Shown here: one piece after another, positions 1 through 64,000 of the stretch
Numbering within the stretch: position 1 is the stretch's first letter
Layout: the number at the start of each line of letters is the position of its first letter
Source of the DNA: Candidatus Bathyarchaeum sp.
GTDB lineage: Archaea; Thermoproteota; Bathyarchaeia; Bathyarchaeales; Bathyarchaeaceae
Length of the DNA: 64,000 bases
Direction of reading: 5' to 3'
Assembly (NCBI GenBank): GCA_026014565.1
Contig: JAOZIB010000026.1
Span: 13,829 to 77,828 of the forward strand
Notes under the pieces: generated by a model
Told to the model about the DNA's origin: nothing
The model's database searches: none
The model's input: the letters and a program-made list of their open reading frames with translations, nothing else
Made by a program: the position numbers and the translations under genes

Positions 1-998
1 GCGTTACTCACTGCATCAAAAATGGGAACCCATCCACTGTTTGCTAAATGCAACGAAGAGTATGACTTTATTGGTTCTTTAATCAAATACAAGGCAGGAA
101 CAATGTCTCGGATGTCGCCACCAATTTTTAGCAGACCAAGGTTGAGTCCACGTTTTTTTAATGCTCCAGCAACTCCAGTAACTATGAAGGTTTTACCTGA
201 CCCACTACCAGTTGCTGTCGTAAACAAAAGGACAGGAACTTGTGAAGGCCTTGGCAAGTTTTGTTCAGGATGAAGATTTGTTGATACGCCAATTTCATTG
301 CTAACCGTTTGTATCAATTGTGAATTGGCAGCTTTTATTTCTTGGAAGTCTTCAGATGACAAATCCAATGACTTCATGATGCTGTTAATAATAACAGGGT
401 TTTCATCCAACAAACCGTGAGTTAAAATGCCAACCACATTGCCTTTTTTGTTGCTGAATCCTGACGTAAAATCTTGTGGATTATTTCGGTAATTAAGCCG
501 CTGAATGTGAGAAACAATAATGGGTCTTGCGTTTTTGCCAGGAACGATTTTGCCGTACGTGTGACAGTGAAAACCAGAAACTGTTTCTCCGATGACATCA
601 GTCATGAAACTTTTTCCAATAACAGTAGCTTTCACACGGTCAGTGCAAATCAAGGGCTGAAATTCTACATCAATCAAGCCAAGCCCTTCTCGCATGATGG
701 GGGTAGATGACAAGCGTCCAATGTCGGTTGCATTAGAAAGTATCTGAAAACCTGAACATATACCCAAAACAAACTTATCCGAATCAGCCATTTTAACTAT
801 CTCTTTTTGGAGACGAGAGCTTATGCTTTGAGATTCAACAAGGCTGCCTCCAGGGATTATTAATAAATCAAGAATTTCTGATGCAGGTTTTCCATCAACC
901 ATTGCATCTTCGCGAATTAGGTCAGTTGGTAGGTTTCCGAAGTTTTCAAAGCAAGGTAATGACCCAGAAACATATACTAATCCAATTCGGTGCCGCAA
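1..998 (-). CDS. CobQ/CbiA-family amidotransferase-like protein, partial (3' end runs off the window). A GATase_3-type domain is followed by a P-loop CbiA-like domain.
   Basis: Absent from the ORF track because there is no stop in the window. My minus-strand translation is open from a TTG at 998-996 to position 1. It reads ..RIGLVYVSGSLPCFENFGNLPTDL..LLIIPGGSLVES..FVLGICSGFQIL..SGFHCHTYG.., which is a CobQ-type glutamine amidotransferase pattern with a nucleophile Cys. It continues ..VLLFTTATGSGSGKTFIVTGVAGALKKRGLNLGLLKIGGDIRD, a Walker A / CbiA N-terminus-like segment. The first ATG (MVDGKP) would cut off conserved residues, so the TTG start is a guess. Confidence 0.6.
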   Translation of the reverse strand, partial: MRHRIGLVYVSGSLPCFENFGNLPTDLIREDAMVDGKPASEILDLLIIPGGSLVESQSISSRLQKEIVKMADSDKFVLGICSGFQILSNATDIGRLSSTPIMREGLGLIDVEFQPLICTDRVKATVIGKSFMTDVIGETVSGFHCHTYGKIVPGKNARPIIVSHIQRLNYRNNPQDFTSGFSNKKGNVVGILTHGLLDENPVIINSIMKSLDLSSEDFQEIKAANSQLIQTVSNEIGVSTNLHPEQNLPRPSQVPVLLFTTATGSGSGKTFIVTGVAGALKKRGLNLGLLKIGGDIRDIVPALYLIKEPIKSYSSLHLANSGWVPIFDAVSN

Positions 999-1050
999 GT
1001 TTATCGCCTTTTACGTGTAGGCGAGAAATATGCGAACTCTTATATTTAAG

Positions 1051-1067
1051 TTGGAAGGAGTATCCAT
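1051..1067. promoter_or_regulatory. Operator-like 17-bp inverted repeat TTGGAAGGAGTATCCAT upstream of the hemA-cbiX-cbiC fusion
   Basis: It lies between a TATA-like CTTATATTTA (1038-1047) and the ATG at 1070. It has the same half-sites and spacing as the sites at 22385, 22658 and 29843 (TTGGA-N7-TCCA). Confidence 0.4.
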
Positions 1068-1069
1068 CC

Positions 1070-3430
1070 ATGGAACCGTCTGCTGTTAACAGCCACATCA
1101 TAAACGCAAGGATTACGCACCAAAATTCAGGCATAAGCCTAATTGAAACTGCCGCAGTCAAAGACCTACAAAGAGCCCTAAAGCAGCTTCATGACAATAA
1201 TATCGTTGATGAATGTGTTATACTTCAAACATGTAATCGAACAGAAGCATACATCGTCAGCAAGCACCCAGAAAATGCACCTGAGATTCTAAAAGAAATG
1301 TTACTAGAAAGATGTGAAACAAAAGCAGGAGAAGCAAAAATCGCCATTGAAATTTGTTCAAATCACGACGCTCTAAAACATCTGTTACGTGTTAGTTCAG
1401 GACTAGAATCCATGGTCATAGGGGAAGACCAAATCTTAGGTCAAGTATGGGACGCATACAGGGCAGCAAAGTCTGCAAAAACTGTGGGTCCAGTTCTAAA
1501 AACTGTGTTTACACGAGCAGTTAGTATTGGAAGGCGAGTGAGAAACGAAACAAAAATCAACCGAGGTGCTGTGTCCGTAGGTTCTGTTGCTGTTGAGCTA
1601 GCAGAAACGCTGCTAGGTAGTCTCAATGGAAAAACAGTTTTAATCATGGGCGCAGGAGAAACGGGAACTCTTGTAGCCAAAGCCTTAGCAACATGCGGTC
1701 CCCATGCAATATTCATTGCTAATCGAACATATGAACGGGCAGTAAAGCTTGCGGATGAACTTCAAGGCGAAGTCGTAAAATTTGACAAACTAGAAGATGC
1801 TCTCAAAGATGCCGACGTGGTAATTTGTTCTACTTCTGCACCTCATTATCTGTTGAAAAAGGAACCAGTTTCCAAAATCATGGAACAACGAACCAAAAGA
1901 AAAGAGTTAATGATTATCGATATCTCAAATCCTAGAAACGTAGAAGATTCAGTTCAAGAAATTGACGGAGTTAACCTTTACAACATTGACGACCTTCGAG
2001 GTATATCGAACAAAAACAAAGACAAACGACAAGAAAAGGCAGAAAAGGCTTCAAAAATCGTCCAAGAATCCTTGTTTTTGCTAGAACAAGACCTGAAAGC
2101 CCAGTCAGTAAGCGACATTGTTTCGTTCCTTTTTACTCATGCTGAAGAAATTCGTCAAAGAGAATTAACCAAAGCACAATCCATGTTAGGCGATTTGGAC
2201 CCAAAAAAGAAGGGCGTTATTGACAGTTTAACTTTTGAAATAGTCGAACAAACATTGGTTCCTATCGTGGCAAAATTACGTAACGCAGCGGTCAACGGTG
2301 ACAAACAGATGATAGACGCTGCAACTGAGTTGTTCAAACTAAAACATAAAAACAAGGGTGGAAAAAAATTGAAAAAAACAGTTTTGATTCTTATTGGACA
2401 CGGTAGCAAACTTCCATATAATCGTGAAACTTTAGAGAAACTTGCAGATGTAATCAGAAAAGATTCCAAGTTTGACACAGTGGAAATTGCTTTTATGGTG
2501 AAAAACAAACCAACCATTCCACAAAGCATAGAAAATGCGGTAAAAAATGGTGCCAAAAAAATTGTTTTGATTCCGGCTTTTATTGCCCATGGAGTTCATA
2601 CAAAGGACGAGATTCCTGAAATAATTAAAGCAAAACAAAATGAACTGGGACTGGAAGGCAAAGGAGTGGAAATAATATATGGAGACCCCTTGGGCGCTGA
2701 TGAACGGATAGTAGAAATAATTGAGGATAAAGCTTTGAGTATGCTGGGTCAAGAAACCAATGATGAACAACAGGTTCGAGAAGCCCGTAACCTGAAGGCT
2801 TCAACCAAAATGTACAACACCAGCATAGAAATACTCACCCCCCTCATCAAAGAGGTCATTGAAAATGCTTCAGAAACAGATATTCCTGTAATTGAGCGAG
2901 TGGTTCATACTACTGCAGACCCAGAATTTGCTAAACTTTTAGTCATAAACAAAGATGCCGTAAAAAAGGGTATTGCAGCCATTAAATCGGGAGCAAAAAT
3001 CATAACAGACGTCAAAATGGTTCAAGCAGGAATCAATAAGACCCGGGTTAAACGATTTGGTGGACAGATTCTAACTTATGTTGATGATAAACGTGCCATA
3101 GAAATGGCAAAACAAGAATCGTCCACAAGGTCAGCAGCAGCTATGCGATTAGCAGTAAAAGATGGATTGGATAATTCCGTCATTATTATTGGGAATGCGC
3201 CAACTGCGGCTTTTGAAATTGCCAAAGCAGTAAAACAGGGATTAACTAAACCCGCCTTGATTATTGCAACACCAGTTGGTTATGTAGAGGCTGCTGAATC
3301 GAAAGAAGAAATTGCATCATTACCCATTCCATACATAATAATTCGGGGACCTAAAGGTGGAAGCGCATTAGCAGTCGCGATTTTTAATGCGATACTGGGA
3401 ATGGCAGAGACAGACGCAAACGTAACATAG
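1070..3430 (+). CDS. hemA-cbiX-cbiC: Triple fusion: glutamyl-tRNA reductase (HemA) + small sirohydrochlorin cobaltochelatase (CbiX-S) + cobalt-precorrin-8 methylmutase (CbiC)
   Basis: The track ORF 881..3430 is a single open frame. The likely start is the ATG at 1070 (MEPSAVNSHIIN..), preceded by GGAAGGAG. HemA: ILQTCNRTEAY (catalytic Cys) and VLIMGAGETG (NADPH site). CbiX-S (about 2370-2750): KTVLILIGHGS..LIPAFIAHGVH. CbiC (about 2800-3430): VVHTTADPEF..IIIGNAPTAAFE..ATPVGYVEAAESKE. Confidence 0.85.
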   Translation: MEPSAVNSHIINARITHQNSGISLIETAAVKDLQRALKQLHDNNIVDECVILQTCNRTEAYIVSKHPENAPEILKEMLLERCETKAGEAKIAIEICSNHDALKHLLRVSSGLESMVIGEDQILGQVWDAYRAAKSAKTVGPVLKTVFTRAVSIGRRVRNETKINRGAVSVGSVAVELAETLLGSLNGKTVLIMGAGETGTLVAKALATCGPHAIFIANRTYERAVKLADELQGEVVKFDKLEDALKDADVVICSTSAPHYLLKKEPVSKIMEQRTKRKELMIIDISNPRNVEDSVQEIDGVNLYNIDDLRGISNKNKDKRQEKAEKASKIVQESLFLLEQDLKAQSVSDIVSFLFTHAEEIRQRELTKAQSMLGDLDPKKKGVIDSLTFEIVEQTLVPIVAKLRNAAVNGDKQMIDAATELFKLKHKNKGGKKLKKTVLILIGHGSKLPYNRETLEKLADVIRKDSKFDTVEIAFMVKNKPTIPQSIENAVKNGAKKIVLIPAFIAHGVHTKDEIPEIIKAKQNELGLEGKGVEIIYGDPLGADERIVEIIEDKALSMLGQETNDEQQVREARNLKASTKMYNTSIEILTPLIKEVIENASETDIPVIERVVHTTADPEFAKLLVINKDAVKKGIAAIKSGAKIITDVKMVQAGINKTRVKRFGGQILTYVDDKRAIEMAKQESSTRSAAAMRLAVKDGLDNSVIIIGNAPTAAFEIAKAVKQGLTKPALIIATPVGYVEAAESKEEIASLPIPYIIIRGPKGGSALAVAIFNAILGMAETDANVT

Positions 3431-3447
3431 AATAAAAAGGGTTTGTT

Positions 3448-4533
3448 ATGCGAAGAGTTCTACAATACGGCAACACAACTGGCGCTAATGCTACAGCTGC
3501 CGCAAAAGCTGCCGTAATTACTTTGCTTGATAAACCCGTTGACCACGTAGGCATACCCAGTCCATTAGGGATTCGCTTTGAAATTTTGGTTGAAGAATGT
3601 AAAAAACTCAGTGACGACACAGCCATAGCATACACAATTAAAAACGCGGGAGAAGACATAGACGCAACAGATAAAATCGAAATTTGTGCTGAAGTAAAAC
3701 TAACGGATACAGGCAAAATTAACATAACTGGCGGCAAAGGGGTTGGCATTGTAACCAAACAGGGGTTACCAATTCCCATTGGAGAAGCCGCAATCAATCC
3801 CACTCCAAAAAAAATGATTAAACAAGCCATCAGAGAAGTTTTACCAAAAAATAAAGGCGCCGAAGTAACCATAAGCGTGCCCCAAGGGGAAGTAGTCTCC
3901 AAAAGAACCCAAAACGCAAAACTAGGAATCATAGGCGGAATATCTATTTTAGGCACAACAGGAGTGGTCAGACCTTTATCAATTACAGCATACAGAAGCT
4001 CCATGGTTCCAGCCCTTGAGGTTGCTCTTGCTCAAAAGTATGAACAAATTTTTGTGGTCCCAGGAAACATCGGAGAAAAACTTGCCAAGAAAGTGTTTTC
4101 AGTTCCAGATGATGGGATAGTCCAAACAGGCGATTTCATGGGATACATACTGGAAAAAGCTGTAGAAAAAGGAGCAAAAGATATTGTTGTTTTTGGGCAC
4201 CCAGGAAAGTTAGTTAAACTGGCTGCAGGCATATTTAATACTCATCACAAGATGGGGGATGCCCGAATGGAAGTCATCGCCGCCTATGCGGGAGCTGCTG
4301 GTGCAAGCACAGAGCTTATTCAAAATATTGTTGCTTCAAACACAACCGAACAAACAATAAAGCTTCTTAAACACGCAAACCTTGTTAAACAAACTTTTGA
4401 CCAGATTGCAGAACAAGTTTACGTGCGAGTGTTAGAGAAGACTGAGAACAAAGCTGAAATCAGGGTAGTAATTGTGTCCATGGACGGAACCATTCTGGGA
4501 ACCAGCAAAAACGCAAGGAGTATGATAAAATGA
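3448..4533 (+). CDS. cbiD: Cobalt-precorrin-5B (C1)-methyltransferase CbiD
   Basis: N-terminal GNTTGANATAAAKAAV, GGKGVGIVTK and GGISILGTTG are typical CbiD patterns. It sits in the cbi operon. Confidence 0.88.
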   Translation: MRRVLQYGNTTGANATAAAKAAVITLLDKPVDHVGIPSPLGIRFEILVEECKKLSDDTAIAYTIKNAGEDIDATDKIEICAEVKLTDTGKINITGGKGVGIVTKQGLPIPIGEAAINPTPKKMIKQAIREVLPKNKGAEVTISVPQGEVVSKRTQNAKLGIIGGISILGTTGVVRPLSITAYRSSMVPALEVALAQKYEQIFVVPGNIGEKLAKKVFSVPDDGIVQTGDFMGYILEKAVEKGAKDIVVFGHPGKLVKLAAGIFNTHHKMGDARMEVIAAYAGAAGASTELIQNIVASNTTEQTIKLLKHANLVKQTFDQIAEQVYVRVLEKTENKAEIRVVIVSMDGTILGTSKNARSMIK

Positions 4534-5183
4534 GCAAACTCAAACTAGTTGGAACGGGGCCTGGCTCACCAGAGTATATTACACCAATAGCCAAGAAGCT
4601 AGTAAAAAATGCCGAACTAGTTATAGGTGCAGAACGGTCGTTAGATTTGTTTCAAGATTATATCAAAAGCGAGATTCTTCTTTTGACGGCATCAAACGTA
4701 AAAAGAGCAATCAAACAAGGAGTAAAATTTGCTCAAGACGGAAAAAACGTGGTAATACTTTCAACGGGTGACCCAGGGTTTTCGGGTTTACTACGTACAT
4801 TGGTTAGTGTTGCTGGAAAAGATGCTGATGTAGATATAATTCCAGGAGTTAGTTCAATTCAAGTTTGTGCAGCCCGACTTCGGATGCGTTGGGATACTGC
4901 TGATTTGGTTAGTTTTCACGCAGACATTACCAATGAAAAAAAAGTAGGTATGGTTGACTCATTAAAAAAGGGCAAACCAGTTATTTTGCTTCCTGACCCC
5001 CACAAGTTTACTCCTTGTGATGTTGCAAAGTTCTTAATCGGACACGGAATACCAAAGGAAACTCCTGTTGGTATTTGTGAAAAATTGACCATAAAAAATG
5101 AAAATACAACTACTTCTACGTTGAGTGGAATTTTAGAACAAAAATTTGATCGTTTATGCGTTATGATTGTAGGAACGAAGTGA
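4530..5183 (+). CDS. cbiE: Cobalt-precorrin-7 (C5)-methyltransferase CbiE
   Basis: Tetrapyrrole methylase fold: KLVGTGPGSPEYITP..VVILSTGDPGFSG. ATGA overlap with the cbiD stop. A separate cbiT follows. Confidence 0.82.
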   Translation: MSKLKLVGTGPGSPEYITPIAKKLVKNAELVIGAERSLDLFQDYIKSEILLLTASNVKRAIKQGVKFAQDGKNVVILSTGDPGFSGLLRTLVSVAGKDADVDIIPGVSSIQVCAARLRMRWDTADLVSFHADITNEKKVGMVDSLKKGKPVILLPDPHKFTPCDVAKFLIGHGIPKETPVGICEKLTIKNENTTTSTLSGILEQKFDRLCVMIVGTK

Positions 5184-5205
5184 AAAAGAAGGGGAAGTTT
5201 GCAAC

Positions 5206-5805
5206 ATGGTTGACAATCAAAGTTACAGAATGGGAATTTCAGATTCAGAGTTTATTCAAAGCGACAAGGTTCCAGGTCCTACAAAAGAAGAAATCCGAGT
5301 GATTACCATTTCAAAAGCCCAGTTATTTGAAGGCGCTTATGTGATTGATGTGGGTTGTGGCACGGGAGGATTAACTGTTGAAGCCGCACTGCAAATTAAA
5401 CAGAAAGGAAAAGTCTTTGCCATAGATAAAAAAGATGAAGCAGTTAATTTAACAAAACAAAATGTTGCAAAATTTCAGTTGCAAAATATGGTTGAAGTAA
5501 TCAGGGGAAATGCAGTAGAAGTAATTCCAAAGTTGCCTCAAGCGGACACAATTTTGATAGGAGGCAGTCAGTTGTTAAGAGAAACTATTCAGGCTGCTTA
5601 TGAAAAACTGAAACTGAACGGCAAAGTTGTGATTAATGCAATATTGTTAGAAACAGCAGTTGATGCTGTTGATGAAATCAAGAAGGTTGGCTTCAAAGAT
5701 GTTGATGTTGCTCAGGTTTTTGTTGCTAAAGGGAAACAAGTTCCGTCAGGGACTATGATGTTGGCAAGAAATCCAATCACGATAATATCTGCTAGAAAAA
5801 AGTAA
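5206..5805 (+). CDS. cbiT: Cobalt-precorrin-6B (C15)-methyltransferase, decarboxylating (CbiT)
   Basis: PGPTKEEIR and the SAM-binding motif VIDVGCGTGGLTVEAA. Size of about 200 aa and a position after cbiE. Confidence 0.82.
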   Translation: MVDNQSYRMGISDSEFIQSDKVPGPTKEEIRVITISKAQLFEGAYVIDVGCGTGGLTVEAALQIKQKGKVFAIDKKDEAVNLTKQNVAKFQLQNMVEVIRGNAVEVIPKLPQADTILIGGSQLLRETIQAAYEKLKLNGKVVINAILLETAVDAVDEIKKVGFKDVDVAQVFVAKGKQVPSGTMMLARNPITIISARKK

Positions 5806-5815
5806 GTGAAAAAAA

Positions 5816-6553
5816 ATGATAGAAGGAAAATTTGTTGGAGTGGGTGTGGGTCCAGGTGACCCCGAGTTGATTACTATAAAAGCTGTAAAGGTTTTGAAAA
5901 CTGCAGACATTATAAGTATTCCAAAGGCTCATGAAGATAAGTCTAGTCTTGCTTTGTCGATTGTTAAAGAAGTTTTAGAGGAACGAAAAACTGTTCCTGA
6001 AATTCTGGAGTTAGTTTTTCCCATGATAAACGACAAACAAGAACTCAAAGACGCTTGGAGCGAAAACGCCCAAATTATTGCCCAAAAAGCCAAAATGGGG
6101 AAAACAATTGCCTTCATCACTTTGGGTGACCCCATGTTTTTTAGTACATTCATTTACCTATGCCAAAGAATGAAAGAAGAACACCCAGAAGTCAAACTGG
6201 AAATTATACCAGGGGTTACGTCATTAACTGCGTGTGCAGCAGTTTCTAAGATACCCCTTGCCGAAAAAAGTGAGGTAGTTGCAATCATTCCTTCCAGTGT
6301 TGAATCAGAAAGGATTGGAGAAATTGCCAAACATGCGGACAGCCTAGTTTTGATGAAGGGCGCTAAACGGTTAAAGGAGCTTGTTCCAGTTTTAGAAAAA
6401 TCTGGCTTCAGTAAGAATTCCATAATTACAGTAATACGCAGATGCACCATGCCTGAAGAAACCGTAATTGTTGGAAACATGGATGATGTGAAAAACTGGG
6501 ACATTAATGAGGATTATTTTTCAATTTCAATGATAAAGGAGAACACAAAATGA
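5816..6553 (+). CDS. cbiL: Cobalt-precorrin-2 (C20)-methyltransferase CbiL
   Basis: FVGVGVGPGDPELITIKA..FITLGDPMFFSTF is the CbiL/CobI-type tetrapyrrole methylase pattern. Confidence 0.8.
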   Translation: MIEGKFVGVGVGPGDPELITIKAVKVLKTADIISIPKAHEDKSSLALSIVKEVLEERKTVPEILELVFPMINDKQELKDAWSENAQIIAQKAKMGKTIAFITLGDPMFFSTFIYLCQRMKEEHPEVKLEIIPGVTSLTACAAVSKIPLAEKSEVVAIIPSSVESERIGEIAKHADSLVLMKGAKRLKELVPVLEKSGFSKNSIITVIRRCTMPEETVIVGNMDDVKNWDINEDYFSISMIKENTK

Positions 6554-7323
6554 AACAAGTAATCTTTATTGGTGCAGGTCCAGGAGACCCTGAACTAATC
6601 ACCCTGAAAGGAAAAAAGAACCTAGAAAAAGCAGATGTAGTAATCTATGCGGGTTCGTTATTGAATCCAGAAATTCTTGGTTATGCGAAAAAGGATGTCA
6701 AACTTTATGATAGCGCCAAGATGAATTTGAAGGAAGTTCTTCAAGTTATGGTGGACTCGGTTAGAGAAGGAAAAGTTGTTGCGCGAGTTCACGATGGCGA
6801 CCCAAGCTTTTTTGGTGCCATAACTGAGCAGATGGACTTTTTGGATGAACAGAAAATCGAATATGATGTGATTCCAGGAGTGAGTTGTTTGCAAGGGGGA
6901 GCAGCAGCCTTGAGAAGAGAATTAACGTTGCCCAATATTTCCCAGAGTGTAATAATTACTCGACCCGAGGGTAGAACTCCAGTTCCTGAAAGAGAAAGAA
7001 TCCGAGAATTAGCTAAACATGGAACAACCATGGTCATCTTTTTGGGGATTCAGCACGTGGAAAAGGTCATAGATGAGCTGAAGTCGAGTGGTCGTCCACT
7101 AGATACTCCAGTTTCTGTTGTGTACAGAGCTACTTGGAAACAACAAAAAATAGTTCGAGGCACCATACAAGACATAGTCCAAAAAGTCAAAGATGCAGGT
7201 ATAACACGAACTGCATTGATTTTTGTTGGGGAAGTTTTCAACCCGAAAAGTTACGATTTTTCGAAGCTTTATGACCCAAAGTTTACTACAGGTTACCGTA
7301 AAGGCGAAGATGATGTTTCCTAG
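6550..7323 (+). CDS. cbiF: Cobalt-precorrin-4 (C11)-methyltransferase CbiF
   Basis: VIFIGAGPGDPELITLKG..VIYAGSLLNPEIL..RVHDGDPSFFGA..TRPEGRTP is the classical CbiF/CobM pattern. ATGA overlap with cbiL. Confidence 0.88.
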   Translation: MKQVIFIGAGPGDPELITLKGKKNLEKADVVIYAGSLLNPEILGYAKKDVKLYDSAKMNLKEVLQVMVDSVREGKVVARVHDGDPSFFGAITEQMDFLDEQKIEYDVIPGVSCLQGGAAALRRELTLPNISQSVIITRPEGRTPVPERERIRELAKHGTTMVIFLGIQHVEKVIDELKSSGRPLDTPVSVVYRATWKQQKIVRGTIQDIVQKVKDAGITRTALIFVGEVFNPKSYDFSKLYDPKFTTGYRKGEDDVS

Positions 7324-8392
7324 AGGCGTAGCAATTTTCGCCATTACTAGGCAAGGAGTAGAAACTGCAGCCAAAATACGGAATGCTCTGGAAAAAACTG
7401 GAATAAAATGCCAAGTATATGCAGTTGAAAAGTATGTTAAAAAAAATGTTGTACCCATCAAGAAGACCGGAGATGCAATAAAAGCTGTTTTCAGCGATGT
7501 GGATGGAATTATTGGGGTTATGGCTTCGGGCATAGTTGTAAGAAAAATTGCTCCGCTACTGAAAAGTAAACTATCTGACCCTGCAGTTGTTTGTGTTGAT
7601 ACCTCTGGAAAGTTTGCAATTAGTTTACTTTCTGGACATTATGGGGGCGCCAACAAACTTACAAAACTAGTTGCGGAAGGCTTGGGTTCAACTGCTGTGA
7701 TTACTACTGCTTCTGATGTTTTGGGCAAAAAAAGCATTGATGAACTTGCTAAAGACTTGCACTGCCAAATATTAAATCCGCAGAGTTTGGTTGTAGTTAA
7801 CTCTGCATTAGTTAATGAAGAGAATTTGGGTTTGGTTTTGTCAGGGAACGTTAAGATTTCCTTGGGTCGAATCAGGGATTATGAAGTAAAAAAAGCAGAA
7901 AACATCAACCAAGCAATCAAGATTGTTCAAGATTTTGATGCGGGAGCAATAATTTCATCAGAACAAGTTCCAAAGAACAGTTTGAAGAATGTTACTTTTT
8001 TGAAGCCAAAAACAATCGCTGTTGGGATTGGTTCACGAAAAATTGTCAATGAAAAAGATATTTTGGAGTTAGTGAATTCTGCGTTGATTCAACTGCAGAT
8101 TCCCTTAGAGCGTGTTGATCGGTTGGCTACGGTTGACATAAAAAAGGATTCAGAAAACATGTTAAACGCAGTCAAGAAAATGGGTTTGACTTTAGAGTTC
8201 ATTAGTGTTGGTGAGCTTGGTAAGTTTAGTCATGAAGACCTTTCTGAAGATTCACAGTTAGTTAAAGAAAAAATTGGAGTTGGAGGAGTATGCGAAAGAG
8301 CAGCGTTGATAGTTGCGGGAAAAAATGCAAAACTGTTATTGAAGAAAACCAAAGCAAAAGGCGTGACCGTGGCAGTAGCCGAGGGCGGATAG
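7310..8392 (+). CDS. cbiG: Cobalt-precorrin-5A hydrolase CbiG
   Basis: The track ORF starts at 7223. The likely start is ATG 7310/7313 (MMFPRGVAIFAITRQG), overlapping the cbiF stop. C-terminal GIGSRK..VATVDIKKDS..GVGGVCERAAL is typical of CbiG. Confidence 0.8.
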   Translation: MMFPRGVAIFAITRQGVETAAKIRNALEKTGIKCQVYAVEKYVKKNVVPIKKTGDAIKAVFSDVDGIIGVMASGIVVRKIAPLLKSKLSDPAVVCVDTSGKFAISLLSGHYGGANKLTKLVAEGLGSTAVITTASDVLGKKSIDELAKDLHCQILNPQSLVVVNSALVNEENLGLVLSGNVKISLGRIRDYEVKKAENINQAIKIVQDFDAGAIISSEQVPKNSLKNVTFLKPKTIAVGIGSRKIVNEKDILELVNSALIQLQIPLERVDRLATVDIKKDSENMLNAVKKMGLTLEFISVGELGKFSHEDLSEDSQLVKEKIGVGGVCERAALIVAGKNAKLLLKKTKAKGVTVAVAEGG

Positions 8393-9114
8393 CCGCAGTC
8401 GGCATTGGTCCAGGTGCCCTTGAGCACATGACCCTTAAAGCCAAACAAGAAATTGAAAACGCCGATGTTATTGTAGGTTACAAAACGTACGTCAAACTAA
8501 TTGAGCAAATTATCAAACCCGAAACCGAAGTTTTCAGCGGCAACATGGGACAAGAAGTAGACAGAGCCCGAAAAGCCATCCAAAAAGCCCAAGAAAATAA
8601 ACAAGTAGCAGTTATCAGCAGTGGAGATTCAGGAGTTTACGGCATGGCAGGCGTAATTTTAGAAACTGCAGCCCATGAAAATGTAAATGTTCCAATAGAA
8701 GTTGTCCCAGGAGTAACTGCTGCTACTGCGGCCGCGGCAACTTTAGGTGCACCCTTGGTTGGAGATTTCGCTGCCATTAGTTTAAGTGATATTTTGACGC
8801 CATGGGAACTAATAGAAAAACGGTTGCGTGCGGCTGCTGAGGCAGACTTTGGGATTGTTTTGTATAATCCCCAAAGTATGGGACGCAAAAAGCCGTTGGC
8901 AGAGGCTCATAAAATTTTGTTGGAATACCGTGACCCCAAGACTAATGTTGGTATTGTAAAGAACGCAAAAAGGGCTGGAGAAGATGCTGTTATTACGACT
9001 CTAAAAGACATGATGAATTTTGAAATTGATATGTCGACCGTTTTGGTTATCGGAAACTCGAAAACTTACTTGATTGAAGATAAACTGGTTACGCCTAGAG
9101 GTTATAGTTTCTAA
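8290..9114 (+). CDS. cbiH: Cobalt-precorrin-3B (C17)-methyltransferase CbiH (start uncertain)
   Basis: RIAAVGIGPGALEHMTLKA..VIVGYKTYVKLI..VISSGDSGVYGMAG. The only canonical in-frame start is ATG 8290, 103 nt inside cbiG. The conserved part begins at about 8386. Confidence 0.82.
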   Translation: MRKSSVDSCGKKCKTVIEENQSKRRDRGSSRGRIAAVGIGPGALEHMTLKAKQEIENADVIVGYKTYVKLIEQIIKPETEVFSGNMGQEVDRARKAIQKAQENKQVAVISSGDSGVYGMAGVILETAAHENVNVPIEVVPGVTAATAAAATLGAPLVGDFAAISLSDILTPWELIEKRLRAAAEADFGIVLYNPQSMGRKKPLAEAHKILLEYRDPKTNVGIVKNAKRAGEDAVITTLKDMMNFEIDMSTVLVIGNSKTYLIEDKLVTPRGYSF

Positions 9115-9141
9115 ACAAAAAAAGGAGAAGAACAAGTTTCT

Positions 9142-9888
9142 TCATACGCTGGAGCGTTTTAGTGCAACCATAGACATTGTGAAGAAGAAAACTGCAAAGC
9201 ATACAAGCGCCACGATGTTAAGCCATGGAAAAGCTTGTCCTAAGCTTATTGCGCGTAATGATTCGCTGGCGTGGGACAGGGGTAAGAAGTATAGAACGAT
9301 TTTGAGTGCTTCTGGAATTTGGCTTAACGAGAAGAATGTTCCGCTAAGGAAAGTCATAGGTAACAGAACTAGGCTGCTTACGGTGCTCATGTCTTGGTGG
9401 GATTTTGCTAGGAACGACACTAGGACTCCAAAGAAGGAGAAAACAAAGCATGAAAGCACCAAAACTGCAATGAATACTAGATCAATGTGAAGGGTTGGCG
9501 AAAATAGAAAGCCCACTATTAGAAAAGCAACAGAAGTAAATAATCCTCGAACTACACCAATCAGGGCTTTTCCAATTATTATTGAATACACACTGACAGG
9601 AGACATTAAGCATTCATCAAACGAACGAAAGAATAATCTGTCTACGTTTAGTTTTTGTCCTGCGCCTCCAAAACTGACAGTCATTGAGGTTAATGCAATG
9701 ATACCGGGGATAACGAATTCAAGGTAACTGTAGCCGTCAAAGCTGATGCCTTGTCCTAATCCAAAACCAAAGGCTACAAGGTACAAAATTGGATTCACTA
9801 AGCTGGTGGAAAGGGTTCGGACCCATCGCCGTCTTAAGACGCGCAGGTCTACCCATAATACGGAATATATGTCGGTTAACATTCTCAT
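9142..9888 (-). CDS. ABC-2 type transporter permease
   Basis: Six hydrophobic segments and an N-terminal YSVLWVDLRVLRRRWVRTL ABC-2 signature region. It lies directly after its ATPase. Confidence 0.75.
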   Translation of the reverse strand: MRMLTDIYSVLWVDLRVLRRRWVRTLSTSLVNPILYLVAFGFGLGQGISFDGYSYLEFVIPGIIALTSMTVSFGGAGQKLNVDRLFFRSFDECLMSPVSVYSIIIGKALIGVVRGLFTSVAFLIVGFLFSPTLHIDLVFIAVLVLSCFVFSFFGVLVSFLAKSHQDMSTVSSLVLLPMTFLSGTFFSLSQIPEALKIVLYFLPLSHASESLRAISLGQAFPWLNIVALVCFAVFFFTMSMVALKRSSV

Positions 9889-9890
9889 TT

Positions 9891-10754
9891 TTAGTCCTCA
9901 CTTACTTTTTGTCCAGTTAATTCAACAAACACATCTTCAAGGTTTGATTCGCGAATGATGATTGTTTTCATGTTATGTGGTAACATCTGAACATAGTTTT
10001 TTGCTGCCGTTTCATCAGGGAAATAGTTATACTGTGTCCCTAAATCTTCAGTTAAGGTTTCAACAGCAAATAACCCCAATTTTTTGCGAAGCTCCAGAGG
10101 TTCACCAACAGTTACTAGTTTTCCTTGATGAAGAACGCCTACACGGTTGCATAATGCTTCGGCTTCTTCTATGTAATGAGTTGTGAGAAAGATTGAGGTG
10201 CCATCACTGTTCAGTTTGCGTATGAGTTCCCAGATTTTGCGGCGGGTTTGGGCATCTAGTCCTACTGTGGGTTCATCCAAGAAGAGTATTTTTGGTTGGT
10301 GAATCAATGCCCGAACAATCATTGCTCGTTTTTGCAGTCCACCGGAAAGGGTCATAACCATGCGGTCAGCGTATTCTGTTAATCCAACAAATTCAAGAAG
10401 CTCTTGGATACGTCGTTTGCGTTCGGCTCCACCAATATGATGCAACCGAGCGTGCAGTTCCATGTTTTCTATTACGTTCAGGTCGCGGTCCAGACTCATG
10501 TGCTGCTGGGCAATTCCGAATTCTTGTTTTACTTTATTAGATTCAGTTACAACATCAAAGCCGTTTACAAGTGCTCTTCCAGAAGTTGGTTTAGTCAAAG
10601 TGGTTAGCATGCGAATAGTGGTAGTTTTACCTGCACCATTTGGACCTAAGAAACCAAAGACTTCCCCTGAATGAATGTTCAGGTTCAACTCTTTAACTGC
10701 TTTTACTTTGCCATAATTTTTGGTCAAGTTTTCTGTTACGATTATGTCACTCAA
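9891..10754 (-). CDS. ABC transporter ATP-binding protein (DrrA/CcmA-like exporter type)
   Basis: Walker A GPNGAGKTT, signature LSGGLQKR, Walker B ILFLDEPTVGLD. Confidence 0.9.
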   Translation of the reverse strand: MSDIIVTENLTKNYGKVKAVKELNLNIHSGEVFGFLGPNGAGKTTTIRMLTTLTKPTSGRALVNGFDVVTESNKVKQEFGIAQQHMSLDRDLNVIENMELHARLHHIGGAERKRRIQELLEFVGLTEYADRMVMTLSGGLQKRAMIVRALIHQPKILFLDEPTVGLDAQTRRKIWELIRKLNSDGTSIFLTTHYIEEAEALCNRVGVLHQGKLVTVGEPLELRKKLGLFAVETLTEDLGTQYNYFPDETAAKNYVQMLPHNMKTIIIRESNLEDVFVELTGQKVSED

Positions 10755-10757
10755 TAA

Positions 10758-11534
10758 TCAACTACTCCAGTTTTCATTCATTTCATGATTTTTCATGCTC
10801 GCAACCATTGCTTCATGTTTTTTTATGGTTTCAGCAACTGTAACCTTGGTCGTAGCACCAATCAATTCTCCTAACTTTGTGTGTCCACCGGTGTGCCGAA
10901 CTTTCTTGTCAGGGTCGGTTCCAGAAATAACAATCATATTATCGGTTCCTGTTCCTGTTGCTAGCTTTTCAGGAGAAAGAGAGCTCCGAGCATCCATGTC
11001 TTGAAGGGCGGCTGTTTTCGCTTCAGTTCCAGTTATTATGGTTCGGGCAAGGGCACCATCAGTTAAAGTAACGTTAGTTAACAAAATAATGTTAATAGTT
11101 CCAAGAGTGGTCAAATACTTTCCATCATTTTCAATCCAGTTTGCTGTGTCTACTCCAGACCGTAAAGCATTGCCAACGCCACCAGTGGCTAAACAACAAA
11201 CTTTTCGGTCTTTAAACGATTTTTCACATACTGCCAAATTGTTCATGTTGGCTCCTGTGCTCAAAAAAGTAAGATCATCAGCAGGTAGATTCAAAAGGCT
11301 GGGAAATTTTTCTGCAAAAGAAGCGTAGTCTTTCATTGTATTCATTGACAAGTCCAAAGGCTGGTAATGGTTGGCTACATATCGCACTTCACAGTAGCCA
11401 TCCAAAGTGGAAAGAACACGACGTTTCTTGTTAAAAGAAACAAGTAAAGTGTTTACGTCAACGTTTTGATAATTATGGTAAAGAACTTGTGCCCGCACAT
11501 TTTCCAGTTTTAGTTTAATTTCTTTTTTCTCCAT
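10758..11534 (-). CDS. cbiZ: Adenosylcobinamide amidohydrolase CbiZ
   Basis: RRVLSTLDGY.., CCLATGGVGNALRSG and TINIILLTN..GTEAKTAALQDMD match my recollection of the CbiZ family. It sits beside a BtuFCD-like importer, as in archaeal cobinamide salvage loci. Confidence 0.72.
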   Translation of the reverse strand: MEKKEIKLKLENVRAQVLYHNYQNVDVNTLLVSFNKKRRVLSTLDGYCEVRYVANHYQPLDLSMNTMKDYASFAEKFPSLLNLPADDLTFLSTGANMNNLAVCEKSFKDRKVCCLATGGVGNALRSGVDTANWIENDGKYLTTLGTINIILLTNVTLTDGALARTIITGTEAKTAALQDMDARSSLSPEKLATGTGTDNMIVISGTDPDKKVRHTGGHTKLGELIGATTKVTVAETIKKHEAMVASMKNHEMNENWSS

Positions 11535-11551
11535 TTTTTAACCCTTCAGTT

Positions 11552-14500
11552 TTATTTTGACTCTCCTGCTTTTTCAATTAATCCTTCAATATCCAAATAA
11601 ATACGTTGTAACTGATTTTTCATTTCGTCAGCGGCATTCCACAATCCACGATCAATAGCTTCCAAAAACCGTTCAACCATATTTTGAAGCGCATATGGGT
11701 TTACTTCCTTAAACCATTCTTGCATTTTTTTGTCCAGAACATATTTTTCGGCTAGTTTTTCGTACATCCAATCTTCAACAACTTCAACTGTAGCATCCCA
11801 ACCAAATACATAATCAACCGCTCGGGACAGGTCCCCAGCGCCTTGGTATCCGTGACGTTTTTCGCTTTCAATCCATTTGGGGTTTAGAAGACGGGACCGG
11901 AAAATGAATTTTGTTTCTTCATCCGTGTTTCTAAGTTTCACACGGTCAGGGTCAGAGCTGTCCCCACAATAGGAACGTGGAGCTTCACCTTTGAAAGTTT
12001 TAATTGAACAAATCAGGCCCCCATGGATGTCGTACCAGTCGTCTGCGTCTAGTATATCGTATTCGCGGGAGTCCTGATTTTTTACAGTAACATCAATTTT
12101 ACTTAACCGTGACTTGAACTGGTTAGGCACAGATTTGCCATAATTTTTCCGACCATATGCATAACAGCCCCATGTAACGTAGATGTCGCTGAGATCTTTT
12201 TGGGTTTTCCAGTTTTTGGTGTCTACTGCTTCGCTGACTCCAGAGCCGTGAGCCCCGGGTCGGTCGCCAAAGATGCGGTAGCAGGCTTCTTCTTTTGCTT
12301 GTTCTAAACTGATGCCGTGACTTACCCGTTCTTCGATTTCTGCTAAAACATGTTTAGCCAAAAAGTTTTGTTCAGGAGATTCCTTAAGAGTTGCAACCAA
12401 TTCCACTGCTTCGTCAATAAGATTGACAATGTTTGGAAAGGCATCTCGGAACATTCCGCTGATTCGAAGGGTTACATCAACACGGGGACGTTTCAAGGTT
12501 TCAAGAGGAATAACTTCAAGTCCTGTGACTCTGCCGCTGGTTTCTTCCCATACGGGTTTAATGCCCATAAGATAAAGGACTTCAGCTACGTCGTCTCCTT
12601 GAGTTTTCATTGTATCAGTTGCCCAGATTATAATAGCTACATTCTCAGGATATTTTCCTTCTTCCTTCAAATATCGCTTCAACAAAGCATCACCTAAATC
12701 AACTCCAACTTTCCAAGCACCTGAAGAAGGTACTGCACGAGGGTCAACAGAATAAAAATTTCTGCCCGTAGGCAAAATGTCTGCCATACCCCGTGTTGGA
12801 GAACCAGAAGGACCAGATGGGACATACTTGCCGTTGCAGGAACATAAAACGTATTTTAACTCATCAGTAGTAGCAAACAAAGCAGGAACAAGAAAAGATG
12901 AAAGATATGCCAAACATTTTTCGACCTTAGAGTCAGGTTTACCAAGAACACTTTTAGTTAAAACTGGAATGACCATTGTATCGAAGTCAAAAACATGAAA
13001 TTGTTTCACAAGCTCTAAACAAAGATTGTGTACTTCATTTATCACATCACCGTTTGTCTTGCCGTCAGCAAGTAGTTTTCCCCGGTTTGCTAAAAGGTAT
13101 TCATAGTTGTAGCCTTTCATTTCAGCAATTGCTTGCCGCAAAGAAGCAACAGAACCATTACTTAATCGGGTTAACGCAACTAAGAACTCTTCAAGACGAG
13201 AACCTTCAGGAGGTTCACCCAGAATGTGCAAACCATCACGAATCTGAGCATCAGAAAGTTCATTCAAATAATCATGCAAAGTTTCCACAAAAGAGTCAAA
13301 GGCCTCAAAAACAGTTTTTTCATCAATTTTCAAATCATGATCTAGATTGGATTCACAGACTTTGCCCCAAATCAGTTTTTGCATGGTCGGCAGTTTTGCA
13401 GTGTCAGAAGTTTTTGCGTGGTAGTAATCTTTCAATTGAATTTCCAATTTTGCTAGTTCTTCGTACGAGTCAGCGTTGTGCATAACTGGAACTAAATGCT
13501 CAATGATACAACAGTAGCTACGTCGTTTTGCTTGTGTGCCTTCTCCGGGATTGTTTATGATGTAAGGGTAAACATTGGGTAAATCTGAAATTGCTACATC
13601 GGGAAAACAAGAAGCAGAAAGCCCGATAGATTTTCCAGGCAACCATTCTAGAGTGCCATGTTTACCAATATGCAGTATAACATTAGCTTTGAAAACGTCG
13701 CGAATCCAACGGTAATACGCATAATACTGGTGAGAAATAGGAAGGTCTGGACTATGGTAAACACTTGCTGGGTCGTCAAAATAGCCTCTACGGGGTTGGA
13801 GTCCAATGAACACGTTTTTGTTAATTAGCCCAGAAATAAGTAACTGATCATCATAAGTGAAAACAGACCCAGGGGGTTCGTTCCACTGGTTTTCCATTTT
13901 TTCTTGAACATCCATTGGAAGTTCACTAAACCAACTGCCATAGGTTGGAAGAAAAACTTTGGCAGCAGCTCGTTCTGCGAGTTCTTGTGCGCTTGCCCAG
14001 CGGTTGTCGTTTGTTAACCCGTTTATTATTTTGTCGATGATTTCTTTGCCATTTTCAGGTAGGTTTAGTTTGATTCCTGCTTTTTGTAACTCTCGTAAAA
14101 TGTTCCAAACAGAAACCGGTGAATCAAGCCCAAAGGCATGACCAATAAGGTCGTTTCTGGGGGGGTAGTTATGAAAGATTATTGCTACTTTTTTTTCTTC
14201 ATTTGGTATGAATTTCAGTTTAGCCCAGTTTATGGTTAAGCGAACTAGTTTGTCCACTCGTTCAGGAATAGGTTCATACTTGATTATTTTTGTTCCTGTT
14301 GTTGGGTCAACTTCCGAATATTTCATTGCAGCCACAGGCACAGTAATCAGCATACCGTCGAATTCAGGCATTGCAATGTTTGAGGCAATTTCGACCGTGT
14401 GTAGACCTTGTATACTTTCTTGCCAAGCCTTAAGTCGATTTACTGTTAGTACTGCCTTGATAACTGGCACGTCCAGTTTTGTTAATAGTTTGGTTGATTC

Positions 14501-15292
14501 ATCAGAACACGACAAAGTGGACAACGAAAAAGACAAAACACTAATTACAGCGTCAACTAATGCTTTGCCGTTTTTCATGAAATAATTTTCAATAATCCAT
14601 TCTACGCTTTTCACCCCTAAATTGGGGTCTTTGGCGCCACTGAAAAAAACTGCCAGAACATTTACTCCTTTGCTTTCAAGTTTTTCGATGATAAAATCCA
14701 CATAATCTAAATCATTTGCTTGCCATGAAACTTGATGAAACCATAATCCAATTGTTGGTTTACCGTTAACTATTTTTTTTGAAATATATTCGTCAATGGA
14801 AGGCAGTTCAGAAAAATCAGGATGATAAATTCCTTGCCAGGCCAAAGGTGTTGGTGGGTCAAATTCATAGGTTTTTCCTGTAAAACGGTTGGATATGTAC
14901 AAAAATAGGTTTTCAAAATTCTTTTTTCCGCCATAATTGAGGTATTTTAGGATGTTTTGATAATCATTATTTTCAACTGTAGAGGCATTAATGAACTCAG
15001 GGGACGGATTAAGGGAGGAAGATGCAACAAAAACCGGGACGTTTGCTTTTTCAAGGGCAGACAAAAGGTTTTGGTAACAAGGAAGTTGTCCCATCATATG
15101 GACAATAACAAAATGAGAAGCAGTAGCAAACTGAAGTAAATGATCAACATTCTCAAAGTCTTTAGAGTCAGCACCAGTTTGCAGAAAAAATTCCAGAATT
15201 TTTCCGTTTTTTTCATTTATGGAGTTGGCAGCAGCAACAAAAGGTACCGCATCAGTAGGAATGTTTGATATGAAGGCAACCTTTGTTGTCAC
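11552..15292 (-). CDS. cobN: CobN/Mg-chelatase H family large subunit (class I chelatase), paralogue 1
   Basis: 1246 aa. Conserved blocks: IIFHNYPPRND, YHSPDL..HQYYAYYRWIR, HIGKHGTLEWLPGK, GEGTQAKRRSY and NQDSREYDILD. Confidence 0.9.
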   Translation of the reverse strand: MTTKVAFISNIPTDAVPFVAAANSINEKNGKILEFFLQTGADSKDFENVDHLLQFATASHFVIVHMMGQLPCYQNLLSALEKANVPVFVASSSLNPSPEFINASTVENNDYQNILKYLNYGGKKNFENLFLYISNRFTGKTYEFDPPTPLAWQGIYHPDFSELPSIDEYISKKIVNGKPTIGLWFHQVSWQANDLDYVDFIIEKLESKGVNVLAVFFSGAKDPNLGVKSVEWIIENYFMKNGKALVDAVISVLSFSLSTLSCSDESTKLLTKLDVPVIKAVLTVNRLKAWQESIQGLHTVEIASNIAMPEFDGMLITVPVAAMKYSEVDPTTGTKIIKYEPIPERVDKLVRLTINWAKLKFIPNEEKKVAIIFHNYPPRNDLIGHAFGLDSPVSVWNILRELQKAGIKLNLPENGKEIIDKIINGLTNDNRWASAQELAERAAAKVFLPTYGSWFSELPMDVQEKMENQWNEPPGSVFTYDDQLLISGLINKNVFIGLQPRRGYFDDPASVYHSPDLPISHQYYAYYRWIRDVFKANVILHIGKHGTLEWLPGKSIGLSASCFPDVAISDLPNVYPYIINNPGEGTQAKRRSYCCIIEHLVPVMHNADSYEELAKLEIQLKDYYHAKTSDTAKLPTMQKLIWGKVCESNLDHDLKIDEKTVFEAFDSFVETLHDYLNELSDAQIRDGLHILGEPPEGSRLEEFLVALTRLSNGSVASLRQAIAEMKGYNYEYLLANRGKLLADGKTNGDVINEVHNLCLELVKQFHVFDFDTMVIPVLTKSVLGKPDSKVEKCLAYLSSFLVPALFATTDELKYVLCSCNGKYVPSGPSGSPTRGMADILPTGRNFYSVDPRAVPSSGAWKVGVDLGDALLKRYLKEEGKYPENVAIIIWATDTMKTQGDDVAEVLYLMGIKPVWEETSGRVTGLEVIPLETLKRPRVDVTLRISGMFRDAFPNIVNLIDEAVELVATLKESPEQNFLAKHVLAEIEERVSHGISLEQAKEEACYRIFGDRPGAHGSGVSEAVDTKNWKTQKDLSDIYVTWGCYAYGRKNYGKSVPNQFKSRLSKIDVTVKNQDSREYDILDADDWYDIHGGLICSIKTFKGEAPRSYCGDSSDPDRVKLRNTDEETKFIFRSRLLNPKWIESEKRHGYQGAGDLSRAVDYVFGWDATVEVVEDWMYEKLAEKYVLDKKMQEWFKEVNPYALQNMVERFLEAIDRGLWNAADEMKNQLQRIYLDIEGLIEKAGESK

Positions 15293-15314
15293 TAAATTCA
15301 GCTCAAAGGTGAAA

Positions 15315-16139
15315 TCAGAGTCTAGTCATAATTTTTGGGGGTAAAATGTTTCCCAAATTTTTGGTTTCTGATTCTATAGGTGTGACTTGGGGCAGGCCAA
15401 CAATTGATTTTGTTACTTTTGATTTAATTCCATATACTGCTTCGATGTTTTCTTCAGTCATGACGGTTTCTGGAGTGCCAACAGAGTAGATTTGACCTTC
15501 TTTTATTAGAACTAATCGGTCAGAGAATCTGCATGCAAGGTTTAGGTCATGTATGGAAATGACTACGGAGCAGTGTTTGCGTTGAGCTAAAGTTCTAAGG
15601 ATGCACAAGATTTCTAGTTGATGGCGAATGTCTAGTGAACTAGTGGGTTCATCCAAAAGTATGATTTCGGGTTGTTGGGCTAATGCACGGGCGATGATAA
15701 CTTTTTGTTGTTCTCCACCGCTTAGTTCGTTAAAGTAACGCATGCCCAAATGAGCGATACCAAGGTAATCTAAGATTTTAGCAACGATTTCTTTGTCGTT
15801 TCTGCCTAGACTCCACTGAACATAGGGCCTTCTTCCCATTAGAACAACATCAAAAACGGTGAAAGGAAAAACGTTCTTAGAACTCTGGGGAACATAGCCC
15901 ATCACTTTAGCTAGTTCTTTGAGTCCGATGTCTGAAATGTCTTTGTTGTCAATTAGTATGGTGTTTTTTTCAGTTTTTAGAATTCGGTTCATGCATTTTA
16001 AGAGGGTACTTTTTCCAGAACCGTTTGGTCCAACAATACCCAATACTTCACCGAATTCTACTTTTAGGTTAAAGTCGTTTAGAACAGGATTTCCAGTGTA
16101 ACTAAACGCCAAATTGTTTATTTCTAAATTCAACCCCAA
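15315..16139 (-). CDS. ABC importer ATPase, FepC/BtuD (iron-siderophore/cobalamin) type
   Basis: Walker A GPNGSGKST, signature LSGGEQQKV, Walker B ILLDEPTSSLD. It overlaps the upstream permease gene. Confidence 0.9.
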   Translation of the reverse strand: MGLNLEINNLAFSYTGNPVLNDFNLKVEFGEVLGIVGPNGSGKSTLLKCMNRILKTEKNTILIDNKDISDIGLKELAKVMGYVPQSSKNVFPFTVFDVVLMGRRPYVQWSLGRNDKEIVAKILDYLGIAHLGMRYFNELSGGEQQKVIIARALAQQPEIILLDEPTSSLDIRHQLEILCILRTLAQRKHCSVVISIHDLNLACRFSDRLVLIKEGQIYSVGTPETVMTEENIEAVYGIKSKVTKSIVGLPQVTPIESETKNLGNILPPKIMTRL

Positions 16140-17206
16140 CTTTGCCTCCTTCTACTTAACAAGATGTAAATGAAGAATGGAACACCCAACAGTGAAGTTA
16201 TTATTCCTACAGGAAACTCCACAGGGGGCATAACAGTTCGTGCTAAGGTGTCTGATGCTAAAAGCAAACAAGAACCAATAACTGTGCAGCACGGTAAAAG
16301 GAATCTGTGGTCACTGCCGATTATCATCCGCGCGAGGTGAGGAGAAATCAAGCAGATGAACCCAATGACCCCAGTAAATGAGATAATAGTTGATGTTGCG
16401 AGAGTTCCTAAAATCATGGAAACCAGCAAAACTCGTTTAGAGTTAACTCCAAGACTGGTTGCTACTTCTTCGCCTAGGCTCATGACGTTTAGGTCCCAAG
16501 ATTGTTTCATCATCAAAAGAATAGAAAACAACACAATAGGAAGAGTAATGAAAACACTATCCCACGAGGCTTTTTGGAAAGAGCCCAAAAGCCAAAAAAC
16601 TACAGCTCGAACAGCTTCGTGTTCGGGAGCCAAGAACTGAATTAATGATAGTAAAGCAGAAAACAAAAATCCGACTGCTACACCGGCCAAAATTACTGTT
16701 TCGGAAGATATTCCACGTATACGGGCAATGCCTAGTACTAACATCATTGCAAGAAAACTGAAAATAAAAGCGTTAATGACAGTCACATAATTGGCGTATT
16801 GTGCCAAAATACCTACACCAAATACTATGGATAAAGCTGCGCCAAAACCTGCAGCTGAAGAAATTCCTAAGATGTAAGAGGAAACCAAAGGGTTGCGGAG
16901 CACGCCTTGCATGACTGCACCAGAAGCAGAAAGCCCTGCACCAGCAATGATTGCCAAGGCAATTCGGGGTAGTCGTAAGTCCATAATAATTATCTGGGTT
17001 ATTGTTGTACACGGGTCAAAATCAAAAGAGGGAAAAATCTTATACATAATAACATTGAAGGCTTCATTAAATCCTGGTGAGCCAGCACCAAGACTAACTG
17101 CAATAACTGAAACTACAACTAAAGTTACTAAAATAGAAAGAATAGCAAGAACCTTGCGGCTCTTGCCTTGAGAATAAAGAGACTCAAGCTCTGCAGCGGA
17201 ACTCAT
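16130..17206 (-). CDS. FecCD/BtuC-family ABC importer permease
   Basis: About 10 TM segments. RLPRIALAIIAGAGLSASGAVMQGVLRNPL and GVIGFICLISPHLAR are FecCD-family hallmarks. Confidence 0.9.
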   Translation of the reverse strand: MSSAAELESLYSQGKSRKVLAILSILVTLVVVSVIAVSLGAGSPGFNEAFNVIMYKIFPSFDFDPCTTITQIIIMDLRLPRIALAIIAGAGLSASGAVMQGVLRNPLVSSYILGISSAAGFGAALSIVFGVGILAQYANYVTVINAFIFSFLAMMLVLGIARIRGISSETVILAGVAVGFLFSALLSLIQFLAPEHEAVRAVVFWLLGSFQKASWDSVFITLPIVLFSILLMMKQSWDLNVMSLGEEVATSLGVNSKRVLLVSMILGTLATSTIISFTGVIGFICLISPHLARMIIGSDHRFLLPCCTVIGSCLLLASDTLARTVMPPVEFPVGIITSLLGVPFFIYILLSRRRQSWG

Positions 17207-20190
17207 GGGTAGAAATAAACTCCTGGTATGTCAGCTCCAAAGAATTTTTCATTAATTTCAGTATTCACGGCAGCGGGATCTATGTCTTCAAACAGGTCAG
17301 GTTGGCACCATTTTGCCCAGCATAGGTATCCAACTATACAGCGTATTCCACCACGGGCAGCCCAATCATAGATGTAGACTTTACCATTTACAACAGCAGA
17401 CACTTCACTTAATTCTGGTCGTTCCATTATCTGTGTTTGCATGTCGATGAAGTCGGCTTCTTCATGATTCACACTTTGAATTGCACGAAGAATAATGTCT
17501 GGGTCCTGTTCGACTACAAACTCGGCACTTAAGACTGGCGCATATTCTGTTTGGTTTTCTGCAATGTTTATTCCACCTGCTTGGTCCAAACCAGGAGTAA
17601 CAAAGGTGTTGTAAGGTGCATACCATTCAAGAAGCACTTTTGGTCGGTCTTCTACGGTGAGGGTTGCAACACGTTCTTTGACAAGATTGTTGTAATATTG
17701 GACGTATTCGATGTATTCATCAGCAGCATCGGGGTCACCTACGATTTTAGCAAGTTTTTGTAGTAGTTTACATGAAAAATCTACTGAAGTTTCATTAGAG
17801 TGAGCTGTTGGTTCGGGGTCCGATGTGTCGCTGATAAAGATGGGAATTCCTGCAGATACAATTTGGTCATACAGTTCTGCATTGTAAGGCAACATTGAAT
17901 CAGCAAAAAGCAAGTCGGGTTCTGCTTCTAGTACCAATTCAACATTTGGCAAGTACGAATTATCGCCAACAACGGGTATGTCAAGAACAGACGGTGGCAA
18001 AGTTGAAGCTTCATCTCGGCCAACGATTCTGTCTTCATATCCTAGTGCGGAAAGCATCTCTGTTAAACCAGAGTTGATGCTGACAATGCGCTCCACAGGC
18101 AGATTAATGGTTAATTCATTCTCGTTTCCATCAGTAACGGTAACAATTTCAGGGTAGGCGTAGACTTGTTGAAGTTCTTCATCAAAGAACAACTGATTCA
18201 TTTCTTCATGAATAGCAGCAGGGTCAATGTCTGCAAACAGGCTAGGATTGAACCATTTTGCCCAATACATCAAACCGATTGGGTATCGAAGTCCCTGGAA
18301 GACTACGGAAGCATAAATGTAAACGCGGTCATCTGAAACAGCAGTTGTTCCACTTAACCCTGGGCGAGAGAGTAGCTCTTCTCGTAGAATTTGCATTCCA
18401 GTAAAGTTGCTACCAGAACTTGCCATTCTGATGATTACTTCAGGGTCTTGCTCCGTTACGTATTCAGGACTTAATGTTGGTGAAGAATCATCAGAGTGCC
18501 CAGAAGCAATGTTTATTCCTCCAGCTTTAAGGAGGATCTCATGACTGGAACTGCCTTCAGCAAAACTTAGCCAGTCTTCGCTCCATTCAATGAAAACTTT
18601 GGGTTTTTCACTTTCGTCAAGAGATTCAGTGCGGTCAAGTACCAAGTTTTCATATTCTTCCATAAAATCAATTATGGTATCTGCATTTTCAGAGTTTTCT
18701 AAAATGTTACCTAGATAGGTGACCATTTCAGGCAATCGAGTAAAGTTGCTGGAAGATTCCATGATGACGGGTATACCAGCGCTTCGGATGGTAGCTAGTT
18801 CTTCTGTTTTGTATGAGAGCATTGTATCGGCAACTAACAGGTCAGGCTCTAATTCGAGAATCATTTCAACATTGGGAGTGTATGAACTCCCACCTACGAC
18901 TGTTGCATCCACAATCGATTCAGGGAAAAGAGAGTTTTCGTCTCGTCCAATTATGCGGTCGTCTCCACCGAGGGCACATAAAAGTTCGGTTAATCCAGGG
19001 TTCATACAAACTATTGATTCAACTGGAAGAGCTATCTCAACTTCGTTTCCTTTACCATCTACAACAGTAATGGTTTCGGGTTCAGGTTCATTCGGCTCGC
19101 TTGGCTCTGAAGTTTCATCAGGGTAAACGAATACGCCTGACACGCTGGTTCCAAAGAATTTGTGAACATATTCTTCATGCACTGCAACAGGGTCGATGTC
19201 ATCAAACAGGTCAGGATGGAACCACTTAGCCAGGTACAGCAAGCCGATTGGTCGACGCCCAACTAGGGCAGTGTTTTTGATGATGTAGACTTCTTCATTT
19301 TGCACGGCATCAGTGTCAACCAGTGCCTCGCGGGTTAGTATCCCTTCTCTTAGGGCTTGGAAGTCTTCTAGTTCTTCGCCATCGTAAAAAGTCAGCATAC
19401 GAACAATCATGTCTGGATTTTCTTCAACTACAAACTCGGCACTTACATCCATAGATGATACGTTCTGGTCACCTGCAATGTTTATTGCTCCAGCAGTGTA
19501 AATCATCTCGGTATAAGAGCCAGTTGCACCACTGCTGTACCAATCCTTGTACCATTCAAAGTATACGGTGGGTTTTTCTTCATCAGTTAGAGAGGACACA
19601 CGCTCAACGATAAGGTCCTCATAATGGGACTCGAAGTCAAGAAACTCATCAGCAGCTTCTTGAGCATCCAAGATCACTGCAAGGTTTTGAATATAATCCT
19701 CACGACGTGGATAAGTTGAACTTTCTTCAAGAACTGCAACACCTGCAGCTTCAAGGGCTGCCCGATTCTCGTCAGAGAGCCGTTGACTGGCGATTACCAA
19801 GTCGGGTTCTAGTTCCAAAATTAATTCTAGACTTGCACTAGAGTCGGTGTCTCCAACAACGGGCAAATCTTTAACATATTGGGGCAAAATTGATTCTTCA
19901 TCAGTAGATAGTTTTACGCGTCCTACAATTTTGTCTTCACAACCTAAGGCGGAAATGAATTCTGCACCAATCATTGCAACGATCCTGTTTACGGGCTTTG
20001 TTATTGTTACTTCAGTGTCAGTAACATCAACCACAGTAACTGTAACTGGGGTTTCAGGCTCATTTGGTTCATCTGATACTTCTGGAGTAAAAAAGACGCT
20101 GTAAGCTCCATAAGAGCCTCCAATAATCACGACCAGAAGGATTACCCCTAAAATTATTTTTTTATTTGTTGTGTTTACAAGTTTACTCAT
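17203..20190 (-). CDS. Membrane-anchored protein with three tandem BtuF/FepB-like (Peripla_BP_2-type) substrate-binding domains
   Basis: N-terminal TM anchor (IILGVILLVVIIGG). There are three units of about 310 aa (aa 48-357, 372-680, 681-995). Each starts ..TV(V/T)D..E(V/L)(T/E)I..PV(N/E)RIV....G..E.L.ALG.(E/D)D(K/R)I(V/I)GR and ends ..W(A/L)KWF(H/N/C)P(D/S)LF.DIDP.A(V/I). An acidic Pro/Glu linker (SEPSEPNEPEPE) joins units 1 and 2. Confidence 0.85.
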   Translation of the reverse strand: MSKLVNTTNKKIILGVILLVVIIGGSYGAYSVFFTPEVSDEPNEPETPVTVTVVDVTDTEVTITKPVNRIVAMIGAEFISALGCEDKIVGRVKLSTDEESILPQYVKDLPVVGDTDSSASLELILELEPDLVIASQRLSDENRAALEAAGVAVLEESSTYPRREDYIQNLAVILDAQEAADEFLDFESHYEDLIVERVSSLTDEEKPTVYFEWYKDWYSSGATGSYTEMIYTAGAINIAGDQNVSSMDVSAEFVVEENPDMIVRMLTFYDGEELEDFQALREGILTREALVDTDAVQNEEVYIIKNTALVGRRPIGLLYLAKWFHPDLFDDIDPVAVHEEYVHKFFGTSVSGVFVYPDETSEPSEPNEPEPETITVVDGKGNEVEIALPVESIVCMNPGLTELLCALGGDDRIIGRDENSLFPESIVDATVVGGSSYTPNVEMILELEPDLLVADTMLSYKTEELATIRSAGIPVIMESSSNFTRLPEMVTYLGNILENSENADTIIDFMEEYENLVLDRTESLDESEKPKVFIEWSEDWLSFAEGSSSHEILLKAGGINIASGHSDDSSPTLSPEYVTEQDPEVIIRMASSGSNFTGMQILREELLSRPGLSGTTAVSDDRVYIYASVVFQGLRYPIGLMYWAKWFNPSLFADIDPAAIHEEMNQLFFDEELQQVYAYPEIVTVTDGNENELTINLPVERIVSINSGLTEMLSALGYEDRIVGRDEASTLPPSVLDIPVVGDNSYLPNVELVLEAEPDLLFADSMLPYNAELYDQIVSAGIPIFISDTSDPEPTAHSNETSVDFSCKLLQKLAKIVGDPDAADEYIEYVQYYNNLVKERVATLTVEDRPKVLLEWYAPYNTFVTPGLDQAGGINIAENQTEYAPVLSAEFVVEQDPDIILRAIQSVNHEEADFIDMQTQIMERPELSEVSAVVNGKVYIYDWAARGGIRCIVGYLCWAKWCQPDLFEDIDPAAVNTEINEKFFGADIPGVYFYP

Positions 20191-22241
20191 GCATTTTCAC
20201 ATCCAAAATTTGTTTTCATCATTGCATAATTTTGAGGCAAATGGCTACGAACCGCAGAAGCAAGAGGCGCTGCGCTCAAGTCTTCTAAACGTAGATATTT
20301 TCCACCCATCTCTGAACAGATTTGGTTTACCAAACCAAACGAAATGAAATCCCGTTCAGTATCAATGGCGATGGATTTGATTCCAGCCGATTTAATGGCA
20401 CGGGCTATGGTTTTTGCTTCTTCGATTGGATCACCATCATACATGTTGACGTTTGCCCGACCATCAGAAACCAAAGTTAAAAGAGGAATGGCTTCTTTGT
20501 CCCGTCGCATACACTCACGGATTGTATCCAATCCAGACTTTAACCCATGAGCAAGAGGAGTTCGTCCACCAGTAGGAAGTTTTGCCAAGCATTTTTGGGC
20601 TAACTCCACGCTGCTAGTTGGAGGCAAAATTACCTCTGCCTTGTTTTTCCGAAAAGCAATCATTCCAACCCGGTCACGACGCTGATACGCATCAATTAGA
20701 AGGGATAAAATGGCACCCTTAGTTGCAGTCATGCGCTCTTGGGCAGCCATTGAGCCACTGGCATCAACAACAAACATGATTAAATTGCCCATTTTCGTTT
20801 CTCGAACTTTCTGGCGCAGGTCAGATTTTTCGATAAGTAACGCGTTTTGGCCGTTAGATTCTTCTCGTCTTCTGTTTTGAAAAGGAGCTGCAGCCCGCAA
20901 AGTAGCATCAAAAGCAAGGTCAGTAACTTTTCCTTTAGGAACAGCACTAGAAACATAACGTCCAGTTTTGGAGTTAGTTCTAGTTTTTGACCTTCGTCCA
21001 GAGCCAGTGCGTTGCATCTGGTCCAAAACTGGATTTTCTAAAGGTTTAACTTTTTCTGGAGAATCAGCCTCAAAAACTTGTTCATGTTGGGGATCTGAGT
21101 TTTCCTGGGGGTTATCTGATGAAGAATCATCAGGAGGGGAATTACTCTCAGAAGGAGATTGCTGTTCCTGATTTTGTTTCCATTTATCGATGTTGTCTTG
21201 AATTTGTTGTTGCTCTTGCTTGGGTTCTTCAAAAGGCTGACGACGAAGACGATGAGGAAGCGCCAATTCTGCAGCTTCACGAACATCTTCTTCAGTTACT
21301 TCAGTTCGTCCTCTAAACGCTGCGATGGTGCATGCAGTCTTATAAATCGTAATATCTGCACGGTGCCCATCAACACCAAAGTCCACACAGATTTGAGTGA
21401 TTAAATCAAGCATTTCATCACTTAACTTAACTTTAGGCAAAAGGTCGGTTGCATCAACTATCTTTTTACGCATTTTTTCTTGTTCTTCATGACGACTGTC
21501 AACAAACCCTTGAGGGTCAGATTCAAAGGCAACACGTCTTCGAACAATTTCTGCTCGGGCTTCTCGGTATGGGATGCCTTTAACTTCAACTGTTAATCCA
21601 AAACGGTCCAAGAGTTGAGGACGAAGATCCCCTTCTTCAGGGTTCATGGTGCCGACTAGTACAAAATTGGATGGGTGACTGAATGAAACCCCTTCCCGTT
21701 CAACAAAGTTTATGCTCATTGCAGCAGCATCTAGCAAAACGTCAACTAGGTGGTCGTCTAGCAGGTTTACTTCATCAATATAGAGGATGTTTCGGTTTGC
21801 TTCTGCTAAAAGTCCGGGCTCGAAATGTTTTTCACCTGTTTTGATTGCTTTTTCTAGGTCGATTGTACCTACTAAGCGGTCTTCGGTTGCACCAATAGGC
21901 AAATCAACTACAGAAACAGACTGTTTTGCAACAGAGATTTTTTTTCCTTTTTCTTGTTTGGTGCTACAGGTATCGCACATTTCTTTTTGGTTGATTGGGT
22001 CACAGTGGAAAGGACAATCAGCAACTACATCTACTTCGGGCAGAAGATGAGCAAGAGCGCGTACTGCCATTGATTTTCCAGTTCCTTTTTCTCCTCTTAG
22101 TAGAACTCCCCCGATTTTTGGGTTTATGACATTAAGGATTAGAGCCATTTTCATGGTGTCTTGTCCAACGATAGCAGAGAATGGGTAAACTGTTTTTGTT
22201 CTCCAGCGCATTAGTATGCTTCCTTTTTGTTTTCTGGACAT
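20187..22241 (-). CDS. ChlI/ChlD-type chelatase ATPase: intact AAA+ module + acidic/Gln-Pro linker + vWA (MIDAS) domain in one polypeptide
   Basis: PFSAIVGQD.MK, Walker A GEKGTGKS, Walker B ILYIDEVNLLDDHLVD and NPEEGDLRPQLLDRFGL are ChlI/BchI-like. A long acidic linker follows. The vWA domain has VVDASGSM and LVSDGRANV. There is a 4-Cys insertion CPFHC-x12-CDTC. ATGA overlap with the downstream binding-protein gene. Confidence 0.85.
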   Translation of the reverse strand: MSRKQKGSILMRWRTKTVYPFSAIVGQDTMKMALILNVINPKIGGVLLRGEKGTGKSMAVRALAHLLPEVDVVADCPFHCDPINQKEMCDTCSTKQEKGKKISVAKQSVSVVDLPIGATEDRLVGTIDLEKAIKTGEKHFEPGLLAEANRNILYIDEVNLLDDHLVDVLLDAAAMSINFVEREGVSFSHPSNFVLVGTMNPEEGDLRPQLLDRFGLTVEVKGIPYREARAEIVRRRVAFESDPQGFVDSRHEEQEKMRKKIVDATDLLPKVKLSDEMLDLITQICVDFGVDGHRADITIYKTACTIAAFRGRTEVTEEDVREAAELALPHRLRRQPFEEPKQEQQQIQDNIDKWKQNQEQQSPSESNSPPDDSSSDNPQENSDPQHEQVFEADSPEKVKPLENPVLDQMQRTGSGRRSKTRTNSKTGRYVSSAVPKGKVTDLAFDATLRAAAPFQNRRREESNGQNALLIEKSDLRQKVRETKMGNLIMFVVDASGSMAAQERMTATKGAILSLLIDAYQRRDRVGMIAFRKNKAEVILPPTSSVELAQKCLAKLPTGGRTPLAHGLKSGLDTIRECMRRDKEAIPLLTLVSDGRANVNMYDGDPIEEAKTIARAIKSAGIKSIAIDTERDFISFGLVNQICSEMGGKYLRLEDLSAAPLASAVRSHLPQNYAMMKTNFGCENA

Positions 22242-22384
22242 TGAATTGAAAGGTAATCATCAACAAAATATCGAGCAGAGTTGGGGTTTGCGCGCATTAA
22301 ACAAAAATGCAGGGGCGTCGGCGCTATTCTGTTGGATTGTATTTGGTGCCTTGATTCTTTGTGTGTCAATACGAAACCATCCAG

Positions 22385-22401
22385 TTGGATGGGTTATCCA
22401 A
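22385..22401. promoter_or_regulatory. Operator-like 17-bp palindrome TTGGATGGGTTATCCAA upstream of the chlID-led operon
   Basis: Perfect TTGGAT/ATCCAA inverted repeat with a 5-nt spacer. It lies just promoter-distal of the start codon (22241) and downstream, in gene orientation, of a TTTTATAAA TATA-like box at about 22410-22418. Confidence 0.5.
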
Positions 22402-22431
22402 TAAATAGTTTATAAAACTTTGTTTAACTAA

Positions 22432-22448
22432 AGTTGAATTTGAGTTGA
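22432..22448 (-). promoter_or_regulatory. Direct repeat TTCAACT-N4-TTCAACT (11-nt period) upstream of the TATA box of the chlID-led operon
   Basis: The minus strand reads ATTCAACTCAAATTCAACTTTAG. The same TCAACT-N5-TCAACT arrangement occurs upstream of cobN paralogue 2 (29990-30021). Confidence 0.4.
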
Positions 22449-22657
22449 ATAAAACATTTATTAAAACACAAAAGAATTACACATAAAAAAAGCATTGAAA
22501 TAATTAATTTTTAAAACAATTTCGAAAAAAATAGAACAATCAGAACCACAAGAATCATTAACAAATACATTCATTGGAGTTGAAGAAAAAAATCAAACAG
22601 AAATAAATGTGTAGTAAGAAAAAAGGAAAAAATTTATTTCAACCAACAAACTCGTTA

Positions 22658-22674
22658 TTGGATGGTTAATCCAA
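22658..22674. promoter_or_regulatory. Operator-like 17-bp palindrome TTGGATGGTTAATCCAA upstream of the wHTH regulator gene
   Basis: Perfect TTGGAT/ATCCAA inverted repeat with a 5-nt spacer, 66 nt upstream of the ATG at 22740. It is flanked by A/T-rich TATA-like boxes (AAATTTATTT at about 22630 and CTTATATTTT at about 22681). Confidence 0.5.
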
Positions 22675-22739
22675 CCAAAAACTTATATTTTGTTAAACGA
22701 CACCTAAAGGAAGGTTGAAGAAGCAGACGGGATAACCCA

Positions 22740-23555
22740 ATGAATCTTTTAAGAAACAAAGGCGAATTAACAAAATTTCAGATTCTTTTCGAAATAAAAA
22801 GGAAACAGCCCCACATTAAACAAGAAGAAATAAGCAAGACACTTGGAATAACTGTTCAAGCAGTCTCAAAACATTTTAAAAAATTGATCCATGAAGGGTT
22901 GATTGAAGCCGGACCCGAAAAAGCAAACTACAGGTTAACACCCAAAGCCATCGAAAAACTACAGGAAGGAGCCAAAAGCCTAGAAAGATACGCCCTTAAA
23001 ATCGAGAATGGATTAAAAATTGAACGTGTTTGCCCTGCCATTGCAACCCTGCCCACAAAAACAGGGGACCACGTGGGAATCATAATGAAGGAGGGCGTAG
23101 TGTATGCCGTAGCTTCTGATCATCCCGAGGCTAAAGCTTTTGGAATTGTAACAACGAATGCGGAGCCAGGAGAAGATTTGGGCTTTGAGTACCTAGAAGG
23201 CAAAATCAAAATTGAACGCGGGCGAATCTTAATAATTAAACTCCCCAGCATAAAAGAAGGCGGTTCAAGGTCTGTTGATTTGGTCAAAGTTAAGCAACTT
23301 TACGAAGAGTTTAAGCCAGACAGAATAGGGGTTATGGGTTCTGTTGGAAGGGCAGTTTTGAATAAATTAAATCTAAAAGCAGACATTGAATTTGGTATAA
23401 ACCGAGCTGCCGCCATAGCTGCTTTGCGGGGGTTGAATGTTTTTGTTTTTGTTGTTGGCCGGATGGCAAACCGGATGATAGAAGAAATTGATGAAATAAA
23501 CATCAAACGCACAATGAACATAAAATACGAGATGAAAGACGGGAGAAAAACATGA
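22740..23555 (+). CDS. Archaeal winged-helix transcriptional regulator with a C-terminal domain of about 190 aa of unknown function
   Basis: The N-terminus LTKFQILFEIKRKQPHIKQEEISKTLGITVQAVSKHFKKLIHEGLIE is an ArsR/MarR-like wHTH. The C-terminal domain was not recognised. It may belong to the archaeal 'predicted regulator' family of about 260 aa, but that is recollection only. Confidence 0.6.
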   Translation: MNLLRNKGELTKFQILFEIKRKQPHIKQEEISKTLGITVQAVSKHFKKLIHEGLIEAGPEKANYRLTPKAIEKLQEGAKSLERYALKIENGLKIERVCPAIATLPTKTGDHVGIIMKEGVVYAVASDHPEAKAFGIVTTNAEPGEDLGFEYLEGKIKIERGRILIIKLPSIKEGGSRSVDLVKVKQLYEEFKPDRIGVMGSVGRAVLNKLNLKADIEFGINRAAAIAALRGLNVFVFVVGRMANRMIEEIDEINIKRTMNIKYEMKDGRKT

Positions 23556-24280
23556 GCGATCAAAGCTCCCTTCAAACTCGAACAAAAAAAAGCATAGAAT
23601 TCGTTACTTCCGATGCCAAAAAAATTTCAGAAAAATCAAATGAAGAATTATTAGATGCCCTAGAAAAAGTGCGAAGCAAAATCGCCCGTGGACCTGCTCC
23701 AGCGTTTAATGAAGCCCATGCGATTAAAGCAATAGAACTTATTGCCAGCCACAAAATTTTGGGACGAACAACGATGTCTAATAAGCTTGAACTGGGAATT
23801 GGAACAACAAGAACAGTACTAAAGCACCTCAAGAAATGGGAGTTTATTGTAAGTTCAAAACATGGATTTGAGTTATCCGAGAAAGGAAAAAAATTGTCTA
23901 TGCAAATCCAGTCAAAAATGAGCCCCCGAATCCAAGTGCCTAAAACCCAGTTGGCAGTTGGCCCAGTTGTTGTAGCATTAATAGTAAAAAATGCAGCGCA
24001 CAAAATAGACAGAGGAATAGAACAAAGAAACACCGCAATCCGAGCGGGAGCGGCTGGTGCAACTACCCTAGTTTTTAGTGACGGCAAACTAGTCATGCCT
24101 TCGAAGAAAAAACACAGCACCAAAGGTATAAAACAAATACAAGAAGCAGTAACCACCAATCTAAATCCCCAAGAAAACGACGTTATAATCCTAGGCAGTG
24201 GAAGCAACCAAATCAATGCAGAAATTGGCGCCATAATGGCAGCAATAAAACTGCTAAAAAACAACAAGCAAGAACAATAA
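23552..24280 (+). CDS. Second HTH-containing protein, translationally coupled to the preceding regulator
   Basis: ATGA overlap with the upstream gene. The central LGRTTMSNKLELGIGTTRTVLKHLKKWEFIVSSKHGFELSEKG looks like a wHTH. The remainder was not recognised. Confidence 0.5.
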   Translation: MSDQSSLQTRTKKSIEFVTSDAKKISEKSNEELLDALEKVRSKIARGPAPAFNEAHAIKAIELIASHKILGRTTMSNKLELGIGTTRTVLKHLKKWEFIVSSKHGFELSEKGKKLSMQIQSKMSPRIQVPKTQLAVGPVVVALIVKNAAHKIDRGIEQRNTAIRAGAAGATTLVFSDGKLVMPSKKKHSTKGIKQIQEAVTTNLNPQENDVIILGSGSNQINAEIGAIMAAIKLLKNNKQEQ

Positions 24281-25772
24281 CAACAAAAAATTGTAGAGTT
24301 AAGAAAACTATTAACTTTCTTTGTTTTGAAACAAATTATTGCGAACTATTAGAATGAGTTGTGTAGGGTGCAGAAAAATTCAGAAAATAGTCTGTTTTTC
24401 AACATTGTACTTCTATTTGAATACTAATATGCTGCACAGAAGTATGAATCAGTTTAAAGACCATTTTCTTGTAAACGACAACAACAAAAACCTCAGCAAC
24501 AAACATTACGCAAATAAACACAAAAAAGACGTTAGTTAAAGTTTTTTGACTATTTGATAGTTGATTTTGGTCAAAGGTTTCTTGACAAAAATCCTCTTAT
24601 TTTCTCTAAATAGAGCAACTATTGGAGTTAGTTTTGGACAGAAGGAAACTCTTTGTTAGTTCTACGATAGATGCAATATTAGTCTTAACCCTTTTTCCAA
24701 GTATTTTTGGTGCTTTTGAAAATTGTAAAGCAAAAGATTTGGTTAAAAACCAAACTAACAAAATTAGTATCACACAGTTTTCAACATCAGAATTAAGAAC
24801 AGTGGAAAATTGCATAATTTTGAATCCCCCAGGAAATGTAAAAACTCAAAATTTTGGTATATTACGCCACAGGACTGACGGAAACCATTGTACTTTTTGA
24901 CGATGAAAACTCTACATCCGTGCCGATAGACATTATCCACAGTAGAGAAGAAAAAGAAATTTCTATCAAAGTAAAATGGACTTACGGTGCCAGGTGAACC
25001 AAGTTCTGCTACTATCAAAATAGGCGACTTAATGTTAGACCAAAAGTTTTTGTCGGCCTCAGAACATGAATTGATACGAAATAGTAGATTCTATTCTTCA
25101 ATGTTTAATCCAGTGTAATCTTTGCAGTATTTTGCTTTAGAAACTCCCCGCTTGTTGCATTCATTCTTAAAATTGTTCGGGCAATCCACAGTATTACAAG
25201 TTAAATCGTTTACCATTCTCAATCACTCAAAATAAACCTGAATCATTTCTTCTTAAAAAGTTTAAACCAAAAACAAAATGAAAAAACTAGAAAAAGCAAA
25301 TAAATATGAAAGGGAGATTTCTGATTGATGGATAACTTCATTTTAAATCTCTACTCAATTATTCAATCGATTAGAAATAAATTAAAGGGTTTTTCTCAGG
25401 AAACTTTGACAAAACATAACAGCAGAGGATCAGGAAAACTGACTGAATAAAGGTAGCCTCTCCACAAAAGATAACTTTAAGAAATCAACCACTCATCAAG
25501 GGGAATAATCGTAAAATAATTCACCAGTAACAAACAAGCTCTGATAAAGTTCTGAAGACAGCACATATCCAATTAGTCCCATTTTTATCCTTTTCTGCCC
25601 TTTACTTTGATTTCAAACCTAAACAAACCTATAACATAAACCCGTTTAGAACTCATTTAAAAAATAAGATTAGAAATCAAATATCCAAAAAACTATTTTT
25701 TCCTATTTTTTGCGGAATAAAAGTAATAACAGTTTTATGAGTAGTAACATAAAGATTACATGGAGACAAATC

Positions 25773-26180
25773 ATGACAAAGATTGTTCGTGTTGGGGTTA
25801 CTTTTCCTCCAGAATTATTAACAGAATTAGATGAAATCATTGATGACATTGGTTATGAAAGTCGGTCTAAGGCTATTCAGGACGCAGTGTCATTATTTGT
25901 AACCGAACAAAAAATACTGCACAAGCAAGAAGGAAAAAAAGCCGGAGTCCTTGTTATGGTCTACGACCACGATGTGAAAGGCTTAGAAGACGACCTAGTT
26001 GACTCACAACACCATCACCGTGACATAATAAACTCAGTTCTTCATGTCCACTTAAGCGACAACGAATGCCTCGAAGCAGTTGCAGTAAAAGGTAACGCAA
26101 AAGACATCCAAAAATTAGCCCAAGAACTCGCAACACGAAAAGGAGTAAAACAAGTCCGATCCACCATAGTCAGCGCATAA
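25773..26180 (+). CDS. nikR: Nickel-responsive regulator NikR (RHH + C-terminal metal-binding domain)
   Basis: The track ORF starts at 25710. The likely start is ATG 25773, with GGAG 8 nt upstream. The RHH N-terminus is RVGVTFPPELLTELDEII..YESRSKAIQDAV. The C-terminal domain has YDHD..QHHH..HVHL..CLE, a His/Cys pattern typical of NikR. Confidence 0.85.
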   Translation: MTKIVRVGVTFPPELLTELDEIIDDIGYESRSKAIQDAVSLFVTEQKILHKQEGKKAGVLVMVYDHDVKGLEDDLVDSQHHHRDIINSVLHVHLSDNECLEAVAVKGNAKDIQKLAQELATRKGVKQVRSTIVSA

Positions 26181-26304
26181 CACCAACAAGCGCCGGCAAT
26201 ATTTTTTCTGGTTTATTTTCTAAACGCAAGCCTCTTTAGTCAACAACACCAAGACCAATATATCAGCACAGAAAGTGCTGGCAGTCAAAAAGGTAGCAAC
26301 TAAA

Positions 26305-27162
26305 ATGGCAGCCCAAAATGTCCAGATAACTGTTTTAATTGAAAACACACAAAACCCAACAAACCCTAAACTGGAAGCCAAACACGGGCTTTCAATTTAT
26401 GTTACAGCAACAATCGATAACAACAATGTAACAGTACTAATGGACACTGGTTCCTCACCCCAAAAGCTTTTGCAAAACATCAAAGAATTAAAAATCAACT
26501 TAGAAGACGTTGATGCAATTGCCCTTAGCCATGGTCACTACGACCACACAGGAGGACTAATAGCAGTCCTTAAACAAATCAACAAACAAGTTCCCGTCAT
26601 TGGGCATCCAACTGTTTTTAGTCCTAAACTTAGCATGATGCCCCACTTGAGGCTAGTTGGAGCACCGTTCAGGTCTTGTGATGTAGAATCTGCCAATGGT
26701 GTGCCCCTGTTAGCAAGCAACCCGGTAAAGATTGCCAAGGGTATCACTACAACCGGTGAGGTCCCTCGAATAACAAGTTTTGAAAAAGTCAGAGGCTTTT
26801 GGGCAATCCACAAAGAAAACTTTGTTGACGACAAAATTCTAGATGACCAATCCTTGATCATTGAAGTTGAAAGCAAAGGCTTAGTTGTTTTAGCGGGTTG
26901 TGCCCATTCCGGCATAATTAACACTGTAAAGTATGCCCAAAAAATAACAGGAATCAGCAAAGTTTACGCTGTTTTTGGGGGTTTTCATCTCATAGGACCA
27001 AACGAAAGCAGAATTCAAGCAACAATAGATGAGTTAAAAGCCCTTGATCCTGCTGTTGTTGCTCCGTGTCATTGCACCGGCAAAACTGCAATCAAAAAAT
27101 TTGCTGAAGAATTCAAAGACCGTTTTGTCTCTGTTCACACTGGAACTGTCATCAAAATGTGA
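26305..27162 (+). CDS. Metallo-beta-lactamase fold protein (COG1237-like)
   Basis: ITVLIENT..KHGLSIYV..LMDTGSS..AIALSHGHYDHTGGL contains the HxHxDH motif. An alternative GTG start lies at 26275. Confidence 0.78.
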   Translation: MAAQNVQITVLIENTQNPTNPKLEAKHGLSIYVTATIDNNNVTVLMDTGSSPQKLLQNIKELKINLEDVDAIALSHGHYDHTGGLIAVLKQINKQVPVIGHPTVFSPKLSMMPHLRLVGAPFRSCDVESANGVPLLASNPVKIAKGITTTGEVPRITSFEKVRGFWAIHKENFVDDKILDDQSLIIEVESKGLVVLAGCAHSGIINTVKYAQKITGISKVYAVFGGFHLIGPNESRIQATIDELKALDPAVVAPCHCTGKTAIKKFAEEFKDRFVSVHTGTVIKM

Positions 27163-27232
27163 CATGACACATTTTTGAGGTAAAGGAACTTAAACAGCCA
27201 AAGGGTTTACGAGTCATAGAAAGTGGTTACAG

Positions 27233-27949
27233 TTGGACGTAAAAGGATTTGTTGACCTAAGTTTTGTGGATTGGGATGGCAAAGTTTCTTCTGTTCTGTT
27301 TTTGCCAAACTGCAATTTTCGTTGTCCTTTTTGCCACAATGTAAATCTTGTTCTTAATCCCGAAAGTATCGAAACTATTCCCTTTGAATACATAAACGAA
27401 CAACTAAAAAATCAGAAAGGCTGGATAGACGGAGTTTGCATAACCGGTGGAGAACCAACCCTTCACAGCGATTTGCCTGATTTGATTCCAAAAATAAAAC
27501 AGATGGGGTTTTTGGTTAAATTGGACACAAACGGAACTAACCCAGACACGCTCAAGGAGCTTCTGGACAAGAAGCTTTTAGACTATGTAGCTATGGACGT
27601 AAAAGCCCCCTTAACAGTTGAAAAATACTCCAAAGCAATTGGTGTGAATGCAAAAAAGCTGTTAGAAAAAGTTAAACAAAGCATCAGTCTCTTGATGAAT
27701 TCGGATACGGATTACGAATTTCGAACAACCGTTGTTCCCACACTGCACGATCCAGATGACATCAAACAAATATGCCATAGCCTAGAGGGGTGCAAAAAGT
27801 ATGTTCTACAAAAATTTGATGTGAATATTGGGCAAAGAGTTTTGGACCCAACATTTACAACAAAAACAATAACCAACGATGAAATGCAGAAATTTTTGGT
27901 TGCTGCAAAGGAAATAATTCCAAACACAAAAGCCCGCGGGCTAGTTTAA
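27233..27949 (+). CDS. Radical SAM activating enzyme, NrdG/PflA-like
   Basis: SFVDWDGKVSSVLFLPNCNFRCPFCHN carries the CxxxCxxC cluster motif, followed by GVCITGGEPT. TTG start. Confidence 0.78.
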   Translation: MDVKGFVDLSFVDWDGKVSSVLFLPNCNFRCPFCHNVNLVLNPESIETIPFEYINEQLKNQKGWIDGVCITGGEPTLHSDLPDLIPKIKQMGFLVKLDTNGTNPDTLKELLDKKLLDYVAMDVKAPLTVEKYSKAIGVNAKKLLEKVKQSISLLMNSDTDYEFRTTVVPTLHDPDDIKQICHSLEGCKKYVLQKFDVNIGQRVLDPTFTTKTITNDEMQKFLVAAKEIIPNTKARGLV

Positions 27950-28364
27950 AGCGATTGGATTACCAAAAACCATTTTTTCGTAATCGAAATAATTTCTTAT
28001 TAATTGGGTGAAACGATGTGCTCCCGTCGATGCCTGTACCACCCTACCCATATAAAGTCAAATTTTGGATATCTCGCTGTGAGATTGCGTCAATTTTGGG
28101 ATTTATGCGTGCAGAGCAGGTCTTTTCGACGAGAGCACAATAGTATCTAATGCAGTCAGAAACTAAAAGTTTGAAGACATTTCTACGTTTATTCACATTA
28201 ATTTTTGTTTCAACTTTTACAAAAACAGATTTTTCTTCATATAGAAACTAATCGCAGGGTACATCTCCACATATCATGCACAGACAAAAAACAACTAAAA
28301 TGTGCTTAAATGTAATTGATGCATTTTTTGAGTGATGAAAAGCAATTAAAAACTATTCAAAAAC

Positions 28365-28650
28365 TCATCCGTGATGTAAAGTGATGATGAATTTTGTGCA
28401 TTTTCCGTTGGTACTTTCAACTTTAATGCGGGCTCCATTGGCCTCAATGAACTTTTTACATATTGATAATCATAACCTTTGACCCTGAGTCTTTGTGGAA
28501 AAAAAGTTCAAAGATTTTGGCTAAACATCGAAAAAGAGTCATAACTAGTAATTTATCAAATATGCGAATTTGAAAACAGAATCCGCACCTGAAGAGGTTA
28601 TTAACACAAAAAATATGTTGTAGAGCATAAATAATAAATAAACAAACCAA
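28365..28650 (-). pseudogene. Degraded remnant of a histidine kinase C-terminus (HATPase_c)
   Basis: Minus-strand frame 28365-28469 reads LSICKKFIEANGARIKVESTNGKCTKFIITLHHG*. This resembles the G2-box/C-terminal strand pattern GLGLsI.k.ive.hgG.i.veS..g.Gt.F.f.L. It is preceded by an in-frame TGA where a Gly would be expected. A shifted frame upstream reads ..KIFELFFHKDSGSK, similar to the F-box region. There is no intact kinase ORF. Confidence 0.35.
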
Positions 28651-28695
28651 AAATTAACTCCCTAAATAAACTGGAACAAAACGTCTACAAGGCAA

Positions 28696-29664
28696 TTAGA
28701 TTAGTATCCAAGTAATGGTTAGCAAAGGAAACACAATCAACAGTGCAAACAACAAAGAGCACATCATCATCATTTGCAATGCTTTGTTTATGTGTTGGGG
28801 CGATAGATTATTTTTGTCGCCAATTATGTAATGACCGGGTTTTTCTAACTGAACGTTTAAGGCTCCCGCCATTGCCGATATTGTCCATCCAGCGTTAGGG
28901 CTTACGGTTATGTTTTTGTCTCTGCTCAAAATTTTGTAGGATTGCTTCCAGTCAAGTCGGAGAATAAATGCTGATGCTACCATCAAAAGGGCAGTTAATC
29001 GGGTAGGAATATAATTGACTAATGTGTCCATTGATGCCGAAAACCAACCAATGTTAATATGTTCTTCGTCCTTGTAACCCACCATTGAATCCAAGGTATT
29101 AATTACTCTAAACGCAACCGCTCCTGGAACACCAAACAAAGCAAAGTAAAAAAAAGGTGATGTAATTCCATCCGTGGTTCCTTCCGCTATTGTTTCAACT
29201 GCAGCAGAAATTATGTGACGGCTAGTTAGCTCCTTTGGGTTACGCCTAACGATAAAGGGTAAATACTTTTTAGCTGTTTCAAAATCGTTTTTTTCTACGG
29301 CTTCAGCAACCGGCAAAGTATACTGTTTCATGCACTTGATGGCAAAGGTTGTTTGTAACACAAAAGAAGAAACAATAACATAAACTAAACTACCAAACAA
29401 TTCTCGAGTCCAAAACAACCCAAAACAGGTAGGGCCCACAAATAACGCAAGAAGGCCTAAACAAAGAAAAACACCTTTTATTTTTTCAATTTGTGGGTTG
29501 TTGCTTCTAAGTTTGGGCTTAAGGCGCCCGGCAATTTGCCCCATCCATAATGTGGGATGAAATCTGTCTGGAACTTCACCAAAGATGACATCGATCAAAA
29601 AAGCTAAACAAAAAATCAGCAAAGAATCAAAAAGAAAAGAAACCGATCCCTCAAACATTTTCAT
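28696..29664 (-). CDS. cbiB: Adenosylcobinamide-phosphate synthase CbiB/CobD
   Basis: The N-terminus FGEVPDRFHPTLWMGQIA together with DSMVGYKDE, a multi-TM profile and a length of 322 aa fit CbiB. Confidence 0.88.
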   Translation of the reverse strand: MKMFEGSVSFLFDSLLIFCLAFLIDVIFGEVPDRFHPTLWMGQIAGRLKPKLRSNNPQIEKIKGVFLCLGLLALFVGPTCFGLFWTRELFGSLVYVIVSSFVLQTTFAIKCMKQYTLPVAEAVEKNDFETAKKYLPFIVRRNPKELTSRHIISAAVETIAEGTTDGITSPFFYFALFGVPGAVAFRVINTLDSMVGYKDEEHINIGWFSASMDTLVNYIPTRLTALLMVASAFILRLDWKQSYKILSRDKNITVSPNAGWTISAMAGALNVQLEKPGHYIIGDKNNLSPQHINKALQMMMMCSLLFALLIVFPLLTITWILI

Positions 29665-29842
29665 TCACTTTGTAGGTTCTACAAACAAGTTATTGATTGA
29701 TCCATCACGATATTTCTGGGATGATTTAGATATTTGATTTTCAGAAATTGGTCCATCATTGATTGTGTAGCAAAAATTGCTGTCCCATCATCGATTTTAT
29801 TGCACATAAGTTGTTTATCGGGCGAGTGTTTCGTATAAACAT

Positions 29843-29859
29843 TTGGATGGATAGTCCAA
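29843..29859. promoter_or_regulatory. Operator-like 17-bp near-palindrome TTGGATGGATAGTCCAA in the cbiB / cobN-2 divergent intergenic region
   Basis: Same 8-nt left arm (TTGGATGG) and same spacing as the sites at 22385 and 22658, with one mismatch in the right arm. On the cbiB (minus) side it directly abuts a TTTATA box. Confidence 0.45.
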
Positions 29860-29989
29860 CGATAATCTAGAGGTTATTGATGCAGGTTTATTGTTTCTTG
29901 TTTCTTGATTTGAGTGAAAATGGTATGTGGTCTAACAAACTCTGTGTTGTTTTTAGCAAATGTGCCCCCTTATTGCATTTAATAAACAG

Positions 29990-30021
29990 TCAACTTAAAC
30001 TCAACTCAAGTTAAGTCAACT
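29990..30021 (+). promoter_or_regulatory. Three TCAACT direct repeats (TCAACT-N5-TCAACT-N9-TCAACT) immediately upstream of a TTATAT box of cobN paralogue 2
   Basis: The sequence is GTCAACTTAAACTCAACTCAAGTTAAGTCAACTGTTATAT. The 11-nt periodic pair mirrors the element at 22432-22448. An ATCCA-N7-TGGAT everted repeat follows at 30046-30062. Confidence 0.4.
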
Positions 30022-30179
30022 GTTATATGTTGGGTCAGTTATTGCATCCACAATAGTTGGATTAACATTTGTTGAAAACGTCAATTGGAAACAAACTTTG
30101 AATAAATTTGACTTCCTGTGACGCAATGTTTTCTTCATTACAAATGTTTTTCAAAAGTTTAACTAAAGGAGGCACTTGA

Positions 30180-33100
30180 TTGACTCAACTTAAATTAGCT
30201 TTTGTTGCAACAATGATAACTGACACTGTACCATTGGTTTCTGCTGTTGAATCTGTGAACCAAAAATTTGGTAATGTAGTAAAGGTCAGGCTTCAAACGG
30301 GTATTGCAGACCAAGATTTTGATAACATGGAAGAGTTTATTGATTTTGCAAAAAACTCTCATGTAGCCATAGTGCACTTGATGGGAGAATTCCCCGCATA
30401 TGATCGGTTTGTGTCTACTCTCCAAGATGCAAAAGTTCCTTTGCTGATTGTTTCTCCAAACAAGAATCAACCAAGTGTATGCACTGTTGAACCCAAAGAT
30501 AAACAACAGGTAGTGAAGTATCTTCGATATAATGGGAAACAAAATTTTGAAAACCTTTTACTGTACTTGGCAAACCGTTTCACAGGCTCTAGCTATGAGG
30601 TTTGTCCACCTAAAAAAATACAATGGGAAGGCATTTATCATCCAGATTTTGAAGGCACAATCACATTACAGGAATATGAAACAAGAATCGCACCGGATAA
30701 GCCCACTGTAGGCATTTTGTTTCACACTACTCAGTTACGGGGCGAAAACACCAGTTTTGTTAACAGCTTAATAACCGCTGTTGAAGCCCACGGCGCTAAC
30801 GTTGTTACTGTTTCGTACATGAACAACATACAAAAAACAATCGAAACATGTTTCATGAAAAACGGCAAACCCATCATCGATGCAGTAGTAAGTGTTCTGT
30901 GTTTTTCGTTGACGTCTTCCAACACTAAAGCATCAGAAGCACTAACCAAGTTAAATGTGCCTGTCATAAAAGCGATAACAACCGTGAACAGTTTTGAAAA
31001 CTGGCAAGAAGACATGCAAGGACTAAACTTTATGGACATTCCAGCAAGCGTAGTAATGCCTGAATTTGACGGATTTCTAATAACAGTGCCCATGGCAGCA
31101 ATGGATTACAACAAAATCAACTCTTTGACAGGGACTAAAATATTACAATTTGAACCGATTCCCGAAAGAGTGGACAAAGTCGCTCGATTAGGCGTTAACT
31201 GGGCAAAACTAAAGAGCATTCCAAACAGCAAACGAAAAGTTGCCATAATTTTTCATAATTATCCTCCCAGAAACGACACCATCGGCAAAGCTTTCGCAAT
31301 TGATACGCCTGTTTCTATTTTGAATCTGTTAACTGATATGAAAAATGTAGGTTATACGTTAGACAGCATTCCAGAAAGTGGACAAGAACTAATCGATGGC
31401 ATAATTAATGGTCTAACTAATGACCTTAGGTGGTTAAGCACTGAAGAGCTTGCAAAACGCGCAGTTGGCAAGACGTCAACTAAACAGTATACTGAATGGT
31501 TTAACGAGTTGCCCTCGGATGCAAAGCAAACAATGCAAAATAAGTGGGGGAAACCTCCAGGTAAGCTGTTCAGTTATCAAAATAATTTGATTGTTCCGGG
31601 AATATTAAACGGCAATGTGTTCTTGGGGCTTCAACCTTCAAGGGGACCGTTGGGGGATGATTCAGAAAGCTATCACAGCCCTGACCTTTCTTTGTCTCAC
31701 CACTATTACGGATATTACCGCTGGATTCGTAATGTGTTCAAAGCAGACGTAGTCATTCACGTTGGAACCCATGGAAGTTTAGAATGGTTACCCGGCAAAT
31801 CTGTGGGGCTATCTGCATCGTGTTTTCCGGATGCAACAATATCCGATTTACCCAACGTGTACCCATACGTTATCACAAATCCAGGAGAGGGAACTCAAGC
31901 TAAACGGCGAAGCTATTGTTGCATTGTTGATTATTTGATTCCAGTGATGCACAACGCTGACTCATACGAAGAAACAGCAGAACTTGAAGTTCAACTGCAG
32001 GATTATTATCACGCAAAACTTGCAGACAAAGAAAAGGTACCTGTTTTACAAAAAGTGATTTGGGAAACCGTTGTTTCAGGTAAGCTGGACAAAGACCTTG
32101 AAGTAACCAAAAAAAGTGCTTTTGCTGATTTTGATGAGTTCCTAGAAACTTTACATGCTTATTTGCATGATTTGGCAGATGCTCAACTTCGTGATGGGTT
32201 ACATACTCTTGGTCAACCCCCTACGGATGAGAGGTTAGAAGAGTTTTTGGTAACTTTAACCCGATTAAGCAACGGTTCAGCACCTTCTTTGCGACAGTCT
32301 CTTGCTGAATTGAAAGGGTATGATTACGAAGATTTACTTGCCAACAAGGGAAAACTGCGCTCTGACGGCAAAACAAATGGTGATGTAATCAAAGAAATGA
32401 ACGGTATAGCATTAGAACTGATGAAACAATTTAATGCCAACGGCTTTGAGGAAACAAAAATTGATGACATTATGCAACAAATTCTTGGATGTTGTAGTCC
32501 CAAAGTTAAGGAGTGTCTAGTTTATGTGGCCAATTTTTTGGTGCCTTGCTTGGAAAAAACCACAGATGAATTAGGCAATGTTATGTCGGCGTTTGAGGGA
32601 GGTTATGTTCCTCCGGGTCCGTCAGGTTCCATAACAAGGGGCATGGCAGATATTTTGCCAACGGGTAAAAACTTTTATTCTATCGATCCTCGGGCGGTTC
32701 CTTCTCCAGCTTCGTGGCGCGTGGGCATTGCCTTGGCTGAGGGTTTGTTGGAGCGTTACTTGAAAGAAGAAGGCAGCTACCCTGAAAGCGTTGGAACTAT
32801 CCTATGGGCTACGGACACCATGAAAACCAAAGGCGACGACTTGGCAGAAATTTTGTATTTGATGGGAGTAAAGCCAATTTGGGAAGAATCCAGCGGACGT
32901 GTAGTAGGGGTTGAGGCCATTCCCCTTGAAGAGCTGAACCGTCCCCGCGTTGATGTTACTGTTCGGATTAGTGGCTTGTTCAGGGATACTTTTCCTAACA
33001 TTGTTCATCTTCTTGATGATGCGGTCGCTTTGGTTGCGGGTCTTGATGAGGGTTCTGACAAGAATTTTGTTCGTAAACATGTTGAAAACGAAGTAAGTGA

Positions 33101-33872
33101 ACGAGTATCTGAAGGCGTTGACGCCGAACAAGCCAGAGATGAAGCCCATTATCGTGTTTTTGGTGACCGCCCAGGAGCTTATGGTTGTGGAGTGAGCACA
33201 TTAGTAAGTTCCCAGAAGTGGGAAACCCAAGAAGACCTCAGTGACGTCTATATTTCTTGGGGCAGTTATGCTTACAGTAAGAAAGTTTATGGACGTTCGG
33301 TGCCTGAGCGGTTTAAGGCCCGCCTTAGCCAGATTCAAGCAACAGTAAAGAACCAAGATTCACGCGAATACGACATACTTGACTGCGACGACTGGTACGA
33401 CGTTCATGGAGGTATGATTGTGTCAGTTAAAACCTTGAGCGGGAAGGTTCCACGCTCTTTTTGTGGAGACAGCTCCGACCCCAACAGGGTAAAAGTTAGA
33501 ACCACTGCCGAAGAGACATGTCATGTTTTTCGTACCCGCCTTTTGAATCCGAAATGGATTGACAGCATGGTTCGCCATGGTTACGCGGGCGCGGGCACTC
33601 TTTCTAAGACTTTGGATGACGTTATGGGCTGGGACGCCACCGTCGAAGTTGTTGAAGATTGGATGTATGAAGACCTTGCTAACAAGTATGTTCTGGACAA
33701 AAAAATGCAAGAGTGGCTCAAAGACGTCAACCCATACGCTTTGCAAAATATGGTTGAGCGCCTTTTAGAAACCATAAACCGAAATCTATGGAACGCAACC
33801 GAAGAAATGAAAAAAGAACTCCAGCGCCTTTATCTAGAAATTGAAGGCGTAATAGAAGGGGCAAACGAATAA
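30180..33872 (+). CDS. cobN: CobN/Mg-chelatase H family large subunit, paralogue 2 (stand-alone)
   Basis: 1230 aa, TTG start preceded by AAAGGAGG. It is collinear with the 11552..15292 product and shares its blocks: IIFHNYPPRND, HVGTHGSLEWLPGK, GEGTQAKRRSY and NQDSREYDILD. The C-terminal 70 aa are nearly identical between the two. Confidence 0.9.
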   Translation: MTQLKLAFVATMITDTVPLVSAVESVNQKFGNVVKVRLQTGIADQDFDNMEEFIDFAKNSHVAIVHLMGEFPAYDRFVSTLQDAKVPLLIVSPNKNQPSVCTVEPKDKQQVVKYLRYNGKQNFENLLLYLANRFTGSSYEVCPPKKIQWEGIYHPDFEGTITLQEYETRIAPDKPTVGILFHTTQLRGENTSFVNSLITAVEAHGANVVTVSYMNNIQKTIETCFMKNGKPIIDAVVSVLCFSLTSSNTKASEALTKLNVPVIKAITTVNSFENWQEDMQGLNFMDIPASVVMPEFDGFLITVPMAAMDYNKINSLTGTKILQFEPIPERVDKVARLGVNWAKLKSIPNSKRKVAIIFHNYPPRNDTIGKAFAIDTPVSILNLLTDMKNVGYTLDSIPESGQELIDGIINGLTNDLRWLSTEELAKRAVGKTSTKQYTEWFNELPSDAKQTMQNKWGKPPGKLFSYQNNLIVPGILNGNVFLGLQPSRGPLGDDSESYHSPDLSLSHHYYGYYRWIRNVFKADVVIHVGTHGSLEWLPGKSVGLSASCFPDATISDLPNVYPYVITNPGEGTQAKRRSYCCIVDYLIPVMHNADSYEETAELEVQLQDYYHAKLADKEKVPVLQKVIWETVVSGKLDKDLEVTKKSAFADFDEFLETLHAYLHDLADAQLRDGLHTLGQPPTDERLEEFLVTLTRLSNGSAPSLRQSLAELKGYDYEDLLANKGKLRSDGKTNGDVIKEMNGIALELMKQFNANGFEETKIDDIMQQILGCCSPKVKECLVYVANFLVPCLEKTTDELGNVMSAFEGGYVPPGPSGSITRGMADILPTGKNFYSIDPRAVPSPASWRVGIALAEGLLERYLKEEGSYPESVGTILWATDTMKTKGDDLAEILYLMGVKPIWEESSGRVVGVEAIPLEELNRPRVDVTVRISGLFRDTFPNIVHLLDDAVALVAGLDEGSDKNFVRKHVENEVSERVSEGVDAEQARDEAHYRVFGDRPGAYGCGVSTLVSSQKWETQEDLSDVYISWGSYAYSKKVYGRSVPERFKARLSQIQATVKNQDSREYDILDCDDWYDVHGGMIVSVKTLSGKVPRSFCGDSSDPNRVKVRTTAEETCHVFRTRLLNPKWIDSMVRHGYAGAGTLSKTLDDVMGWDATVEVVEDWMYEDLANKYVLDKKMQEWLKDVNPYALQNMVERLLETINRNLWNATEEMKKELQRLYLEIEGVIEGANE

Positions 33873-33921
33873 AAATAGAATGATTTGATAAGGAAAGGGG
33901 TTATGCAAAATAATGTTAAAA

Positions 33922-34692
33922 TTATTTCGCTTCAACTAAAACGCTGATATCATTCAAATCATTCCAGCCCGTTATGAAATAACCATCAGGATCTAAAATT
34001 TGGCTAATATGTATCGAGTAGTTACCGGGTCCATAATAGAATGAATCTGGTGGGGCAACAAAAAAATCCCCCACTCCATTGACTTCGAAGTGTTCTCCTA
34101 TTGAAACACCTCCTAACTCTCCAAACAGAGAGTCAATTGAAATTGTGAAGTGTCCGTGGAATGCAGTTCCATTTAAGTAATATATGCTTGCACTACCATG
34201 AATTGAGTCAGTATAAGAATGGATTGTCTTGTTGACTGAAAGTTCAATTTGGAAATCATCTATTGTAGCAAATTTTCTAGCAGGTGCATTAATCAGTTTG
34301 TAATCTGCTAATAATTCGTCATATTCTTCAAGTAGGTCTTGATAATTTTGGTTCAAGTCATTTAGTTGGTTTTGAATGTCCGTAGCTTGGTTTTGGAGAG
34401 TGGTATATTGGGAATTGGAAAAAGTGTGATTTGTTACGTAATTTTCGTAAGTTTGGGTAAGTTCTTCGTAGCTATTCATTAGGTCGTTGTATTCAGTGTT
34501 TATGTGGCTGTGATTGTTTTTGTATTCTTGAAATGTTGAATTCAAGGATTCAAAATTGTTTTTTAAAGCTTCAATTTGTTGGTCAAGGGAACTAATGTTT
34601 GAATCATTCTGGGCGATAACAAAATAAAGAGTGACATTTAGAACAAGACTAAATATCAAAGCTATGGTGACAATAATCAAGTTTTTTTTCAT
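33922..34692 (-). CDS. Membrane-anchored hypothetical protein: N-terminal TM, Asn/Gln-rich coiled coil with many N-x-S/T sequons, C-terminal globular domain
   Basis: KKNLIIVTIALIFSLVLNV is the signal/anchor. It is followed by heptad-like NDLNQNYQDLLEEYDELLADY. At least 9 N-x-S/T sites are present. No family was recognised. Confidence 0.55.
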   Translation of the reverse strand: MKKNLIIVTIALIFSLVLNVTLYFVIAQNDSNISSLDQQIEALKNNFESLNSTFQEYKNNHSHINTEYNDLMNSYEELTQTYENYVTNHTFSNSQYTTLQNQATDIQNQLNDLNQNYQDLLEEYDELLADYKLINAPARKFATIDDFQIELSVNKTIHSYTDSIHGSASIYYLNGTAFHGHFTISIDSLFGELGGVSIGEHFEVNGVGDFFVAPPDSFYYGPGNYSIHISQILDPDGYFITGWNDLNDISVLVEAK

Positions 34693-34921
34693 TGTAGTTC
34701 CTCAAACCTAACTTAATATTTACATCAATGAAGATTTTTGAATCTATTAATCGTTTTTTCTGTTTAAAACTTTTTCAGTAACGAATTATGGATTTTTTAT
34801 GAAAAATTGTGCAGTAAAAAAAATAAAATGTTTTTTGGATTGTTTTTTAAATTGAGGCTTAAAACAGGTTTAAGTTAGGGGTAAAAAAGGGAGAGGTTTG
34901 ATGAAGGACTGAAATCTTTTG

Positions 34922-35791
34922 TTAGGTAAGGCTGATTAGAATGATTCCCATAATAATTAAAAGTGCATTTGCAATAAGGGTGATTGAAATTTTTTCGATT
35001 TTTCTGAGGAATATATAGCTGAACAATAATATGAAAAGCAGTTCAGTTTGGAGCAAGGGCACAATTATGGAAACCATCTCTTGGCTCAGGGCAAAAAATG
35101 ATAGTAACCATCCAATTGCGATTCCTACTCCAGATCTCCAGAACAGTTTGAGATCTTTTTTTGTATATTTTGAAGGGGCATCAGGTTTAGAAAATGCTAA
35201 CACTATCAAGTAAAAAATTAGTGAGGCACTGTATCCTACTGCAACGCCCAGAAGGGGTTGGTTGTATAGGTTCAGTCCTTCTTTTCTGATGATTGATGAA
35301 AAGGCTACGAGTAATGATCCTGTTACGGGAATTAGCAGTCCTTTTGTTGTTGCTTGGCTGGTTGGTGAGTTTTTGTTTGATATTTTGCCAATAATCAGTA
35401 CCCCTGTGGTGATGCATACGAGTCCAATCCAGTTTTCTGTTGTTATTACTTCGCCCAGAAAACTAACGGCAATAATTGTTGTGTAAAGGGGGTATGTTGA
35501 AAATATGGTTGAGTTTGCAGATATTCCTACTGTTTTCATTCCTTTGAAGTATACCAGTCGGGCAACTCCTGGAGCAAGAAAACCTGCAATCAGAAAAAAC
35601 ACGATTCCTTCAGGGTTTAGCTTGCTAAAATCAGTAAATAGTATAGCCAAGGGCCAAAGAACAATGTTGCCCATTATTGTTACGGTTACGGAAGTGTTAA
35701 GGTAGTTTGATTGTTCAATGTTTTTTCTTATTAATATTTGTGAAGCCGCAAAAGCCACAGAAGACAACAACGCCAAAACAATTGGTAACAT
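34922..35791 (-). CDS. EamA/DMT-family transporter
   Basis: Ten hydrophobic segments in two similar halves. The length of 289 aa is typical for DMT carriers. Confidence 0.75.
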   Translation of the reverse strand: MLPIVLALLSSVAFAASQILIRKNIEQSNYLNTSVTVTIMGNIVLWPLAILFTDFSKLNPEGIVFFLIAGFLAPGVARLVYFKGMKTVGISANSTIFSTYPLYTTIIAVSFLGEVITTENWIGLVCITTGVLIIGKISNKNSPTSQATTKGLLIPVTGSLLVAFSSIIRKEGLNLYNQPLLGVAVGYSASLIFYLIVLAFSKPDAPSKYTKKDLKLFWRSGVGIAIGWLLSFFALSQEMVSIIVPLLQTELLFILLFSYIFLRKIEKISITLIANALLIIMGIILISLT

Positions 35792-36034
35792 ACAGCCTCA
35801 AACACGCAAAGAACATTATTAAACAAAACTATTAACAGCTTAAAGAAAAAATACTGTTTAACGCAATGATAGGAAATCTAAAGAGCCTTAAAAAGGATTA
35901 AAACGTATTTTGACTAATAAATGGATCATAAAAAGTCTTTATTTTAATCCTCGAAAACAGTACAAATTTGAATTCAGTTTCTGAAGGTATAAATTTAGGT
36001 GTTCCCATTTTTTAGTTGGATGGAAAATTAAGTT

Positions 36035-36541
36035 TTGCTGGATCGGTTAAAAATAGTTGCTTCAATAAAAAATTCGAAAAATAGATCTGAAGTTGAATTT
36101 TACAATAGATACTCAATTTTCGTTTTTGAAAGTTTAAAAAAACCACATTTTCAAAGGTATCTTAATTGGATATTAAAAAGAGAAAAAATTGACAAAGAAA
36201 AAATTAGAAACGTTCAGATCAGGGTGTTTCCGTTCATTAAAAAAAATGGTAATGGATTGGCTGGAAGGTGCTACACTAAAAAAGGAGAGATTTTGTTGTA
36301 CCCTAAGAGGCAAAAATCATGTCAAAAGATAAAACAAAGAACAGACGCAAAAGGTTTTTTGAAAGTTCTTAAGGGTCGAGCGAGAGCGGCTTTAATCCAT
36401 GAAATACTACACATTAAATACAAAAAAGATGAACGAAAAGTAAAGAGCCTTACCAAAAAATATTACGTAAATTTTTATGAGAAACTTGGTTCTAATCCAT
36501 CAGTTTTTGAAAAACATTGCAAACTGATTTTTAATTACTAA
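36035..36541 (+). CDS. Basic hypothetical protein with an HExxH motif (possible small metallopeptidase-like protein)
   Basis: TTG start. The only recognisable feature is ALIHEILHIKY (HEILH). The protein is very Lys-rich. Weak call. Confidence 0.4.
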   Translation: MLDRLKIVASIKNSKNRSEVEFYNRYSIFVFESLKKPHFQRYLNWILKREKIDKEKIRNVQIRVFPFIKKNGNGLAGRCYTKKGEILLYPKRQKSCQKIKQRTDAKGFLKVLKGRARAALIHEILHIKYKKDERKVKSLTKKYYVNFYEKLGSNPSVFEKHCKLIFNY

Positions 36542-37064
36542 AAACAAGATTTTAATCAAAGAACAACACTTGAAAGTGACTAACTACCAACAGGTTTAGT
36601 ATAAATTAGGTTACATTTTTTGGAAGGATTTTCATTTTAAATTGTGATTTTAGTTTCATGAAGACTAAATTAGGGCATAGTTAAATTTTGTAAAAATGTT
36701 GATTAAAGTAGTTTTTGTTGTGTCATTCATTGCGTCTTTTAGGGCTACTTTTTCAGCATTTACGAATCTGCCCCCAAGGAAATTAATTTTTGAAATTTTT
36801 GGAAATCCCCCAGCGGATTACATGATGTTTGGAAGTTCCGCAGAACTGGTCATGTCAGCAACAATGAAGGGAATTCTTTAGTCAGCAATTATTGTGTTGG
36901 GGCATTCGTTGTAGAAAACCCATTGTCAAAAAGTCCGATGCAACTCAAAAGATTGGCATGAAATAACTGAGGGAGCAAAAATGACAGGTTTTGAATGTGG
37001 TTGTGGAAAAAACACATTCAAAAAAACACGTATAACCATAAAAGCATAAAGACCATGAATTCTT

Positions 37065-38132
37065 TCATTTTTTGTTTTTTACTTTTCCAAAAAAGTTAGT
37101 TTTTGAGGAGGCCTCTTGTGAAGAGGCTCTTGCGTCAGCGGCTTCAGTTCGGTCAATTGAAACATAAGCAATTTCATGAGCATGGTGTTGTACTTGTTCA
37201 AGACTATCAAAAATCAAACGAAGGTTTGCTTGAACCAAACTGGAAAGTTCTGATTCTCCCGAAAGTTTCAGGCACTGGCTCCATAAATCATCAAAATTTA
37301 TGCATACATCTAAGACATTGTTTGCCAAGGGAATGTCTTTATTCAGCAGAGCCTGCACGGAATCATCATACAGTTTTTGGATTGATTTGCCGGTTTTAAC
37401 TAAAAGAGTGGAAATCTCTTGGGGCAACTGTTTACCAGTTAGTGAATCGATATTTTTTGCAATCTTATTCAAGTTACCAGTTATTTCCGAAGTTACATGA
37501 AGGATTTGAAGATAATCCACACAATCAATCAGGGGAATGGAATCATTCTGGGAGGGTTTGGGAAAAAGAATGGAACTTCGTAACAAACGGTTAGTAACCA
37601 TAAGAAGTCGTTTAATGTCACGGGTTCTGCGAGTTAATCCTTTGATTAGGTCAACATTTTGGTTTTCTACCGCTGAAATTGTTTCGCTCCACATTGAAAT
37701 TATTACGTTATGTATTCTAGTTACAGCTTTATTGACGGGCATAGTTTGTTTTAGCAAGCAAACAATAATCATCGTGTTTCCGGTTACTTCAATTAGTTCT
37801 AATCCAAACAGGCTGTCAATTGTTTCCCGAATAGAATCGTGTTGGTCTTCCGTAAAAGTGGTTTCAGTTTTTACTTTGATGGTGTCGAAACCATCCAAAT
37901 AAGCTCCAATAATTCCCCGTTTAAGGGATTGACTGGAGCTTTTACGAGTGACATTCAATGTTATTTCCCGTCTTTGATTGTTGAGCTGAGGATAAATTGA
38001 AATGGACCCGTCTTGTTGGGTGAGTAATGTTACTTTTTCACCATGGTTCAGATTCAAATGGTCAGTCCAAGATTTAGGAATCGAAACATAAAGAGTGTTG
38101 CCAATTTTCTGGATTTTTCGCGTCTCTGACAT
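37065..38132 (-). CDS. AbrB/SpoVT-domain + PhoU-domain regulator (archaeal PhoU-like)
   Basis: The likely start is MSETRK (ATG at 38132). IQKIGNTLYVSIPKSWTDHLNLNHGEKVTL is an AbrB-type swapped hairpin. The rest is helical PhoU-like repeats. Confidence 0.75.
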   Translation of the reverse strand: MSETRKIQKIGNTLYVSIPKSWTDHLNLNHGEKVTLLTQQDGSISIYPQLNNQRREITLNVTRKSSSQSLKRGIIGAYLDGFDTIKVKTETTFTEDQHDSIRETIDSLFGLELIEVTGNTMIIVCLLKQTMPVNKAVTRIHNVIISMWSETISAVENQNVDLIKGLTRRTRDIKRLLMVTNRLLRSSILFPKPSQNDSIPLIDCVDYLQILHVTSEITGNLNKIAKNIDSLTGKQLPQEISTLLVKTGKSIQKLYDDSVQALLNKDIPLANNVLDVCINFDDLWSQCLKLSGESELSSLVQANLRLIFDSLEQVQHHAHEIAYVSIDRTEAADARASSQEASSKTNFFGKVKNKK

Positions 38133-38398
38133 GTAAAGAGATCTCCAATTTAAATTAAAGTACAATTATTTAATTTGATTGATTGTATTTAAGTTATTCC
38201 ATCACATATAAATAGTTATACGAAAAGTTTAAATCTATTAGTTTCCCTCCGAGGAGAAAAACAGGAAAAGGTTAAGGCGTGCTCAAGAAGAAAACTGCAA
38301 TCACTAACACGCAAAAAATTGTTTCGGTGACACAGCATGCGAGACATCTAACTGAGCAAAACGTCATCAACAATTACAAAATCTTAGGAGACTAAAAA

Positions 38399-39598
38399 AT
38401 GGAAATATTAGCAATTGTACCCATCATTCTCATTGCAGCATTCATACTTGGTGAAATGTTCAAAAGAATTGGATTACCATCCGTTGTTGGACAAATTATC
38501 GCAGGACTATTGTTTGGAATTCCCGCAATCAAAGAAGTTGTTTTTGGTGAAGGTTCCGCCCTCATAATAATAGATTTCATGGCAACTCTTGGAGTGCTAC
38601 TTCTTTTGTTCCTCGCAGGATTAGAAATTGAAATTGACAAAATAAAAGAAACATCAAGAGATTCAATCCTTGTGTCACTCAGTTCGGCATTGGTACCCTT
38701 TGGACTGGGATTTTTGTTCATTACATTTGCTTTCCCAGAATACGGCTTTTTGTCTGCACTAATTTTTGGAGGAGCAATGATGGTTACATCAGAAGGAACC
38801 AAAGTAAAAGTACTGATGGACCTAAACTGCCTGAACACTCGACTGGGAGCAATAATGCTAGCGGCAGGAGCAATAGATGACATTTTCGAAGTTTTGTTTT
38901 TGTCCATTGTTGTAATCTTCGCCAAAGGAGGAAGCTTATTTGATTTGGCAATGATTCCAGTAGAAATCATAATCTTCCTCATAATCGCTTACATATCATT
39001 CAAAATAATGTCTAAAGTCATCCAAAACCTAGACAAACCCGGAGAAGAAACAGGATTATTCTCAATAGTAATGATATTCATCTTACTTCTAGCAGCACTT
39101 TCCGAAAGCTTGAACGTAGGTTATTTGATAGGTTCAATTCTTGGTGGATTCTTGCTACAAATCTCCTTAAGAAACATTAGTGAAGAAAACAAAACCAAAA
39201 TGCTCAGTGTTGTTAAACTTATTGCATTAGGCTTTATTGTTCCATTCTTTTTTGTTAACGTTGGATTATCCTTTGACCTAACTACAATATCTTCGAACCT
39301 GCCCTTAATTGCAGTTACAATCGCAATTGCATTCTTTGGAAAAATGATAGGAACCCTGATAATCAAACCAGTCTCCACATTAAGTTGGAAACAACTATAC
39401 TACATGGGATGGGCAATGAACTCGAGAGGTGCAGCCGAGCTGGTAATTGCATTAATTGCCATGCAATACAATTTAATTTCTCTGGAAATCTTTTCAGCAC
39501 TAGTAGCAATGAGCATAGCAACTACACTGATATTTCCTCCAGTTCTCGCCCGAGGAATAAAAAAGAATCCAGGATTAATGGATGCAAAAGAAATATAG
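38399..39598 (+). CDS. Cation:proton antiporter, CPA2 (Kef/NapA-like) family
   Basis: About 12 TM segments. LPSVVGQIIAGLLFG and LLFLAGLEIEIDKI are characteristic Na_H_exchanger motifs. Confidence 0.85.
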   Translation: MEILAIVPIILIAAFILGEMFKRIGLPSVVGQIIAGLLFGIPAIKEVVFGEGSALIIIDFMATLGVLLLLFLAGLEIEIDKIKETSRDSILVSLSSALVPFGLGFLFITFAFPEYGFLSALIFGGAMMVTSEGTKVKVLMDLNCLNTRLGAIMLAAGAIDDIFEVLFLSIVVIFAKGGSLFDLAMIPVEIIIFLIIAYISFKIMSKVIQNLDKPGEETGLFSIVMIFILLLAALSESLNVGYLIGSILGGFLLQISLRNISEENKTKMLSVVKLIALGFIVPFFFVNVGLSFDLTTISSNLPLIAVTIAIAFFGKMIGTLIIKPVSTLSWKQLYYMGWAMNSRGAAELVIALIAMQYNLISLEIFSALVAMSIATTLIFPPVLARGIKKNPGLMDAKEI

Positions 39599-39654
39599 AA
39601 AAAATTAAAGCAACAAACAATTTAATGAACATAAGGAATGAAGGGAAAAAACAG

Positions 39655-40041
39655 ATGAAACAAAATTTAAAAATTCTAGTAGGCGTTGACGGCTCAGACA
39701 ATTCTACATGGGCACTAATGGAGGCAATCAGTATTGCAAAGAAGTTCTCAGGGCACATAAAAGTAATAACAGTTTATAAACAAGGCAAAAAAGACGAAGC
39801 AACAAAAACTCAAACTAAAATAAAACAACTCTTAGACGAAGAACAAATTGATTCAAACTTATCAGCAATTCTTGGTTCCAACCCTGCTCGAGCCTTAGTT
39901 GATACCGCAGAAAACGAAAAAATAGACCTGATAGTAGTGGGCAGCCGAGGACTTGGTAACGCTGCATCTTTCATACTAGGTAGTGTTTCAAAAAAGGTTG
40001 TTTCCAAAGCAAGTTGTAATGTTCTTGTAATAAAAAAATAG
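39655..40041 (+). CDS. Universal stress protein (single UspA domain)
   Basis: The track ORF 39385.. overlaps the antiporter gene. The domain starts at MKQNLKILVGVDGSDNS and ends with VVGSRGLGN..LGSVSKKVV..CNVLVIK. An alternative start is ATG 39625. Confidence 0.8.
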   Translation: MKQNLKILVGVDGSDNSTWALMEAISIAKKFSGHIKVITVYKQGKKDEATKTQTKIKQLLDEEQIDSNLSAILGSNPARALVDTAENEKIDLIVVGSRGLGNAASFILGSVSKKVVSKASCNVLVIKK

Positions 40042-40107
40042 GTCACTAACAACTCAATTGTTAACAAAAAATTAGAAGAAAACCAGTAACAAACAATTTG
40101 TTACGGT

Positions 40108-40989
40108 CTATTTAACTATCAAAACTGAGCTTCGTGCATGCATGCTTATGTCATCACTTACACTACCAAGCAAATATCGACCAACACTGCTTAATCCTCT
40201 GCTTCCTACGGCGATGATGTCAACGTTTGCTTTTTTGCCTACTTTTATTATAACTTCTGCAGGACTACCAAGTTCCATCATTTTATCTATTGGAATCCCT
40301 TGAGTTTTTTGTGAAGCGTCTTTAAGGATGCATTCCCCAACGGTTCCAAGGCAATCAACCACCTGAGGTCCACCAATACGAACTAGTTTGTCCTCTTCAA
40401 CGTGCAACAGTGCCAAACTTGCGTCGTACTTCTTTGCCAGTTCAACGGAGTAGTTAAGGGCTTTTTCTGCATGTTTAGAACCGTCAACAGCCACAAGTAT
40501 TCGTTTGAGTTTGGGTTTTTTCTTAACTATAAGAACAGGACATGCTGAATGCCGAGCAACTTTTTCTGTTACACTTCCCAAGGAATATCGAGCGGATTGG
40601 TTGTCAGCGCGGTTTCCGATGACAACTAAATCGTATTTTTCTTTTTTAATAAAGTCAAGCAAGAATTCTGCAGGGTCTTCGTGGGTGACTAGCTGGGCAT
40701 CAACTGCGATTTTTTTCTCTTCAAATAGTTCTTTGGCGTTTTTTATGATTTTTTTGCCAGCATCCATGTAAGACTCGTCAAGTTTGTGTAAAATGGAGTG
40801 AGGCAACTGATACTGTGCCTTGAGTTCAGGGTGCATAAAATCGTGGGAAATTACATGAACAACTGTTACTTTTGAGTTGAATTTTTTAGCGATAGAAATA
40901 GCAAAAAGTTTAGCATGCAGACATGAATGTGAACCATCTACGGGCACAAGAATTTTCTGAAAAATTTGTTGACTGGTCATTATTGTCAC
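40108..40989 (-). CDS. Tandem universal stress protein (two UspA domains)
   Basis: Two copies of the ..ILVPVDGS.. / ..GNR/GSRG....LGSV(T/S)..V...A.C.VLIVK pattern. Confidence 0.85.
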   Translation of the reverse strand: MTIMTSQQIFQKILVPVDGSHSCLHAKLFAISIAKKFNSKVTVVHVISHDFMHPELKAQYQLPHSILHKLDESYMDAGKKIIKNAKELFEEKKIAVDAQLVTHEDPAEFLLDFIKKEKYDLVVIGNRADNQSARYSLGSVTEKVARHSACPVLIVKKKPKLKRILVAVDGSKHAEKALNYSVELAKKYDASLALLHVEEDKLVRIGGPQVVDCLGTVGECILKDASQKTQGIPIDKMMELGSPAEVIIKVGKKANVDIIAVGSRGLSSVGRYLLGSVSDDISMHARSSVLIVK

Positions 40990-41047
40990 ATATACTCCTA
41001 GATTCTAATCTGTATTTTAAGTTTCTTAAATTAAAAAAGTGGATAAA

Positions 41048-42565
41048 CTAAGAATGCCCTAGTATATGCCTCAAATCGGTAGTTGTTAATACTCCAAGAA
41101 TTTTCTTGGGATTAGATTCGTCAACAACTGCAATTCGTCCAATTTCATAGGTTCGCATCTTCTTGAAAGCATCCAAAGCATGCTCCGTAGGATAACAAAC
41201 AACAGGGTCTTCATGTGCAATGTCTTTGACTAGAACTTCATCGCGTTTTTCCTTCTCTACCTTTGCTGCATCCTGCAAAGTAACAACCCCGACAAAATCA
41301 CCAATTGAATCCACAACTGGATAACCAGTATAGTGGTGCTTAGCCATGAAATCCAAAAGTTGACTAACAGTCAAATCAGGAGAAACAGTTTGCAGTTTCT
41401 TGGTCATTACATCTTCCACAGTAAACTTGGACAGAATTGCGATTTCGTTCAAAGGCTTGGTAGGAACAGGCACGTAGGCTTGTTTCATGTCGTTTAGTTC
41501 TTTGATTGCGGTTCGTCGTTTTTGTTGAGCAGCTTCAATAACTTGGGCAAAGGCATCAGGCTCAAGCTCGATTACTCCGGTGTTAATAACACCTGCTTCA
41601 ACTGCAGAATAAAAGAAATCTTCTCCAGCTTTAGTTCGGATAATGACAGTAGACCACTCTTTAAGAGGATAAGCAGTTCCAACAGAAATGTCCGCAAGTT
41701 CTGATGTAAAATCGGTACAGGTTTCACAGCTAGTCAAAATGTTTGGTTTAACTTCAGAGAGTGGAACTTCTATAGTTTCTTTTTCTGTGGTTACATATAG
41801 TTTATCAACGATGTCTAAACGTTTAATGTCATCTTGTTCAAGGTTATATTTTTCTTTAAGATACTTGAGCATACTACCAAAAGAAAGAGTCCAAAAACAG
41901 AAAAGCCCAATGATAACTTTGAGATTTCCTGAAATTTTGTGCTCCCATGCCTCAAGTTTACGCAAAGCCAACACGTGACAAGGAACACCAACGAAGGCAA
42001 TGTTACCTTTTCCGTATTCATAAACTGCACTTCCATAGGCTCGAGCAACTGATGAGGGAAAGAATTTACTGCCAACAGCAGAAAAAACATCGTCAGGGAC
42101 CACACCAACTAATGCTTTGGGTTTGATTGGGACGTTAGTTTCTGCCTGAGAAACAATGGCGCTGTCGATTATTCCTGTCTCTATAGCATTTGTAAGAAGG
42201 GTTGTAACTACTCCACCCCCGTGACCAAGTTTTCGCAACTCAGGGTCTGCGGCTTGAGCTAATAGGATTTTTCTGTAGTATCCAAGACCGTCTCGTTTTG
42301 TAGGGGAATCTGAAACAAACTTGAGCGTAGCACGCATCAAAGTGTCGGAGTGTGGACAAATCTCAAAACATATGGGACAAGACCCAATGTGTTCTGAGCA
42401 ATCAAAGTGTTCAACTGTGCCGTCTCCTACGGTTATTGCATGCACGGGGCATGCTGCTTCACAAGCTCCGCAGAAGGTGCAAAATCCAGAATTAATGATT
42501 TTACTTTCTAGATCATTGTATGCTATCGCATTTTCTCTTTTTGCTACCAACCATTTCCCCACCAA
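41048..42565 (-). CDS. FrhB/FpoF-like flavo-iron-sulfur protein (2x[4Fe-4S] + FrhB_FdhB N/C domains) fused to a C-terminal CBS pair
   Basis: CTFCGACEAACP and CPICFEICP are ferredoxin motifs. GHGGGVVTTLL.NAIETGIIDSAIV, IAFVGVPCHVLALRKL and CETCTDFTSELADISVG are FrhB-family blocks. The last 120 aa or so form two CBS motifs (VEDVMTKKLQTVSP.. and VKDIAHEDPVVCYP..). It lies 32 nt downstream of the nuoN-like gene on the same strand. Confidence 0.8.
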   Translation of the reverse strand: MVGKWLVAKRENAIAYNDLESKIINSGFCTFCGACEAACPVHAITVGDGTVEHFDCSEHIGSCPICFEICPHSDTLMRATLKFVSDSPTKRDGLGYYRKILLAQAADPELRKLGHGGGVVTTLLTNAIETGIIDSAIVSQAETNVPIKPKALVGVVPDDVFSAVGSKFFPSSVARAYGSAVYEYGKGNIAFVGVPCHVLALRKLEAWEHKISGNLKVIIGLFCFWTLSFGSMLKYLKEKYNLEQDDIKRLDIVDKLYVTTEKETIEVPLSEVKPNILTSCETCTDFTSELADISVGTAYPLKEWSTVIIRTKAGEDFFYSAVEAGVINTGVIELEPDAFAQVIEAAQQKRRTAIKELNDMKQAYVPVPTKPLNEIAILSKFTVEDVMTKKLQTVSPDLTVSQLLDFMAKHHYTGYPVVDSIGDFVGVVTLQDAAKVEKEKRDEVLVKDIAHEDPVVCYPTEHALDAFKKMRTYEIGRIAVVDESNPKKILGVLTTTDLRHILGHS

Positions 42566-42597
42566 TAGTTATGTGATTTTAAGTTAAGAAGTTTAGC

Positions 42598-44079
42598 TTA
42601 CACAGGTAATGTTGTTGCAACCGATGAAACCAAACTCAAAGCCAAATCTGGGAACAGACCCAAAACAACGATTATCACAACTAAACAATATATTGGAATG
42701 AGCAATTTCTTGGGCTCTTCAATCGGAATGTCATCTTTTGCTGGTTTTGCATAAAAGTAATGAATTACCCGCAAGAAATATGCAGACTGCAAAACAGAAT
42801 TCAACACACCAACAATAGCCAGCCAAGAAACGCTTGACTGTAAAACTGAAGTAAACACCATATATTTTGCAATAAATCCAGCAAACAAAGGCACACCGGA
42901 GAAAGACAAAGCTGCTGCGATAAAAGCTAGACTTGTCAAAGGCATTTTTCGTCCCATTCCAGACATGTCTTCTAGGGTTTCATAGCCCATGTTGCGGAAG
43001 ACACCAATTACCATGAAAGCGAGAGCAGTTTCCAATGCAGCAACAAAGAAGAAAAACAGATTGCCCATCAGACCGATAGAAGTAATGCTTGTAATTGCTA
43101 TCAGGTTGTAACCAATGTCTGCAATACAAACGTAAGAGACCATTCTTTTTACATTTTGTTGGGCGAGAGCAAACATGTTTCCGGCAATCATCGTAATTGC
43201 AGAGAAAACTGCAACAGTAAATCTCCAATCAACAATTGCAGTTGGAGTTAAGATAAACAACAAAACCCGCAATATTACATAGTAGCTGCCTTGATCCACA
43301 ATGGCAGACAAGAAAGCCGAACCAGAGTCTGGAGCGGCAGTGTATGCGTCGGGCATCCACATGTGGAAGGGCACAATTGCGGTTTCGATAGCGTAACCTG
43401 CCACAATGAAAGCGAAGGCAATCAACAAAAGTGTTGGATTTGATGTGGTTAACAGAGCTTCTTTAACTGTCCAAAAGTTCAGGGAACCTGTCAGACCGTA
43501 GATTAATGATAATCCGTAAAGGGTAGACCCAGATGCTATGATGACCATGACCAAATACTTCAAGGCAGATTCCAAAGATTCCTTAGATTTTCTGTAAGAT
43601 ACAATAAAACATGCCCCAGCAGCGGCAGCTTCCCAGAATATGAAAAGTGTAAGCAAATCGCCTGTAAAAGTGGCTGCAACTACAGCTCCAGTTACAATTA
43701 GTAAAAGAGCATAGTAACGTTCAGACAAATTCTCTTTTGAGTTGACATGCAACACACCATAAACACAAGAGATTGAACCCACTATCATGTATGCGATTAC
43801 CATGTAAACGGATACGGCGTCAATGAGAAAGCTGCTAGATAGGGACTCAAAGACCGTGTCAGCTGTAAAAACTTGGATGAATGGTTCGGGTTGGTTGTAA
43901 AATTCGTCTGCGATTCGGTAAACTCCCACGGATGCAGCAGCAAAGGTGAACAACATCCAAACGACCATAAAGTATTGAGAGTTAATTTTGGTTTTTCGTA
44001 CCAAACGTAGAAGGGGTATAGTAACTAAAGCGCAAATCGTAAAGACTATTGTAGGTAATAGAACGTCGACAATATTCAT
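42598..44079 (-). CDS. nuoN: Complex I subunit N-like antiporter-type membrane subunit
   Basis: About 14 TM segments. Proton_antipo_M-type blocks: FIFWEAAAAGACF, VPFHMWMPDAYTAAP and SYVCIADIGY. It is the last antiporter-like gene in the operon. Confidence 0.82.
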   Translation of the reverse strand: MNIVDVLLPTIVFTICALVTIPLLRLVRKTKINSQYFMVVWMLFTFAAASVGVYRIADEFYNQPEPFIQVFTADTVFESLSSSFLIDAVSVYMVIAYMIVGSISCVYGVLHVNSKENLSERYYALLLIVTGAVVAATFTGDLLTLFIFWEAAAAGACFIVSYRKSKESLESALKYLVMVIIASGSTLYGLSLIYGLTGSLNFWTVKEALLTTSNPTLLLIAFAFIVAGYAIETAIVPFHMWMPDAYTAAPDSGSAFLSAIVDQGSYYVILRVLLFILTPTAIVDWRFTVAVFSAITMIAGNMFALAQQNVKRMVSYVCIADIGYNLIAITSITSIGLMGNLFFFFVAALETALAFMVIGVFRNMGYETLEDMSGMGRKMPLTSLAFIAAALSFSGVPLFAGFIAKYMVFTSVLQSSVSWLAIVGVLNSVLQSAYFLRVIHYFYAKPAKDDIPIEEPKKLLIPIYCLVVIIVVLGLFPDLALSLVSSVATTLPV

Positions 44080-44092
44080 TGGTCTAGCCTCT

Positions 44093-45604
44093 TCACAATA
44101 TTGAAGTAACCGCGTGGATTAGGTCTATGAAAATTCCAGGGTAAATACCAAGCACCACAATAAATGCTGCTAAAGCAACCATGGAAATTGTAATCCAGAT
44201 TTTTGGGTCATATGTTTTGTTTGGGTTTTCGTCTGCTTCAGCGTCAGAGTGAGCGAATTTAATTGGCTTTTCAGGAGTTACCAAGAATATTTTCCAGAAA
44301 TACCGCAAGACATAGCCAAGACTGAAAACAGTAGCAATAAGCATCAGAATTGTAGGCACATAAAAGGCTGAATCTACACCAGCTACCCCAACTGCTCCAA
44401 CAAAGATGTGGAACTCACTGATGAAACAAGCAAATGGAGGGATGCCACCAATACTAAATGCAGCAATTGCAGAACATATGGCAGTTATGGGCATCTTGGA
44501 TGCTAATCCACCCATTTCATTGATGTTTCGAACTCCCGTTTGGTGCATAACTGCGCCAGCAGTGAGGAACAAAAGTCCTTTGCTTGCAGCGTGGTTAACT
44601 AAGTGAAGAACACCTCCAGTTATTCCTTCTGCAGAAGGGAATAGGGATAATGCAAACAAGGTGTACCCCATATGGCTGATGCTTGAGTAGGCGATTATTC
44701 GTTTGATGTCTGTTTCTGCGATGGCAAGAAAACTACCATAAAACGCGGATATAACTCCGAAGAAACTCATTGCCAGAAGGAATTCGTTTCCGGGGTTGGG
44801 TATTGCAGTGTACACTGTTCCAAGGGCTATCCTCAGAATAGCGTAACCTCCTGCACCGATGATTACTCCACTTAGCAATGCAGACATTGGGGCAGGGGCT
44901 TCTCCGTGGGCGTCGGGTAGCCACATGTGAAGGGGAACAATTGCCATTTTTACTGCGAACCCTGCAGTGAAAGATAATAAAATCCAGTTTAGGATTGCGG
45001 GGTCTTGTGTTGAAAGAAGGACTTGGGCTTCGAAAATGTCCAAGGTTCCAGTGAGCATGTAGATTGCGCCGATGCCTAGCAGGACAAATATTGCTCCGGC
45101 GTGGGTAAATATGAAGAATTTAAAGGCTGTTTTGAAGGAGTCACGGTAGCCCCATCCTCCGATGATGAAGTAGGTTGGAACCAGCATGAGTTCCCAGCAG
45201 AAGTAGAACAGCAATAGGTTTGAGGTAATGAAAACTCCAATCAGTCCAATGGTCAGCAAACTCAGTAAGGCGTAGTATTGGGGCAGGGAGCTTTTTTCTT
45301 CCATGTAGTTTATTGAGTAAATTACACATGCTGCAACTAGTATCAGTGTTGCAATTGTTAGCGACAAACTGATGCCGTCAACAAACAGTGTAAAATCGGA
45401 GCCTAACGTGGGAATCCAAGTATAGGATTCGATGTACACGTCGTTTTCGAGTACCGTAGGTACTAAAGTTAAAAGCATCGATAAGCTAGTCAAGGAAATT
45501 AATGCTAAGAATATTGCAGCAATTTTTTGGGATTTTCTTCCAATGCCAAATACTACTGGGATAGCCAGAGCAGGCAACAATAGAGCGATTAATAGTGTTT
45601 GCAT
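44093..45604 (-). CDS. nuoM: Complex I subunit M-like antiporter-type membrane subunit
   Basis: FYFCWELMLVPTYFIIGGWG, VPLHMWLPDAHGEAPAPMSALLSG and YSSISHMGY are NuoM/NdhD-type blocks. Confidence 0.85.
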   Translation of the reverse strand: MQTLLIALLLPALAIPVVFGIGRKSQKIAAIFLALISLTSLSMLLTLVPTVLENDVYIESYTWIPTLGSDFTLFVDGISLSLTIATLILVAACVIYSINYMEEKSSLPQYYALLSLLTIGLIGVFITSNLLLFYFCWELMLVPTYFIIGGWGYRDSFKTAFKFFIFTHAGAIFVLLGIGAIYMLTGTLDIFEAQVLLSTQDPAILNWILLSFTAGFAVKMAIVPLHMWLPDAHGEAPAPMSALLSGVIIGAGGYAILRIALGTVYTAIPNPGNEFLLAMSFFGVISAFYGSFLAIAETDIKRIIAYSSISHMGYTLFALSLFPSAEGITGGVLHLVNHAASKGLLFLTAGAVMHQTGVRNINEMGGLASKMPITAICSAIAAFSIGGIPPFACFISEFHIFVGAVGVAGVDSAFYVPTILMLIATVFSLGYVLRYFWKIFLVTPEKPIKFAHSDAEADENPNKTYDPKIWITISMVALAAFIVVLGIYPGIFIDLIHAVTSIL

Positions 45605-45611
45605 TTTTGTT

Positions 45612-47651
45612 TTACCTCAAAGCAGTAAATATTAATAATATTACAATCAAAAAGAACCCAAGTGTAGCCGCCAAAACAAAGTCTGGCAGGTGTCCTCGAT
45701 GAACTTTCTTTAGTTTTTCTCCTTGTTCCACTGTTTTTCCAGCGAACAGATACACCAGCTTATCCAAGAAAGTGTCAATGGTTTCGTGGGTTACTCGAGC
45801 GGTTTCGACTGTTCCACCGGCTAGTATGTAACAGAAACGATCAAGGAAAGCGTCAAGATTTTGATGAGTTTTATGGGCGGTAACTACAGCGCCACCTGCA
45901 ATAATGTACACAAACCGGTCAAGGAAAGATTCAATGTAATTCAGAGTGCCGTGGGCGAGTTTTGAAGCTCCGCCTGCAATAACATATGGGAATCGCTGTA
46001 TTGCAGCGTTTTCAATATACTTGAAGGCAAATTGCGACAACCCCATGATTCCACCGAGTATTTTATTGTAAACGGCGTCAAAATAGTAGCCGTTGGATAT
46101 AACCAAATAAAGTGGATTGTTTAAAAGACTTCTTGCGAAAACCAACGAAGTGGATCGTCTTTTGTAATAAAGATAATATGCAGTAGGAACTGCAATTGCA
46201 AGAATTATTGCAGAAGTTGCACTGGCCAAAAGTACCCCAGTCATTGAGGCTTCAGCATGTATTTCGAGATAATGTTCTAGTGGTGTTTTGAAAAAGCCCA
46301 TAACACAGGAAGCAGCAGCCAATAGGATAAGGGGAACATAAATTATTGGGCTGGGGTCATGAATGTGATGGTCCGCCAAAAATTCGGAGCGTTCTCCAAG
46401 GAAAACTTTGCATATCCATCGTATACTGTAGATTGCAGTTAGAACTGAGGTTCCAAAGATTAGTATATACAATGGACCGTTATTGGCTAGGATTATGGCT
46501 TCAAAGATTGTGTCTTTGCTCCAAAAGCCACTAAAAGGTGGAATCCCTGCAAGGGAAAAGGCTCCAATAACGCTTACAATGAAGGTTATGGGCATTGATT
46601 TTCGCAGGCCACCTAACTGGTTTAAGTCAAGGGTGTGAGTAACGTGCATTACAACACCTGCACAAAGGAACAATAAGGATTTGAAAAGGGCATGGCTGAT
46701 TACATGGAATTGGCTGGAGAACCAGCCAAGTTCAGTTCCAATTCCGAGGGCAGACATAATCATGCCAAGTTGGCTTATGGTGGAAAAAGCCAGAACTCGT
46801 TTCATGTCGTTGCTGGTTAAAGCCATTGTTGCTGCAAGAATTGCGGTGATTCCGCCAACATAAGCGACAGTTGTTAACCAGGGGGTAACAAATGAGAACA
46901 GAATGTAAATTCGTGCAACAAGGTAAATTCCAGCTTTTACCATGGTTGCACCGTGAATCAGTGCACTTGTTGGGGTAGGTCCTTCCATAGCATTTGGTAG
47001 CCAAACGTGTAATGGAACTTGGGCAGATTTTCCTACAGCCCCAATGAACATTAATATAGATACCGTCAAAGCGGGAACAGAAACATGTCCAGCCAGTATG
47101 AGTTCTTTGATTTCTAGGAAGTTGAAAGTACCAGTGTTAGTGTATAGTATGAGAATTCCTAGTAATAGGAAAATGTCTCCGACACGGGTTACGATGAAAG
47201 CTTTCATTCCAGCTTTTGCTGCTTCTGTTCGGTCGTACCAAAATCCAATAAGGGAATATGAACAAAGTCCAACTGTTTCCCAGAAGAAATACATCTGTAG
47301 GAGGTTGTTAGCCATTACTAGACCAATCATTCCTCCGACGAAAAGCAACATGAAGAAGAAGAATCTGGGTGTCGCTTTGTCTTTTTCCATGTAGTTTACT
47401 GAGTATACCATAATCAGCAGGCCTATGCAACCTGCGATGTTTGCCATCATGGTGCTTAGGGGATCAATTAGAACGCTAGCGTCTATCCCCATGGCAGGCA
47501 TCCAAGGTATGGAAAATACTTCGGCTTCACCGTGACCACTCAAAACACTTGAAAGTAATGAAAGGGTGTTTACTACTGAGATTGCAACTACGAAAACTGC
47601 ATACCATCCTACCCATTTTTTGCGAAGCTTTGCAACTAAGGGCACAAACAA
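45612..47651 (-). CDS. nuoL: Complex I subunit L-like antiporter-type subunit with an extended, internally repeated C-terminal lateral-helix region (true start probably upstream of 47651)
   Basis: MYFFWETVGLCSYSLIGFWY, VPLHVWLPNAMEGPTPTSALIHGATMV and FSTISQLG are NuoL blocks. Four to five tandem 26-aa units occupy aa 522-651. The in-frame 20 codons upstream of the TTG start read TFVPVEYAAWLCWAIPFLAS and look like part of TM1. Confidence 0.85.
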   Translation of the reverse strand: MFVPLVAKLRKKWVGWYAVFVVAISVVNTLSLLSSVLSGHGEAEVFSIPWMPAMGIDASVLIDPLSTMMANIAGCIGLLIMVYSVNYMEKDKATPRFFFFMLLFVGGMIGLVMANNLLQMYFFWETVGLCSYSLIGFWYDRTEAAKAGMKAFIVTRVGDIFLLLGILILYTNTGTFNFLEIKELILAGHVSVPALTVSILMFIGAVGKSAQVPLHVWLPNAMEGPTPTSALIHGATMVKAGIYLVARIYILFSFVTPWLTTVAYVGGITAILAATMALTSNDMKRVLAFSTISQLGMIMSALGIGTELGWFSSQFHVISHALFKSLLFLCAGVVMHVTHTLDLNQLGGLRKSMPITFIVSVIGAFSLAGIPPFSGFWSKDTIFEAIILANNGPLYILIFGTSVLTAIYSIRWICKVFLGERSEFLADHHIHDPSPIIYVPLILLAAASCVMGFFKTPLEHYLEIHAEASMTGVLLASATSAIILAIAVPTAYYLYYKRRSTSLVFARSLLNNPLYLVISNGYYFDAVYNKILGGIMGLSQFAFKYIENAAIQRFPYVIAGGASKLAHGTLNYIESFLDRFVYIIAGGAVVTAHKTHQNLDAFLDRFCYILAGGTVETARVTHETIDTFLDKLVYLFAGKTVEQGEKLKKVHRGHLPDFVLAATLGFFLIVILLIFTALR

Positions 47652-47712
47652 TGATGCAAGGAACGGAATTGCCCAACATAACCATGCAGCATATTCTACT
47701 GGAACAAACGTT

Positions 47713-48042
47713 TTAGGCGTCCTCCTCTACTTGTTTGGTTTGTTCCGTTTCCTCAGCTTGTGATTCTGAAAGGTCGCGAATGTCACGGATGTTTAGTTTT
47801 TTGTAAATTGCAATAGCAAGGGCAAGAGCAACAGCGGTTACGCAGGCATCAACAGACAAGGCAAGAATCATGAAAGGCTGACCTAATGAATTGTCCATTA
47901 AGGAGCCGAATACAACAAAGTTCATTGTTGCGGCTGCACTCATCATTTCGATGGCAATCAGCATTTTGATGAGATCATGTTTTGTGACCAGCCCGATTAT
48001 TCCAATTGCCAGAAGAGTGAGAGAAAGGATAACATAGTCCAT
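47713..48042 (-). CDS. nuoK: Complex I subunit K-like
   Basis: Three TM segments in about 100 aa, with a conserved Glu in IAIEMM (TM2). It sits between J and L. Confidence 0.82.
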   Translation of the reverse strand: MDYVILSLTLLAIGIIGLVTKHDLIKMLIAIEMMSAAATMNFVVFGSLMDNSLGQPFMILALSVDACVTAVALALAIAIYKKLNIRDIRDLSESQAEETEQTKQVEEDA

Positions 48043-48507
48043 CTATTTTCGCCTCCATTCTTCTCGCAACAATAGAATTACGCCGATTGCGGCAGTTAAT
48101 ACAACTATACCTTGGGCTAGAACATCAATTGCCCTTAAGTCCCATATTGTTTGGGATAAAGAAATTTCCATTGATTCAATAACTGAACCTGTTTCTATAG
48201 TTCCAACAAGCATAGGAACACAAAGAATGGCAGAAGCAATTATTGCAAGAAACTTGGTTTTCGTGGAAGTTTTTTCATCACGTTTTGTTGTTAAACTATC
48301 ACCTGCCAACAGAAAAATTGCGGCAGTTCCAACACCCAGTGCCAACTGGAAAATTGCAGCAAAAGGAGCGTTTAAGTTGAAGTATAATAATGCGAGCAAA
48401 AGCATCAGTGTGCTTAAGGATAAAACTGAAGCAATTGTCTCTTTGAGGTAAATGGCTAAAACTGCAGAAACTATCATTCCGATAGCAAGGATTGTTTCAA
48501 ACAACAT
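48043..48507 (-). CDS. nuoJ: Complex I subunit J-like
   Basis: 154 aa, 4-5 TM segments, positioned between I and K. There are few sequence motifs, so the call rests mainly on order and topology. Confidence 0.7.
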   Translation of the reverse strand: MLFETILAIGMIVSAVLAIYLKETIASVLSLSTLMLLLALLYFNLNAPFAAIFQLALGVGTAAIFLLAGDSLTTKRDEKTSTKTKFLAIIASAILCVPMLVGTIETGSVIESMEISLSQTIWDLRAIDVLAQGIVVLTAAIGVILLLREEWRRK

Positions 48508-48929
48508 TACTTGCTAGCCTCCTTTTGAGATAGTTTTCTTTCAGGCAGAAACTCTTCTGGATTTACTGAAAGGTCTTTTGTGTCTGTGGTGGACATCTCA
48601 TAATTTGGAGATAGCTCAATTGCGTTCCTTGGACATGTTTCTGCACATTGATAACAGAATATGCAACGGTCAAGGAAAAATTTCGGCATTCGTTTTCCAG
48701 AAACTTCTACAAGTTCAATTGCATTTGCTGGACAGTCTCGTTCACACAGTCCACAACTGATGCACTTTATTGGGTCTAATGTATGTCTGCCTCTGTATCC
48801 TTCGGGTGCTTGAACTGAAACAAATGGATACGGTCGAGTAAAGGGCTTCTTGAAAAGACATGAGCCCATGTCCTTGATTAATGCGGGTAATCTTCGTTTT
48901 TTTGGCATATCATTTCCTCCTTTAACCAA
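48507..48929 (-). CDS. nuoI: Complex I subunit I-like 2x[4Fe-4S] ferredoxin subunit
   Basis: CISCGLCERDCP and CIFCYQCAETCP. Confidence 0.9.
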   Translation of the reverse strand: MVKGGNDMPKKRRLPALIKDMGSCLFKKPFTRPYPFVSVQAPEGYRGRHTLDPIKCISCGLCERDCPANAIELVEVSGKRMPKFFLDRCIFCYQCAETCPRNAIELSPNYEMSTTDTKDLSVNPEEFLPERKLSQKEASK

Positions 48930-49914
48930 TCACCGACCGCAATAGGGGTTCGACAATTATTGTAAGAGCAAGAGAAAGAAGTGACAATGGAATCAACAGT
49001 TTCCAGTTTCCATGGACAACTTGGTCGATACGTAATCGAGCAGAAACATTGCCGATATATTCAAGAACAAAAACCACACCAAGGGTTTTTACCATAAACC
49101 AGAAGGCATACCATATTTCAGGGGGACCAAAGAATATGGGTCCATGTGCTCCGCCTAAGAATAACATTGTTACCAAAGAGGCCCCAACCAAGAACTGGAA
49201 ATCTTCTCCAAGTTTTATGAAGGCAAGTTTTCTTCCACTGTATTCAGTTTCATAGCCACCAACGATTTCAGTTTCGGCGTGAGGAATATCGAAGGGGTCT
49301 TTTTCTAATTCAGCCTGTAAAACAATAATAAATAACGCGCAACACCATGGAGTCAAAGCAAGAAACGGAATATTTTGACTTGCCGTGATGGTGGTAATTG
49401 ACAAACTTTTGGCCAGATAAGCAGGGCCAATTGCAAGAAGAACAAGAGGAATATCATAACCAAGGAATTGGGTTAAAACGCGAGTTGCACCAATTCCACT
49501 GTAAGGATTCAATGAAGACCAGCCAGACAGGAAAAGTGCAAAGTTAGCAAGAGTCAGCAAAAGCATGACTAAAAGTAAATCGCCCTCAAAACTTGAGCCT
49601 AAAATAACATTTGAGCCATCAATTGGAATAAAGAAGAGGGCAAACACATACAAAGAAAATGCGAGAATGGGAGCTACAATAAACAGTGCTTTGTTGGTTT
49701 GTTTTGGTGTGATGTCTTCTTTTGAAAATAGTTTGATGTAATCTGCAAGGGGCTGAAGAATACCAAAAGGACCAGCATAGGACGGTCCCATACGGTTTTG
49801 GAATCTTGCAGTCAATTTTCTTTCAAACCAGTCAAAGAAAAGTACAAGAACTAACAGAAACAGGAAACCTGGAAACACCAGAGTTCTCACAAGAAAAACT
49901 AAGTCCAGTGCCAA
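48922..49914 (-). CDS. nuoH: Complex I subunit H-like membrane subunit
   Basis: ERKLTARFQNRMGPSYAGPFGILQPLADYIKLFSKED, PFDIPHAETEIVGGYETEYSG and RLRIDQ are NuoH/HycD-type blocks. Confidence 0.9.
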   Translation of the reverse strand: MALDLVFLVRTLVFPGFLFLLVLVLFFDWFERKLTARFQNRMGPSYAGPFGILQPLADYIKLFSKEDITPKQTNKALFIVAPILAFSLYVFALFFIPIDGSNVILGSSFEGDLLLVMLLLTLANFALFLSGWSSLNPYSGIGATRVLTQFLGYDIPLVLLAIGPAYLAKSLSITTITASQNIPFLALTPWCCALFIIVLQAELEKDPFDIPHAETEIVGGYETEYSGRKLAFIKLGEDFQFLVGASLVTMLFLGGAHGPIFFGPPEIWYAFWFMVKTLGVVFVLEYIGNVSARLRIDQVVHGNWKLLIPLSLLSLALTIIVEPLLRSVIG

Positions 49915-51588
49915 CTAGATAAGCACCTTCCTGTTTTTTTGGTTATTTACGTCGTCTAGGCTCCAATGCCATTTCTTATTGTTGTTAGTGTCAATGAATG
50001 CCATACGATCCGTGCATGAAAAGCATGGATCCAAACTGCCCATAACTGAAGGAATGTCAGCAACATAACCACCACGTATTGCATCTGGAAATGCTACAAG
50101 GTTTGCCAATGTTGGAGCACGAACTTTAACGCGGTATGGGTATGCGCTTCCATCACTTTTAACATAATGAATAAGAGCACCTCGGGGAGCTTCAACACGG
50201 CTGGTAGCTTCACCTTCAGGGATTTTTCGTTGAACCCTTACACGTATCTTTCCATCTGGAAGGTTAGCAAGAGCATATTCTACAATGTTTATACTTTCTA
50301 CGACTTCATCAACGCGAACCATAAGGCGAGCCCAAGTGTCACAGTCTGTGTAACTAATTACGTTAAAAGGAATTTCGTCATACGCAGCATAAGGTTCATC
50401 TTTTCGAACATCAGAAGCAACACCAGACCCACGCAAAACAGGACCAACAACACACAGTTTCAAAGCATCTTCCCTGCTTAAGACACCAACACCTTCGGTT
50501 CTAAGCCGTAAAGTTGCGTCTTCTTCGAAGACATTCTTGTAGAAAACTGCACGTTTTCTGACGTCTTTAAGAGTTTTTAGGGTTTTTTCGATTGTACTTG
50601 GAGCAATATCTCGGCGTACACCACCAATAGTGTTAAAGCCACTCATCAAACGGTTACCTGTTATTCGTTCAACTATGTCCATTATTGGTTCGCGGTCACG
50701 CCAAACATGCTGGAACAAAGATTCAAAACCCAACAAGTGACCAGCAACACCAAGCAATAATAGGTGACTGTGAATTCGGTTCAGTTCATGAACAATTGTG
50801 CGATAATACTGTGCACGGGGTGGAGTTTCCACGTTTGCTATGTCTTCTACTGCTTGACAGAAAACTGTTGTATGAGCAGCATTGCAGATACCACAGATTC
50901 GTTCCACCAAGTAAACATCTTGGAAATACATCATTTTTTCTGCAGCTTTTTCGATGCCACGATGAACGTATCCAAGGCGTGCGTTAACGTCAACTACTTT
51001 TTCACCATCAAGGGTGAATGAGAATTTTTCGGGTTCGTGTAAAACAGGGTGCTGAGGACCAACAATAACATTAACCAACGACTCAGAAGCCTCACTCACA
51101 GATTCAGGTTGGGACTCGTCTTTGGACATGAAAACGTCTTCTTGATGTTCTGGGGCTTGCCAATCTCTGCGAAGAGGATAATTTCCTTGAGGCCAACTTT
51201 CAGGGAGCAACAAGCGTTCCATGTTAGGGTGGCCTTCAAAAGTTACGCCTAACAGGTCGAAGACTTCACGCTCATACAAATTAGCGCCAGGAATAAGGTC
51301 ACAAATCGATTTGGTTACAGGATTTTCTTTGGGAACCCGAATCTTCAGAGTAACTGTTCCACCACAAATCATGTGATAGTTTAGTTCAATTTCTTCCCCC
51401 AAATCAACTCCAGTAATAGTTGAAAGTATTGTTTCCTCAACCTGTTTCAAGAGCAATGAAATTGCCTCTCTGTGATTTTCAGGTTTAAGAAAAACGTAAG
51501 CTTTCCTTGGCCTAGGGACCTTTAACTCATCAATCGAATCAGCCAAATTGTTCTTTAACACTTCTAATGCTTTTTCAAATCTTTCCAT
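49915..51588 (-). CDS. Fused NuoC-like + NuoD-like subunit that retains [NiFe]-hydrogenase large-subunit ligand motifs (HycE/HyfG-like)
   Basis: NuoC part: ANLYEREVFDLLGVTFEGHP..PLRRDW. Large-subunit part: GPQHP, LGYVHRGIEK, RICGICNAAH (aa 230-239, nt 50872-50901), EAPRGALIHY and DPCFSCTDR (aa 520-528, nt 50005-50031). A 29-aa tail follows. I verified the Cys codons on the sequence. Confidence 0.85.
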   Translation of the reverse strand: MERFEKALEVLKNNLADSIDELKVPRPRKAYVFLKPENHREAISLLLKQVEETILSTITGVDLGEEIELNYHMICGGTVTLKIRVPKENPVTKSICDLIPGANLYEREVFDLLGVTFEGHPNMERLLLPESWPQGNYPLRRDWQAPEHQEDVFMSKDESQPESVSEASESLVNVIVGPQHPVLHEPEKFSFTLDGEKVVDVNARLGYVHRGIEKAAEKMMYFQDVYLVERICGICNAAHTTVFCQAVEDIANVETPPRAQYYRTIVHELNRIHSHLLLLGVAGHLLGFESLFQHVWRDREPIMDIVERITGNRLMSGFNTIGGVRRDIAPSTIEKTLKTLKDVRKRAVFYKNVFEEDATLRLRTEGVGVLSREDALKLCVVGPVLRGSGVASDVRKDEPYAAYDEIPFNVISYTDCDTWARLMVRVDEVVESINIVEYALANLPDGKIRVRVQRKIPEGEATSRVEAPRGALIHYVKSDGSAYPYRVKVRAPTLANLVAFPDAIRGGYVADIPSVMGSLDPCFSCTDRMAFIDTNNNKKWHWSLDDVNNQKNRKVLI

Positions 51589-51591
51589 ATC

Positions 51592-52020
51592 TCATCCCTT
51601 CAATTTCGCTAACAACTTAGCAACACCTTGTAAGATTGCTTCGGGTTTTGGAGGACAACCCGGAACGTAAACATCAACTGGAATTATTTCATCTAAACGT
51701 CCACTAATGTTGTAACAGTTCTGAAAGATGCCCCCCGAACACGAACACGCACCAACAGCGACAACAAATTTCGGAGAAGGCATCTGCTCATAAATCATTT
51801 TCAGACGAGGGGCGCATTGTCTGGTCACAGGTCCAGTTACAACTAAAACGTCTGCATGACGGGGAGAAGGCTCAAGTTTTGCTCCAAAGCGTTCCACATC
51901 GTAACGGGGAGTAAGTAGTGATACTACTTCAATGTCGCATCCGTTACAGGCACCAGTATTAAAATGAAGAAGCCAAGGTGAGTTTCGTCTTGCCCATTTT
52001 AGTAGTCCTAGGTCGGGCAT
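51592..52020 (-). CDS. nuoB: NuoB-like / group 4 hydrogenase small subunit
   Basis: GACNGCDIE, GACSCSGG and PGCPPKPE supply the four Cys for the proximal [4Fe-4S] cluster. The first motif is of the hydrogenase (xCNGCxIE) type rather than the complex I CCxxE type. Confidence 0.88.
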   Translation of the reverse strand: MPDLGLLKWARRNSPWLLHFNTGACNGCDIEVVSLLTPRYDVERFGAKLEPSPRHADVLVVTGPVTRQCAPRLKMIYEQMPSPKFVVAVGACSCSGGIFQNCYNISGRLDEIIPVDVYVPGCPPKPEAILQGVAKLLAKLKG

Positions 52021-52021
52021 T

Positions 52022-52345
52022 TTAGTTGCCTCCGAGAAGCAGTAAGTCGGCTGCTAAGATTATTCCAACATAAATCAGTAATGTGAAAGGGTTGATCATT
52101 TCAAGGGCCAATGCGGCAAAGGCTAAAATCAGTGCAGGTGAATCTATGATTACAAAAAATATTAGATACTTATACAAAGTAACATTAACCAACAAGCGCT
52201 TAGAACTGACCTTTTCTCCGCAAGCATACATTTCATTTTTATCTTTGCTTTCAGAAGATTTGGGTATCAGAACTTTACTGCCCAGATAAATCAGCGTTGC
52301 AAGAACCAGAATAATCAAAAATGCAATAAGAGATTCGGTAAGCAT
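52022..52345 (-). CDS. nuoA: Complex I subunit A-like
   Basis: 107 aa with 3 TM segments. MYACGEKV..YLIFFVIIDSPALILAF resembles the NuoA pattern YECGe..fy..a.lF.ifD.E. It is the first gene of the operon. Confidence 0.68.
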   Translation of the reverse strand: MLTESLIAFLIILVLATLIYLGSKVLIPKSSESKDKNEMYACGEKVSSKRLLVNVTLYKYLIFFVIIDSPALILAFAALALEMINPFTLLIYVGIILAADLLLLGGN

Positions 52346-52768
52346 TGTTTGTCATCAACCATTCACAGTGTTTGTAAGGTACTTTCAGTAGCCATTGTTG
52401 ACAAAATGTTTACAGTGTTTATATCAGTTTTTAACGATACTGTGTTAAAACAGTGTTTTGTCCCTAGTCTCGACGTAAACCAAAGCACCTTAACAGTAAT
52501 AACTGCCAATTGTGAGATTGCGTAAGCCACTAGGTTTGTGTGCGTTTCTGATTACCTCCGCTTTTTGAACGGGAAGTAAAAACTTAGGATTTAAGGGTTC
52601 CGTATAGTAAAATAAAACATGAACAATAAATTATAATAATTTAAATTAAATTAAATAATTGAAAAATCATATTATAAAAGAAACAAACCACAATGGCAAA
52701 CAATAAAAAGTTCACAAAAAGTTTAAAATTTTCCAAAAATTAGAAAACAAAAATGATCCAAACACAAA

Positions 52769-53557
52769 CTAGTCAGAAAGTGAGTCCAACAGAGCTTTCA
52801 TTACAGTTGTGTTGTGAGGAAACTCCAACTTAATTGGAGTTACTGAAACATGATTACCATTTTTTATGGCATGTAAATCTGTTCCCGGGTCACCATCAGG
52901 ATAGTGATGCAGGGCCCAGCTTTTGATTTCGTAACCGTCACTGATTTCATCATGTATGTCCCCATAGCCGTCATAACAAAGACGAGTAAGTTGAACATTT
53001 TTGGGATCAGCATTTTCAGGAACATTAATAGAAATGATATCCACATCAGCAGGCATACCAGATTCTAATACGTGTTTAGATGCTTTGTATCCCAGACTAG
53101 CCGCTAGTTCCAAGTCTTTTATGGAAAAACGGGTAGTTCCAAGGGTGTTTTCTGAAAGTTCAGACAAACAATAAGAAACAGCAATCGCAGGTATGTTATG
53201 GATTGCGGCTTCAAAGGCTGCGCCTACAGTTCCAGAAGTTAGCACGTCATCAATTCCAAGGTTGGGACCAATGTTAATTCCAGAAACAAGCAAATCAGGC
53301 ATTTTTTTAAGAATTTTGTTAATGGCAATCAAAAATGAGTCAGCAGGCGTGCCAGTTGTAGCATATGCAGTTATGCCATCACCAAGGTTAGCGTCACATA
53401 TTTTCACCTGACCAATGCTGATAGATTTTCCTACACCGCTCCTTTGACATCCTGGAGTTACTACTACGACCTCTCCTAGGTGCGTCAACTGCTTTGCGAG
53501 CACAGATAATCCGATGGAGTCAATACCGTCATCATTTGTTACTAGTATTGTAGGCAC
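52769..53557 (-). CDS. surE: 5'/3'-nucleotidase SurE
   Basis: The N-terminal ILVTNDDGIDSIGL, SGINIGPNLG and GTVGAA are SurE hallmarks. Confidence 0.9.
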   Translation of the reverse strand: MPTILVTNDDGIDSIGLSVLAKQLTHLGEVVVVTPGCQRSGVGKSISIGQVKICDANLGDGITAYATTGTPADSFLIAINKILKKMPDLLVSGINIGPNLGIDDVLTSGTVGAAFEAAIHNIPAIAVSYCLSELSENTLGTTRFSIKDLELAASLGYKASKHVLESGMPADVDIISINVPENADPKNVQLTRLCYDGYGDIHDEISDGYEIKSWALHHYPDGDPGTDLHAIKNGNHVSVTPIKLEFPHNTTVMKALLDSLSD

Positions 53558-53744
53558 TTTGATTCCTCAGGTTGTTTTAGATATGGCATCGAGTTATTTT
53601 AGGGTATTCTTAAACTGTTCAGATATTACTGAAGTGACAAAAAACATGGAATTAATGAAAAACATAAGGAACCATGAGAAAAAAAGGAATAATCCGGATT
53701 AATTTTTCAATAACTTTATATCTGAGGAACACATTTTCCGCTCA

Positions 53745-53871
53745 ACATGGGATGGTGACGGGACGCAGAGAAAATACCCCTATTCTCCGTCGCCAGGAGA
53801 CCTACCCTCTCCTTGCGCGATCGCCGGTGCATACGCGCGCATGCACCAACGCCCCCACCTCCTACAATTTT
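53745..53871 (+). ncRNA. Candidate structured ncRNA (GC-rich island with three hairpins; family not identified, possibly H/ACA-like)
   Basis: I counted 63% G+C over 53751-53860, against A/T-rich flanks. Hairpins: GGTGACGG(53754-61)/CCGTCGCC(53787-94), AGGAGA(53796-801)/TCTCCT(53809-14) and GGTGCAT(53826-32)/ATGCACC(53841-47). TTTATAT lies at 53715-53721, about 25 nt upstream. ACA (53864-66) is followed by TTTT, and a T6 run lies at 53898-53903. The overlapping track ORF 53674..53877 has no protein-like features. Strand assignment is tentative. Confidence 0.35.
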
Positions 53872-53923
53872 AATTAACAGAATCTGGTGATTCTCAATTT
53901 TTTCAAAAAAAAGAAAGAGTCAG

Positions 53924-54250
53924 TTACAAGATAAGGTCTTCTTTTACAGCAAAGTTAGTGAATTCACCAATAAATTTCCCCCAACGCACATCAGTTCGAG
54001 AAACATCAGCTGCTCGGGGTCCAACACGACAAAACTCAATCATTTGTTCGACGTTTTCTCGTTTTCCTTCAAAAATAGCTTCCACCCTACCATCAGACAC
54101 ATTTCTGACACACCCATTCACATTTAGTTTAATTGCCTCGGAACGAGTGGATGCTCTAAAAAACACTCCTTGGACTTTTCCACTAACGAAAATATGGGCT
54201 CTAATGTTCAAGACGTTCTCAACTACTATATCTAGATTACAAAAAAACAA
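53924..54250 (-). CDS. acyP: Acylphosphatase
   Basis: IFVSGKVQGVFFRASTRSEA..L.VNGCVRNVSDGRVEAIFEG fits the acylphosphatase signature. The true start is probably the internal TTG at 54211 (..NIRAHIF), giving about 95 aa. Confidence 0.8.
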   Translation of the reverse strand: MFFCNLDIVVENVLNIRAHIFVSGKVQGVFFRASTRSEAIKLNVNGCVRNVSDGRVEAIFEGKRENVEQMIEFCRVGPRAADVSRTDVRWGKFIGEFTNFAVKEDLIL

Positions 54251-54276
54251 GTGTAGGCAAACAAAGACTTTTATGT

Positions 54277-54615
54277 TTATGTTATTTTTTTGAAGTGCAT
54301 AGTTTGTCCGAACATTTCTAATTCGTAAATTTGGTTTACGTCAAACTGGATTCCTAGTTGTTCGTATTCCAATTCAGTAAGAAACAAAATCATTTTAGGA
54401 ACAGCGAACTGGCTTGTTTGGTTTGCAACCATAGGGAGTTGTTGTTGCAGGCTTTTCATTACTTCTTGTACCATACGTGCTTCTTCGGTTGCAGGTTTGA
54501 CAGCAAAACGAGGGATTACACGGTCTTCAATTAGTTCGATGCGTTTGCCTAGGTTACCTTCAGGGTCTTTTGTTGATTCGATTTTTTGAACTCGGACACG
54601 CGTCATAGCAATCAC
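54277..54615 (-). CDS. Hypothetical protein (112 aa)
   Basis: Clean ORF with protein-like composition. No motif was recognised. Confidence 0.45.
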   Translation of the reverse strand: MIAMTRVRVQKIESTKDPEGNLGKRIELIEDRVIPRFAVKPATEEARMVQEVMKSLQQQLPMVANQTSQFAVPKMILFLTELEYEQLGIQFDVNQIYELEMFGQTMHFKKIT

Positions 54616-54676
54616 TTCAGGTAATCAAGTAGACGCGACGCCTTTATACATTTCTTAATGTCGTGCAAAGGTCGAG

Positions 54677-55132
54677 TTAAAGCTTGACGCCCCCTTCAGA
54701 AAACAATTGCTTTGCCATTTTTTCGGTTAGGTACATTCCCATTTGGGGCATTCTTTCTTTTTCAAGTATGGATAACGTCACTTTGTAGGGCACAGGTTTG
54801 GGGAAGATCTTCAAATTTGTGAAACGAACAAAAGTGGCTGTTTTTCGTTGTTGTAAAAAGTCATTATATTCATCAAATGAGTGAAGCAGAGATTCTTCTC
54901 CAAGAGACTCCCACAAATCTTTAGAGCGCCCAGTTACGCGTTCAACGAAATCAGCATAACCTTGGATTTCTTGTGTCGGGTGGGTAACATAAAAAAACAG
55001 TTTTTGAACGTTTTTTGGACCTACAAGTCCGCGACGAACAAAAGCATGCTTTTGTTTACCTGCTTTGTTTTGTTGACATAGTCGCGTCCAAAATTTTTCT
55101 AGGTTCAAGACGATATAAGCGTATTTTTGCAA
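54677..55132 (-). CDS. Hypothetical protein, possibly ASCH/PUA-like fold
   Basis: 151 aa. The pattern KLFFYVTHPTQEIQGYADFVERV..FVRFTNLKIFPKPVP resembles ASCH/EVE-type domains. This is a weak call by eye. Confidence 0.35.
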   Translation of the reverse strand: MQKYAYIVLNLEKFWTRLCQQNKAGKQKHAFVRRGLVGPKNVQKLFFYVTHPTQEIQGYADFVERVTGRSKDLWESLGEESLLHSFDEYNDFLQQRKTATFVRFTNLKIFPKPVPYKVTLSILEKERMPQMGMYLTEKMAKQLFSEGGVKL

Positions 55133-55342
55133 CTTTTTTCACATCCAATTTGAATTTAATTAATATAATTTATGCTGTTTTAACTTATAAATTAAACTTA
55201 TAAAACAGAATGAGAAATTAATTTTCAGTTGTAACCTAGAAAAACTGCTGTGACGAAATACTGAAACAGATATATTGCATGCAAGCACAAACATGAAAAG
55301 GTAAAACAACAAACATAACTGATGACATAGGATTGCATTGGT

Positions 55343-55453
55343 ATGAAATGTCCAAGATGCGAAACCGAAATGACCACTCGAAAATTAAAGGGAAAAAAAC
55401 AAGTTTTCTTTTCGTGCCCAAAATGCCACTATAACCGAACATCAAGAACATAA
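55343..55453 (+). CDS. Small zinc-ribbon protein (36 aa), not in the ORF track
   Basis: My translation is MKCPRCETEMTTRKLKGKKQVFFSCPKCHYNRTSRT*. It has two CxxC pairs with rubredoxin-knuckle spacing. It replaces the implausible antisense track ORF 55236..55451. Confidence 0.45.
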   Translation: MKCPRCETEMTTRKLKGKKQVFFSCPKCHYNRTSRT

Positions 55454-55461
55454 TTGAGTTT

Positions 55462-56307
55462 TTACTCTATTTTTTGTTCATCAGATGGTTTTTGTCCATT
55501 AAGAAATTCTCTGCGCATTACCGCAGGAAGAGGTGGTAGTATGCATTCATTCTTGAACTCTTTTTGAATAATCTCGGCAATATTAGATTTTATAAATTCT
55601 TCATCAGAGGGGTCATTTATCCAAAACAGAACCTCAATTTCGTTTGCCCATTCTTTGTTTCGGAAAATAAAACGAATTTCTCTTCTTCTTTTGAGGTTAA
55701 AAATTACAGACTTGTGATTTTTCAAGACTTTTTCAATTATTGGTTTGACTTTTTCAATATTAACAGTATAGTCTACTGCAAAAGTTATCGAGACAACAGA
55801 TTCCCGAGAACCCCCTGTGAGGTTAATTATTTTTTCTTTCACCAAAACAGAGTTTGGAATTATTATTTCATTTCGATCATATGTTTTCAGCTTGGTTGTT
55901 CTCAAAGATATGTCACTAACTGTTCCAGTTAAATCTCCTATTCTAATTACATCACCAATTGCATATGTTTTCCCAGAAATTAATAGCACACCAGAAACCC
56001 AGTTTTCTATAATGTTGTTCAAACCAAAGCCAATAATTAATGCACTTATGCCCAAGCCAGCAAAGGCTCCAGTGATATCCTCAGTTACAGACGAAAGAAG
56101 AATAACGCCCGCTATTAAGTAAGTAACAAATTGGAAAAATTTTTTTAGATTGGCAAGCTTGCCTTTTTCTAATTCTCCTCTTTTTTCAAGACTATTGATT
56201 AATCTGTTGAATATTTTGATGGCCAGAAAGGCCCCGATTAGTGTAGCAATAACCGTTACGATAAACATCTGATTCGCGATTAGCCATTCAACAACATAAG
56301 TCATCAA
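55462..56307 (-). CDS. Small-conductance mechanosensitive channel (MscS family)
   Basis: GFGLNNIIENWVSGVLLISGKTYAIGDVIRIGDLTGTVSDISLRTTKLKTYDRNEIIIPNS is the MscS pore-helix/beta-domain signature. Confidence 0.85.
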   Translation of the reverse strand: MMTYVVEWLIANQMFIVTVIATLIGAFLAIKIFNRLINSLEKRGELEKGKLANLKKFFQFVTYLIAGVILLSSVTEDITGAFAGLGISALIIGFGLNNIIENWVSGVLLISGKTYAIGDVIRIGDLTGTVSDISLRTTKLKTYDRNEIIIPNSVLVKEKIINLTGGSRESVVSITFAVDYTVNIEKVKPIIEKVLKNHKSVIFNLKRRREIRFIFRNKEWANEIEVLFWINDPSDEEFIKSNIAEIIQKEFKNECILPPLPAVMRREFLNGQKPSDEQKIE

Positions 56308-56612
56308 ATATTCCCCAGAGCATCATCTCATCAGGACAATATATCTTTTTTAGGTTTCCTAAGCTTTCAATTCTTGATAGTTAGCAAAAAATCAAAAGTT
56401 CGTGTTAATTTCAAGAGCATCACTGAAACGCCCACTTGTTTTAGAGTGAACACAATACAGACAGCACATAGAAAAAATGTAAGTTCCTTTTCATCTTGTT
56501 TAGAAAAAATAATGAAGAAGACAAAAAATGGATACAGCACGTTTATTTGAGATAAACGCTATTAAGGATATAGCTAAATATTCAAGAGATAATATAACAA
56601 GGTGAAACATGA

Positions 56613-56762
56613 ATGAAACTGGTAACCGTTCTTCTTCCAGAAGCATATTTGACTGGACTTGACGAGCTAGTGCGATCAGGGATGTACCCAAGTCGAAGTG
56701 CTGCAATCAGGGCTGCTGTTCGAGACATGTTAAAGAAAGAACTTTGGGGCAAACGGGAATAA
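56613..56762 (+). CDS. Ribbon-helix-helix (CopG-like) small DNA-binding protein (49 aa), not in the ORF track
   Basis: My translation is MKLVTVLLPEAYLTGLDELVRSGMYPSRSAAIRAAVRDMLKKELWGKRE*. It follows the RHH pattern (beta strand, then SRSe.iR.Av). AGGTGA lies 8 nt upstream. It replaces the antisense track ORF 56500..56706. Confidence 0.6.
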   Translation: MKLVTVLLPEAYLTGLDELVRSGMYPSRSAAIRAAVRDMLKKELWGKRE

Positions 56763-57020
56763 AAAAATTCCTTTTGCAGCTAATTTTTTCAATCTTTACG
56801 TTTCAAGATTTTTGTTCTAATTGTTTGTGTGAACTGTAGAACATAAAACATGCTACACAGGAAATTTCAGGAAAAGTTATTTTCAAAAGGGTACTTCCTA
56901 TTTGAACACATAAACAACACAAACATATGAATCGTTGCTCACAGAGGGGCACATTACGGGTTTTGACCTTTTGTTTTAAATTTGAGTTTGTAGTTATGTT
57001 TTGAGCGGAGCTGTCAAAAC

Positions 57021-58301
57021 TTGAAGCTAATTTACATTGTAATTGACGGAATGGGTGATCGTCCCATGGCTGAACTGGGCGATAAAACTGCTTTGGAGGC
57101 TGCTGAAACTCCTTACATGGATTCTCTCGCCAAGAACGGAAAAACGGGTTTGATGTACACAGTAGGTAAAGGAATGGCCCCCGAAAGTGATGTTGCTGTT
57201 GTTTCTATTCTGGGTTATGACCCCTTCAAGTATCATGTAAGCAGGGGGGTTTTGGAAGCGGTGGGTTCTTTGATGAAAATAGAAAATGGAGACCTAGCCC
57301 TTCGATGCAATCTGGCTACGTTAGCAGATGATAAAAGCTCCATTATTGACCGTCGAGCAGGACGAGATTTAACCCAAAATGAAGCAGATACCTTGGCTCA
57401 GGCATTAAACAAACAAGTGAAGCTCGAGTCGCATCCTGCAAGTTTTGAAATAAAAAGTAACGCAGTTCATCGTGCAACTTTGGTTATTCATCGCAAAGAC
57501 GGAACCCTTTCTGGCGAAATTGACAACACAGATCCTGCATACAAAAGAGTGAAAGGGGTGGGAGTGGCAGACATGGATGCTGAAATGGTTTTGAAGTCTT
57601 GTGTTCCTCTTGAGGATACTGAAGAAGCAAAAGTTGCAGCCGATTTGGTTAACGAGTTTACTCAAAAAGCAATTACAGTCTTAGATAACCATGCAGTTAA
57701 CAAAAAACGTGTGAAAGAAGGCAAACTCAAGGCGAACGCTATTCTTAGCAGAGATGCTGGAAGCAGTATTCCAGAATTTCCTGCGATTTGTAAACTTTAT
57801 AATCTAAGTTTTGTGTGCCTAGCAGACATGAACGTAGAGCGAGGAATTTCAACCTTGGCAGGAATGAGTCTAGTTGACATTCCGTTACCATCCGAAGATT
57901 TAGCAAAGGACTCTCAGTTCAGGCTAAAAAAACTCTTTGAAGTTTTACCAGACTACGACGCCTTTTACATACACATCAAAGGTCCAGATGAACCTGGACA
58001 CGACGGGGACTGTAAAAGAAAAGCTGAACTGATTTCAATTATTGACAAACATTTCATTGGTGAAATGCTCAAAAAAATAAACTTGGACGAATACGTTGTT
58101 TGCATTACTGCTGATCATTCGACGCCATGTGGACTAAAATCCCACAGTGATGACCCAGTACCCATTCTGATCTCTGGAAATAACATTAAAGCGGACAAGG
58201 TTCAACACTTTTCTGAAACAGAAAGCAAAGACGGAGAACTAGGAATCCTGCCTAACGGAACAAAACTAATACCAAAACTGGTAGAGCTTATGAAAAAATA
58301 G
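57021..58301 (+). CDS. apgM: Cofactor-independent phosphoglycerate mutase, archaeal type (ApgM)
   Basis: LIYIVIDGMGDRP, HIKGPDEPGHDGD and ITADHSTPC are ApgM/metalloenzyme-superfamily blocks. TTG start. Confidence 0.88.
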   Translation: MKLIYIVIDGMGDRPMAELGDKTALEAAETPYMDSLAKNGKTGLMYTVGKGMAPESDVAVVSILGYDPFKYHVSRGVLEAVGSLMKIENGDLALRCNLATLADDKSSIIDRRAGRDLTQNEADTLAQALNKQVKLESHPASFEIKSNAVHRATLVIHRKDGTLSGEIDNTDPAYKRVKGVGVADMDAEMVLKSCVPLEDTEEAKVAADLVNEFTQKAITVLDNHAVNKKRVKEGKLKANAILSRDAGSSIPEFPAICKLYNLSFVCLADMNVERGISTLAGMSLVDIPLPSEDLAKDSQFRLKKLFEVLPDYDAFYIHIKGPDEPGHDGDCKRKAELISIIDKHFIGEMLKKINLDEYVVCITADHSTPCGLKSHSDDPVPILISGNNIKADKVQHFSETESKDGELGILPNGTKLIPKLVELMKK

Positions 58302-58343
58302 ACAGCAAAAACACAGGTTACGCCCACAAAAATTGTGGGTATT

Positions 58344-58949
58344 TCATCTTACTCTAAAGTTCACGCCCATTGTTTGTGCCTGTTCTTTGACCTTTTTCAT
58401 ATTCACTTCGGGAACAGATACAGCAGTTACTTCAGTTTCCATGACATTTTTTGCTTTTTCAATAAACTCTAGGACGCTTTCATATGCATCATCAAACTCG
58501 GGCTTGCAAATTTTGTTATAAGTTTGTTTGTCCTGAGCGTTTAAACTAACATTTACCCGGTCTACCCCTGCAGTCTTTAACTCAGTTATTACTTCTCTTC
58601 CATTGTTTAACAAATAGCCCTGACCGTTGGTGTTAACTCTAACGGGTATCTGCTGATTCCTTTTTATCCACCTGGTTACTTCCAAAACAACATCCAAGCG
58701 TTCTAAGGGCTCACCAAATCCACAAAATACAATTTCGATCCAGTTCTTTCTGGGCAAAACTTTTTTCAAATCTTCAATAATTTCTTTTGGTGTTGGCTCT
58801 TTTTGCAGGTTCAAATAAAACCCGTTAAGTCCATCCTTAAATTGTCTCACACAAAAACAGCAATTATTAGAGCACTTGGTAGTGATATTCAAATACAAGT
58901 TATTTCCAAGCCAATAAACAATGCTCGGTTTTTTATCAGACGTTGACAT
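58344..58949 (-). CDS. Small radical SAM protein (about 200 aa)
   Basis: YLNITTKCSNNCCFCVRQF carries CxxxCxxC. FCGFGEPL is also present. It may be the TatD-associated radical SAM family, but that is recollection only. Confidence 0.7.
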   Translation of the reverse strand: MSTSDKKPSIVYWLGNNLYLNITTKCSNNCCFCVRQFKDGLNGFYLNLQKEPTPKEIIEDLKKVLPRKNWIEIVFCGFGEPLERLDVVLEVTRWIKRNQQIPVRVNTNGQGYLLNNGREVITELKTAGVDRVNVSLNAQDKQTYNKICKPEFDDAYESVLEFIEKAKNVMETEVTAVSVPEVNMKKVKEQAQTMGVNFRVR

Positions 58950-59053
58950 TTAGTTTTAGATGTACCAACGGAGATTCTTGAATTTTTCTTCATATTCCAC
59001 CCAGTTTTGGCAATGAAAAAAATAAAAAATGAGAAGGGACAAGATACTAGAAA

Positions 59054-59374
59054 TTAGTATCTTCGGCATCCGATGAACATACATGCTACAAAGCTTGCTG
59101 CAAAAGGGACACTAGTTATGGCTGCGATGATTCCTAAGGGTGTGATTACTCCCATGAATTCTGTGACACCTGCAGATATTGTGTCTAGGTTTAAGTCTAG
59201 GTTTCCGGTTCTCCAAAACACAATGACTACAATGGCGACGACTACCAAGGTTAGGGTCATGCCCGAGATTTTTCGAAACATTTGGCCTACAAAATATCCG
59301 GCGATTCCGCCGATTGCCAGCATCAATATTTGGGGATTGTTAGTTCGTGCATTTTTGTTCCACATCATGTGCAC
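59054..59374 (-). CDS. Small membrane protein (FUN14-like?)
   Basis: 106 aa with three hydrophobic segments and a Gly-rich first helix, LAIGGIAGYFVG. The antisense track ORF 59073..59381 is less protein-like. Confidence 0.45.
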   Translation of the reverse strand: MHMMWNKNARTNNPQILMLAIGGIAGYFVGQMFRKISGMTLTLVVVAIVVIVFWRTGNLDLNLDTISAGVTEFMGVITPLGIIAAITSVPFAASFVACMFIGCRRY

Positions 59375-59833
59375 AGATTAACTGTTGTGTCAACCGTTTC
59401 TGCAGATGAAACGCCTTGTTATCTGCTTGTTAGTTCTTCGTATTGATTTTTTGTATACACCGTAATTATGAATTCAGAGTACATATGCACATTTCATAAT
59501 TCCTTTTTATTAAAACGGCTGACTGGCACTTCGGAGTTCAAAATGAACGCAAAAATTCGAGAAATGCAAAAAAAACTTGCAGACATTCAAAAAGAAGCAA
59601 AAGAGATTAAGACCCTTCGCTCAGACATACGACGTGTCAAGCAATTCAACAAAATGATTGTTAAACACCAAGTAGACTAATTTGCTCTACTTGTTTCAGT
59701 TTTGGATGATTTTTCGTTTCTGCAACTGCAGTTTCATCCAATTTCTTTAATCTGTTCTACAGTTAGGCATATTTTTACATACAAGCTAGTTTTTGTGGGC
59801 AAACTTTTATTTCAGAACAGAACCTAGGGTTAC

Positions 59834-59948
59834 TTGGTGGGCGATGACGATTTTTGACCCACTGAATCGTGATTGAGATCTTGAGAAAAGGGGAAAACCA
59901 AAAGTTTTTGGTTAGTCCCGTTTCAAGAGTGCGTGAGCCCACCACCAA
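59834..59948 (+). ncRNA. Candidate structured sRNA closed by a box C/D-like (K-turn) motif
   Basis: The terminal stem is GGTGGGC(59836-42)/GCCCACC(59937-43). Directly inside it are ATGACGA (59844-50, one mismatch to RUGAUGA) and GTGA (59933-36, CUGA-like). Internal CTGA lies at 59862-65 and GTGATTGA at 59869-76. There is an inner hairpin AACCAAAA/TTTTGGTT (59896-59912). A TATA-like TTTTATTT lies at 59805-12, about 25 nt upstream, and a T6 run at 59955-60 downstream. It is longer than typical archaeal C/D sRNAs. Confidence 0.35.
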
Positions 59949-60106
59949 AATCTTGTTTTTTGTGGGTTTGTGTCTCTTTGTGTTGTGCATGATTACATTT
60001 AGCTGAAGTGTAGTACATATATGCAGTATTATGTCAAAAATCGTAATATATAGTTAAATGTGAAAACAGTATCAGTAATCAACAACGGAAAACAGGTGTG
60101 TAGTGG

Positions 60107-60427
60107 TTGACAGAAGAAAAAATAAAAAGAATACTCACAAACGAAAAACTCTCCTCAATAAAAGCAGCTCTGGAAAAAGACCATGCAATTGACTGCATCT
60201 TTCTTTTAAAACTAGAAAACGGCAGATGGAAAAACGCAAAGGCCTTCATGAAAGACCAAAACCTCACCCTAAGCGACGGCACATTCCGTTCAAGAATGAT
60301 GGAACTAGAAAGCCTAGGCATAGCAGAAAGCGTAGCCATCGACCCACTAAAGAAGTATTACGTGATTACAGACCTAGGAAACAAAGTAGCCGACCTTCTT
60401 TTGGGACTCTTTGACGAATTAGAATAA
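60107..60427 (+). CDS. Small winged-helix DNA-binding protein
   Basis: 106 aa with a TTG start. LTLSDGTFRSRMMELESLGIAESVAIDPLKKYYVITDLG resembles a recognition helix plus wing (PadR/ArsR-like). Confidence 0.5.
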   Translation: MTEEKIKRILTNEKLSSIKAALEKDHAIDCIFLLKLENGRWKNAKAFMKDQNLTLSDGTFRSRMMELESLGIAESVAIDPLKKYYVITDLGNKVADLLLGLFDELE

Positions 60428-60568
60428 AGCGTTATTTTTAATGTGCCATTTAAGGCTCATTTTTAGTTAAATTTTTTTGGTTTAGTAATATGTTGTATTA
60501 AGTCGTAAGATTTAAATCTACTATCTACCTAGTTCAGTCTGTAACAAAAACAGGAGGGAAAGAAAAAA

Positions 60569-61039
60569 ATGAAAAGACTCCTAAAAAATAAAAAAGCTCT
60601 AAGCCCAGTAGTCGCAGCAATCATCTTGATCGCCGTAACAGTAGCAGTATCCATCGCAGTCGCAGCATGGATGGGCTCACTAACCATCGGATTCATGGAA
60701 ACAGCAGAAGTAACAATTACTAATGTTGAATTCATCAGTCCAGTAGGAACAGCCGATGATTGGATTGAAGTTACACTCATCAACACAGGTACTAGTGACG
60801 CCACTGTCAATGGAGCAAAAGTAAATGGAGATACTTACGATATCGCACCAGAAAATTCTGCGGATGGTTCAACACTTGAAGCCGGAGGCAACTCAATCAC
60901 ATTTATAGTTGACAGCGACGACGTAGAAGAATTTAATGACGGCAGCAAATACAGCATCAGCATTTACGGAACTGATGGTTCATTGCTATCCTCTAACACA
61001 GTTACAGCTTCAGTCAAACAACTGACAACAACAACTTAG
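60569..61039 (+). CDS. Archaeal type IV pilin-like protein with class III signal peptide
   Basis: MKRLLKNKKA|LSPVVAAIILIAVTVAVSIAVAAW has a basic leader, a KKA/L prepilin-peptidase-type site and a hydrophobic helix, as in the archaeal Pilin_N pattern. GGAGGGA lies upstream. Confidence 0.75.
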   Translation: MKRLLKNKKALSPVVAAIILIAVTVAVSIAVAAWMGSLTIGFMETAEVTITNVEFISPVGTADDWIEVTLINTGTSDATVNGAKVNGDTYDIAPENSADGSTLEAGGNSITFIVDSDDVEEFNDGSKYSISIYGTDGSLLSSNTVTASVKQLTTTT

Positions 61040-61122
61040 GCTTTGAATCAGGAACTTTCAACTTGAATTTGGGTTGGCTTTGCCGCCCTTTTTTCCTTAT
61101 CTTTGGAGGTATAAATAACAAA

Positions 61123-61548
61123 ATGGTAGTAGAATTAAAAGAATATGAATCCGCAGTCGACATAGCAAAGGCTATGGACGATGACATTTCAAAAACTAAA
61201 AGTGTACTAGGTGAATACCTACGCAGACTTGATTCCATACGGAACTTGGCCGAGAGATCAAAAAAGATACGAGAAGTAGTCTTCAAGCTCGCTGGCAAAA
61301 AGGCAGCCCAAGAAAGTCTGGGCGAAATGACCGTTGGGGACTTGAGCGTAATCCTAGATGCTAACCCATTCCATGAACTAACAGCCATCGAGCAAGTAGT
61401 TCGCAGTCAACAAGACAGACTCTTGGTGCTCCAAAAAGCACGAGAAGCACTGAACTGGGTTGACCAAATCGGGGACACTGAAGGACTCAAGTACATAGTG
61501 CTAGAAAGCGACGGGGTTCCAGAACAAATACTGCTAAAGATCTCTTAG
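61123..61548 (+). CDS. Hypothetical helical/coiled-coil protein (141 aa)
   Basis: The likely start is ATG 61123, with GGAGGT 13 nt upstream. The track start at 61063 adds a hydrophobic non-genic leader. No family was recognised. It is the first gene of a three-gene unit with the two Roadblock-like genes. Confidence 0.5.
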   Translation: MVVELKEYESAVDIAKAMDDDISKTKSVLGEYLRRLDSIRNLAERSKKIREVVFKLAGKKAAQESLGEMTVGDLSVILDANPFHELTAIEQVVRSQQDRLLVLQKAREALNWVDQIGDTEGLKYIVLESDGVPEQILLKIS

Positions 61549-61569
61549 ATCGGGCAGGAGTTGTAAAAA

Positions 61570-62322
61570 ATGAACAGGGACCCATACGCTACAGCATTAA
61601 ACAACGCTTTAACTGAGATTCAAAAAGCGTACCCTGACATCACTCACTCTTTCATTTGTAGTGAAGACGGTTCAATAATTGCTGGGGAAACAGAAAACGA
61701 CCCCAAACTATTGAACAAAGTGTCAGACTCTTTTGAAGAACTAAAAACAAATGCAAAAACAATCGGTAACATAACAAGTTATTCAGTTAACTGCGAAAAA
61801 GGCAAACTAAACATGTCAAACGTTAATGGCATGTACCTCATGTTGGCAACAAATGGCAATGCTGATGATGCTCAAATTTATTCCTTAAGTCATGTGGTTA
61901 TTCCACCACTGATGAGAACTTTGCAATCCTTTGCGGGTCAAACAAGTGCTCCAAGAACACCAGAAAATGGACCAGTAAACGCTCAAACTAACTTTGGAAA
62001 CATTCAAACTAATGCTGCCATGCACCTCCAAACACAAGCAATAATGAACCTAATAGTAAACCCCTTGAGTGGCTTCTTTGACGGCGACGCAGTTCAAGTG
62101 GACAAAAAAACACTAGACGACTGGAGTGACATCGAAGCAGATGGAGAAGAAATCCAACAAGTCAAAATCGAAACAATCGAAGGAAAATCAACAATATGCC
62201 AAGTAAAAAAGATCACTGTTGGAAACATGAAAAGCAAAGGCTTTATTCGGATGCCAGCAAAAATCTGCAGCGCACTTAACCTCAAAGGCGGCGACAGGGT
62301 AAACGTCTCACCGAATCTGTAG
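61570..62322 (+). CDS. Roadblock/LC7 (MglB)-like domain + low-complexity linker + C-terminal AbrB/SpoVT-like domain
   Basis: The N-terminal 100 aa or so (LTEIQKAYPDITHSFICSEDGSIIAG..GKLNMSNVNGMYLMLATNGN) fit the Roadblock alpha-beta-alpha pattern. The C-terminus KGFIRMPAKICSALNLKGGDRVNVSP fits the AbrB swapped-hairpin pattern. By eye only. Confidence 0.5.
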   Translation: MNRDPYATALNNALTEIQKAYPDITHSFICSEDGSIIAGETENDPKLLNKVSDSFEELKTNAKTIGNITSYSVNCEKGKLNMSNVNGMYLMLATNGNADDAQIYSLSHVVIPPLMRTLQSFAGQTSAPRTPENGPVNAQTNFGNIQTNAAMHLQTQAIMNLIVNPLSGFFDGDAVQVDKKTLDDWSDIEADGEEIQQVKIETIEGKSTICQVKKITVGNMKSKGFIRMPAKICSALNLKGGDRVNVSPNL

Positions 62323-62333
62323 AAGGTGTTTGT

Positions 62334-62684
62334 ATGCTAGCAAAAAACATTAGAATGGAAAAAATTGATGACTTGCTAGGAAAACTGCAAGACCTCAAAA
62401 AACAAGAAGGAGTAATCGGCTACATCATACGTGGACCAGAAACAGCAGCCATCGACATAAAAGACCCAACAAAAATCATTGAGTATGCATCTTTGTCTTC
62501 TACTGCGTTCGAAGTAAGCAACGACATCGCAAAAACCATGGAAACTGGCGAAGTAAACGACTTGGTTGTTGAAAGCGAAAACACCAAACTCTTGTGCATG
62601 ATTGTTAAAAATCATCGCGTGAGTGTATTCATGGAAAAAAATGTCAAGCACGATAAGGTTTGTAATGACCTGAAAAGTTCCTAA
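62334..62684 (+). CDS. Roadblock/LC7 (MglB)-like protein
   Basis: 116 aa. IDDLLGKLQDLKKQEGVIGYIIRGPETAAIDI..LVVESENTKLLCMIVKNHRVSVFM fits the Roadblock pattern. It lies 11 nt after the previous gene. Confidence 0.55.
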   Translation: MLAKNIRMEKIDDLLGKLQDLKKQEGVIGYIIRGPETAAIDIKDPTKIIEYASLSSTAFEVSNDIAKTMETGEVNDLVVESENTKLLCMIVKNHRVSVFMEKNVKHDKVCNDLKSS

Positions 62685-62887
62685 CTTTATTTTTTTAAAA
62701 TCATTTTATAACAATTATTTTCCAAGCTGCAACTAGCTTAGCAAGTTTTGCAGGTTTTTTTCCTTTTAAGTTTAGCAAATCACAGTCAATACATGTTTTT
62801 CAGAGATAAACCTAAAAGGAAAACAATAGTAACAGCTCTGCACAAACAACATTGTATGTTCAGGTTCAAAGCAAGGAAGAAGTAAAA

Positions 62888-63724
62888 ATGGGAAAACTGA
62901 AGGGTTTTGCGCAAATAATTCGACCCATAAACTGCATAATGATGGGGTTTGCAGTGATTGTTGGCGCTTCCTTGGTTTCTGAACTCAATTTTAATTGTAA
63001 CTTGCTGTTTGCTTTTGTAACGTCTTTTACTTTAACGGGTGCATCAATGGTAGTAAACGACTACTATGACCGTAAAATCGACGCCATAAATGAGCCAAAT
63101 CGCCCAATTCCCCGAGGAGATGTTTCACCAAAACAAGCATTAGTTTACGCGTTGGTTTTGACCATTATCGGATTTGTGGCAGCTTACCTAACTAACATGT
63201 CAAGTCTTGTCGTCGCAGTTGTAGCATCCATTATCTCAATAGCTTACATAACCAAAGGAAAAGGAACTGGACTTCCAGGAAATTTTTTGGTCAGTGCAAC
63301 AGTGGTTATTCCCTTTATTTATGGAGGATTAGCAGTAGGAGAGCTTCAAACGTCCACATTATTGTTTGTGGCCATAGTGTTCTTTTCCAACACAGGACGA
63401 GAAATAACAAAAGGCATAGTCGACGTTGAAGGCGACAGGTCACATAACATCAAAACAGTTGCGGTGGCCTTTGGCGAAAAAACTGCAGCAATAGTAGCGA
63501 CAGCATTTTCTCTTATCGCAGTAGGCTTAAGTCCATTACCTTGGCTGTGGGGCTTAGTCTCGGATTGGTTTATTCCTGCAGTAATAATTACCGATGTGGG
63601 CCTTGTTGTTTCGGCTATTTGGCTATTAAAAGACTACTCGCGAACGAATGCAAAGAAAATAAAAAATCTGCACTTAACATGGTTTTTAACTGGATTAGTA
63701 GCCTTTGTTATGGGAACAATATAA
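62888..63724 (+). CDS. Digeranylgeranylglyceryl phosphate synthase (UbiA prenyltransferase family)
   Basis: The likely start is MGKLKGFAQIIRP (ATG 62888). NDYYDRKIDAINEPNRPIPRG and GIVDVEGD are the two Asp-rich UbiA motifs in the archaeal DGGGPS context. Confidence 0.82.
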   Translation: MGKLKGFAQIIRPINCIMMGFAVIVGASLVSELNFNCNLLFAFVTSFTLTGASMVVNDYYDRKIDAINEPNRPIPRGDVSPKQALVYALVLTIIGFVAAYLTNMSSLVVAVVASIISIAYITKGKGTGLPGNFLVSATVVIPFIYGGLAVGELQTSTLLFVAIVFFSNTGREITKGIVDVEGDRSHNIKTVAVAFGEKTAAIVATAFSLIAVGLSPLPWLWGLVSDWFIPAVIITDVGLVVSAIWLLKDYSRTNAKKIKNLHLTWFLTGLVAFVMGTI

Positions 63725-63733
63725 AAAAGGGAC

Positions 63734-64000
63734 TTAGCAGATTTTACTTCCTGAAGCAATATCTTTTTCTGGAGAAACTAAAGCGACGTTTCCGTCATCA
63801 TCTTCTGCGGCTAGGATCATACATTGAGATTCGATGCCCATGAGTTTTCTTCGCTGCAAATTGGTAAGAAAGGCAAATTTTTTACCCACGAGCTCAGTGG
63901 GTTCATAATAGTTCAACAAACCTGCAACACATTGCCTTTTTTCAGAACCAAAATCAACAATAAGCTTTAGCAAATTTCGAGAGTCAGGAACAGGTTCTGC
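63734..64000 (-). CDS. tRNA-binding (EMAP/Trbp111/MetRS-C-like) domain protein, partial (5' end beyond window)
   Basis: LLKLIVDFGSEKRQCVAGLLNYYEPTELVGKKFAFLTNLQRRKLMGIESQCMILAA is the OB-fold tRNA_bind pattern. The frame stays open upstream of the track's Met to the window edge. Confidence 0.75.
   Translation of the reverse strand, partial: AEPVPDSRNLLKLIVDFGSEKRQCVAGLLNYYEPTELVGKKFAFLTNLQRRKLMGIESQCMILAAEDDDGNVALVSPEKDIASGSKIC

Follow-up and report, generated by a model that had tools for sequence, protein, structure and literature searches.

A conserved palindrome at cobamide and cobalt gene promoters of Bathyarchaeia and its candidate winged-helix DUF7839 regulator

Two archaeal vitamin regulators of the same design, ThiR for thiamine and RbkR for riboflavin, were both found by comparative genomics in archaea without the riboswitch that bacteria use for the vitamin; ThiR joins a winged helix to a ThiN domain and RbkR joins one to a CTP-dependent riboflavin kinase. 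Other archaeal repressors, such as MDR1, LrpA, Phr, TrmB/TrmBL1 and SurR, are dimeric winged-helix proteins that bind a palindromic site between TATA box and start or at the BRE (TFB recognition element), with an effect that depends on position and with dual roles possible. To our knowledge, the B12 riboswitch, the bacterial device for B12 control, has not been found in archaea, and archaeal control of cobamide synthesis, salvage and cobalt uptake is therefore an open question. Our search turned up a single experimental link in archaea, the global sugar regulator TrmB (VNG1451C) of the haloarchaeon Halobacterium salinarum, which is reported to regulate cobalamin biosynthesis genes (PMC2710871, PMC3794607). 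CarH/LitR are B12-binding transcription factors that couple a corrinoid to transcription, as AerR is reported to do (PMC6199135).

Here we analyze a 64-kb stretch of DNA (the window) from a Bathyarchaeon close to Ca. Bathyarchaeum, in which four promoters share a palindrome. We consider it fairly probable that these four sites are operators of an adjacent wHTH-DUF7839 protein that regulates a cobamide/cobalt regulon, probably as a repressor and with a corrinoid-type ligand. As with ThiR and RbkR, this candidate combines a winged helix with a putative sensor, whose kinship with a pathway enzyme is here a weak hint from fold matches, the palindromes lie at promoters for vitamin synthesis and transport, and the regulator gene is clustered with its presumed targets.

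The palindrome and its copies in the window

The first-pass annotation had placed four copies of the palindrome at 1051, 22385, 22658 and 29843, and direct reading located all of them there. The pattern it had given, with an N3 spacer (8 + N3 + 7 = 18 nt), has zero matches in the window, since each site spans 17 nt. With the correct spacer, N2, the pattern TTGGAWGG-N2-WRTCCAW has exactly 4 matches in the 64 kb, against 0.00 expected from 100 dinucleotide-preserving shuffles. The motif is best written as GGWTGG-N5-CCAWCC, a 19-bp near-palindrome, which overlaps TTGGAT-N5-ATCCAA since TGG is repeated at 4-nt intervals.

One might suspect that AT-rich intergenic regions resemble each other by chance, as the octamer TTGGATGG by itself has an expected count of 2.6 in the window (it occurs 9 times) and site 4 needs two degenerate positions to fit. 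Two octamers outside the four sites had been mentioned previously, which was an undercount: there are five more (8576, minus strand; 11398, minus; 21667, plus; 35108, minus; 37891, minus), plus the one at 36016 (plus). As had been claimed for those at 36016 and 35108, every extra copy lacks the partner half-site, and the half-site-only octamers (36016, 35108 and three others in coding DNA), which also have low matrix scores, were treated as chance occurrences. The inverted partner at exact spacing is, however, beyond chance as proposed, with 0 matches across all 100 shuffles. This was further supported by a 21-nt weight matrix whose training set was 27 sites in orthologous wHTH promoters, all of other genomes, and which ranked the four sites first in the window (22658, 30.0; 22385, 22.6; 29843, 21.7; 1051, 21.7); the next-best score was 11.7, and 20 block shuffles reached 15.3 at most. 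Conservation of the motif in dozens of genomes refutes chance similarity, to which we attach practically no probability.

All four sites are intergenic and lie beside TATA-like boxes, as first noted, at a distance of 2 to 7 bp. By this position, their dyad symmetry and the copy that most clades have in the promoter of the regulator itself, they resemble the operator of an autoregulated archaeal repressor.

Promoter layout and conservation of the sites

Site 4 belongs to the hemA promoter:

1040..1049, no strand assigned: TATA box (TTATATTTAA) of the hemA promoter, from direct reading; identical in L082-L084 and L046
1051..1069, plus strand: site 4, TTGGAAGGAGTATCCATCC (GGAAGG-AGTAT-CCATCC), from pattern match; matrix score 21.7
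1070..3430, plus strand: hemA-cbiX-cbiC fusion gene, 786 aa, from Pfam; orthologous fusions in relatives

The TATA box lies in a 72-nt divergent region separating the fusion gene, the first of a cbiD-cbiE/T/L/F/G/H operon reaching about 9114, from the cbiA/cobQ-hem operon on the minus strand; this divergent operon (cbiA-sirC-hemBLC-cobA-hemD) is also present in relatives. Site 4 is located between the TATA box and the operon start, as described previously, and ends exactly where the hemA ATG begins, at 1070, which implies that the promoter is leaderless or near-leaderless; there would thus be no room for a riboswitch. Rfam gave no match at the gathering threshold in the 64 kb, and none at E up to 1 in 22200-30250. 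Although chlID and cbiB have long leaders (of about 140 nt and about 150 nt, respectively), a riboswitch in them was rejected, as these leaders have no Rfam match and are unconserved between clades. The hemA site is 100% identical in three genomes (L082-84), where protein identity is 82-90%, and the distant L046 has an equivalent site, TTATATTTAAGGTGGTCGGTTTATCCAACC directly abutting the ATG, at the same position with a different sequence.

Site 3 lies in the cbiB/cobN-2 divergent region:

28696..29664, minus strand: cbiB (adenosylcobinamide-phosphate synthase), putative target of site 3, from Pfam CobD_Cbib; homologues of 320 aa
29833..29840, minus strand: cbiB TATA box (GTTTATAC on the minus strand), in a block conserved in relatives
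29843..29861, no strand assigned: site 3, TTGGATGGATAGTCCAACG (minus strand GTTGGACTATCCATCCAA), from pattern match; matrix score 21.7
30022..30051, plus strand: decayed fifth cassette, TATA GTTATAT followed by TTGGGTCAGTTATTGCATCCAC, upstream of cobN-2 (30180-33872), from homology to relatives

The first-pass annotation had the location right; the target is the cbiB promoter on the minus strand rather than primarily cobN-2. On that strand site 3 precedes the cbiB TATA box by 2-3 nt, and a conserved CCGATAAACAA (29812-29822) lies 3' of the box. The block TTGGATAAWCCATCCAA-ATR-TTTATACG-N10-CCGATAAACAA is kept in the cbiB promoters of L085, L086 and L087. Orthologous sites upstream of cbiB in three further genomes score 23.0-25.3, including L086, where cobN-2 is not a neighbour, and L004 has a site before cobD-cbiB. 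The cbiB promoters of L018, L030, L051 and L057 are uninformative, as cbiB there either comes after cobD within one operon or is from the diverged-box clade. An ORF of 48 aa at 29880-30026, downstream of site 3, was rejected as a gene since it is not conserved in relatives. The sources annotate the start of cbiB 6 nt downstream, at 29658.

Sites 1 and 2 lie between chlID and the wHTH gene:

20187..22241, minus strand: chlID-type chelatase ATPase gene, candidate target of site 1, from Pfam and NCBIfam
22377..22403, no strand assigned: site 1, CCATCCA-GT-TGGATGG-GTTAT-CCAATA, with three half-sites, from pattern match; matrix score 22.6
22409..22417, no strand assigned: palindromic TATA box (TTTATAAAA) of the site-1 cassette, from direct reading and orthologue alignment
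22422..22450, plus strand: conserved 'module' GTTTAACTAAAGTTGAATTTGAGTTGAAT, from conservation of orthologous promoters
22658..22676, plus strand: site 2, TTGGATGGTTAATCCAACC (GGATGG-TTAAT-CCAACC), 0 mismatches; matrix score 30.0, the best in the window
22683..22691, plus strand: TATA box (TTATATTTT) of the wHTH-DUF7839 gene, from direct reading; promoter type as in L003, L005 and L009
22740..23555, plus strand: wHTH-DUF7839 gene, 271 aa, candidate regulator, from Pfam PF25211 (E 4e-17) and HTH_24/MarR_2

That site 1 is upstream of the operon led by chlID (chlID-btuF(x3)-btuC-btuD-cobN-cbiZ-ABC) holds, with the correction that its TATA box also faces the wHTH side: on the minus strand the site is between the TATA box and chlID, and on the plus strand it is upstream of BRE and TATA box. 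Its register relative to the TATA box is that of the orthologous sites. The third half-site (CCATCCA, 22377-22383) gives a perfect everted palindrome, ACCATCCA-GT-TGGATGG, which is common to L009. The same divergent chlID arrangement occurs in L002-L010, with the motif 142-154 nt upstream, and in 5/5 loci with different gene order the chlID motif is kept, in the layout TATA-motif-ATG. Site 2 precedes the wHTH TATA box by 6 nt, and 3' of this box there is a degenerate module (22692-22720); both the window and L009 carry the tandem promoter duplication.

The orthologue core, AAAGTTTATAAACTTT, is a symmetric BRE-TATA-BRE in which TTAT is invariant in 66/66 sequences. Across the TATA box from the palindrome lies the module, a TTTAAC/GTTRAA inverted repeat with two GTTGAAT repeats 11 bp apart, and at 22422..22450 no gene follows it. 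No other segment of the orthologous promoters is as well conserved (1.0-1.9 bits of information per position). Orphan copies occur in L032/33/46/59/80, L085/L087 and L071, and GTTTAACTAAAG is found in the window only at 22422 and 30157. A Shine-Dalgarno or 5' UTR role was rejected as the full explanation, since the module is 8 to 25 nt from the start codon and recurs without a downstream gene. An RNA hairpin was rejected because substitutions in the TTTAAC/GTTAAA arms are uncompensated, and TTTAAC-N4-GTTAAA as a second regulon motif because it is absent at the other promoters of the window.

The palindrome, symmetric TATA box and module could together be a duplicated promoter cassette that persists by descent, or a constitutive core-promoter element, in which case there would be no regulator site. 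Whole copies with the module do recur beside chlID, cobN-2 and cbiM without a gene after the module, and the tandem duplication in the window and L009 points the same way. The sites at hemA and cbiB, however, share the palindrome only and not the remaining cassette, the palindrome is kept while its flanks diverge, and at hemA the sequence varies while position and symmetry stay. Copies are moreover confined to cobamide and cobalt genes in the 715-kb scan described below. One copy in the window (30030-30051, upstream of cobN-2) has visibly decayed and scores below 8 with the weight matrix; its counterpart beside cobN-2 in L087 is intact (GTGGATGGAATAACCATCCAA-AC-ATATAAC-module, score 19.3) and that in L085 scores 13.4. 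Unselected copies therefore do not persist, and we regard a cassette kept by descent or a constitutive element as very unlikely.

Two objections to an operator had been named beforehand, that the motif might not be conserved upstream of orthologous genes and that it might be a dispersed repeat. The motif is kept in position at the orthologous wHTH, hemA, cbiB and chlID genes. In a scan of 715 kb of related loci, selected around B12 genes, strong sites are confined to cobamide, cobalt and wHTH genes: all sites with a score of at least 19 are intergenic and adjoin a cobamide/cobalt gene or a wHTH gene, and four matches at 16-18.5 fall in coding DNA and look like noise. Many related genomes keep the position of the motif despite gene rearrangement, before wHTH-DUF7839, cbiMNQO, chlID-btuFCD-cobN, hemA-cbiX-cbiC, cobD/cbiB and cobN-2, with cbiM-associated sites in L033 and L071 and a cobN-2-associated site in L087. 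Among 64 non-identical wHTH promoters, 27 match at least 9/12 positions in a fixed register beside the TATA box; in roughly half of the orthologous wHTH promoters the box is weak or cannot be recognised. Autoregulation of the wHTH gene, as proposed in the first-pass annotation, agrees with the motif that this gene carries in its promoter in most clades; L083 has the hemA site, yet the motif is absent before its own wHTH gene, and autoregulation would thus not be universal. Taken together, the palindrome, as positioned and conserved, is associated, in the loci scanned, exclusively with cobamide/cobalt genes and the regulator gene, and the proposal that a B12 or metal regulon has a protein operator here, having survived both objections, is supported.

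The candidate regulator and its ligand

We infer that the sites are bound by the product of the wHTH gene at 22740, the candidate already proposed, whose linkage to B12 genes through several rearrangements argues for this role. Its orthologues share 60-84% identity and vary hardly at all in the recognition helix, GITxQAxSK(Y/H)FKKL; they adjoin cbi, chlID-btu-cobN or cbiMNQO genes in at least 4 different arrangements. One clade in which FKKL is changed to FQxL also has a diverged box. Distant members of the family have mixed gene neighbourhoods, one of them directly following a transcobalamin-like DUF4430 gene (PMC4350170). A literature search on DUF7839, DUF6580 and Bathyarchaeota B12 regulators found nothing.

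The protein matches PF25211 with 62.6 bits (cutoff 27) over residues 158-256, and HTH_24 and MarR_2 over residues 11-59; winged helix plus DUF7839 is the architecture in nearly all of 294 family clusters. In the structure models residues 1-66 form the winged helix and residues 68-92 a long helix, followed by a beta domain at 100-168 and an alpha/beta domain at 170-267. MarR proteins proper are about 140-160 aa long, with a winged helix flanked by N- and C-terminal dimerisation helices and a ligand pocket between the dimerisation and DNA-binding parts. Here only the winged helix matches (PF12802, 30.5 bits; PF01047, 27 bits), the fold matches span 80-100 residues, and the 271-aa chain has two extra domains. 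DtxR/MntR-type proteins have a helical dimerisation domain with His/Glu/Asp/Cys metal ligands (Fe_dep_repr_C) and often a C-terminal SH3-like domain. The closest sequence matches of solved structure are the DtxR-family proteins SloR, MtsR, ScaR and MntR, for the winged helix only (E 0.008-0.3); Pfam gave no match to the metal-binding domains, and whole-chain TM-scores are 0.21-0.28.

In the orthologue alignment no Cys of the DUF7839 protein is conserved, nor is any His outside the DNA-binding domain; the sensor does have Gly-rich loops. Pfam searches did not find the canonical B12-binding domain PF02310 (full protein and residues 96-271, E up to 10) and did not detect ThiN or CTP-dependent riboflavin kinase domains. 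The best fold matches of the sensor, from Foldseek with a model of the truncated protein, are to the N-terminal half of corrin-pathway class III (tetrapyrrole) methyltransferases (3hh1, CysG, CobF, CbiL, CobM), and these matches are weak (E 5e-3 to 0.15; TM 0.4-0.58, the highest value being scaled on the target). The full-length fold search returned winged helices only, a profile-profile comparison (hhalign) with the four TP_methylases of the window was negative (probability 0.2), and the GxGPG SAM loop is absent, the equivalent loop reading EGGS.

The motif and the DUF7839 protein are associated by position, and a B12-regulon operator could be real and have another binder: the wHTH-DUF4443 protein (23552-24280), NikR (25710-26180) or a factor encoded elsewhere. 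The DUF4443 protein has a CggR/PH0730-like winged helix and its gene overlaps the DUF7839 gene by 4 nt, but it is adjacent in 8/80 orthologous loci, all of the closest clade, whereas the motif spans all clades. The NikR gene is 2 kb away and remains near cbiB in relatives, but is missing from most loci and unlinked to the motif across loci. NikR is a ribbon-helix-helix protein with a NikR_C domain, and its boxes are of the GTATGA-N16-TCATAC type, with half-sites about 16 bp apart. The spacing here is 5 bp, and the half-sites are unlike those of known NikR boxes. The DUF7839 gene is the only consistent neighbour of the motif, and binding by one of these other factors appears improbable.

With the wHTH-DUF7839 protein as regulator, the 19-bp near-palindrome would be recognised by a dimer. 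The regulon would comprise the genes that make tetrapyrrole and corrin (hemA-cbiX-cbiC-cbiD...), cbiB of the lower pathway, the operon for chelatase and salvage transport (chlID-btuFCD-cobN-cbiZ) and the regulator's own gene, and in relatives also cobalt uptake (cbiMNQO) and cobN-2. Where the site is between TATA box and start (hemA here; chlID, cbiM and cobN-2 here or in relatives), the bound protein would block recruitment of RNA polymerase. Directly upstream of the TATA box (cbiB, the regulator gene) it would overlap the position of the BRE and block TFB or, less likely, recruit it. In other archaea, sites upstream of the TATA box are often activator sites; the regulatory sign may therefore differ between promoters, although we infer repression over activation. 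The C-terminal domains would sense a corrinoid or a related pathway metabolite, and once bound to its ligand the regulator would switch off synthesis, salvage and the uptake of cobalt, as B12 riboswitches do in bacteria.

The same regulator on the same operator might instead respond to cobalt ion or nickel, as a metalloregulator that tunes cobalt uptake, chelatases and pathway to metal supply. In most clades its gene is divergent from cbiMNQO plus a His-rich NicO-like permease, chelatase genes (chlID, cobN, cbiX) are prominent among the targets, and the nearest winged helices are those of the DtxR-family metal sensors named above. A Co/Ni sensor would, however, be unusual without any conserved Cys, or any conserved His beyond the DNA-binding domain, and the protein has no Pfam match to the metal-binding domains of DtxR or NikR. 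In addition, the regulon includes the metal-independent steps cbiB, cobD, btuFCD and cbiZ, and bacterial cbiMNQO is typically controlled by B12 and not by cobalt. A metal signal is thus unlikely in our judgement, and a corrinoid-type ligand seems likelier than Co2+ because the sensor is without conserved His or Cys. The weak fold matches to corrin-pathway methyltransferases and the transcobalamin-like neighbour of one distant family member also speak for a corrinoid.

Possibly, DUF7839 archaea have replaced the B12 riboswitch with a corrinoid-sensing factor whose sensor derives from half a corrin-pathway methyltransferase. On the symmetric BRE-TATA-BRE, occupancy of one flank would then select which of the two divergent units is transcribed, and GTTTAAC..GTTRAA..GGTTGAAT would be second, weak half-sites or the site of a partner protein. 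We offer this wider scheme, for Bathyarchaeia and possibly other archaea bearing DUF7839, as a tentative and rather doubtful extension.

Comparison with known regulators

A testable operator and the uncharacterised, highly conserved DUF7839 family form a candidate pair for archaeal B12 control, and the operator can serve as a rule by which B12 regulons are predicted and annotated in this sediment lineage, which is very abundant and for the most part uncultured. Should corrinoid prove to be its ligand, the sensor would represent a new type of protein domain for B12 binding. CarH/LitR and AerR use the domain PF02310, absent here, as a light sensor and are not known to regulate B12 synthesis. TrmB (VNG1451C) is a global sugar-responsive factor with a different motif and no dedicated link to the pathway, and Pfam finds no TrmB domain in the candidate. 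Compared with MDR1, LrpA, Phr, TrmB and SurR, family and motif are different; the core here is a symmetric BRE-TATA-BRE able to serve two divergent genes, and the palindrome is accompanied, across the TATA box, by another strongly conserved element.

The content of the inferred regulon (cob/cbi, btuFCD-type salvage and cbiMNQO) and the presumed logic of end-product feedback are like those of the bacterial cobalamin riboswitch (Rfam RF00174 and relatives), which acts in the mRNA leader, in contrast to a DNA operator at the TATA box. The resemblance to ThiR and RbkR is one of design and not of membership: here the vitamin is a cobamide, DUF7839 is preceded by a beta domain, the lineage is Bathyarchaeia, the system is known from sequence, and the enzyme ancestry of the sensor is a weak, fold-level hint. 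An archaeal vitamin regulator with its operator is a kind already known; new here is a candidate for cobamides, together with its operator.

Palindromic sites and gene content of the window

All evidence presented here is computational. The proteins encoded in the window (39.5% G+C) have their nearest relatives in Bathyarchaeia, near Ca. Bathyarchaeum tardum. Neither a tRNA nor any Rfam family was found in the window, and its regulatory regions also gave no Rfam match at E values up to 1.

Genes of the window (coordinates, strand, content)
1070-9114, +, hemA-cbiX-cbiC fusion, cbiD and five further corrin methyltransferase or CbiG genes
9142-22241, -, chlID, triple BtuF, btuC, btuD, cobN, cbiZ and ABC-2 exporter; one long apparent operon
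22740, +, wHTH-DUF7839 (the candidate regulator)
23552, +, wHTH-DUF4443
25710, +, nikR
28696-29664, -, cbiB
30180-33872, +, cobN-2 (second cobN)

The first-pass annotation had described palindromes at 22385 (chlID side), 22658 (regulator gene), 29843 (cbiB) and 1051 (hemA). All four sequences are present there; the pattern as written, TTGGAWGG-N3-WRTCCAW, is one base too long and gives no match in the window. TTGGAWGG-N2-WRTCCAW has exactly four matches, which are the four sites (0.00 expected from 100 dinucleotide-preserving shuffles). The octamer TTGGATGG occurs 9 times in the window versus 2.6 expected, and since no copy outside the four sites has a partner half-site, these copies are consistent with chance. 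We built a 21-nt matrix from 27 orthologous wHTH-promoter sites, leaving the window out, and the four sites scored 30.0 (22658), 22.6 (22385), 21.7 (29843) and 21.7 (1051). The fifth-ranked match in the window reached 11.7 and 20 block shuffles were never above 15.3; with this wide gap the original list holds all strong sites of the window and no false one.

The gene content has several features of its own. HemA (glutamyl-tRNA reductase), CbiX (cobaltochelatase) and CbiC (precorrin-8X methylmutase) form one 786-aa fusion (1070-3430), which at ≥82% identity is shared by just five database clusters; a further protein, P0126 (537 aa, with 65% identity across 40% of the query), has GlutR_N, CbiX and CbiC domains, and other Bathyarchaeia have hemA alone, unfused. 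In a 995-aa protein (17203-20190, -), BtuF-like periplasmic binding domains stand three in tandem (Peripla_BP_2 x3); among related loci of other genomes (L handles), one such domain is found in L002, L007, L008 and the more distant L032, L033, L039 and L046, and three in L006. Two CobN paralogues, ~62% identical (11552-15292, -; 30180-33872, +), and a ChlID-type ATPase (20187-22241, -) co-occur with the early-insertion chelatase CbiX, and salvage or another metal are possible roles of the late-type chelatase. Between the DUF4443 gene and nikR lies ~1.4 kb without a convincing gene (24281-25709). A rearranged or degraded insertion is suggested, because in L085, from a Bathyarchaeum tardum relative, a 142-aa Cas1 fragment comes after the DUF4443 gene, along with several small ORFs. 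The trio of nikR, metallo-beta-lactamase-fold and radical-SAM genes (25710-27949) is kept as a block near cbiB (L085 13467-15639, L086 13519-15691).

The palindrome in related genomes

Through alignment of wHTH-DUF7839 orthologues (60-82% protein identity) 80 metagenomic loci were fetched, and their upstream regions were aligned on the invariant TATA box. In the orthologous regulator promoters the palindrome has a fixed register, in which 5-6 nt separate the proximal CC from TTATAA; the consensus reads TTGGATAATCCAnCC(G)AA. The seemingly different versions TTGGATAATCCAACC, ATGGATGGTTAATCCATCC, TTGGATAGTTTATCCAACC and GGTTGGATATACCAACC are covered by a single description, GGWTGG-N5-CCAWCC, which overlaps the TTGGAT-N5-ATCCAA noticed originally, since TGG is repeated every 4 nt; each of the four window sites agrees with both descriptions. 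In the fixed register, 27 of the 64 non-identical promoters match 9 or more of the 12 positions (chance probability of one such match ~1e-3, our own estimate), and the footprinting check proposed in the first-pass annotation came out in favour of the palindrome. In one clade (L027, L051, L057, L064) the recognition helix is changed from FKKL to FQ(K/E/R)L and a diverged box, AGGCAGGTAATTCATCTAA, is found at the same position, and here protein and site may co-vary.

The palindrome, hereafter the box, also recurs at other genes. Where chlID is downstream of the regulator gene and not divergent (5 loci), a TATA box is followed by CTGGATAATCCAACC and then 17-30 nt to the chlID start. In most clades cbiM (MHIMEGFLP...), followed by cbiN, cbiQ, cbiO and a His-rich permease, is divergent from the regulator gene, and the box is on the cbiM side of the TATA box that the two genes share; in L071 cbiM is preceded by a separate copy. 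The 40 nt upstream of hemA, TTATATTTAAGTTGGAAGGAGTATCCATCC before the ATG, are identical in three genomes (fusion proteins 82-90% identical), and a distant genome (regulator 64% identical) reads TTATATTTAAGGTGGTCGGTTTATCCAACC before the ATG at this position. Upstream of cbiB, the block TTGGATAAWCCATCCAA-ATR-TTTATACG-N10-CCGATAAACAA is kept in three further genomes. The site at 29843 had been placed in the cbiB/cobN-2 divergent region; since one of these three genomes keeps the block without cobN-2 as a neighbour, the site belongs to cbiB. In L004 a box precedes cobD-cbiB. L087 and L085 have a separate, intact box for cobN-2, adjoining a TATA box, and the homologous site in the window (30022-30051) is a decayed box (TTGGGTCAGTTATTGCATCCAC, 30030-30051) after a TATA box upstream of cobN-2.

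A matrix scan of 715 kb of loci, chosen around B12 genes, gave 52 non-redundant sites at scores ≥16. Those scoring ≥19 were all intergenic, at the regulator gene, chlID, cbiM, hemA, cbiB/cobD or cobN-2, and four sites at 16.2-18.5 inside coding DNA were taken as noise.

Promoter architecture and a proposed model of repression

The core promoter in L012, L040, L056 and other orthologous loci is itself a perfect palindrome, AAAGTTTATAAACTTT, in which purine-rich BRE-like flanks lie on both sides of the TATA box (window counterpart 22405-22421). Such a symmetric core could plausibly initiate in both directions, and this suggests that one TBP/TFB site serves two divergent transcription units.

Across the TATA box from the palindrome is a module of ~30 nt, GTTTAACTAAAGTTAAAgtcAGGTTGAAT, also written GTTTAACTAAAGTTRAA-N3-4-AGGTTGAAT. 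With 1.0-1.9 bits per position over 66 sequences it is the most conserved part of these promoters, above the palindrome.

Copies of the module
L033 10930-10965
L087 ~7630-7665
L071 ~4655-4690

The module also occurs without a following gene, at 22422-22450 in the window and as orphan copies near chlID, cobN-2 and cbiM in other genomes. A Shine-Dalgarno role does not account for it, as the distance to the start varies, and neither does an RNA hairpin, as arm changes are uncompensated. The module holds two GTTRAAT repeats 11 bp apart, each one base off the half-site GTTGGAT, and it may offer the same protein a second, weaker set of sites, or it may bind a partner.

The box is always on one flank of the TATA core. 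For genes on that flank (hemA, chlID, cbiM, cobN-2) it spans about -20 to +1, where archaeal repressors classically sit. In the simplest model a ligand-bound repressor would shut the whole regulon, its own gene included. For genes on the opposite flank (regulator gene, cbiB) the box abuts or overlaps the BRE, and at these upstream-type sites the protein might activate instead.

The regulator promoter is duplicated in tandem (22377-22740; same layout in L009 2860-3153), with a complete cassette of box, TATA box and module, a ~200 nt A-rich ORF-free spacer (22451-22657), a second box, a TATA box, a degenerate module and the gene. The chlID leader (22242-22376, minus-strand sense) places ~140 nt with GC-rich segments between box and start codon; its length is kept in close relatives, its sequence is not kept across clades, and it has no Rfam match. 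A GC-rich conserved stretch that comes after the stop codon of the regulator gene and ahead of the chlID cassette (L032 5250-5330, L033 10805-10890, L059, L080) could encode a small Cys-containing minus-strand peptide, MKQPT(A/V)M(W/R)RFNY(V/A)CDPTC..., whose C-terminal end varies by locus.

The candidate regulator and known systems

The wHTH-DUF7839 gene stays beside cobamide genes in four or more different arrangements; of the 80 loci, only 8 have the DUF4443 gene adjoining it. Conservation of the wHTH-DUF7839 protein among orthologues is very high, and its recognition helix is almost invariant. According to structure models (pLDDT 80 and 87), the chain begins with a winged helix and a long helix and continues with a beta and an alpha/beta domain, and in a full-length fold search the winged helix alone matched solved structures (MarR, IclR and DtxR-like proteins). 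The best fold matches of the isolated sensor, with weak scores, were to the N-terminal half of class III tetrapyrrole methyltransferases; profile-profile comparison with these enzymes was negative, and we treat the likeness as a lead, not a result. Among orthologues no Cys of the regulator is conserved, nor is any His beyond the DNA-binding domain, and several Gly-rich loops are conserved, which argues for an organic ligand rather than a classical Co/Ni site.

The sensor belongs to a small family, with 294 clusters (50% identity) among 1.84 billion representatives; the family is uniform in architecture and extends to Methanococcus voltae and Thermoplasmata. Neighbourhoods of distant members are mixed: some have hemD, methylmalonyl-CoA mutase or a tetrapyrrole methylase within 2-4 kb, and one had nothing relevant nearby. 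In L090 (6922-8798) the gene of a distant DUF7839 regulator follows, after 11 nt, a transcobalamin-like DUF4430 gene and a DUF6580 gene. DUF4430 is a domain of the transcobalamin C-terminus (PMC4350170), and from this order the wider family, too, may be linked to cobamides.

Our literature search found no publication on DUF7839 or a dedicated archaeal B12 regulator, and the sole experimental link to cobalamin genes that it returned was Halobacterium TrmB, a global sugar regulator. From these comparisons we class the system as a putative ligand-sensing winged-helix regulator with a palindromic operator, and its value is that an old question becomes testable. Its design recalls that of the archaeal vitamin regulators ThiR and RbkR, and its regulon content that of the bacterial B12 riboswitch; it is a member of neither group.

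Follow-up and report, generated by a model that had tools for sequence, protein, structure and literature searches.

A Candidatus Bathyarchaeum gene cluster predicted to encode an Hfo-type [NiFe]-hydrogenase with a complex-I-type membrane arm and a candidate FrhB-CBS input subunit

A gene cluster in a 64,000-nucleotide stretch of DNA from Candidatus Bathyarchaeum (Bathyarchaeia; 89% identity to B. tardum), hereafter called the window, very probably encodes an Hfo-type ('Fpo-like') energy-converting group 4 [NiFe]-hydrogenase that would work by the mechanism proposed below and carry an FrhB-CBS module. Identification of the Hfo core is much better supported than that of the module. Hfo has been described from Bathy-6 Bathyarchaeia as an 11-subunit 'Fpo-like' [NiFe] hydrogenase with the Fpo/Nuo gene organisation and intact L1 and L2 motifs, assigned to HydDB subgroup 4g (clade 4g-6) and already presented as an evolutionary link to complex I, with similar clusters in Pyrodictium delaneyi and Ca. 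Methanomethylicus (Loh, Herve & Brune 2021, PMC7886697). The Hfo idea was also invoked for genus Bathyarchaeum in the B. tardum paper of 2023. Therefore, the novelty that a sequence-only reading of this DNA had claimed for the architecture does not hold, because an enzyme with the same features was published in 2021.

The cluster comprises ten co-directional genes on the minus strand (52345-42598) in the order A-B-CD-H-I-J-K-L-M-N, as read from the ORF list. All ten ORFs match the expected complex I/Fpo Pfam families above the gathering score (Oxidored_q4, Oxidored_q6, Complex1_30kDa and Complex1_49kDa with NiFeSe_Hases, NADHdh, Fer4, Oxidored_q3, Oxidored_q2 and three times Proton_antipo_M). 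The features are as follows.

52346..52768, minus: presumed operon promoter region 5' of subunit A, 423 nt, AT-rich, non-coding (no ORF of 60 aa or more)
52022..52345, minus: HfoA, NuoA/FpoA-like membrane protein, 107 aa (Oxidored_q4, 31.8 bits against a cut-off of 23.3; hydrophobic segments)
51592..52020, minus: HfoB, NuoB/hydrogenase small subunit-like, 142 aa (Oxidored_q6, 9e-36)
49915..51588, minus: HfoCD, fused NuoC-like and [NiFe]-hydrogenase large subunit, 557 aa (Complex1_30kDa, NiFeSe_Hases, Complex1_49kDa)
50872..50901, minus: L1 Ni-Fe ligand motif RICGICNAAH, aa 230-239, with Cys232 and Cys235 (alignment with HycE and MbhL)
50005..50031, minus: L2 Ni-Fe ligand motif DPCFSCTDR, aa 520-528, with Cys522 and Cys525 (alignment with HycE and MbhL)
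49918..50004, minus: C-terminal extension of HfoCD, 29 aa, beginning MAFIDTNNNKK (matches the start of the HycE tail)
48922..49914, minus: HfoH, NuoH/MbhM-like, 330 aa (NADHdh, 5.8e-90)
48507..48929, minus: HfoI, NuoI/MbhN-like 2x[4Fe-4S] ferredoxin-type subunit, 140 aa (Fer4 families)
48043..48507, minus: HfoJ, NuoJ-like, 154 aa (Oxidored_q3, 38.5 bits against a cut-off of 33.2)
47713..48042, minus: HfoK, NuoK-like, 109 aa (Oxidored_q2, 3e-19)
45612..47651, minus: HfoL, NuoL-like antiporter-type subunit, 679 aa from TTG (Proton_antipo_N, Proton_antipo_M)
45690..46001, minus: four tandem 26-residue units in the lateral-helix region of HfoL, aa 551-654 (self-similarity)
44093..45604, minus: HfoM, NuoM-like antiporter-type subunit, 503 aa (Proton_antipo_M, 8e-70)
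42598..44079, minus: HfoN, NuoN-like antiporter-type subunit, 493 aa (Proton_antipo_M, 1e-56)
41048..42565, minus: FrhB-CBS protein, about 500 aa (Fer4, FrhB_FdhB_N, FrhB_FdhB_C, CBS)
40108..40989, minus: tandem universal-stress-protein (Usp) gene, 293 aa (Usp twice, 1e-54)

From A to N, gaps or overlaps of 0-13 nt separate the genes except at K-L (61 nt), where using the start position of the L orthologues, 20 codons upstream and occupied here by ACG (47711-47709), would reduce the gap to about 1 nt. The coordinates, the ten-gene order, the positions of both HfoCD motifs, the 29-aa tail and the GACNGCDIE of HfoB were all as previously reported for this DNA, and the gene order is kept in 20 genome loci, B. 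tardum included. The earlier view that the cluster has no electron-input module held in part: a profile scan found no NuoE/F/G-type gene among the long non-overlapping ORFs of the window, but the cluster runs past 42598, with an FpoF/FrhB-like gene with a CBS pair and a tandem-Usp gene following N in the same direction. The same set of ORFs contained no hyp or hycI maturation gene.

L1 of HfoCD aligns residue for residue with RVCGICGFAH of HycE (7Z0S_E) and RMCGICSFSH of MbhL (6CFW_L), and L2 with DPCYSCTDR of HycE and DPCLSCTDR of MbhL, so that the four cysteines coincide exactly with the Ni-Fe ligand positions, as the sequence-only reading had proposed, and set HfoCD apart from NuoCD. Given that both motif types are also present in 120 of 120 close HfoCD homologues, a chance occurrence can be dismissed. 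Within the best 150 cluster representatives, the nearest 45 or so carry both almost without exception. The start of the HfoCD tail aligns with the HycE tail (MTVVDVRKKK), and each of the 120 close homologues has a tail of 24-33 aa, compared with 0 aa for the lineage with FrhB upstream. The C-terminal extension of HycE is cleaved by HycI, and the 29-aa tail of HfoCD is likewise presumed to be cut off during maturation by a HycI-type endopeptidase. In HfoB, the cysteine motifs GACNGC, GACSCSGG and PGCPP would suffice for one [4Fe-4S] cluster, the proximal one, while HfoI has two CxxCxxCxxxCP motifs and NCBIfam similarity to NuoI and HyfH.

HfoCD is publicly annotated as 'NADH-quinone oxidoreductase subunit C', and an Fpo- or Nuo-like respiratory complex has to be weighed. 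In such a complex, ferredoxin or F420H2 would donate electrons to a non-H2 acceptor, in the membrane or elsewhere, and the four cysteines would be inherited relics or ligands of something other than Ni-Fe. The subunit set and gene order are those of Fpo/Nuo, the cluster contains an FpoF-like gene as true Fpo does, several papers draw the complex as Fpo-like for Bathyarchaeia, and the NCBIfam NuoD score of HfoCD (355.8) falls just below the cut-off of 360; the FpoD model gives 339.9 with a cut-off of 600. By contrast, the four cysteines and their flanking context (R..C..C...H and DPC..C..R) are invariant over lineages that are 43-92% identical, and the HycE-like, presumably cleavable tail is conserved. 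HfoCD has Gly at the position of the quinone-site tyrosine of E. coli NuoCD (Y273, in EYLGG), which lies between the two L1 cysteines in the alignment. Among PDB entries, the top match is HycE (7Z0S_E, 1.9e-99, 337 bits), followed by MbhL (1e-83, 285 bits), ahead of every NuoCD/Nqo4 (263 bits at most), and a neighbour-joining tree places the D domain among cysteine-bearing hydrogenases with Hfo-like loci, far from E. coli NuoCD. Bathy-6 also has no methanophenazine biosynthesis genes (Loh et al., PMC7886697). We therefore regard a respiratory complex as very improbable, and the ligand alignment, the PDB ranking and the tree support the earlier proposal of a hydrogenase module on a full complex-I-type arm.

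At the sequence level, that arm (H, A, J, K, L, M and N) is complete and of the complex-I/Fpo type; its subunit J is listed as 'ND' (not found) in the KEGG-based annotation of the B. tardum supplement. Judged by alignment, L keeps the key charged residues of antiporter-like subunits, and M largely does so too. HfoL retains all of E. coli NuoL E144, D178, K229, H334, H338, K342, K399 and D400, and its AF2 model resembles NdhF/NuoL (TM about 0.75-0.8); HfoM retains NuoM E144, K234 and E407. HfoN matches NuoN E133 and K395 while K217 and K247 are unmatched in a 26%-identity alignment, and HfoK in pairwise alignment keeps NuoK Glu36 (as Glu32) while Glu72 pairs with Val68, suggesting that some channels may differ from those of complex I. 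The lateral helix of HfoL has four units compared with one in canonical L subunits, and self-similarity at an offset of 26 reached 154 versus -65 +/- 13 in shuffles (0 of 2000 as high). The same 26-residue period is reported for an insertion in the L-type lateral helix HL of '2M' complex I (Nitrospira) and Complex_I_3 (Ca. Manganitrophaceae) (Chadwick et al. 2018, via PMC9040806). In both, one insertion goes with one extra pumping subunit (PMC9040806), whereas HfoL has three extra units in an operon with only L, M and N as antiporter-type genes.

The FrhB-CBS protein has a 2x[4Fe-4S] ferredoxin domain at its N-terminus, then a flavin F420-reductase domain of the FrhB/FpoF type that holds one [4Fe-4S], and a CBS pair at its C-terminus; twelve cluster cysteines are invariant. 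Its top PDB match is the zeta subunit of an F420-reducing CODH (8RIU_B, 6.7e-50), with which it shares the ferredoxin plus reductase layout (aa 17-349 against zeta 10-338), and its scores with the NCBIfam models of FpoF and FrhB fall well short of the cut-offs (107.6 versus 475 for FpoF). The gap from N to this gene is at most 32-47 nt. It adjoins N in 10 of 10 genome loci that reach far enough and in 21 of 21 close metagenome loci; among 32 distant informative loci, it lies upstream of A or beside N/M in 22 and away from any Hfo cluster in about 10. The Usp gene travels together with it (N-FrhBCBS-Usp in the Bathyarchaeum type, Usp-FrhBCBS-A in several distant loci), and the linked clusters retain the Ni-Fe motifs. 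These data make FrhB-CBS a candidate electron-input subunit of Hfo. HCAR is among its PDB matches, and ferredoxin is used by some FrhB-family enzymes, such as chlorophyll reductases. F420 as its substrate is uncertain because the complete B. tardum genome was reported without cofG, cofH, cofC and cofD.

Adjacency to Hfo genes is not physical association, and Hfo could be genuine with FrhB-CBS and Usp as mere neighbours, FrhB-CBS being a soluble enzyme active elsewhere (with HdrABC, say, or as a ferredoxin:F420 oxidoreductase) and Hfo having ferredoxin as its sole partner. A lone FrhB has been suggested to act with HdrABC (Loh et al., PMC7886697), an FpoF-labelled gene is distant from the Fpo-like genes in a complete Bathy-6 MAG, and about one third of distant FrhB-CBS homologues lie away from Hfo genes. 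However, in 43 of 53 informative metagenome loci the linkage outlasts rearrangement (3' of N in one lineage, 5' of A in another), with the strand always shared, and the nearest homologue of solved structure docks onto its host enzyme by the same N-terminal ferredoxin domain. We give mere neighbourhood a serious, though somewhat less than even, chance.

With published Hfo, the window cluster has in common the subunit set, the Fpo/Nuo gene order, intact L1/L2 and the lack of NuoEFG. The Bathy-6 motifs read CGICNACH and D.CFSCTDR compared with CGICNAAH and DPCFSCTDR here, and Bathy-6-like loci end at CTDR instead of carrying a 24-33 aa tail; the D domain clusters with loci bearing the published Bathy-6 motif. 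The Hfo paper describes the F420 module as absent and FrhB as unlinked (PMC7886697), whereas the window cluster includes FrhB-CBS and Usp, and Bathy-6-like loci too have FrhB-CBS adjoining the Hfo cluster. The extra helix units of HfoL also depart from the published Hfo description. In addition, the Ni-Fe motifs shown in the B. tardum paper come from a protein of another locus. The FrhB-CBS plus Usp linkage, the four-unit lateral helix and this motif-locus mismatch are new relative to the 2021 and 2023 papers.

Fpo (the F420H2:methanophenazine oxidoreductase of Methanosarcina) and the Fpo-like 11-subunit complexes of Methanothrix and Methanomassiliicoccales share the order A-B-C-D-H-I-J-K-L-M-N. 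True Fpo also has an FrhB-family input subunit with an N-terminal ferredoxin domain, FpoF, which has no CBS pair, and FpoD has lost the Ni-Fe ligands that HfoCD keeps and reduces methanophenazine. Pyrococcus furiosus MBH (group 4, 6CFW) has the same catalytic module, with MbhL, J, K, N and M corresponding to D, B, C, I and H, but one antiporter-like subunit with an Mrp-type Na+ module, another gene order and no NuoA/J/L/M/N set (PMC7886697). E. coli Hyc (7Z0S) and hydrogenase 4 (Hyf) likewise have a fused NuoC-NuoD large subunit (HycE/HyfG), and the HycE tail begins like that of HfoCD. They fall in another clade of the tree, however, their membrane part (HycC/D or HyfB-F) has no NuoA/J and a different gene order, and Hyc, unlike the window cluster, receives electrons from formate dehydrogenase via HycB/F. 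For the FrhB-CBS module, parallels exist in Ca. Ethanoperedens, where F420-reductase subunits dock on CODH (zeta) and Fwd (FwdI) (PDB 8RIU, 8RJA; PMC11493965), and in the frhB-flanked group 4 'Ehi' hydrogenase of Methanonezhaarchaeia, proposed to oxidise F420H2 (PMC12700198). The idea common to these cases is that a ferredoxin-type enzyme becomes linked to F420 through an FrhB module; FrhB-CBS differs in its host enzyme and additional CBS pair.

In the Hfo mechanism that we propose, electrons would move between a low-potential cytoplasmic carrier and H+/H2 via the HfoI-HfoB cluster chain and a Ni-Fe site located where complex I binds quinone, and the membrane arm would couple this redox reaction to ion translocation. 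By established redox potentials, electron transfer from ferredoxin to H2 releases much less energy than transfer from NADH to quinone, and a four-channel arm would thus be unable to pump at complex I stoichiometry when evolving H2. The enzyme could work in both directions, either evolving H2 from reduced ferredoxin and building an ion gradient or, as proposed by Loh et al. (PMC7886697), spending the gradient on reducing ferredoxin with H2 to supply the archaeal Wood-Ljungdahl pathway. As gene linkage suggests, FrhB-CBS could be a plug-in input/output module analogous to FpoF that links Hfo to coenzyme F420 or another carrier, with adenine-nucleotide-dependent control possibly coming from its CBS pair and the adjacent Usp protein. 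That Hfo may be F420-linked represents a modest new lead.

Ten closely packed open reading frames occupy the minus strand from 52345 to 42598, and each product scored above the gathering score of its expected Pfam family. This one cluster encodes the full Fpo/Nuo core (subunits A, B, C, D, H, I, J, K, L, M and N) in Fpo order, with C and D fused. The coordinates, motifs and gene set of the sequence-only reading were right at every position when checked by ORFs, Pfam and motif reading, and the survey of related genomes that it had suggested found the A to N gene order kept in all related loci. The subunits, named HfoA to HfoN after their complex I/Fpo counterparts, and the two cysteine motifs (L1 and L2) of the large subunit are as follows:

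HfoA, minus strand, Pfam Oxidored_q4
HfoB, minus strand, Pfam Oxidored_q6
HfoCD, minus strand, 557 aa, Pfam Complex1_30kDa, an N-terminal NiFeSe_Hases segment and Complex1_49kDa
50901-50872, minus strand, L1 motif RICGICNAAH, aa 230-239 of HfoCD
50031-50005, minus strand, L2 motif DPCFSCTDR, aa 520-528 of HfoCD, followed by 29 residues
HfoH, minus strand, Pfam NADHdh
HfoI, minus strand, Pfam Fer4, two copies
HfoJ, minus strand, Pfam Oxidored_q3
HfoK, minus strand, Pfam Oxidored_q2
HfoL, HfoM and HfoN, minus strand, Pfam Proton_antipo_M in each

With L1 of group 4 [NiFe]-hydrogenases defined as C[GS][ILV]C[AGNS]xxH at the ligand position of the large subunit and L2 as [DE][PL]Cx[AGST]Cx[DE][RL] close to the C-terminus, both motifs were found in CD and in 120 of 120 close homologues. 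In alignments the CxxC pairs of CD coincide with RVCGICGFAH and DPCYSCTDR of HycE and with RMCGICSFSH and DPCLSCTDR of MbhL, whereas the equivalent positions read DRMDYIS... and DPVVGETDR in Aquifex NuoCD and DRIEYLGG... and DFVMSDVDR in E. coli NuoCD, in agreement with the earlier assignment of these cysteines to hydrogenase ligand positions. Tyr273 of E. coli NuoCD (in EYLGG), the quinone-site tyrosine, maps between the two L1 cysteine positions, where CD has glycine. Loss of the Ni-Fe ligands with retention of that tyrosine is the hallmark of NuoD/FpoD; CD has all four cysteines. A chance match or a relic could in principle leave such cysteines behind, but their invariance over 43-92% identity argues against this, as do the conserved residues flanking L1 and L2 and the conserved tail after L2. 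As far as sequence can show, the CD cysteines are therefore Ni-Fe ligands. HfoB carries Cys25 and Cys28 (GACNGC), Cys92 and Cys94 (GACSC) and Cys122 (GCPP), in motifs read as GACNGCDIE, GACSCSGG and GCPP, and is thus predicted to have the cysteines for the proximal [4Fe-4S] cluster of a hydrogenase small subunit. Pfam scans of the long non-overlapping ORFs of the window found no NuoE/F/G-type gene, as had been noted from the sequence, and no hypA-F or hycI gene; hyp genes are also not among the entries listed in the supplement on Candidatus Bathyarchaeum tardum (PMC10477458).

A PDB sequence search with CD placed E. coli HycE (7Z0S_E, 1.9e-99, 337 bits) and P. furiosus MbhL (6CFW_L, 1e-83, 285 bits) above all NuoCD, Nqo4 and 49-kDa subunits, NuoCD reaching at most 263 bits. 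Against NCBIfam, CD scored 339.9 with FpoD (cut-off 600), 325 with NuoD TIGR01962 (459) and 355.8 with PRK06075 (360). CD was compared exhaustively with 1.8 billion cluster representatives and had 14,974 relatives among them, of which the closest cluster is 60% identical and the second only 43%, indicating a distinct clade; among the best 150 of these relatives, almost all of the approximately 45 closest cluster representatives have both motifs. The D domain was placed in a neighbour-joining tree, which is based on distances, has few named references and is neither a HydDB nor a maximum-likelihood classification. In it, the query and its B. tardum orthologue join P0243/L019 (a cluster representative and a homologous locus) and then the CD subunits of loci L021 and L024. 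This group lies inside the cysteine-bearing sequences, E. coli HycE and HyfG form a separate cysteine-bearing clade, and E. coli NuoCD is at the opposite end with motif-less sequences. Judged by the PDB bit scores and this few-reference distance tree, the large subunit is nearer to hydrogenases than to NuoD/FpoD; the placement inside the NuoD/FpoD clade that would have spoken against the sequence-only reading was not seen, the D domain standing far from E. coli NuoCD in the same neighbour-joining tree with its few named references. The L1 motif of L024, CGICNACH, is that printed for Hfo of Bathy-6, and L024 and L021 group with the query D domain in the distance tree; the label 'Bathy-6-like' used here for distant loci has the L1 motif as its sole basis.

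A complete Hfo-type cluster was also found on contig CAYTTK010000009.1 (L019), in a bin labelled as a Pirellulales MAG, a planctomycete. Its CD shares 61% identity with the query and has CGICNVSH, DPCFACMDR and a tail of 24 aa, and about 4 kb upstream there is an FrhB-like gene. It is probably a mis-binned archaeal contig, horizontal transfer being less likely.

The name Hfo, for an Fpo-like hydrogenase (subgroup 4g-6), was coined by Loh et al. (PMC7886697), who also recorded Hfo-like clusters in Pyrodictium delaneyi and Ca. Methanomethylicus and argued that Hfo bridges energy-converting hydrogenases and complex I. The novelty that the sequence-only reading had claimed for an architectural intermediate between hydrogenase and complex I was thus already published, a condition that this reading had itself named as refuting, while its functional reading, a hydrogenase with a complex-I-type membrane arm, is supported by the ligand alignment and the subunit set. 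The locus is most likely the Bathyarchaeum (Bathy-8) member of this published kind. Its CD is 89% identical to the orthologue of B. tardum M17C-01 (complete genome CP122380.1) and 69-91% identical to orthologues in other Bathyarchaeia MAGs. For the 'Nuo' cluster of the B. tardum genome, the paper on this organism (PMC10477458) refers to Hfo, and its supplementary 'Nuo' table merges two loci, WGM88881-88890, the orthologue of the window operon, and WGM88731-88739, a second locus (both in CP122380.1, L001). The supplement gives WGM88888 only as 'nuoC' and nuoJ as 'ND', whereas HfoJ is present in the window operon by Pfam. It might be thought that this paper had already displayed the motifs of the window CD orthologue; however, the motifs in its Fig. 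S3 (CGICSHSH and D.CMSCADR) come from WGM88738 of the second locus. The true orthologue of the window CD is WGM88888.1, which has RICGICNAAH and DPCFSCTDR; the window shows the Hfo orthologue, with fused CD, of a cultivated genus.

Two further genes follow HfoN on the same strand:

42565-41048, minus strand, FrhB-CBS gene, about 500 codons, 32 nt after N
40989-40108, minus strand, tandem universal-stress-protein (Usp) gene, starting 58 nt after FrhB-CBS

The FrhB-CBS product consists of an N-terminal two-cluster ferredoxin domain, FrhB_FdhB_N (4e-13) and FrhB_FdhB_C (1e-36), and a C-terminal CBS pair. Cys29/32/35/39 and Cys56/63/66/70 in the ferredoxin domain and Cys196/223/280/283 in the FrhB part, twelve in all, are invariant in 40 homologues, and the protein has the domains of the FpoF type, namely FrhB_FdhB_N/C with [4Fe-4S] cysteines and an N-terminal 2x[4Fe-4S] part. 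Its NCBIfam scores are far under the cut-offs for FpoF (107.6 against 475) and FrhB TIGR03289 (170.8 against 331.5), with 189.5 against 269 for PRK09325, indicating a distinct subfamily with a CBS pair. The AF2 model has a mean pLDDT of 48 and is usable in the CBS pair alone. Ferredoxin serves as the partner of some FrhB-family enzymes. The best PDB relative, over aa 17-349, is the zeta subunit of the F420-reducing CO dehydrogenase of Ca. Ethanoperedens (8RIU_B, 6.7e-50), followed by FrhB, the FwdI F420-reductase subunit (8RJA_E) and Fsr. In the 8RIU structure, an N-terminal ferredoxin domain anchors the F420-reductase module to its host enzyme and wires the host to F420 (PMC11493965). Given those ferredoxin users and that cofC, cofD, cofG and cofH were not detected in B. 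tardum, in which Mtd and Mer are present (PMC10477458 supplement), the partner of FrhB-CBS may be F420 or another carrier.

Approached from the CD side, all ten of ten genome loci that reach past N show the order N-FrhBCBS-Usp. A profile search from the FrhB-CBS side yielded 80 metagenome loci. Where identity is 66% or more and the sequence reaches far enough upstream, N directly precedes FrhB-CBS in 21 of 21 loci. At 50-60% identity, FrhB-CBS precedes A-B-CD-H... in 20 loci, on the same strand, at about 0.3-1.3 kb and often with Usp in front of it; it follows N or M in two more, and no Hfo gene is seen in a further ten with 1.5 kb or more to either side. FrhB-CBS is thus linked to Hfo in 43 of 53 informative loci in two arrangements, with which individual loci with Pfam-annotated neighbours agree, and the linked clusters retain L1 and L2 wherever the CD gene is complete. 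Usp is on the outer side of FrhB-CBS in both arrangements, as N-FrhBCBS-Usp or, in several distant loci, Usp-FrhBCBS-A (L024, L029, L030, L060, L062, L070, L075 and L107, besides the window gene 40108-40989 on the minus strand), and a DUF1622 gene is located between FrhB-CBS and A in L021 and L025, which have the upstream arrangement. An FrhB-family gene also adjoins Hfo in Bathy-6-like loci, so labelled by their L1 motif.

Published Hfo has no F420-binding module (FpoF/O) in the cluster, whereas the window has an FrhB-family gene next to N. This marks a difference and not an exclusion, since the absence was described for Hfo but does not define it. Loh et al. (PMC7886697) found FpoFO absent, left the source of F420H2 unclear and suggested that a lone FrhB might act with HdrABC. 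A linked FrhB-CBS gene is not reported in the Hfo papers. An frhB-flanked group 4 hydrogenase of Methanonezhaarchaeia was proposed in 2025 to oxidise F420H2 (PMC12700198), and a 2024 Bathy-6 paper draws 'FpoF' together with an Fpo-like complex; with these two partial precedents the linkage is a modest extension of existing ideas.

The two arrangements also differ in the C-terminus of CD. HycI cleaves off the C-terminal extension of HycE. Tails of 24-33 residues after L2 occur in 120 of 120 close CD homologues, and the first residues of the CD tail (MAFIDT...) align with those of the HycE extension (MTVVDV...). The tail is found in the lineage with FrhB-CBS after N (Bathyarchaeum type) and is absent in the lineage with FrhB-CBS before A, in which CD stops exactly at DPCFSCTDR (L021, L024, L030 and L060-L107) and L1 reads CGICNACH or CGICNSCH, as printed for Bathy-6 Hfo. 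A tail in one lineage and none in the other would imply protease-dependent and protease-independent maturation of the large subunit, respectively.

In the membrane arm, we compared the residues that we take to be key in E. coli complex I (NuoL, NuoM, NuoN and NuoK). E144, D178, K229, H334, H338, K342, K399 and D400 of NuoL are all conserved in HfoL, as are E144, K234 and E407 of NuoM in HfoM, E133 and K395 of NuoN in HfoN and E36 of NuoK in HfoK; NuoM K265, NuoN K217 and K247 and NuoK E72 were unmatched in pairwise alignments of low identity. HfoL has about 170 residues between the 15th and the last transmembrane helix, against about 85 in E. coli NuoL, and this lateral-helix region contains four tandem 26-residue units:

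45690-46001, minus strand, four tandem 26-residue units, HfoL aa 551-654
Unit 1, IQRFPYVIAGGASKLAHGTLNYIESF
Unit 2, LDRFVYIIAGGAVVTAHKTHQNLDAF
Unit 3, LDRFCYILAGGTVETARVTHETIDTF
Unit 4, LDKLVYLFAGKTVEQGEKLKKVHRGH

The self-score of HfoL at offset 26 is 154, against -65 +/- 13 in 2000 shuffles, and archaeal L relatives have one unit (620-aa Bathyarchaeia L subunits), three, four or five, one of them with an exact duplicate. The AF2 model places long helices across aa 524-650, but aa 587-660 have a pLDDT below 50, and Foldseek with this model returned a NuoL/NdhF-like fold. A 26-residue insertion at the same place has been tied to one extra pumping subunit in the '2M' complex I of Nitrospira and in Manganitrophaceae (PMC9040806); the repeat period of HfoL equals that length, yet the window encodes only L, M and N.

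HfoL orthologues are 699 aa long and start with MFVPVEYAAWLCW... at an ATG behind GAGGAGG. At 47709-47711 of the minus strand, just past the K stop, this ATG is replaced by ACG in the window, so that the first canonical HfoL start is TTG at 47651, giving 679 aa with 20 N-terminal residues lost. The homologue P0406 has the same short form, and the ACG may reflect a variant, initiation at a non-canonical codon or an error in sequencing.

Among the long window ORFs, Pfam also identified a cobalamin cluster, NikR, transporters and the like, and the window gave no hit in tRNA or Rfam scans. The cobalamin genes are syntenic with those of B. tardum. The further features are:

881-34000, large cobalamin and tetrapyrrole region, with the following:
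GluTR-CbiX-CbiC fusion, 849 aa
CbiD, E, T, L, F, G and H-type methylases
two CobN-type chelatases (1246 and 1230 aa) with a ChlI/D-like ATPase-VWA protein
CbiZ and CbiB
Fe/B12-type ABC transporter, binding protein of 995 aa with a triple periplasmic-binding domain
25710-26180, plus strand, NikR-type nickel-responsive regulator gene, NikR_C 2.6e-27, about 16 kb from the hydrogenase operon
36035-36541 and 60569-62684, plus strand, several consecutive ORFs of 116-250 aa with no Pfam match at 1e-5
54277-54615, minus strand, Arcadin-1 homologue, 7e-21, a component of the crenactin-associated cytoskeleton cluster

The NikR-type gene may be relevant to the nickel supply of [NiFe] enzymes. The Arcadin-1 homologue adjoins acylphosphatase and SurE, an arrangement kept upstream of the Hfo operon in related loci.

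By sequence, the operon encodes a catalytic CD/B pair with intact ligands, a two-cluster subunit I and the membrane arm H/A/J/K/L/M/N. Electrons would pass between a cytoplasmic low-potential carrier and H+/H2 via I, B and the Ni-Fe site, and this redox step would be coupled to ion movement across the membrane arm. Standard potentials are about -0.45 to -0.5 V for ferredoxin, -0.414 V for H+/H2 and -0.34 V for F420. Ferredoxin-to-H2 transfer therefore affords only one or two ions per electron pair and F420H2-to-H2 transfer is near equilibrium, so that a four-channel arm seems most sensible at reduced stoichiometry or running inward. Running inward, the ion gradient would drive either H2-dependent ferredoxin reduction, as Loh et al. 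proposed, or H2 release from F420H2. FrhB-CBS would then be the port for F420 or an alternative carrier, and the CBS pair and Usp, both adenine-nucleotide-binding folds, would act as regulators. Taken together, Hfo could be a membrane-bound, energy-coupled F420:H2 oxidoreductase of 12-13 components, going beyond a plain ferredoxin hydrogenase, in which a dedicated FrhB-CBS is gated by adenine nucleotides via its CBS pair and Usp and an L helix with three extra 26-residue units clamps more than three antiporter-like modules; in this full form we consider the proposal speculative and rather unlikely.

Of all living systems, Hfo-type enzymes offer the closest analogue of the transition from energy-converting hydrogenases to complex I, and they have been proposed as the key energy-coupling site of Bathyarchaeia, among the most abundant archaeal groups in sediments. 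Given that this evolutionary and energetic importance is already in the literature, the window defines no new class; what it adds is the conserved FrhB-CBS/Usp module, a CD tail present in one lineage and absent in another, the lateral helix expanded by repeats and the correction of the B. tardum annotation. Because B. tardum grows in enrichment culture, the points on FrhB-CBS, the lateral helix and Hfo are open to biochemistry. The lateral-helix units with their variable copy number bear on how such complexes set the number of pumping modules, and the conserved FrhB-CBS/Usp module may be the missing link from Hfo to the F420 pool. An F420:H2 oxidoreductase of this kind, if that is what Hfo is, would serve as a source or a sink for the F420H2 of the archaeal Wood-Ljungdahl pathway, which Loh et al. 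did not account for.
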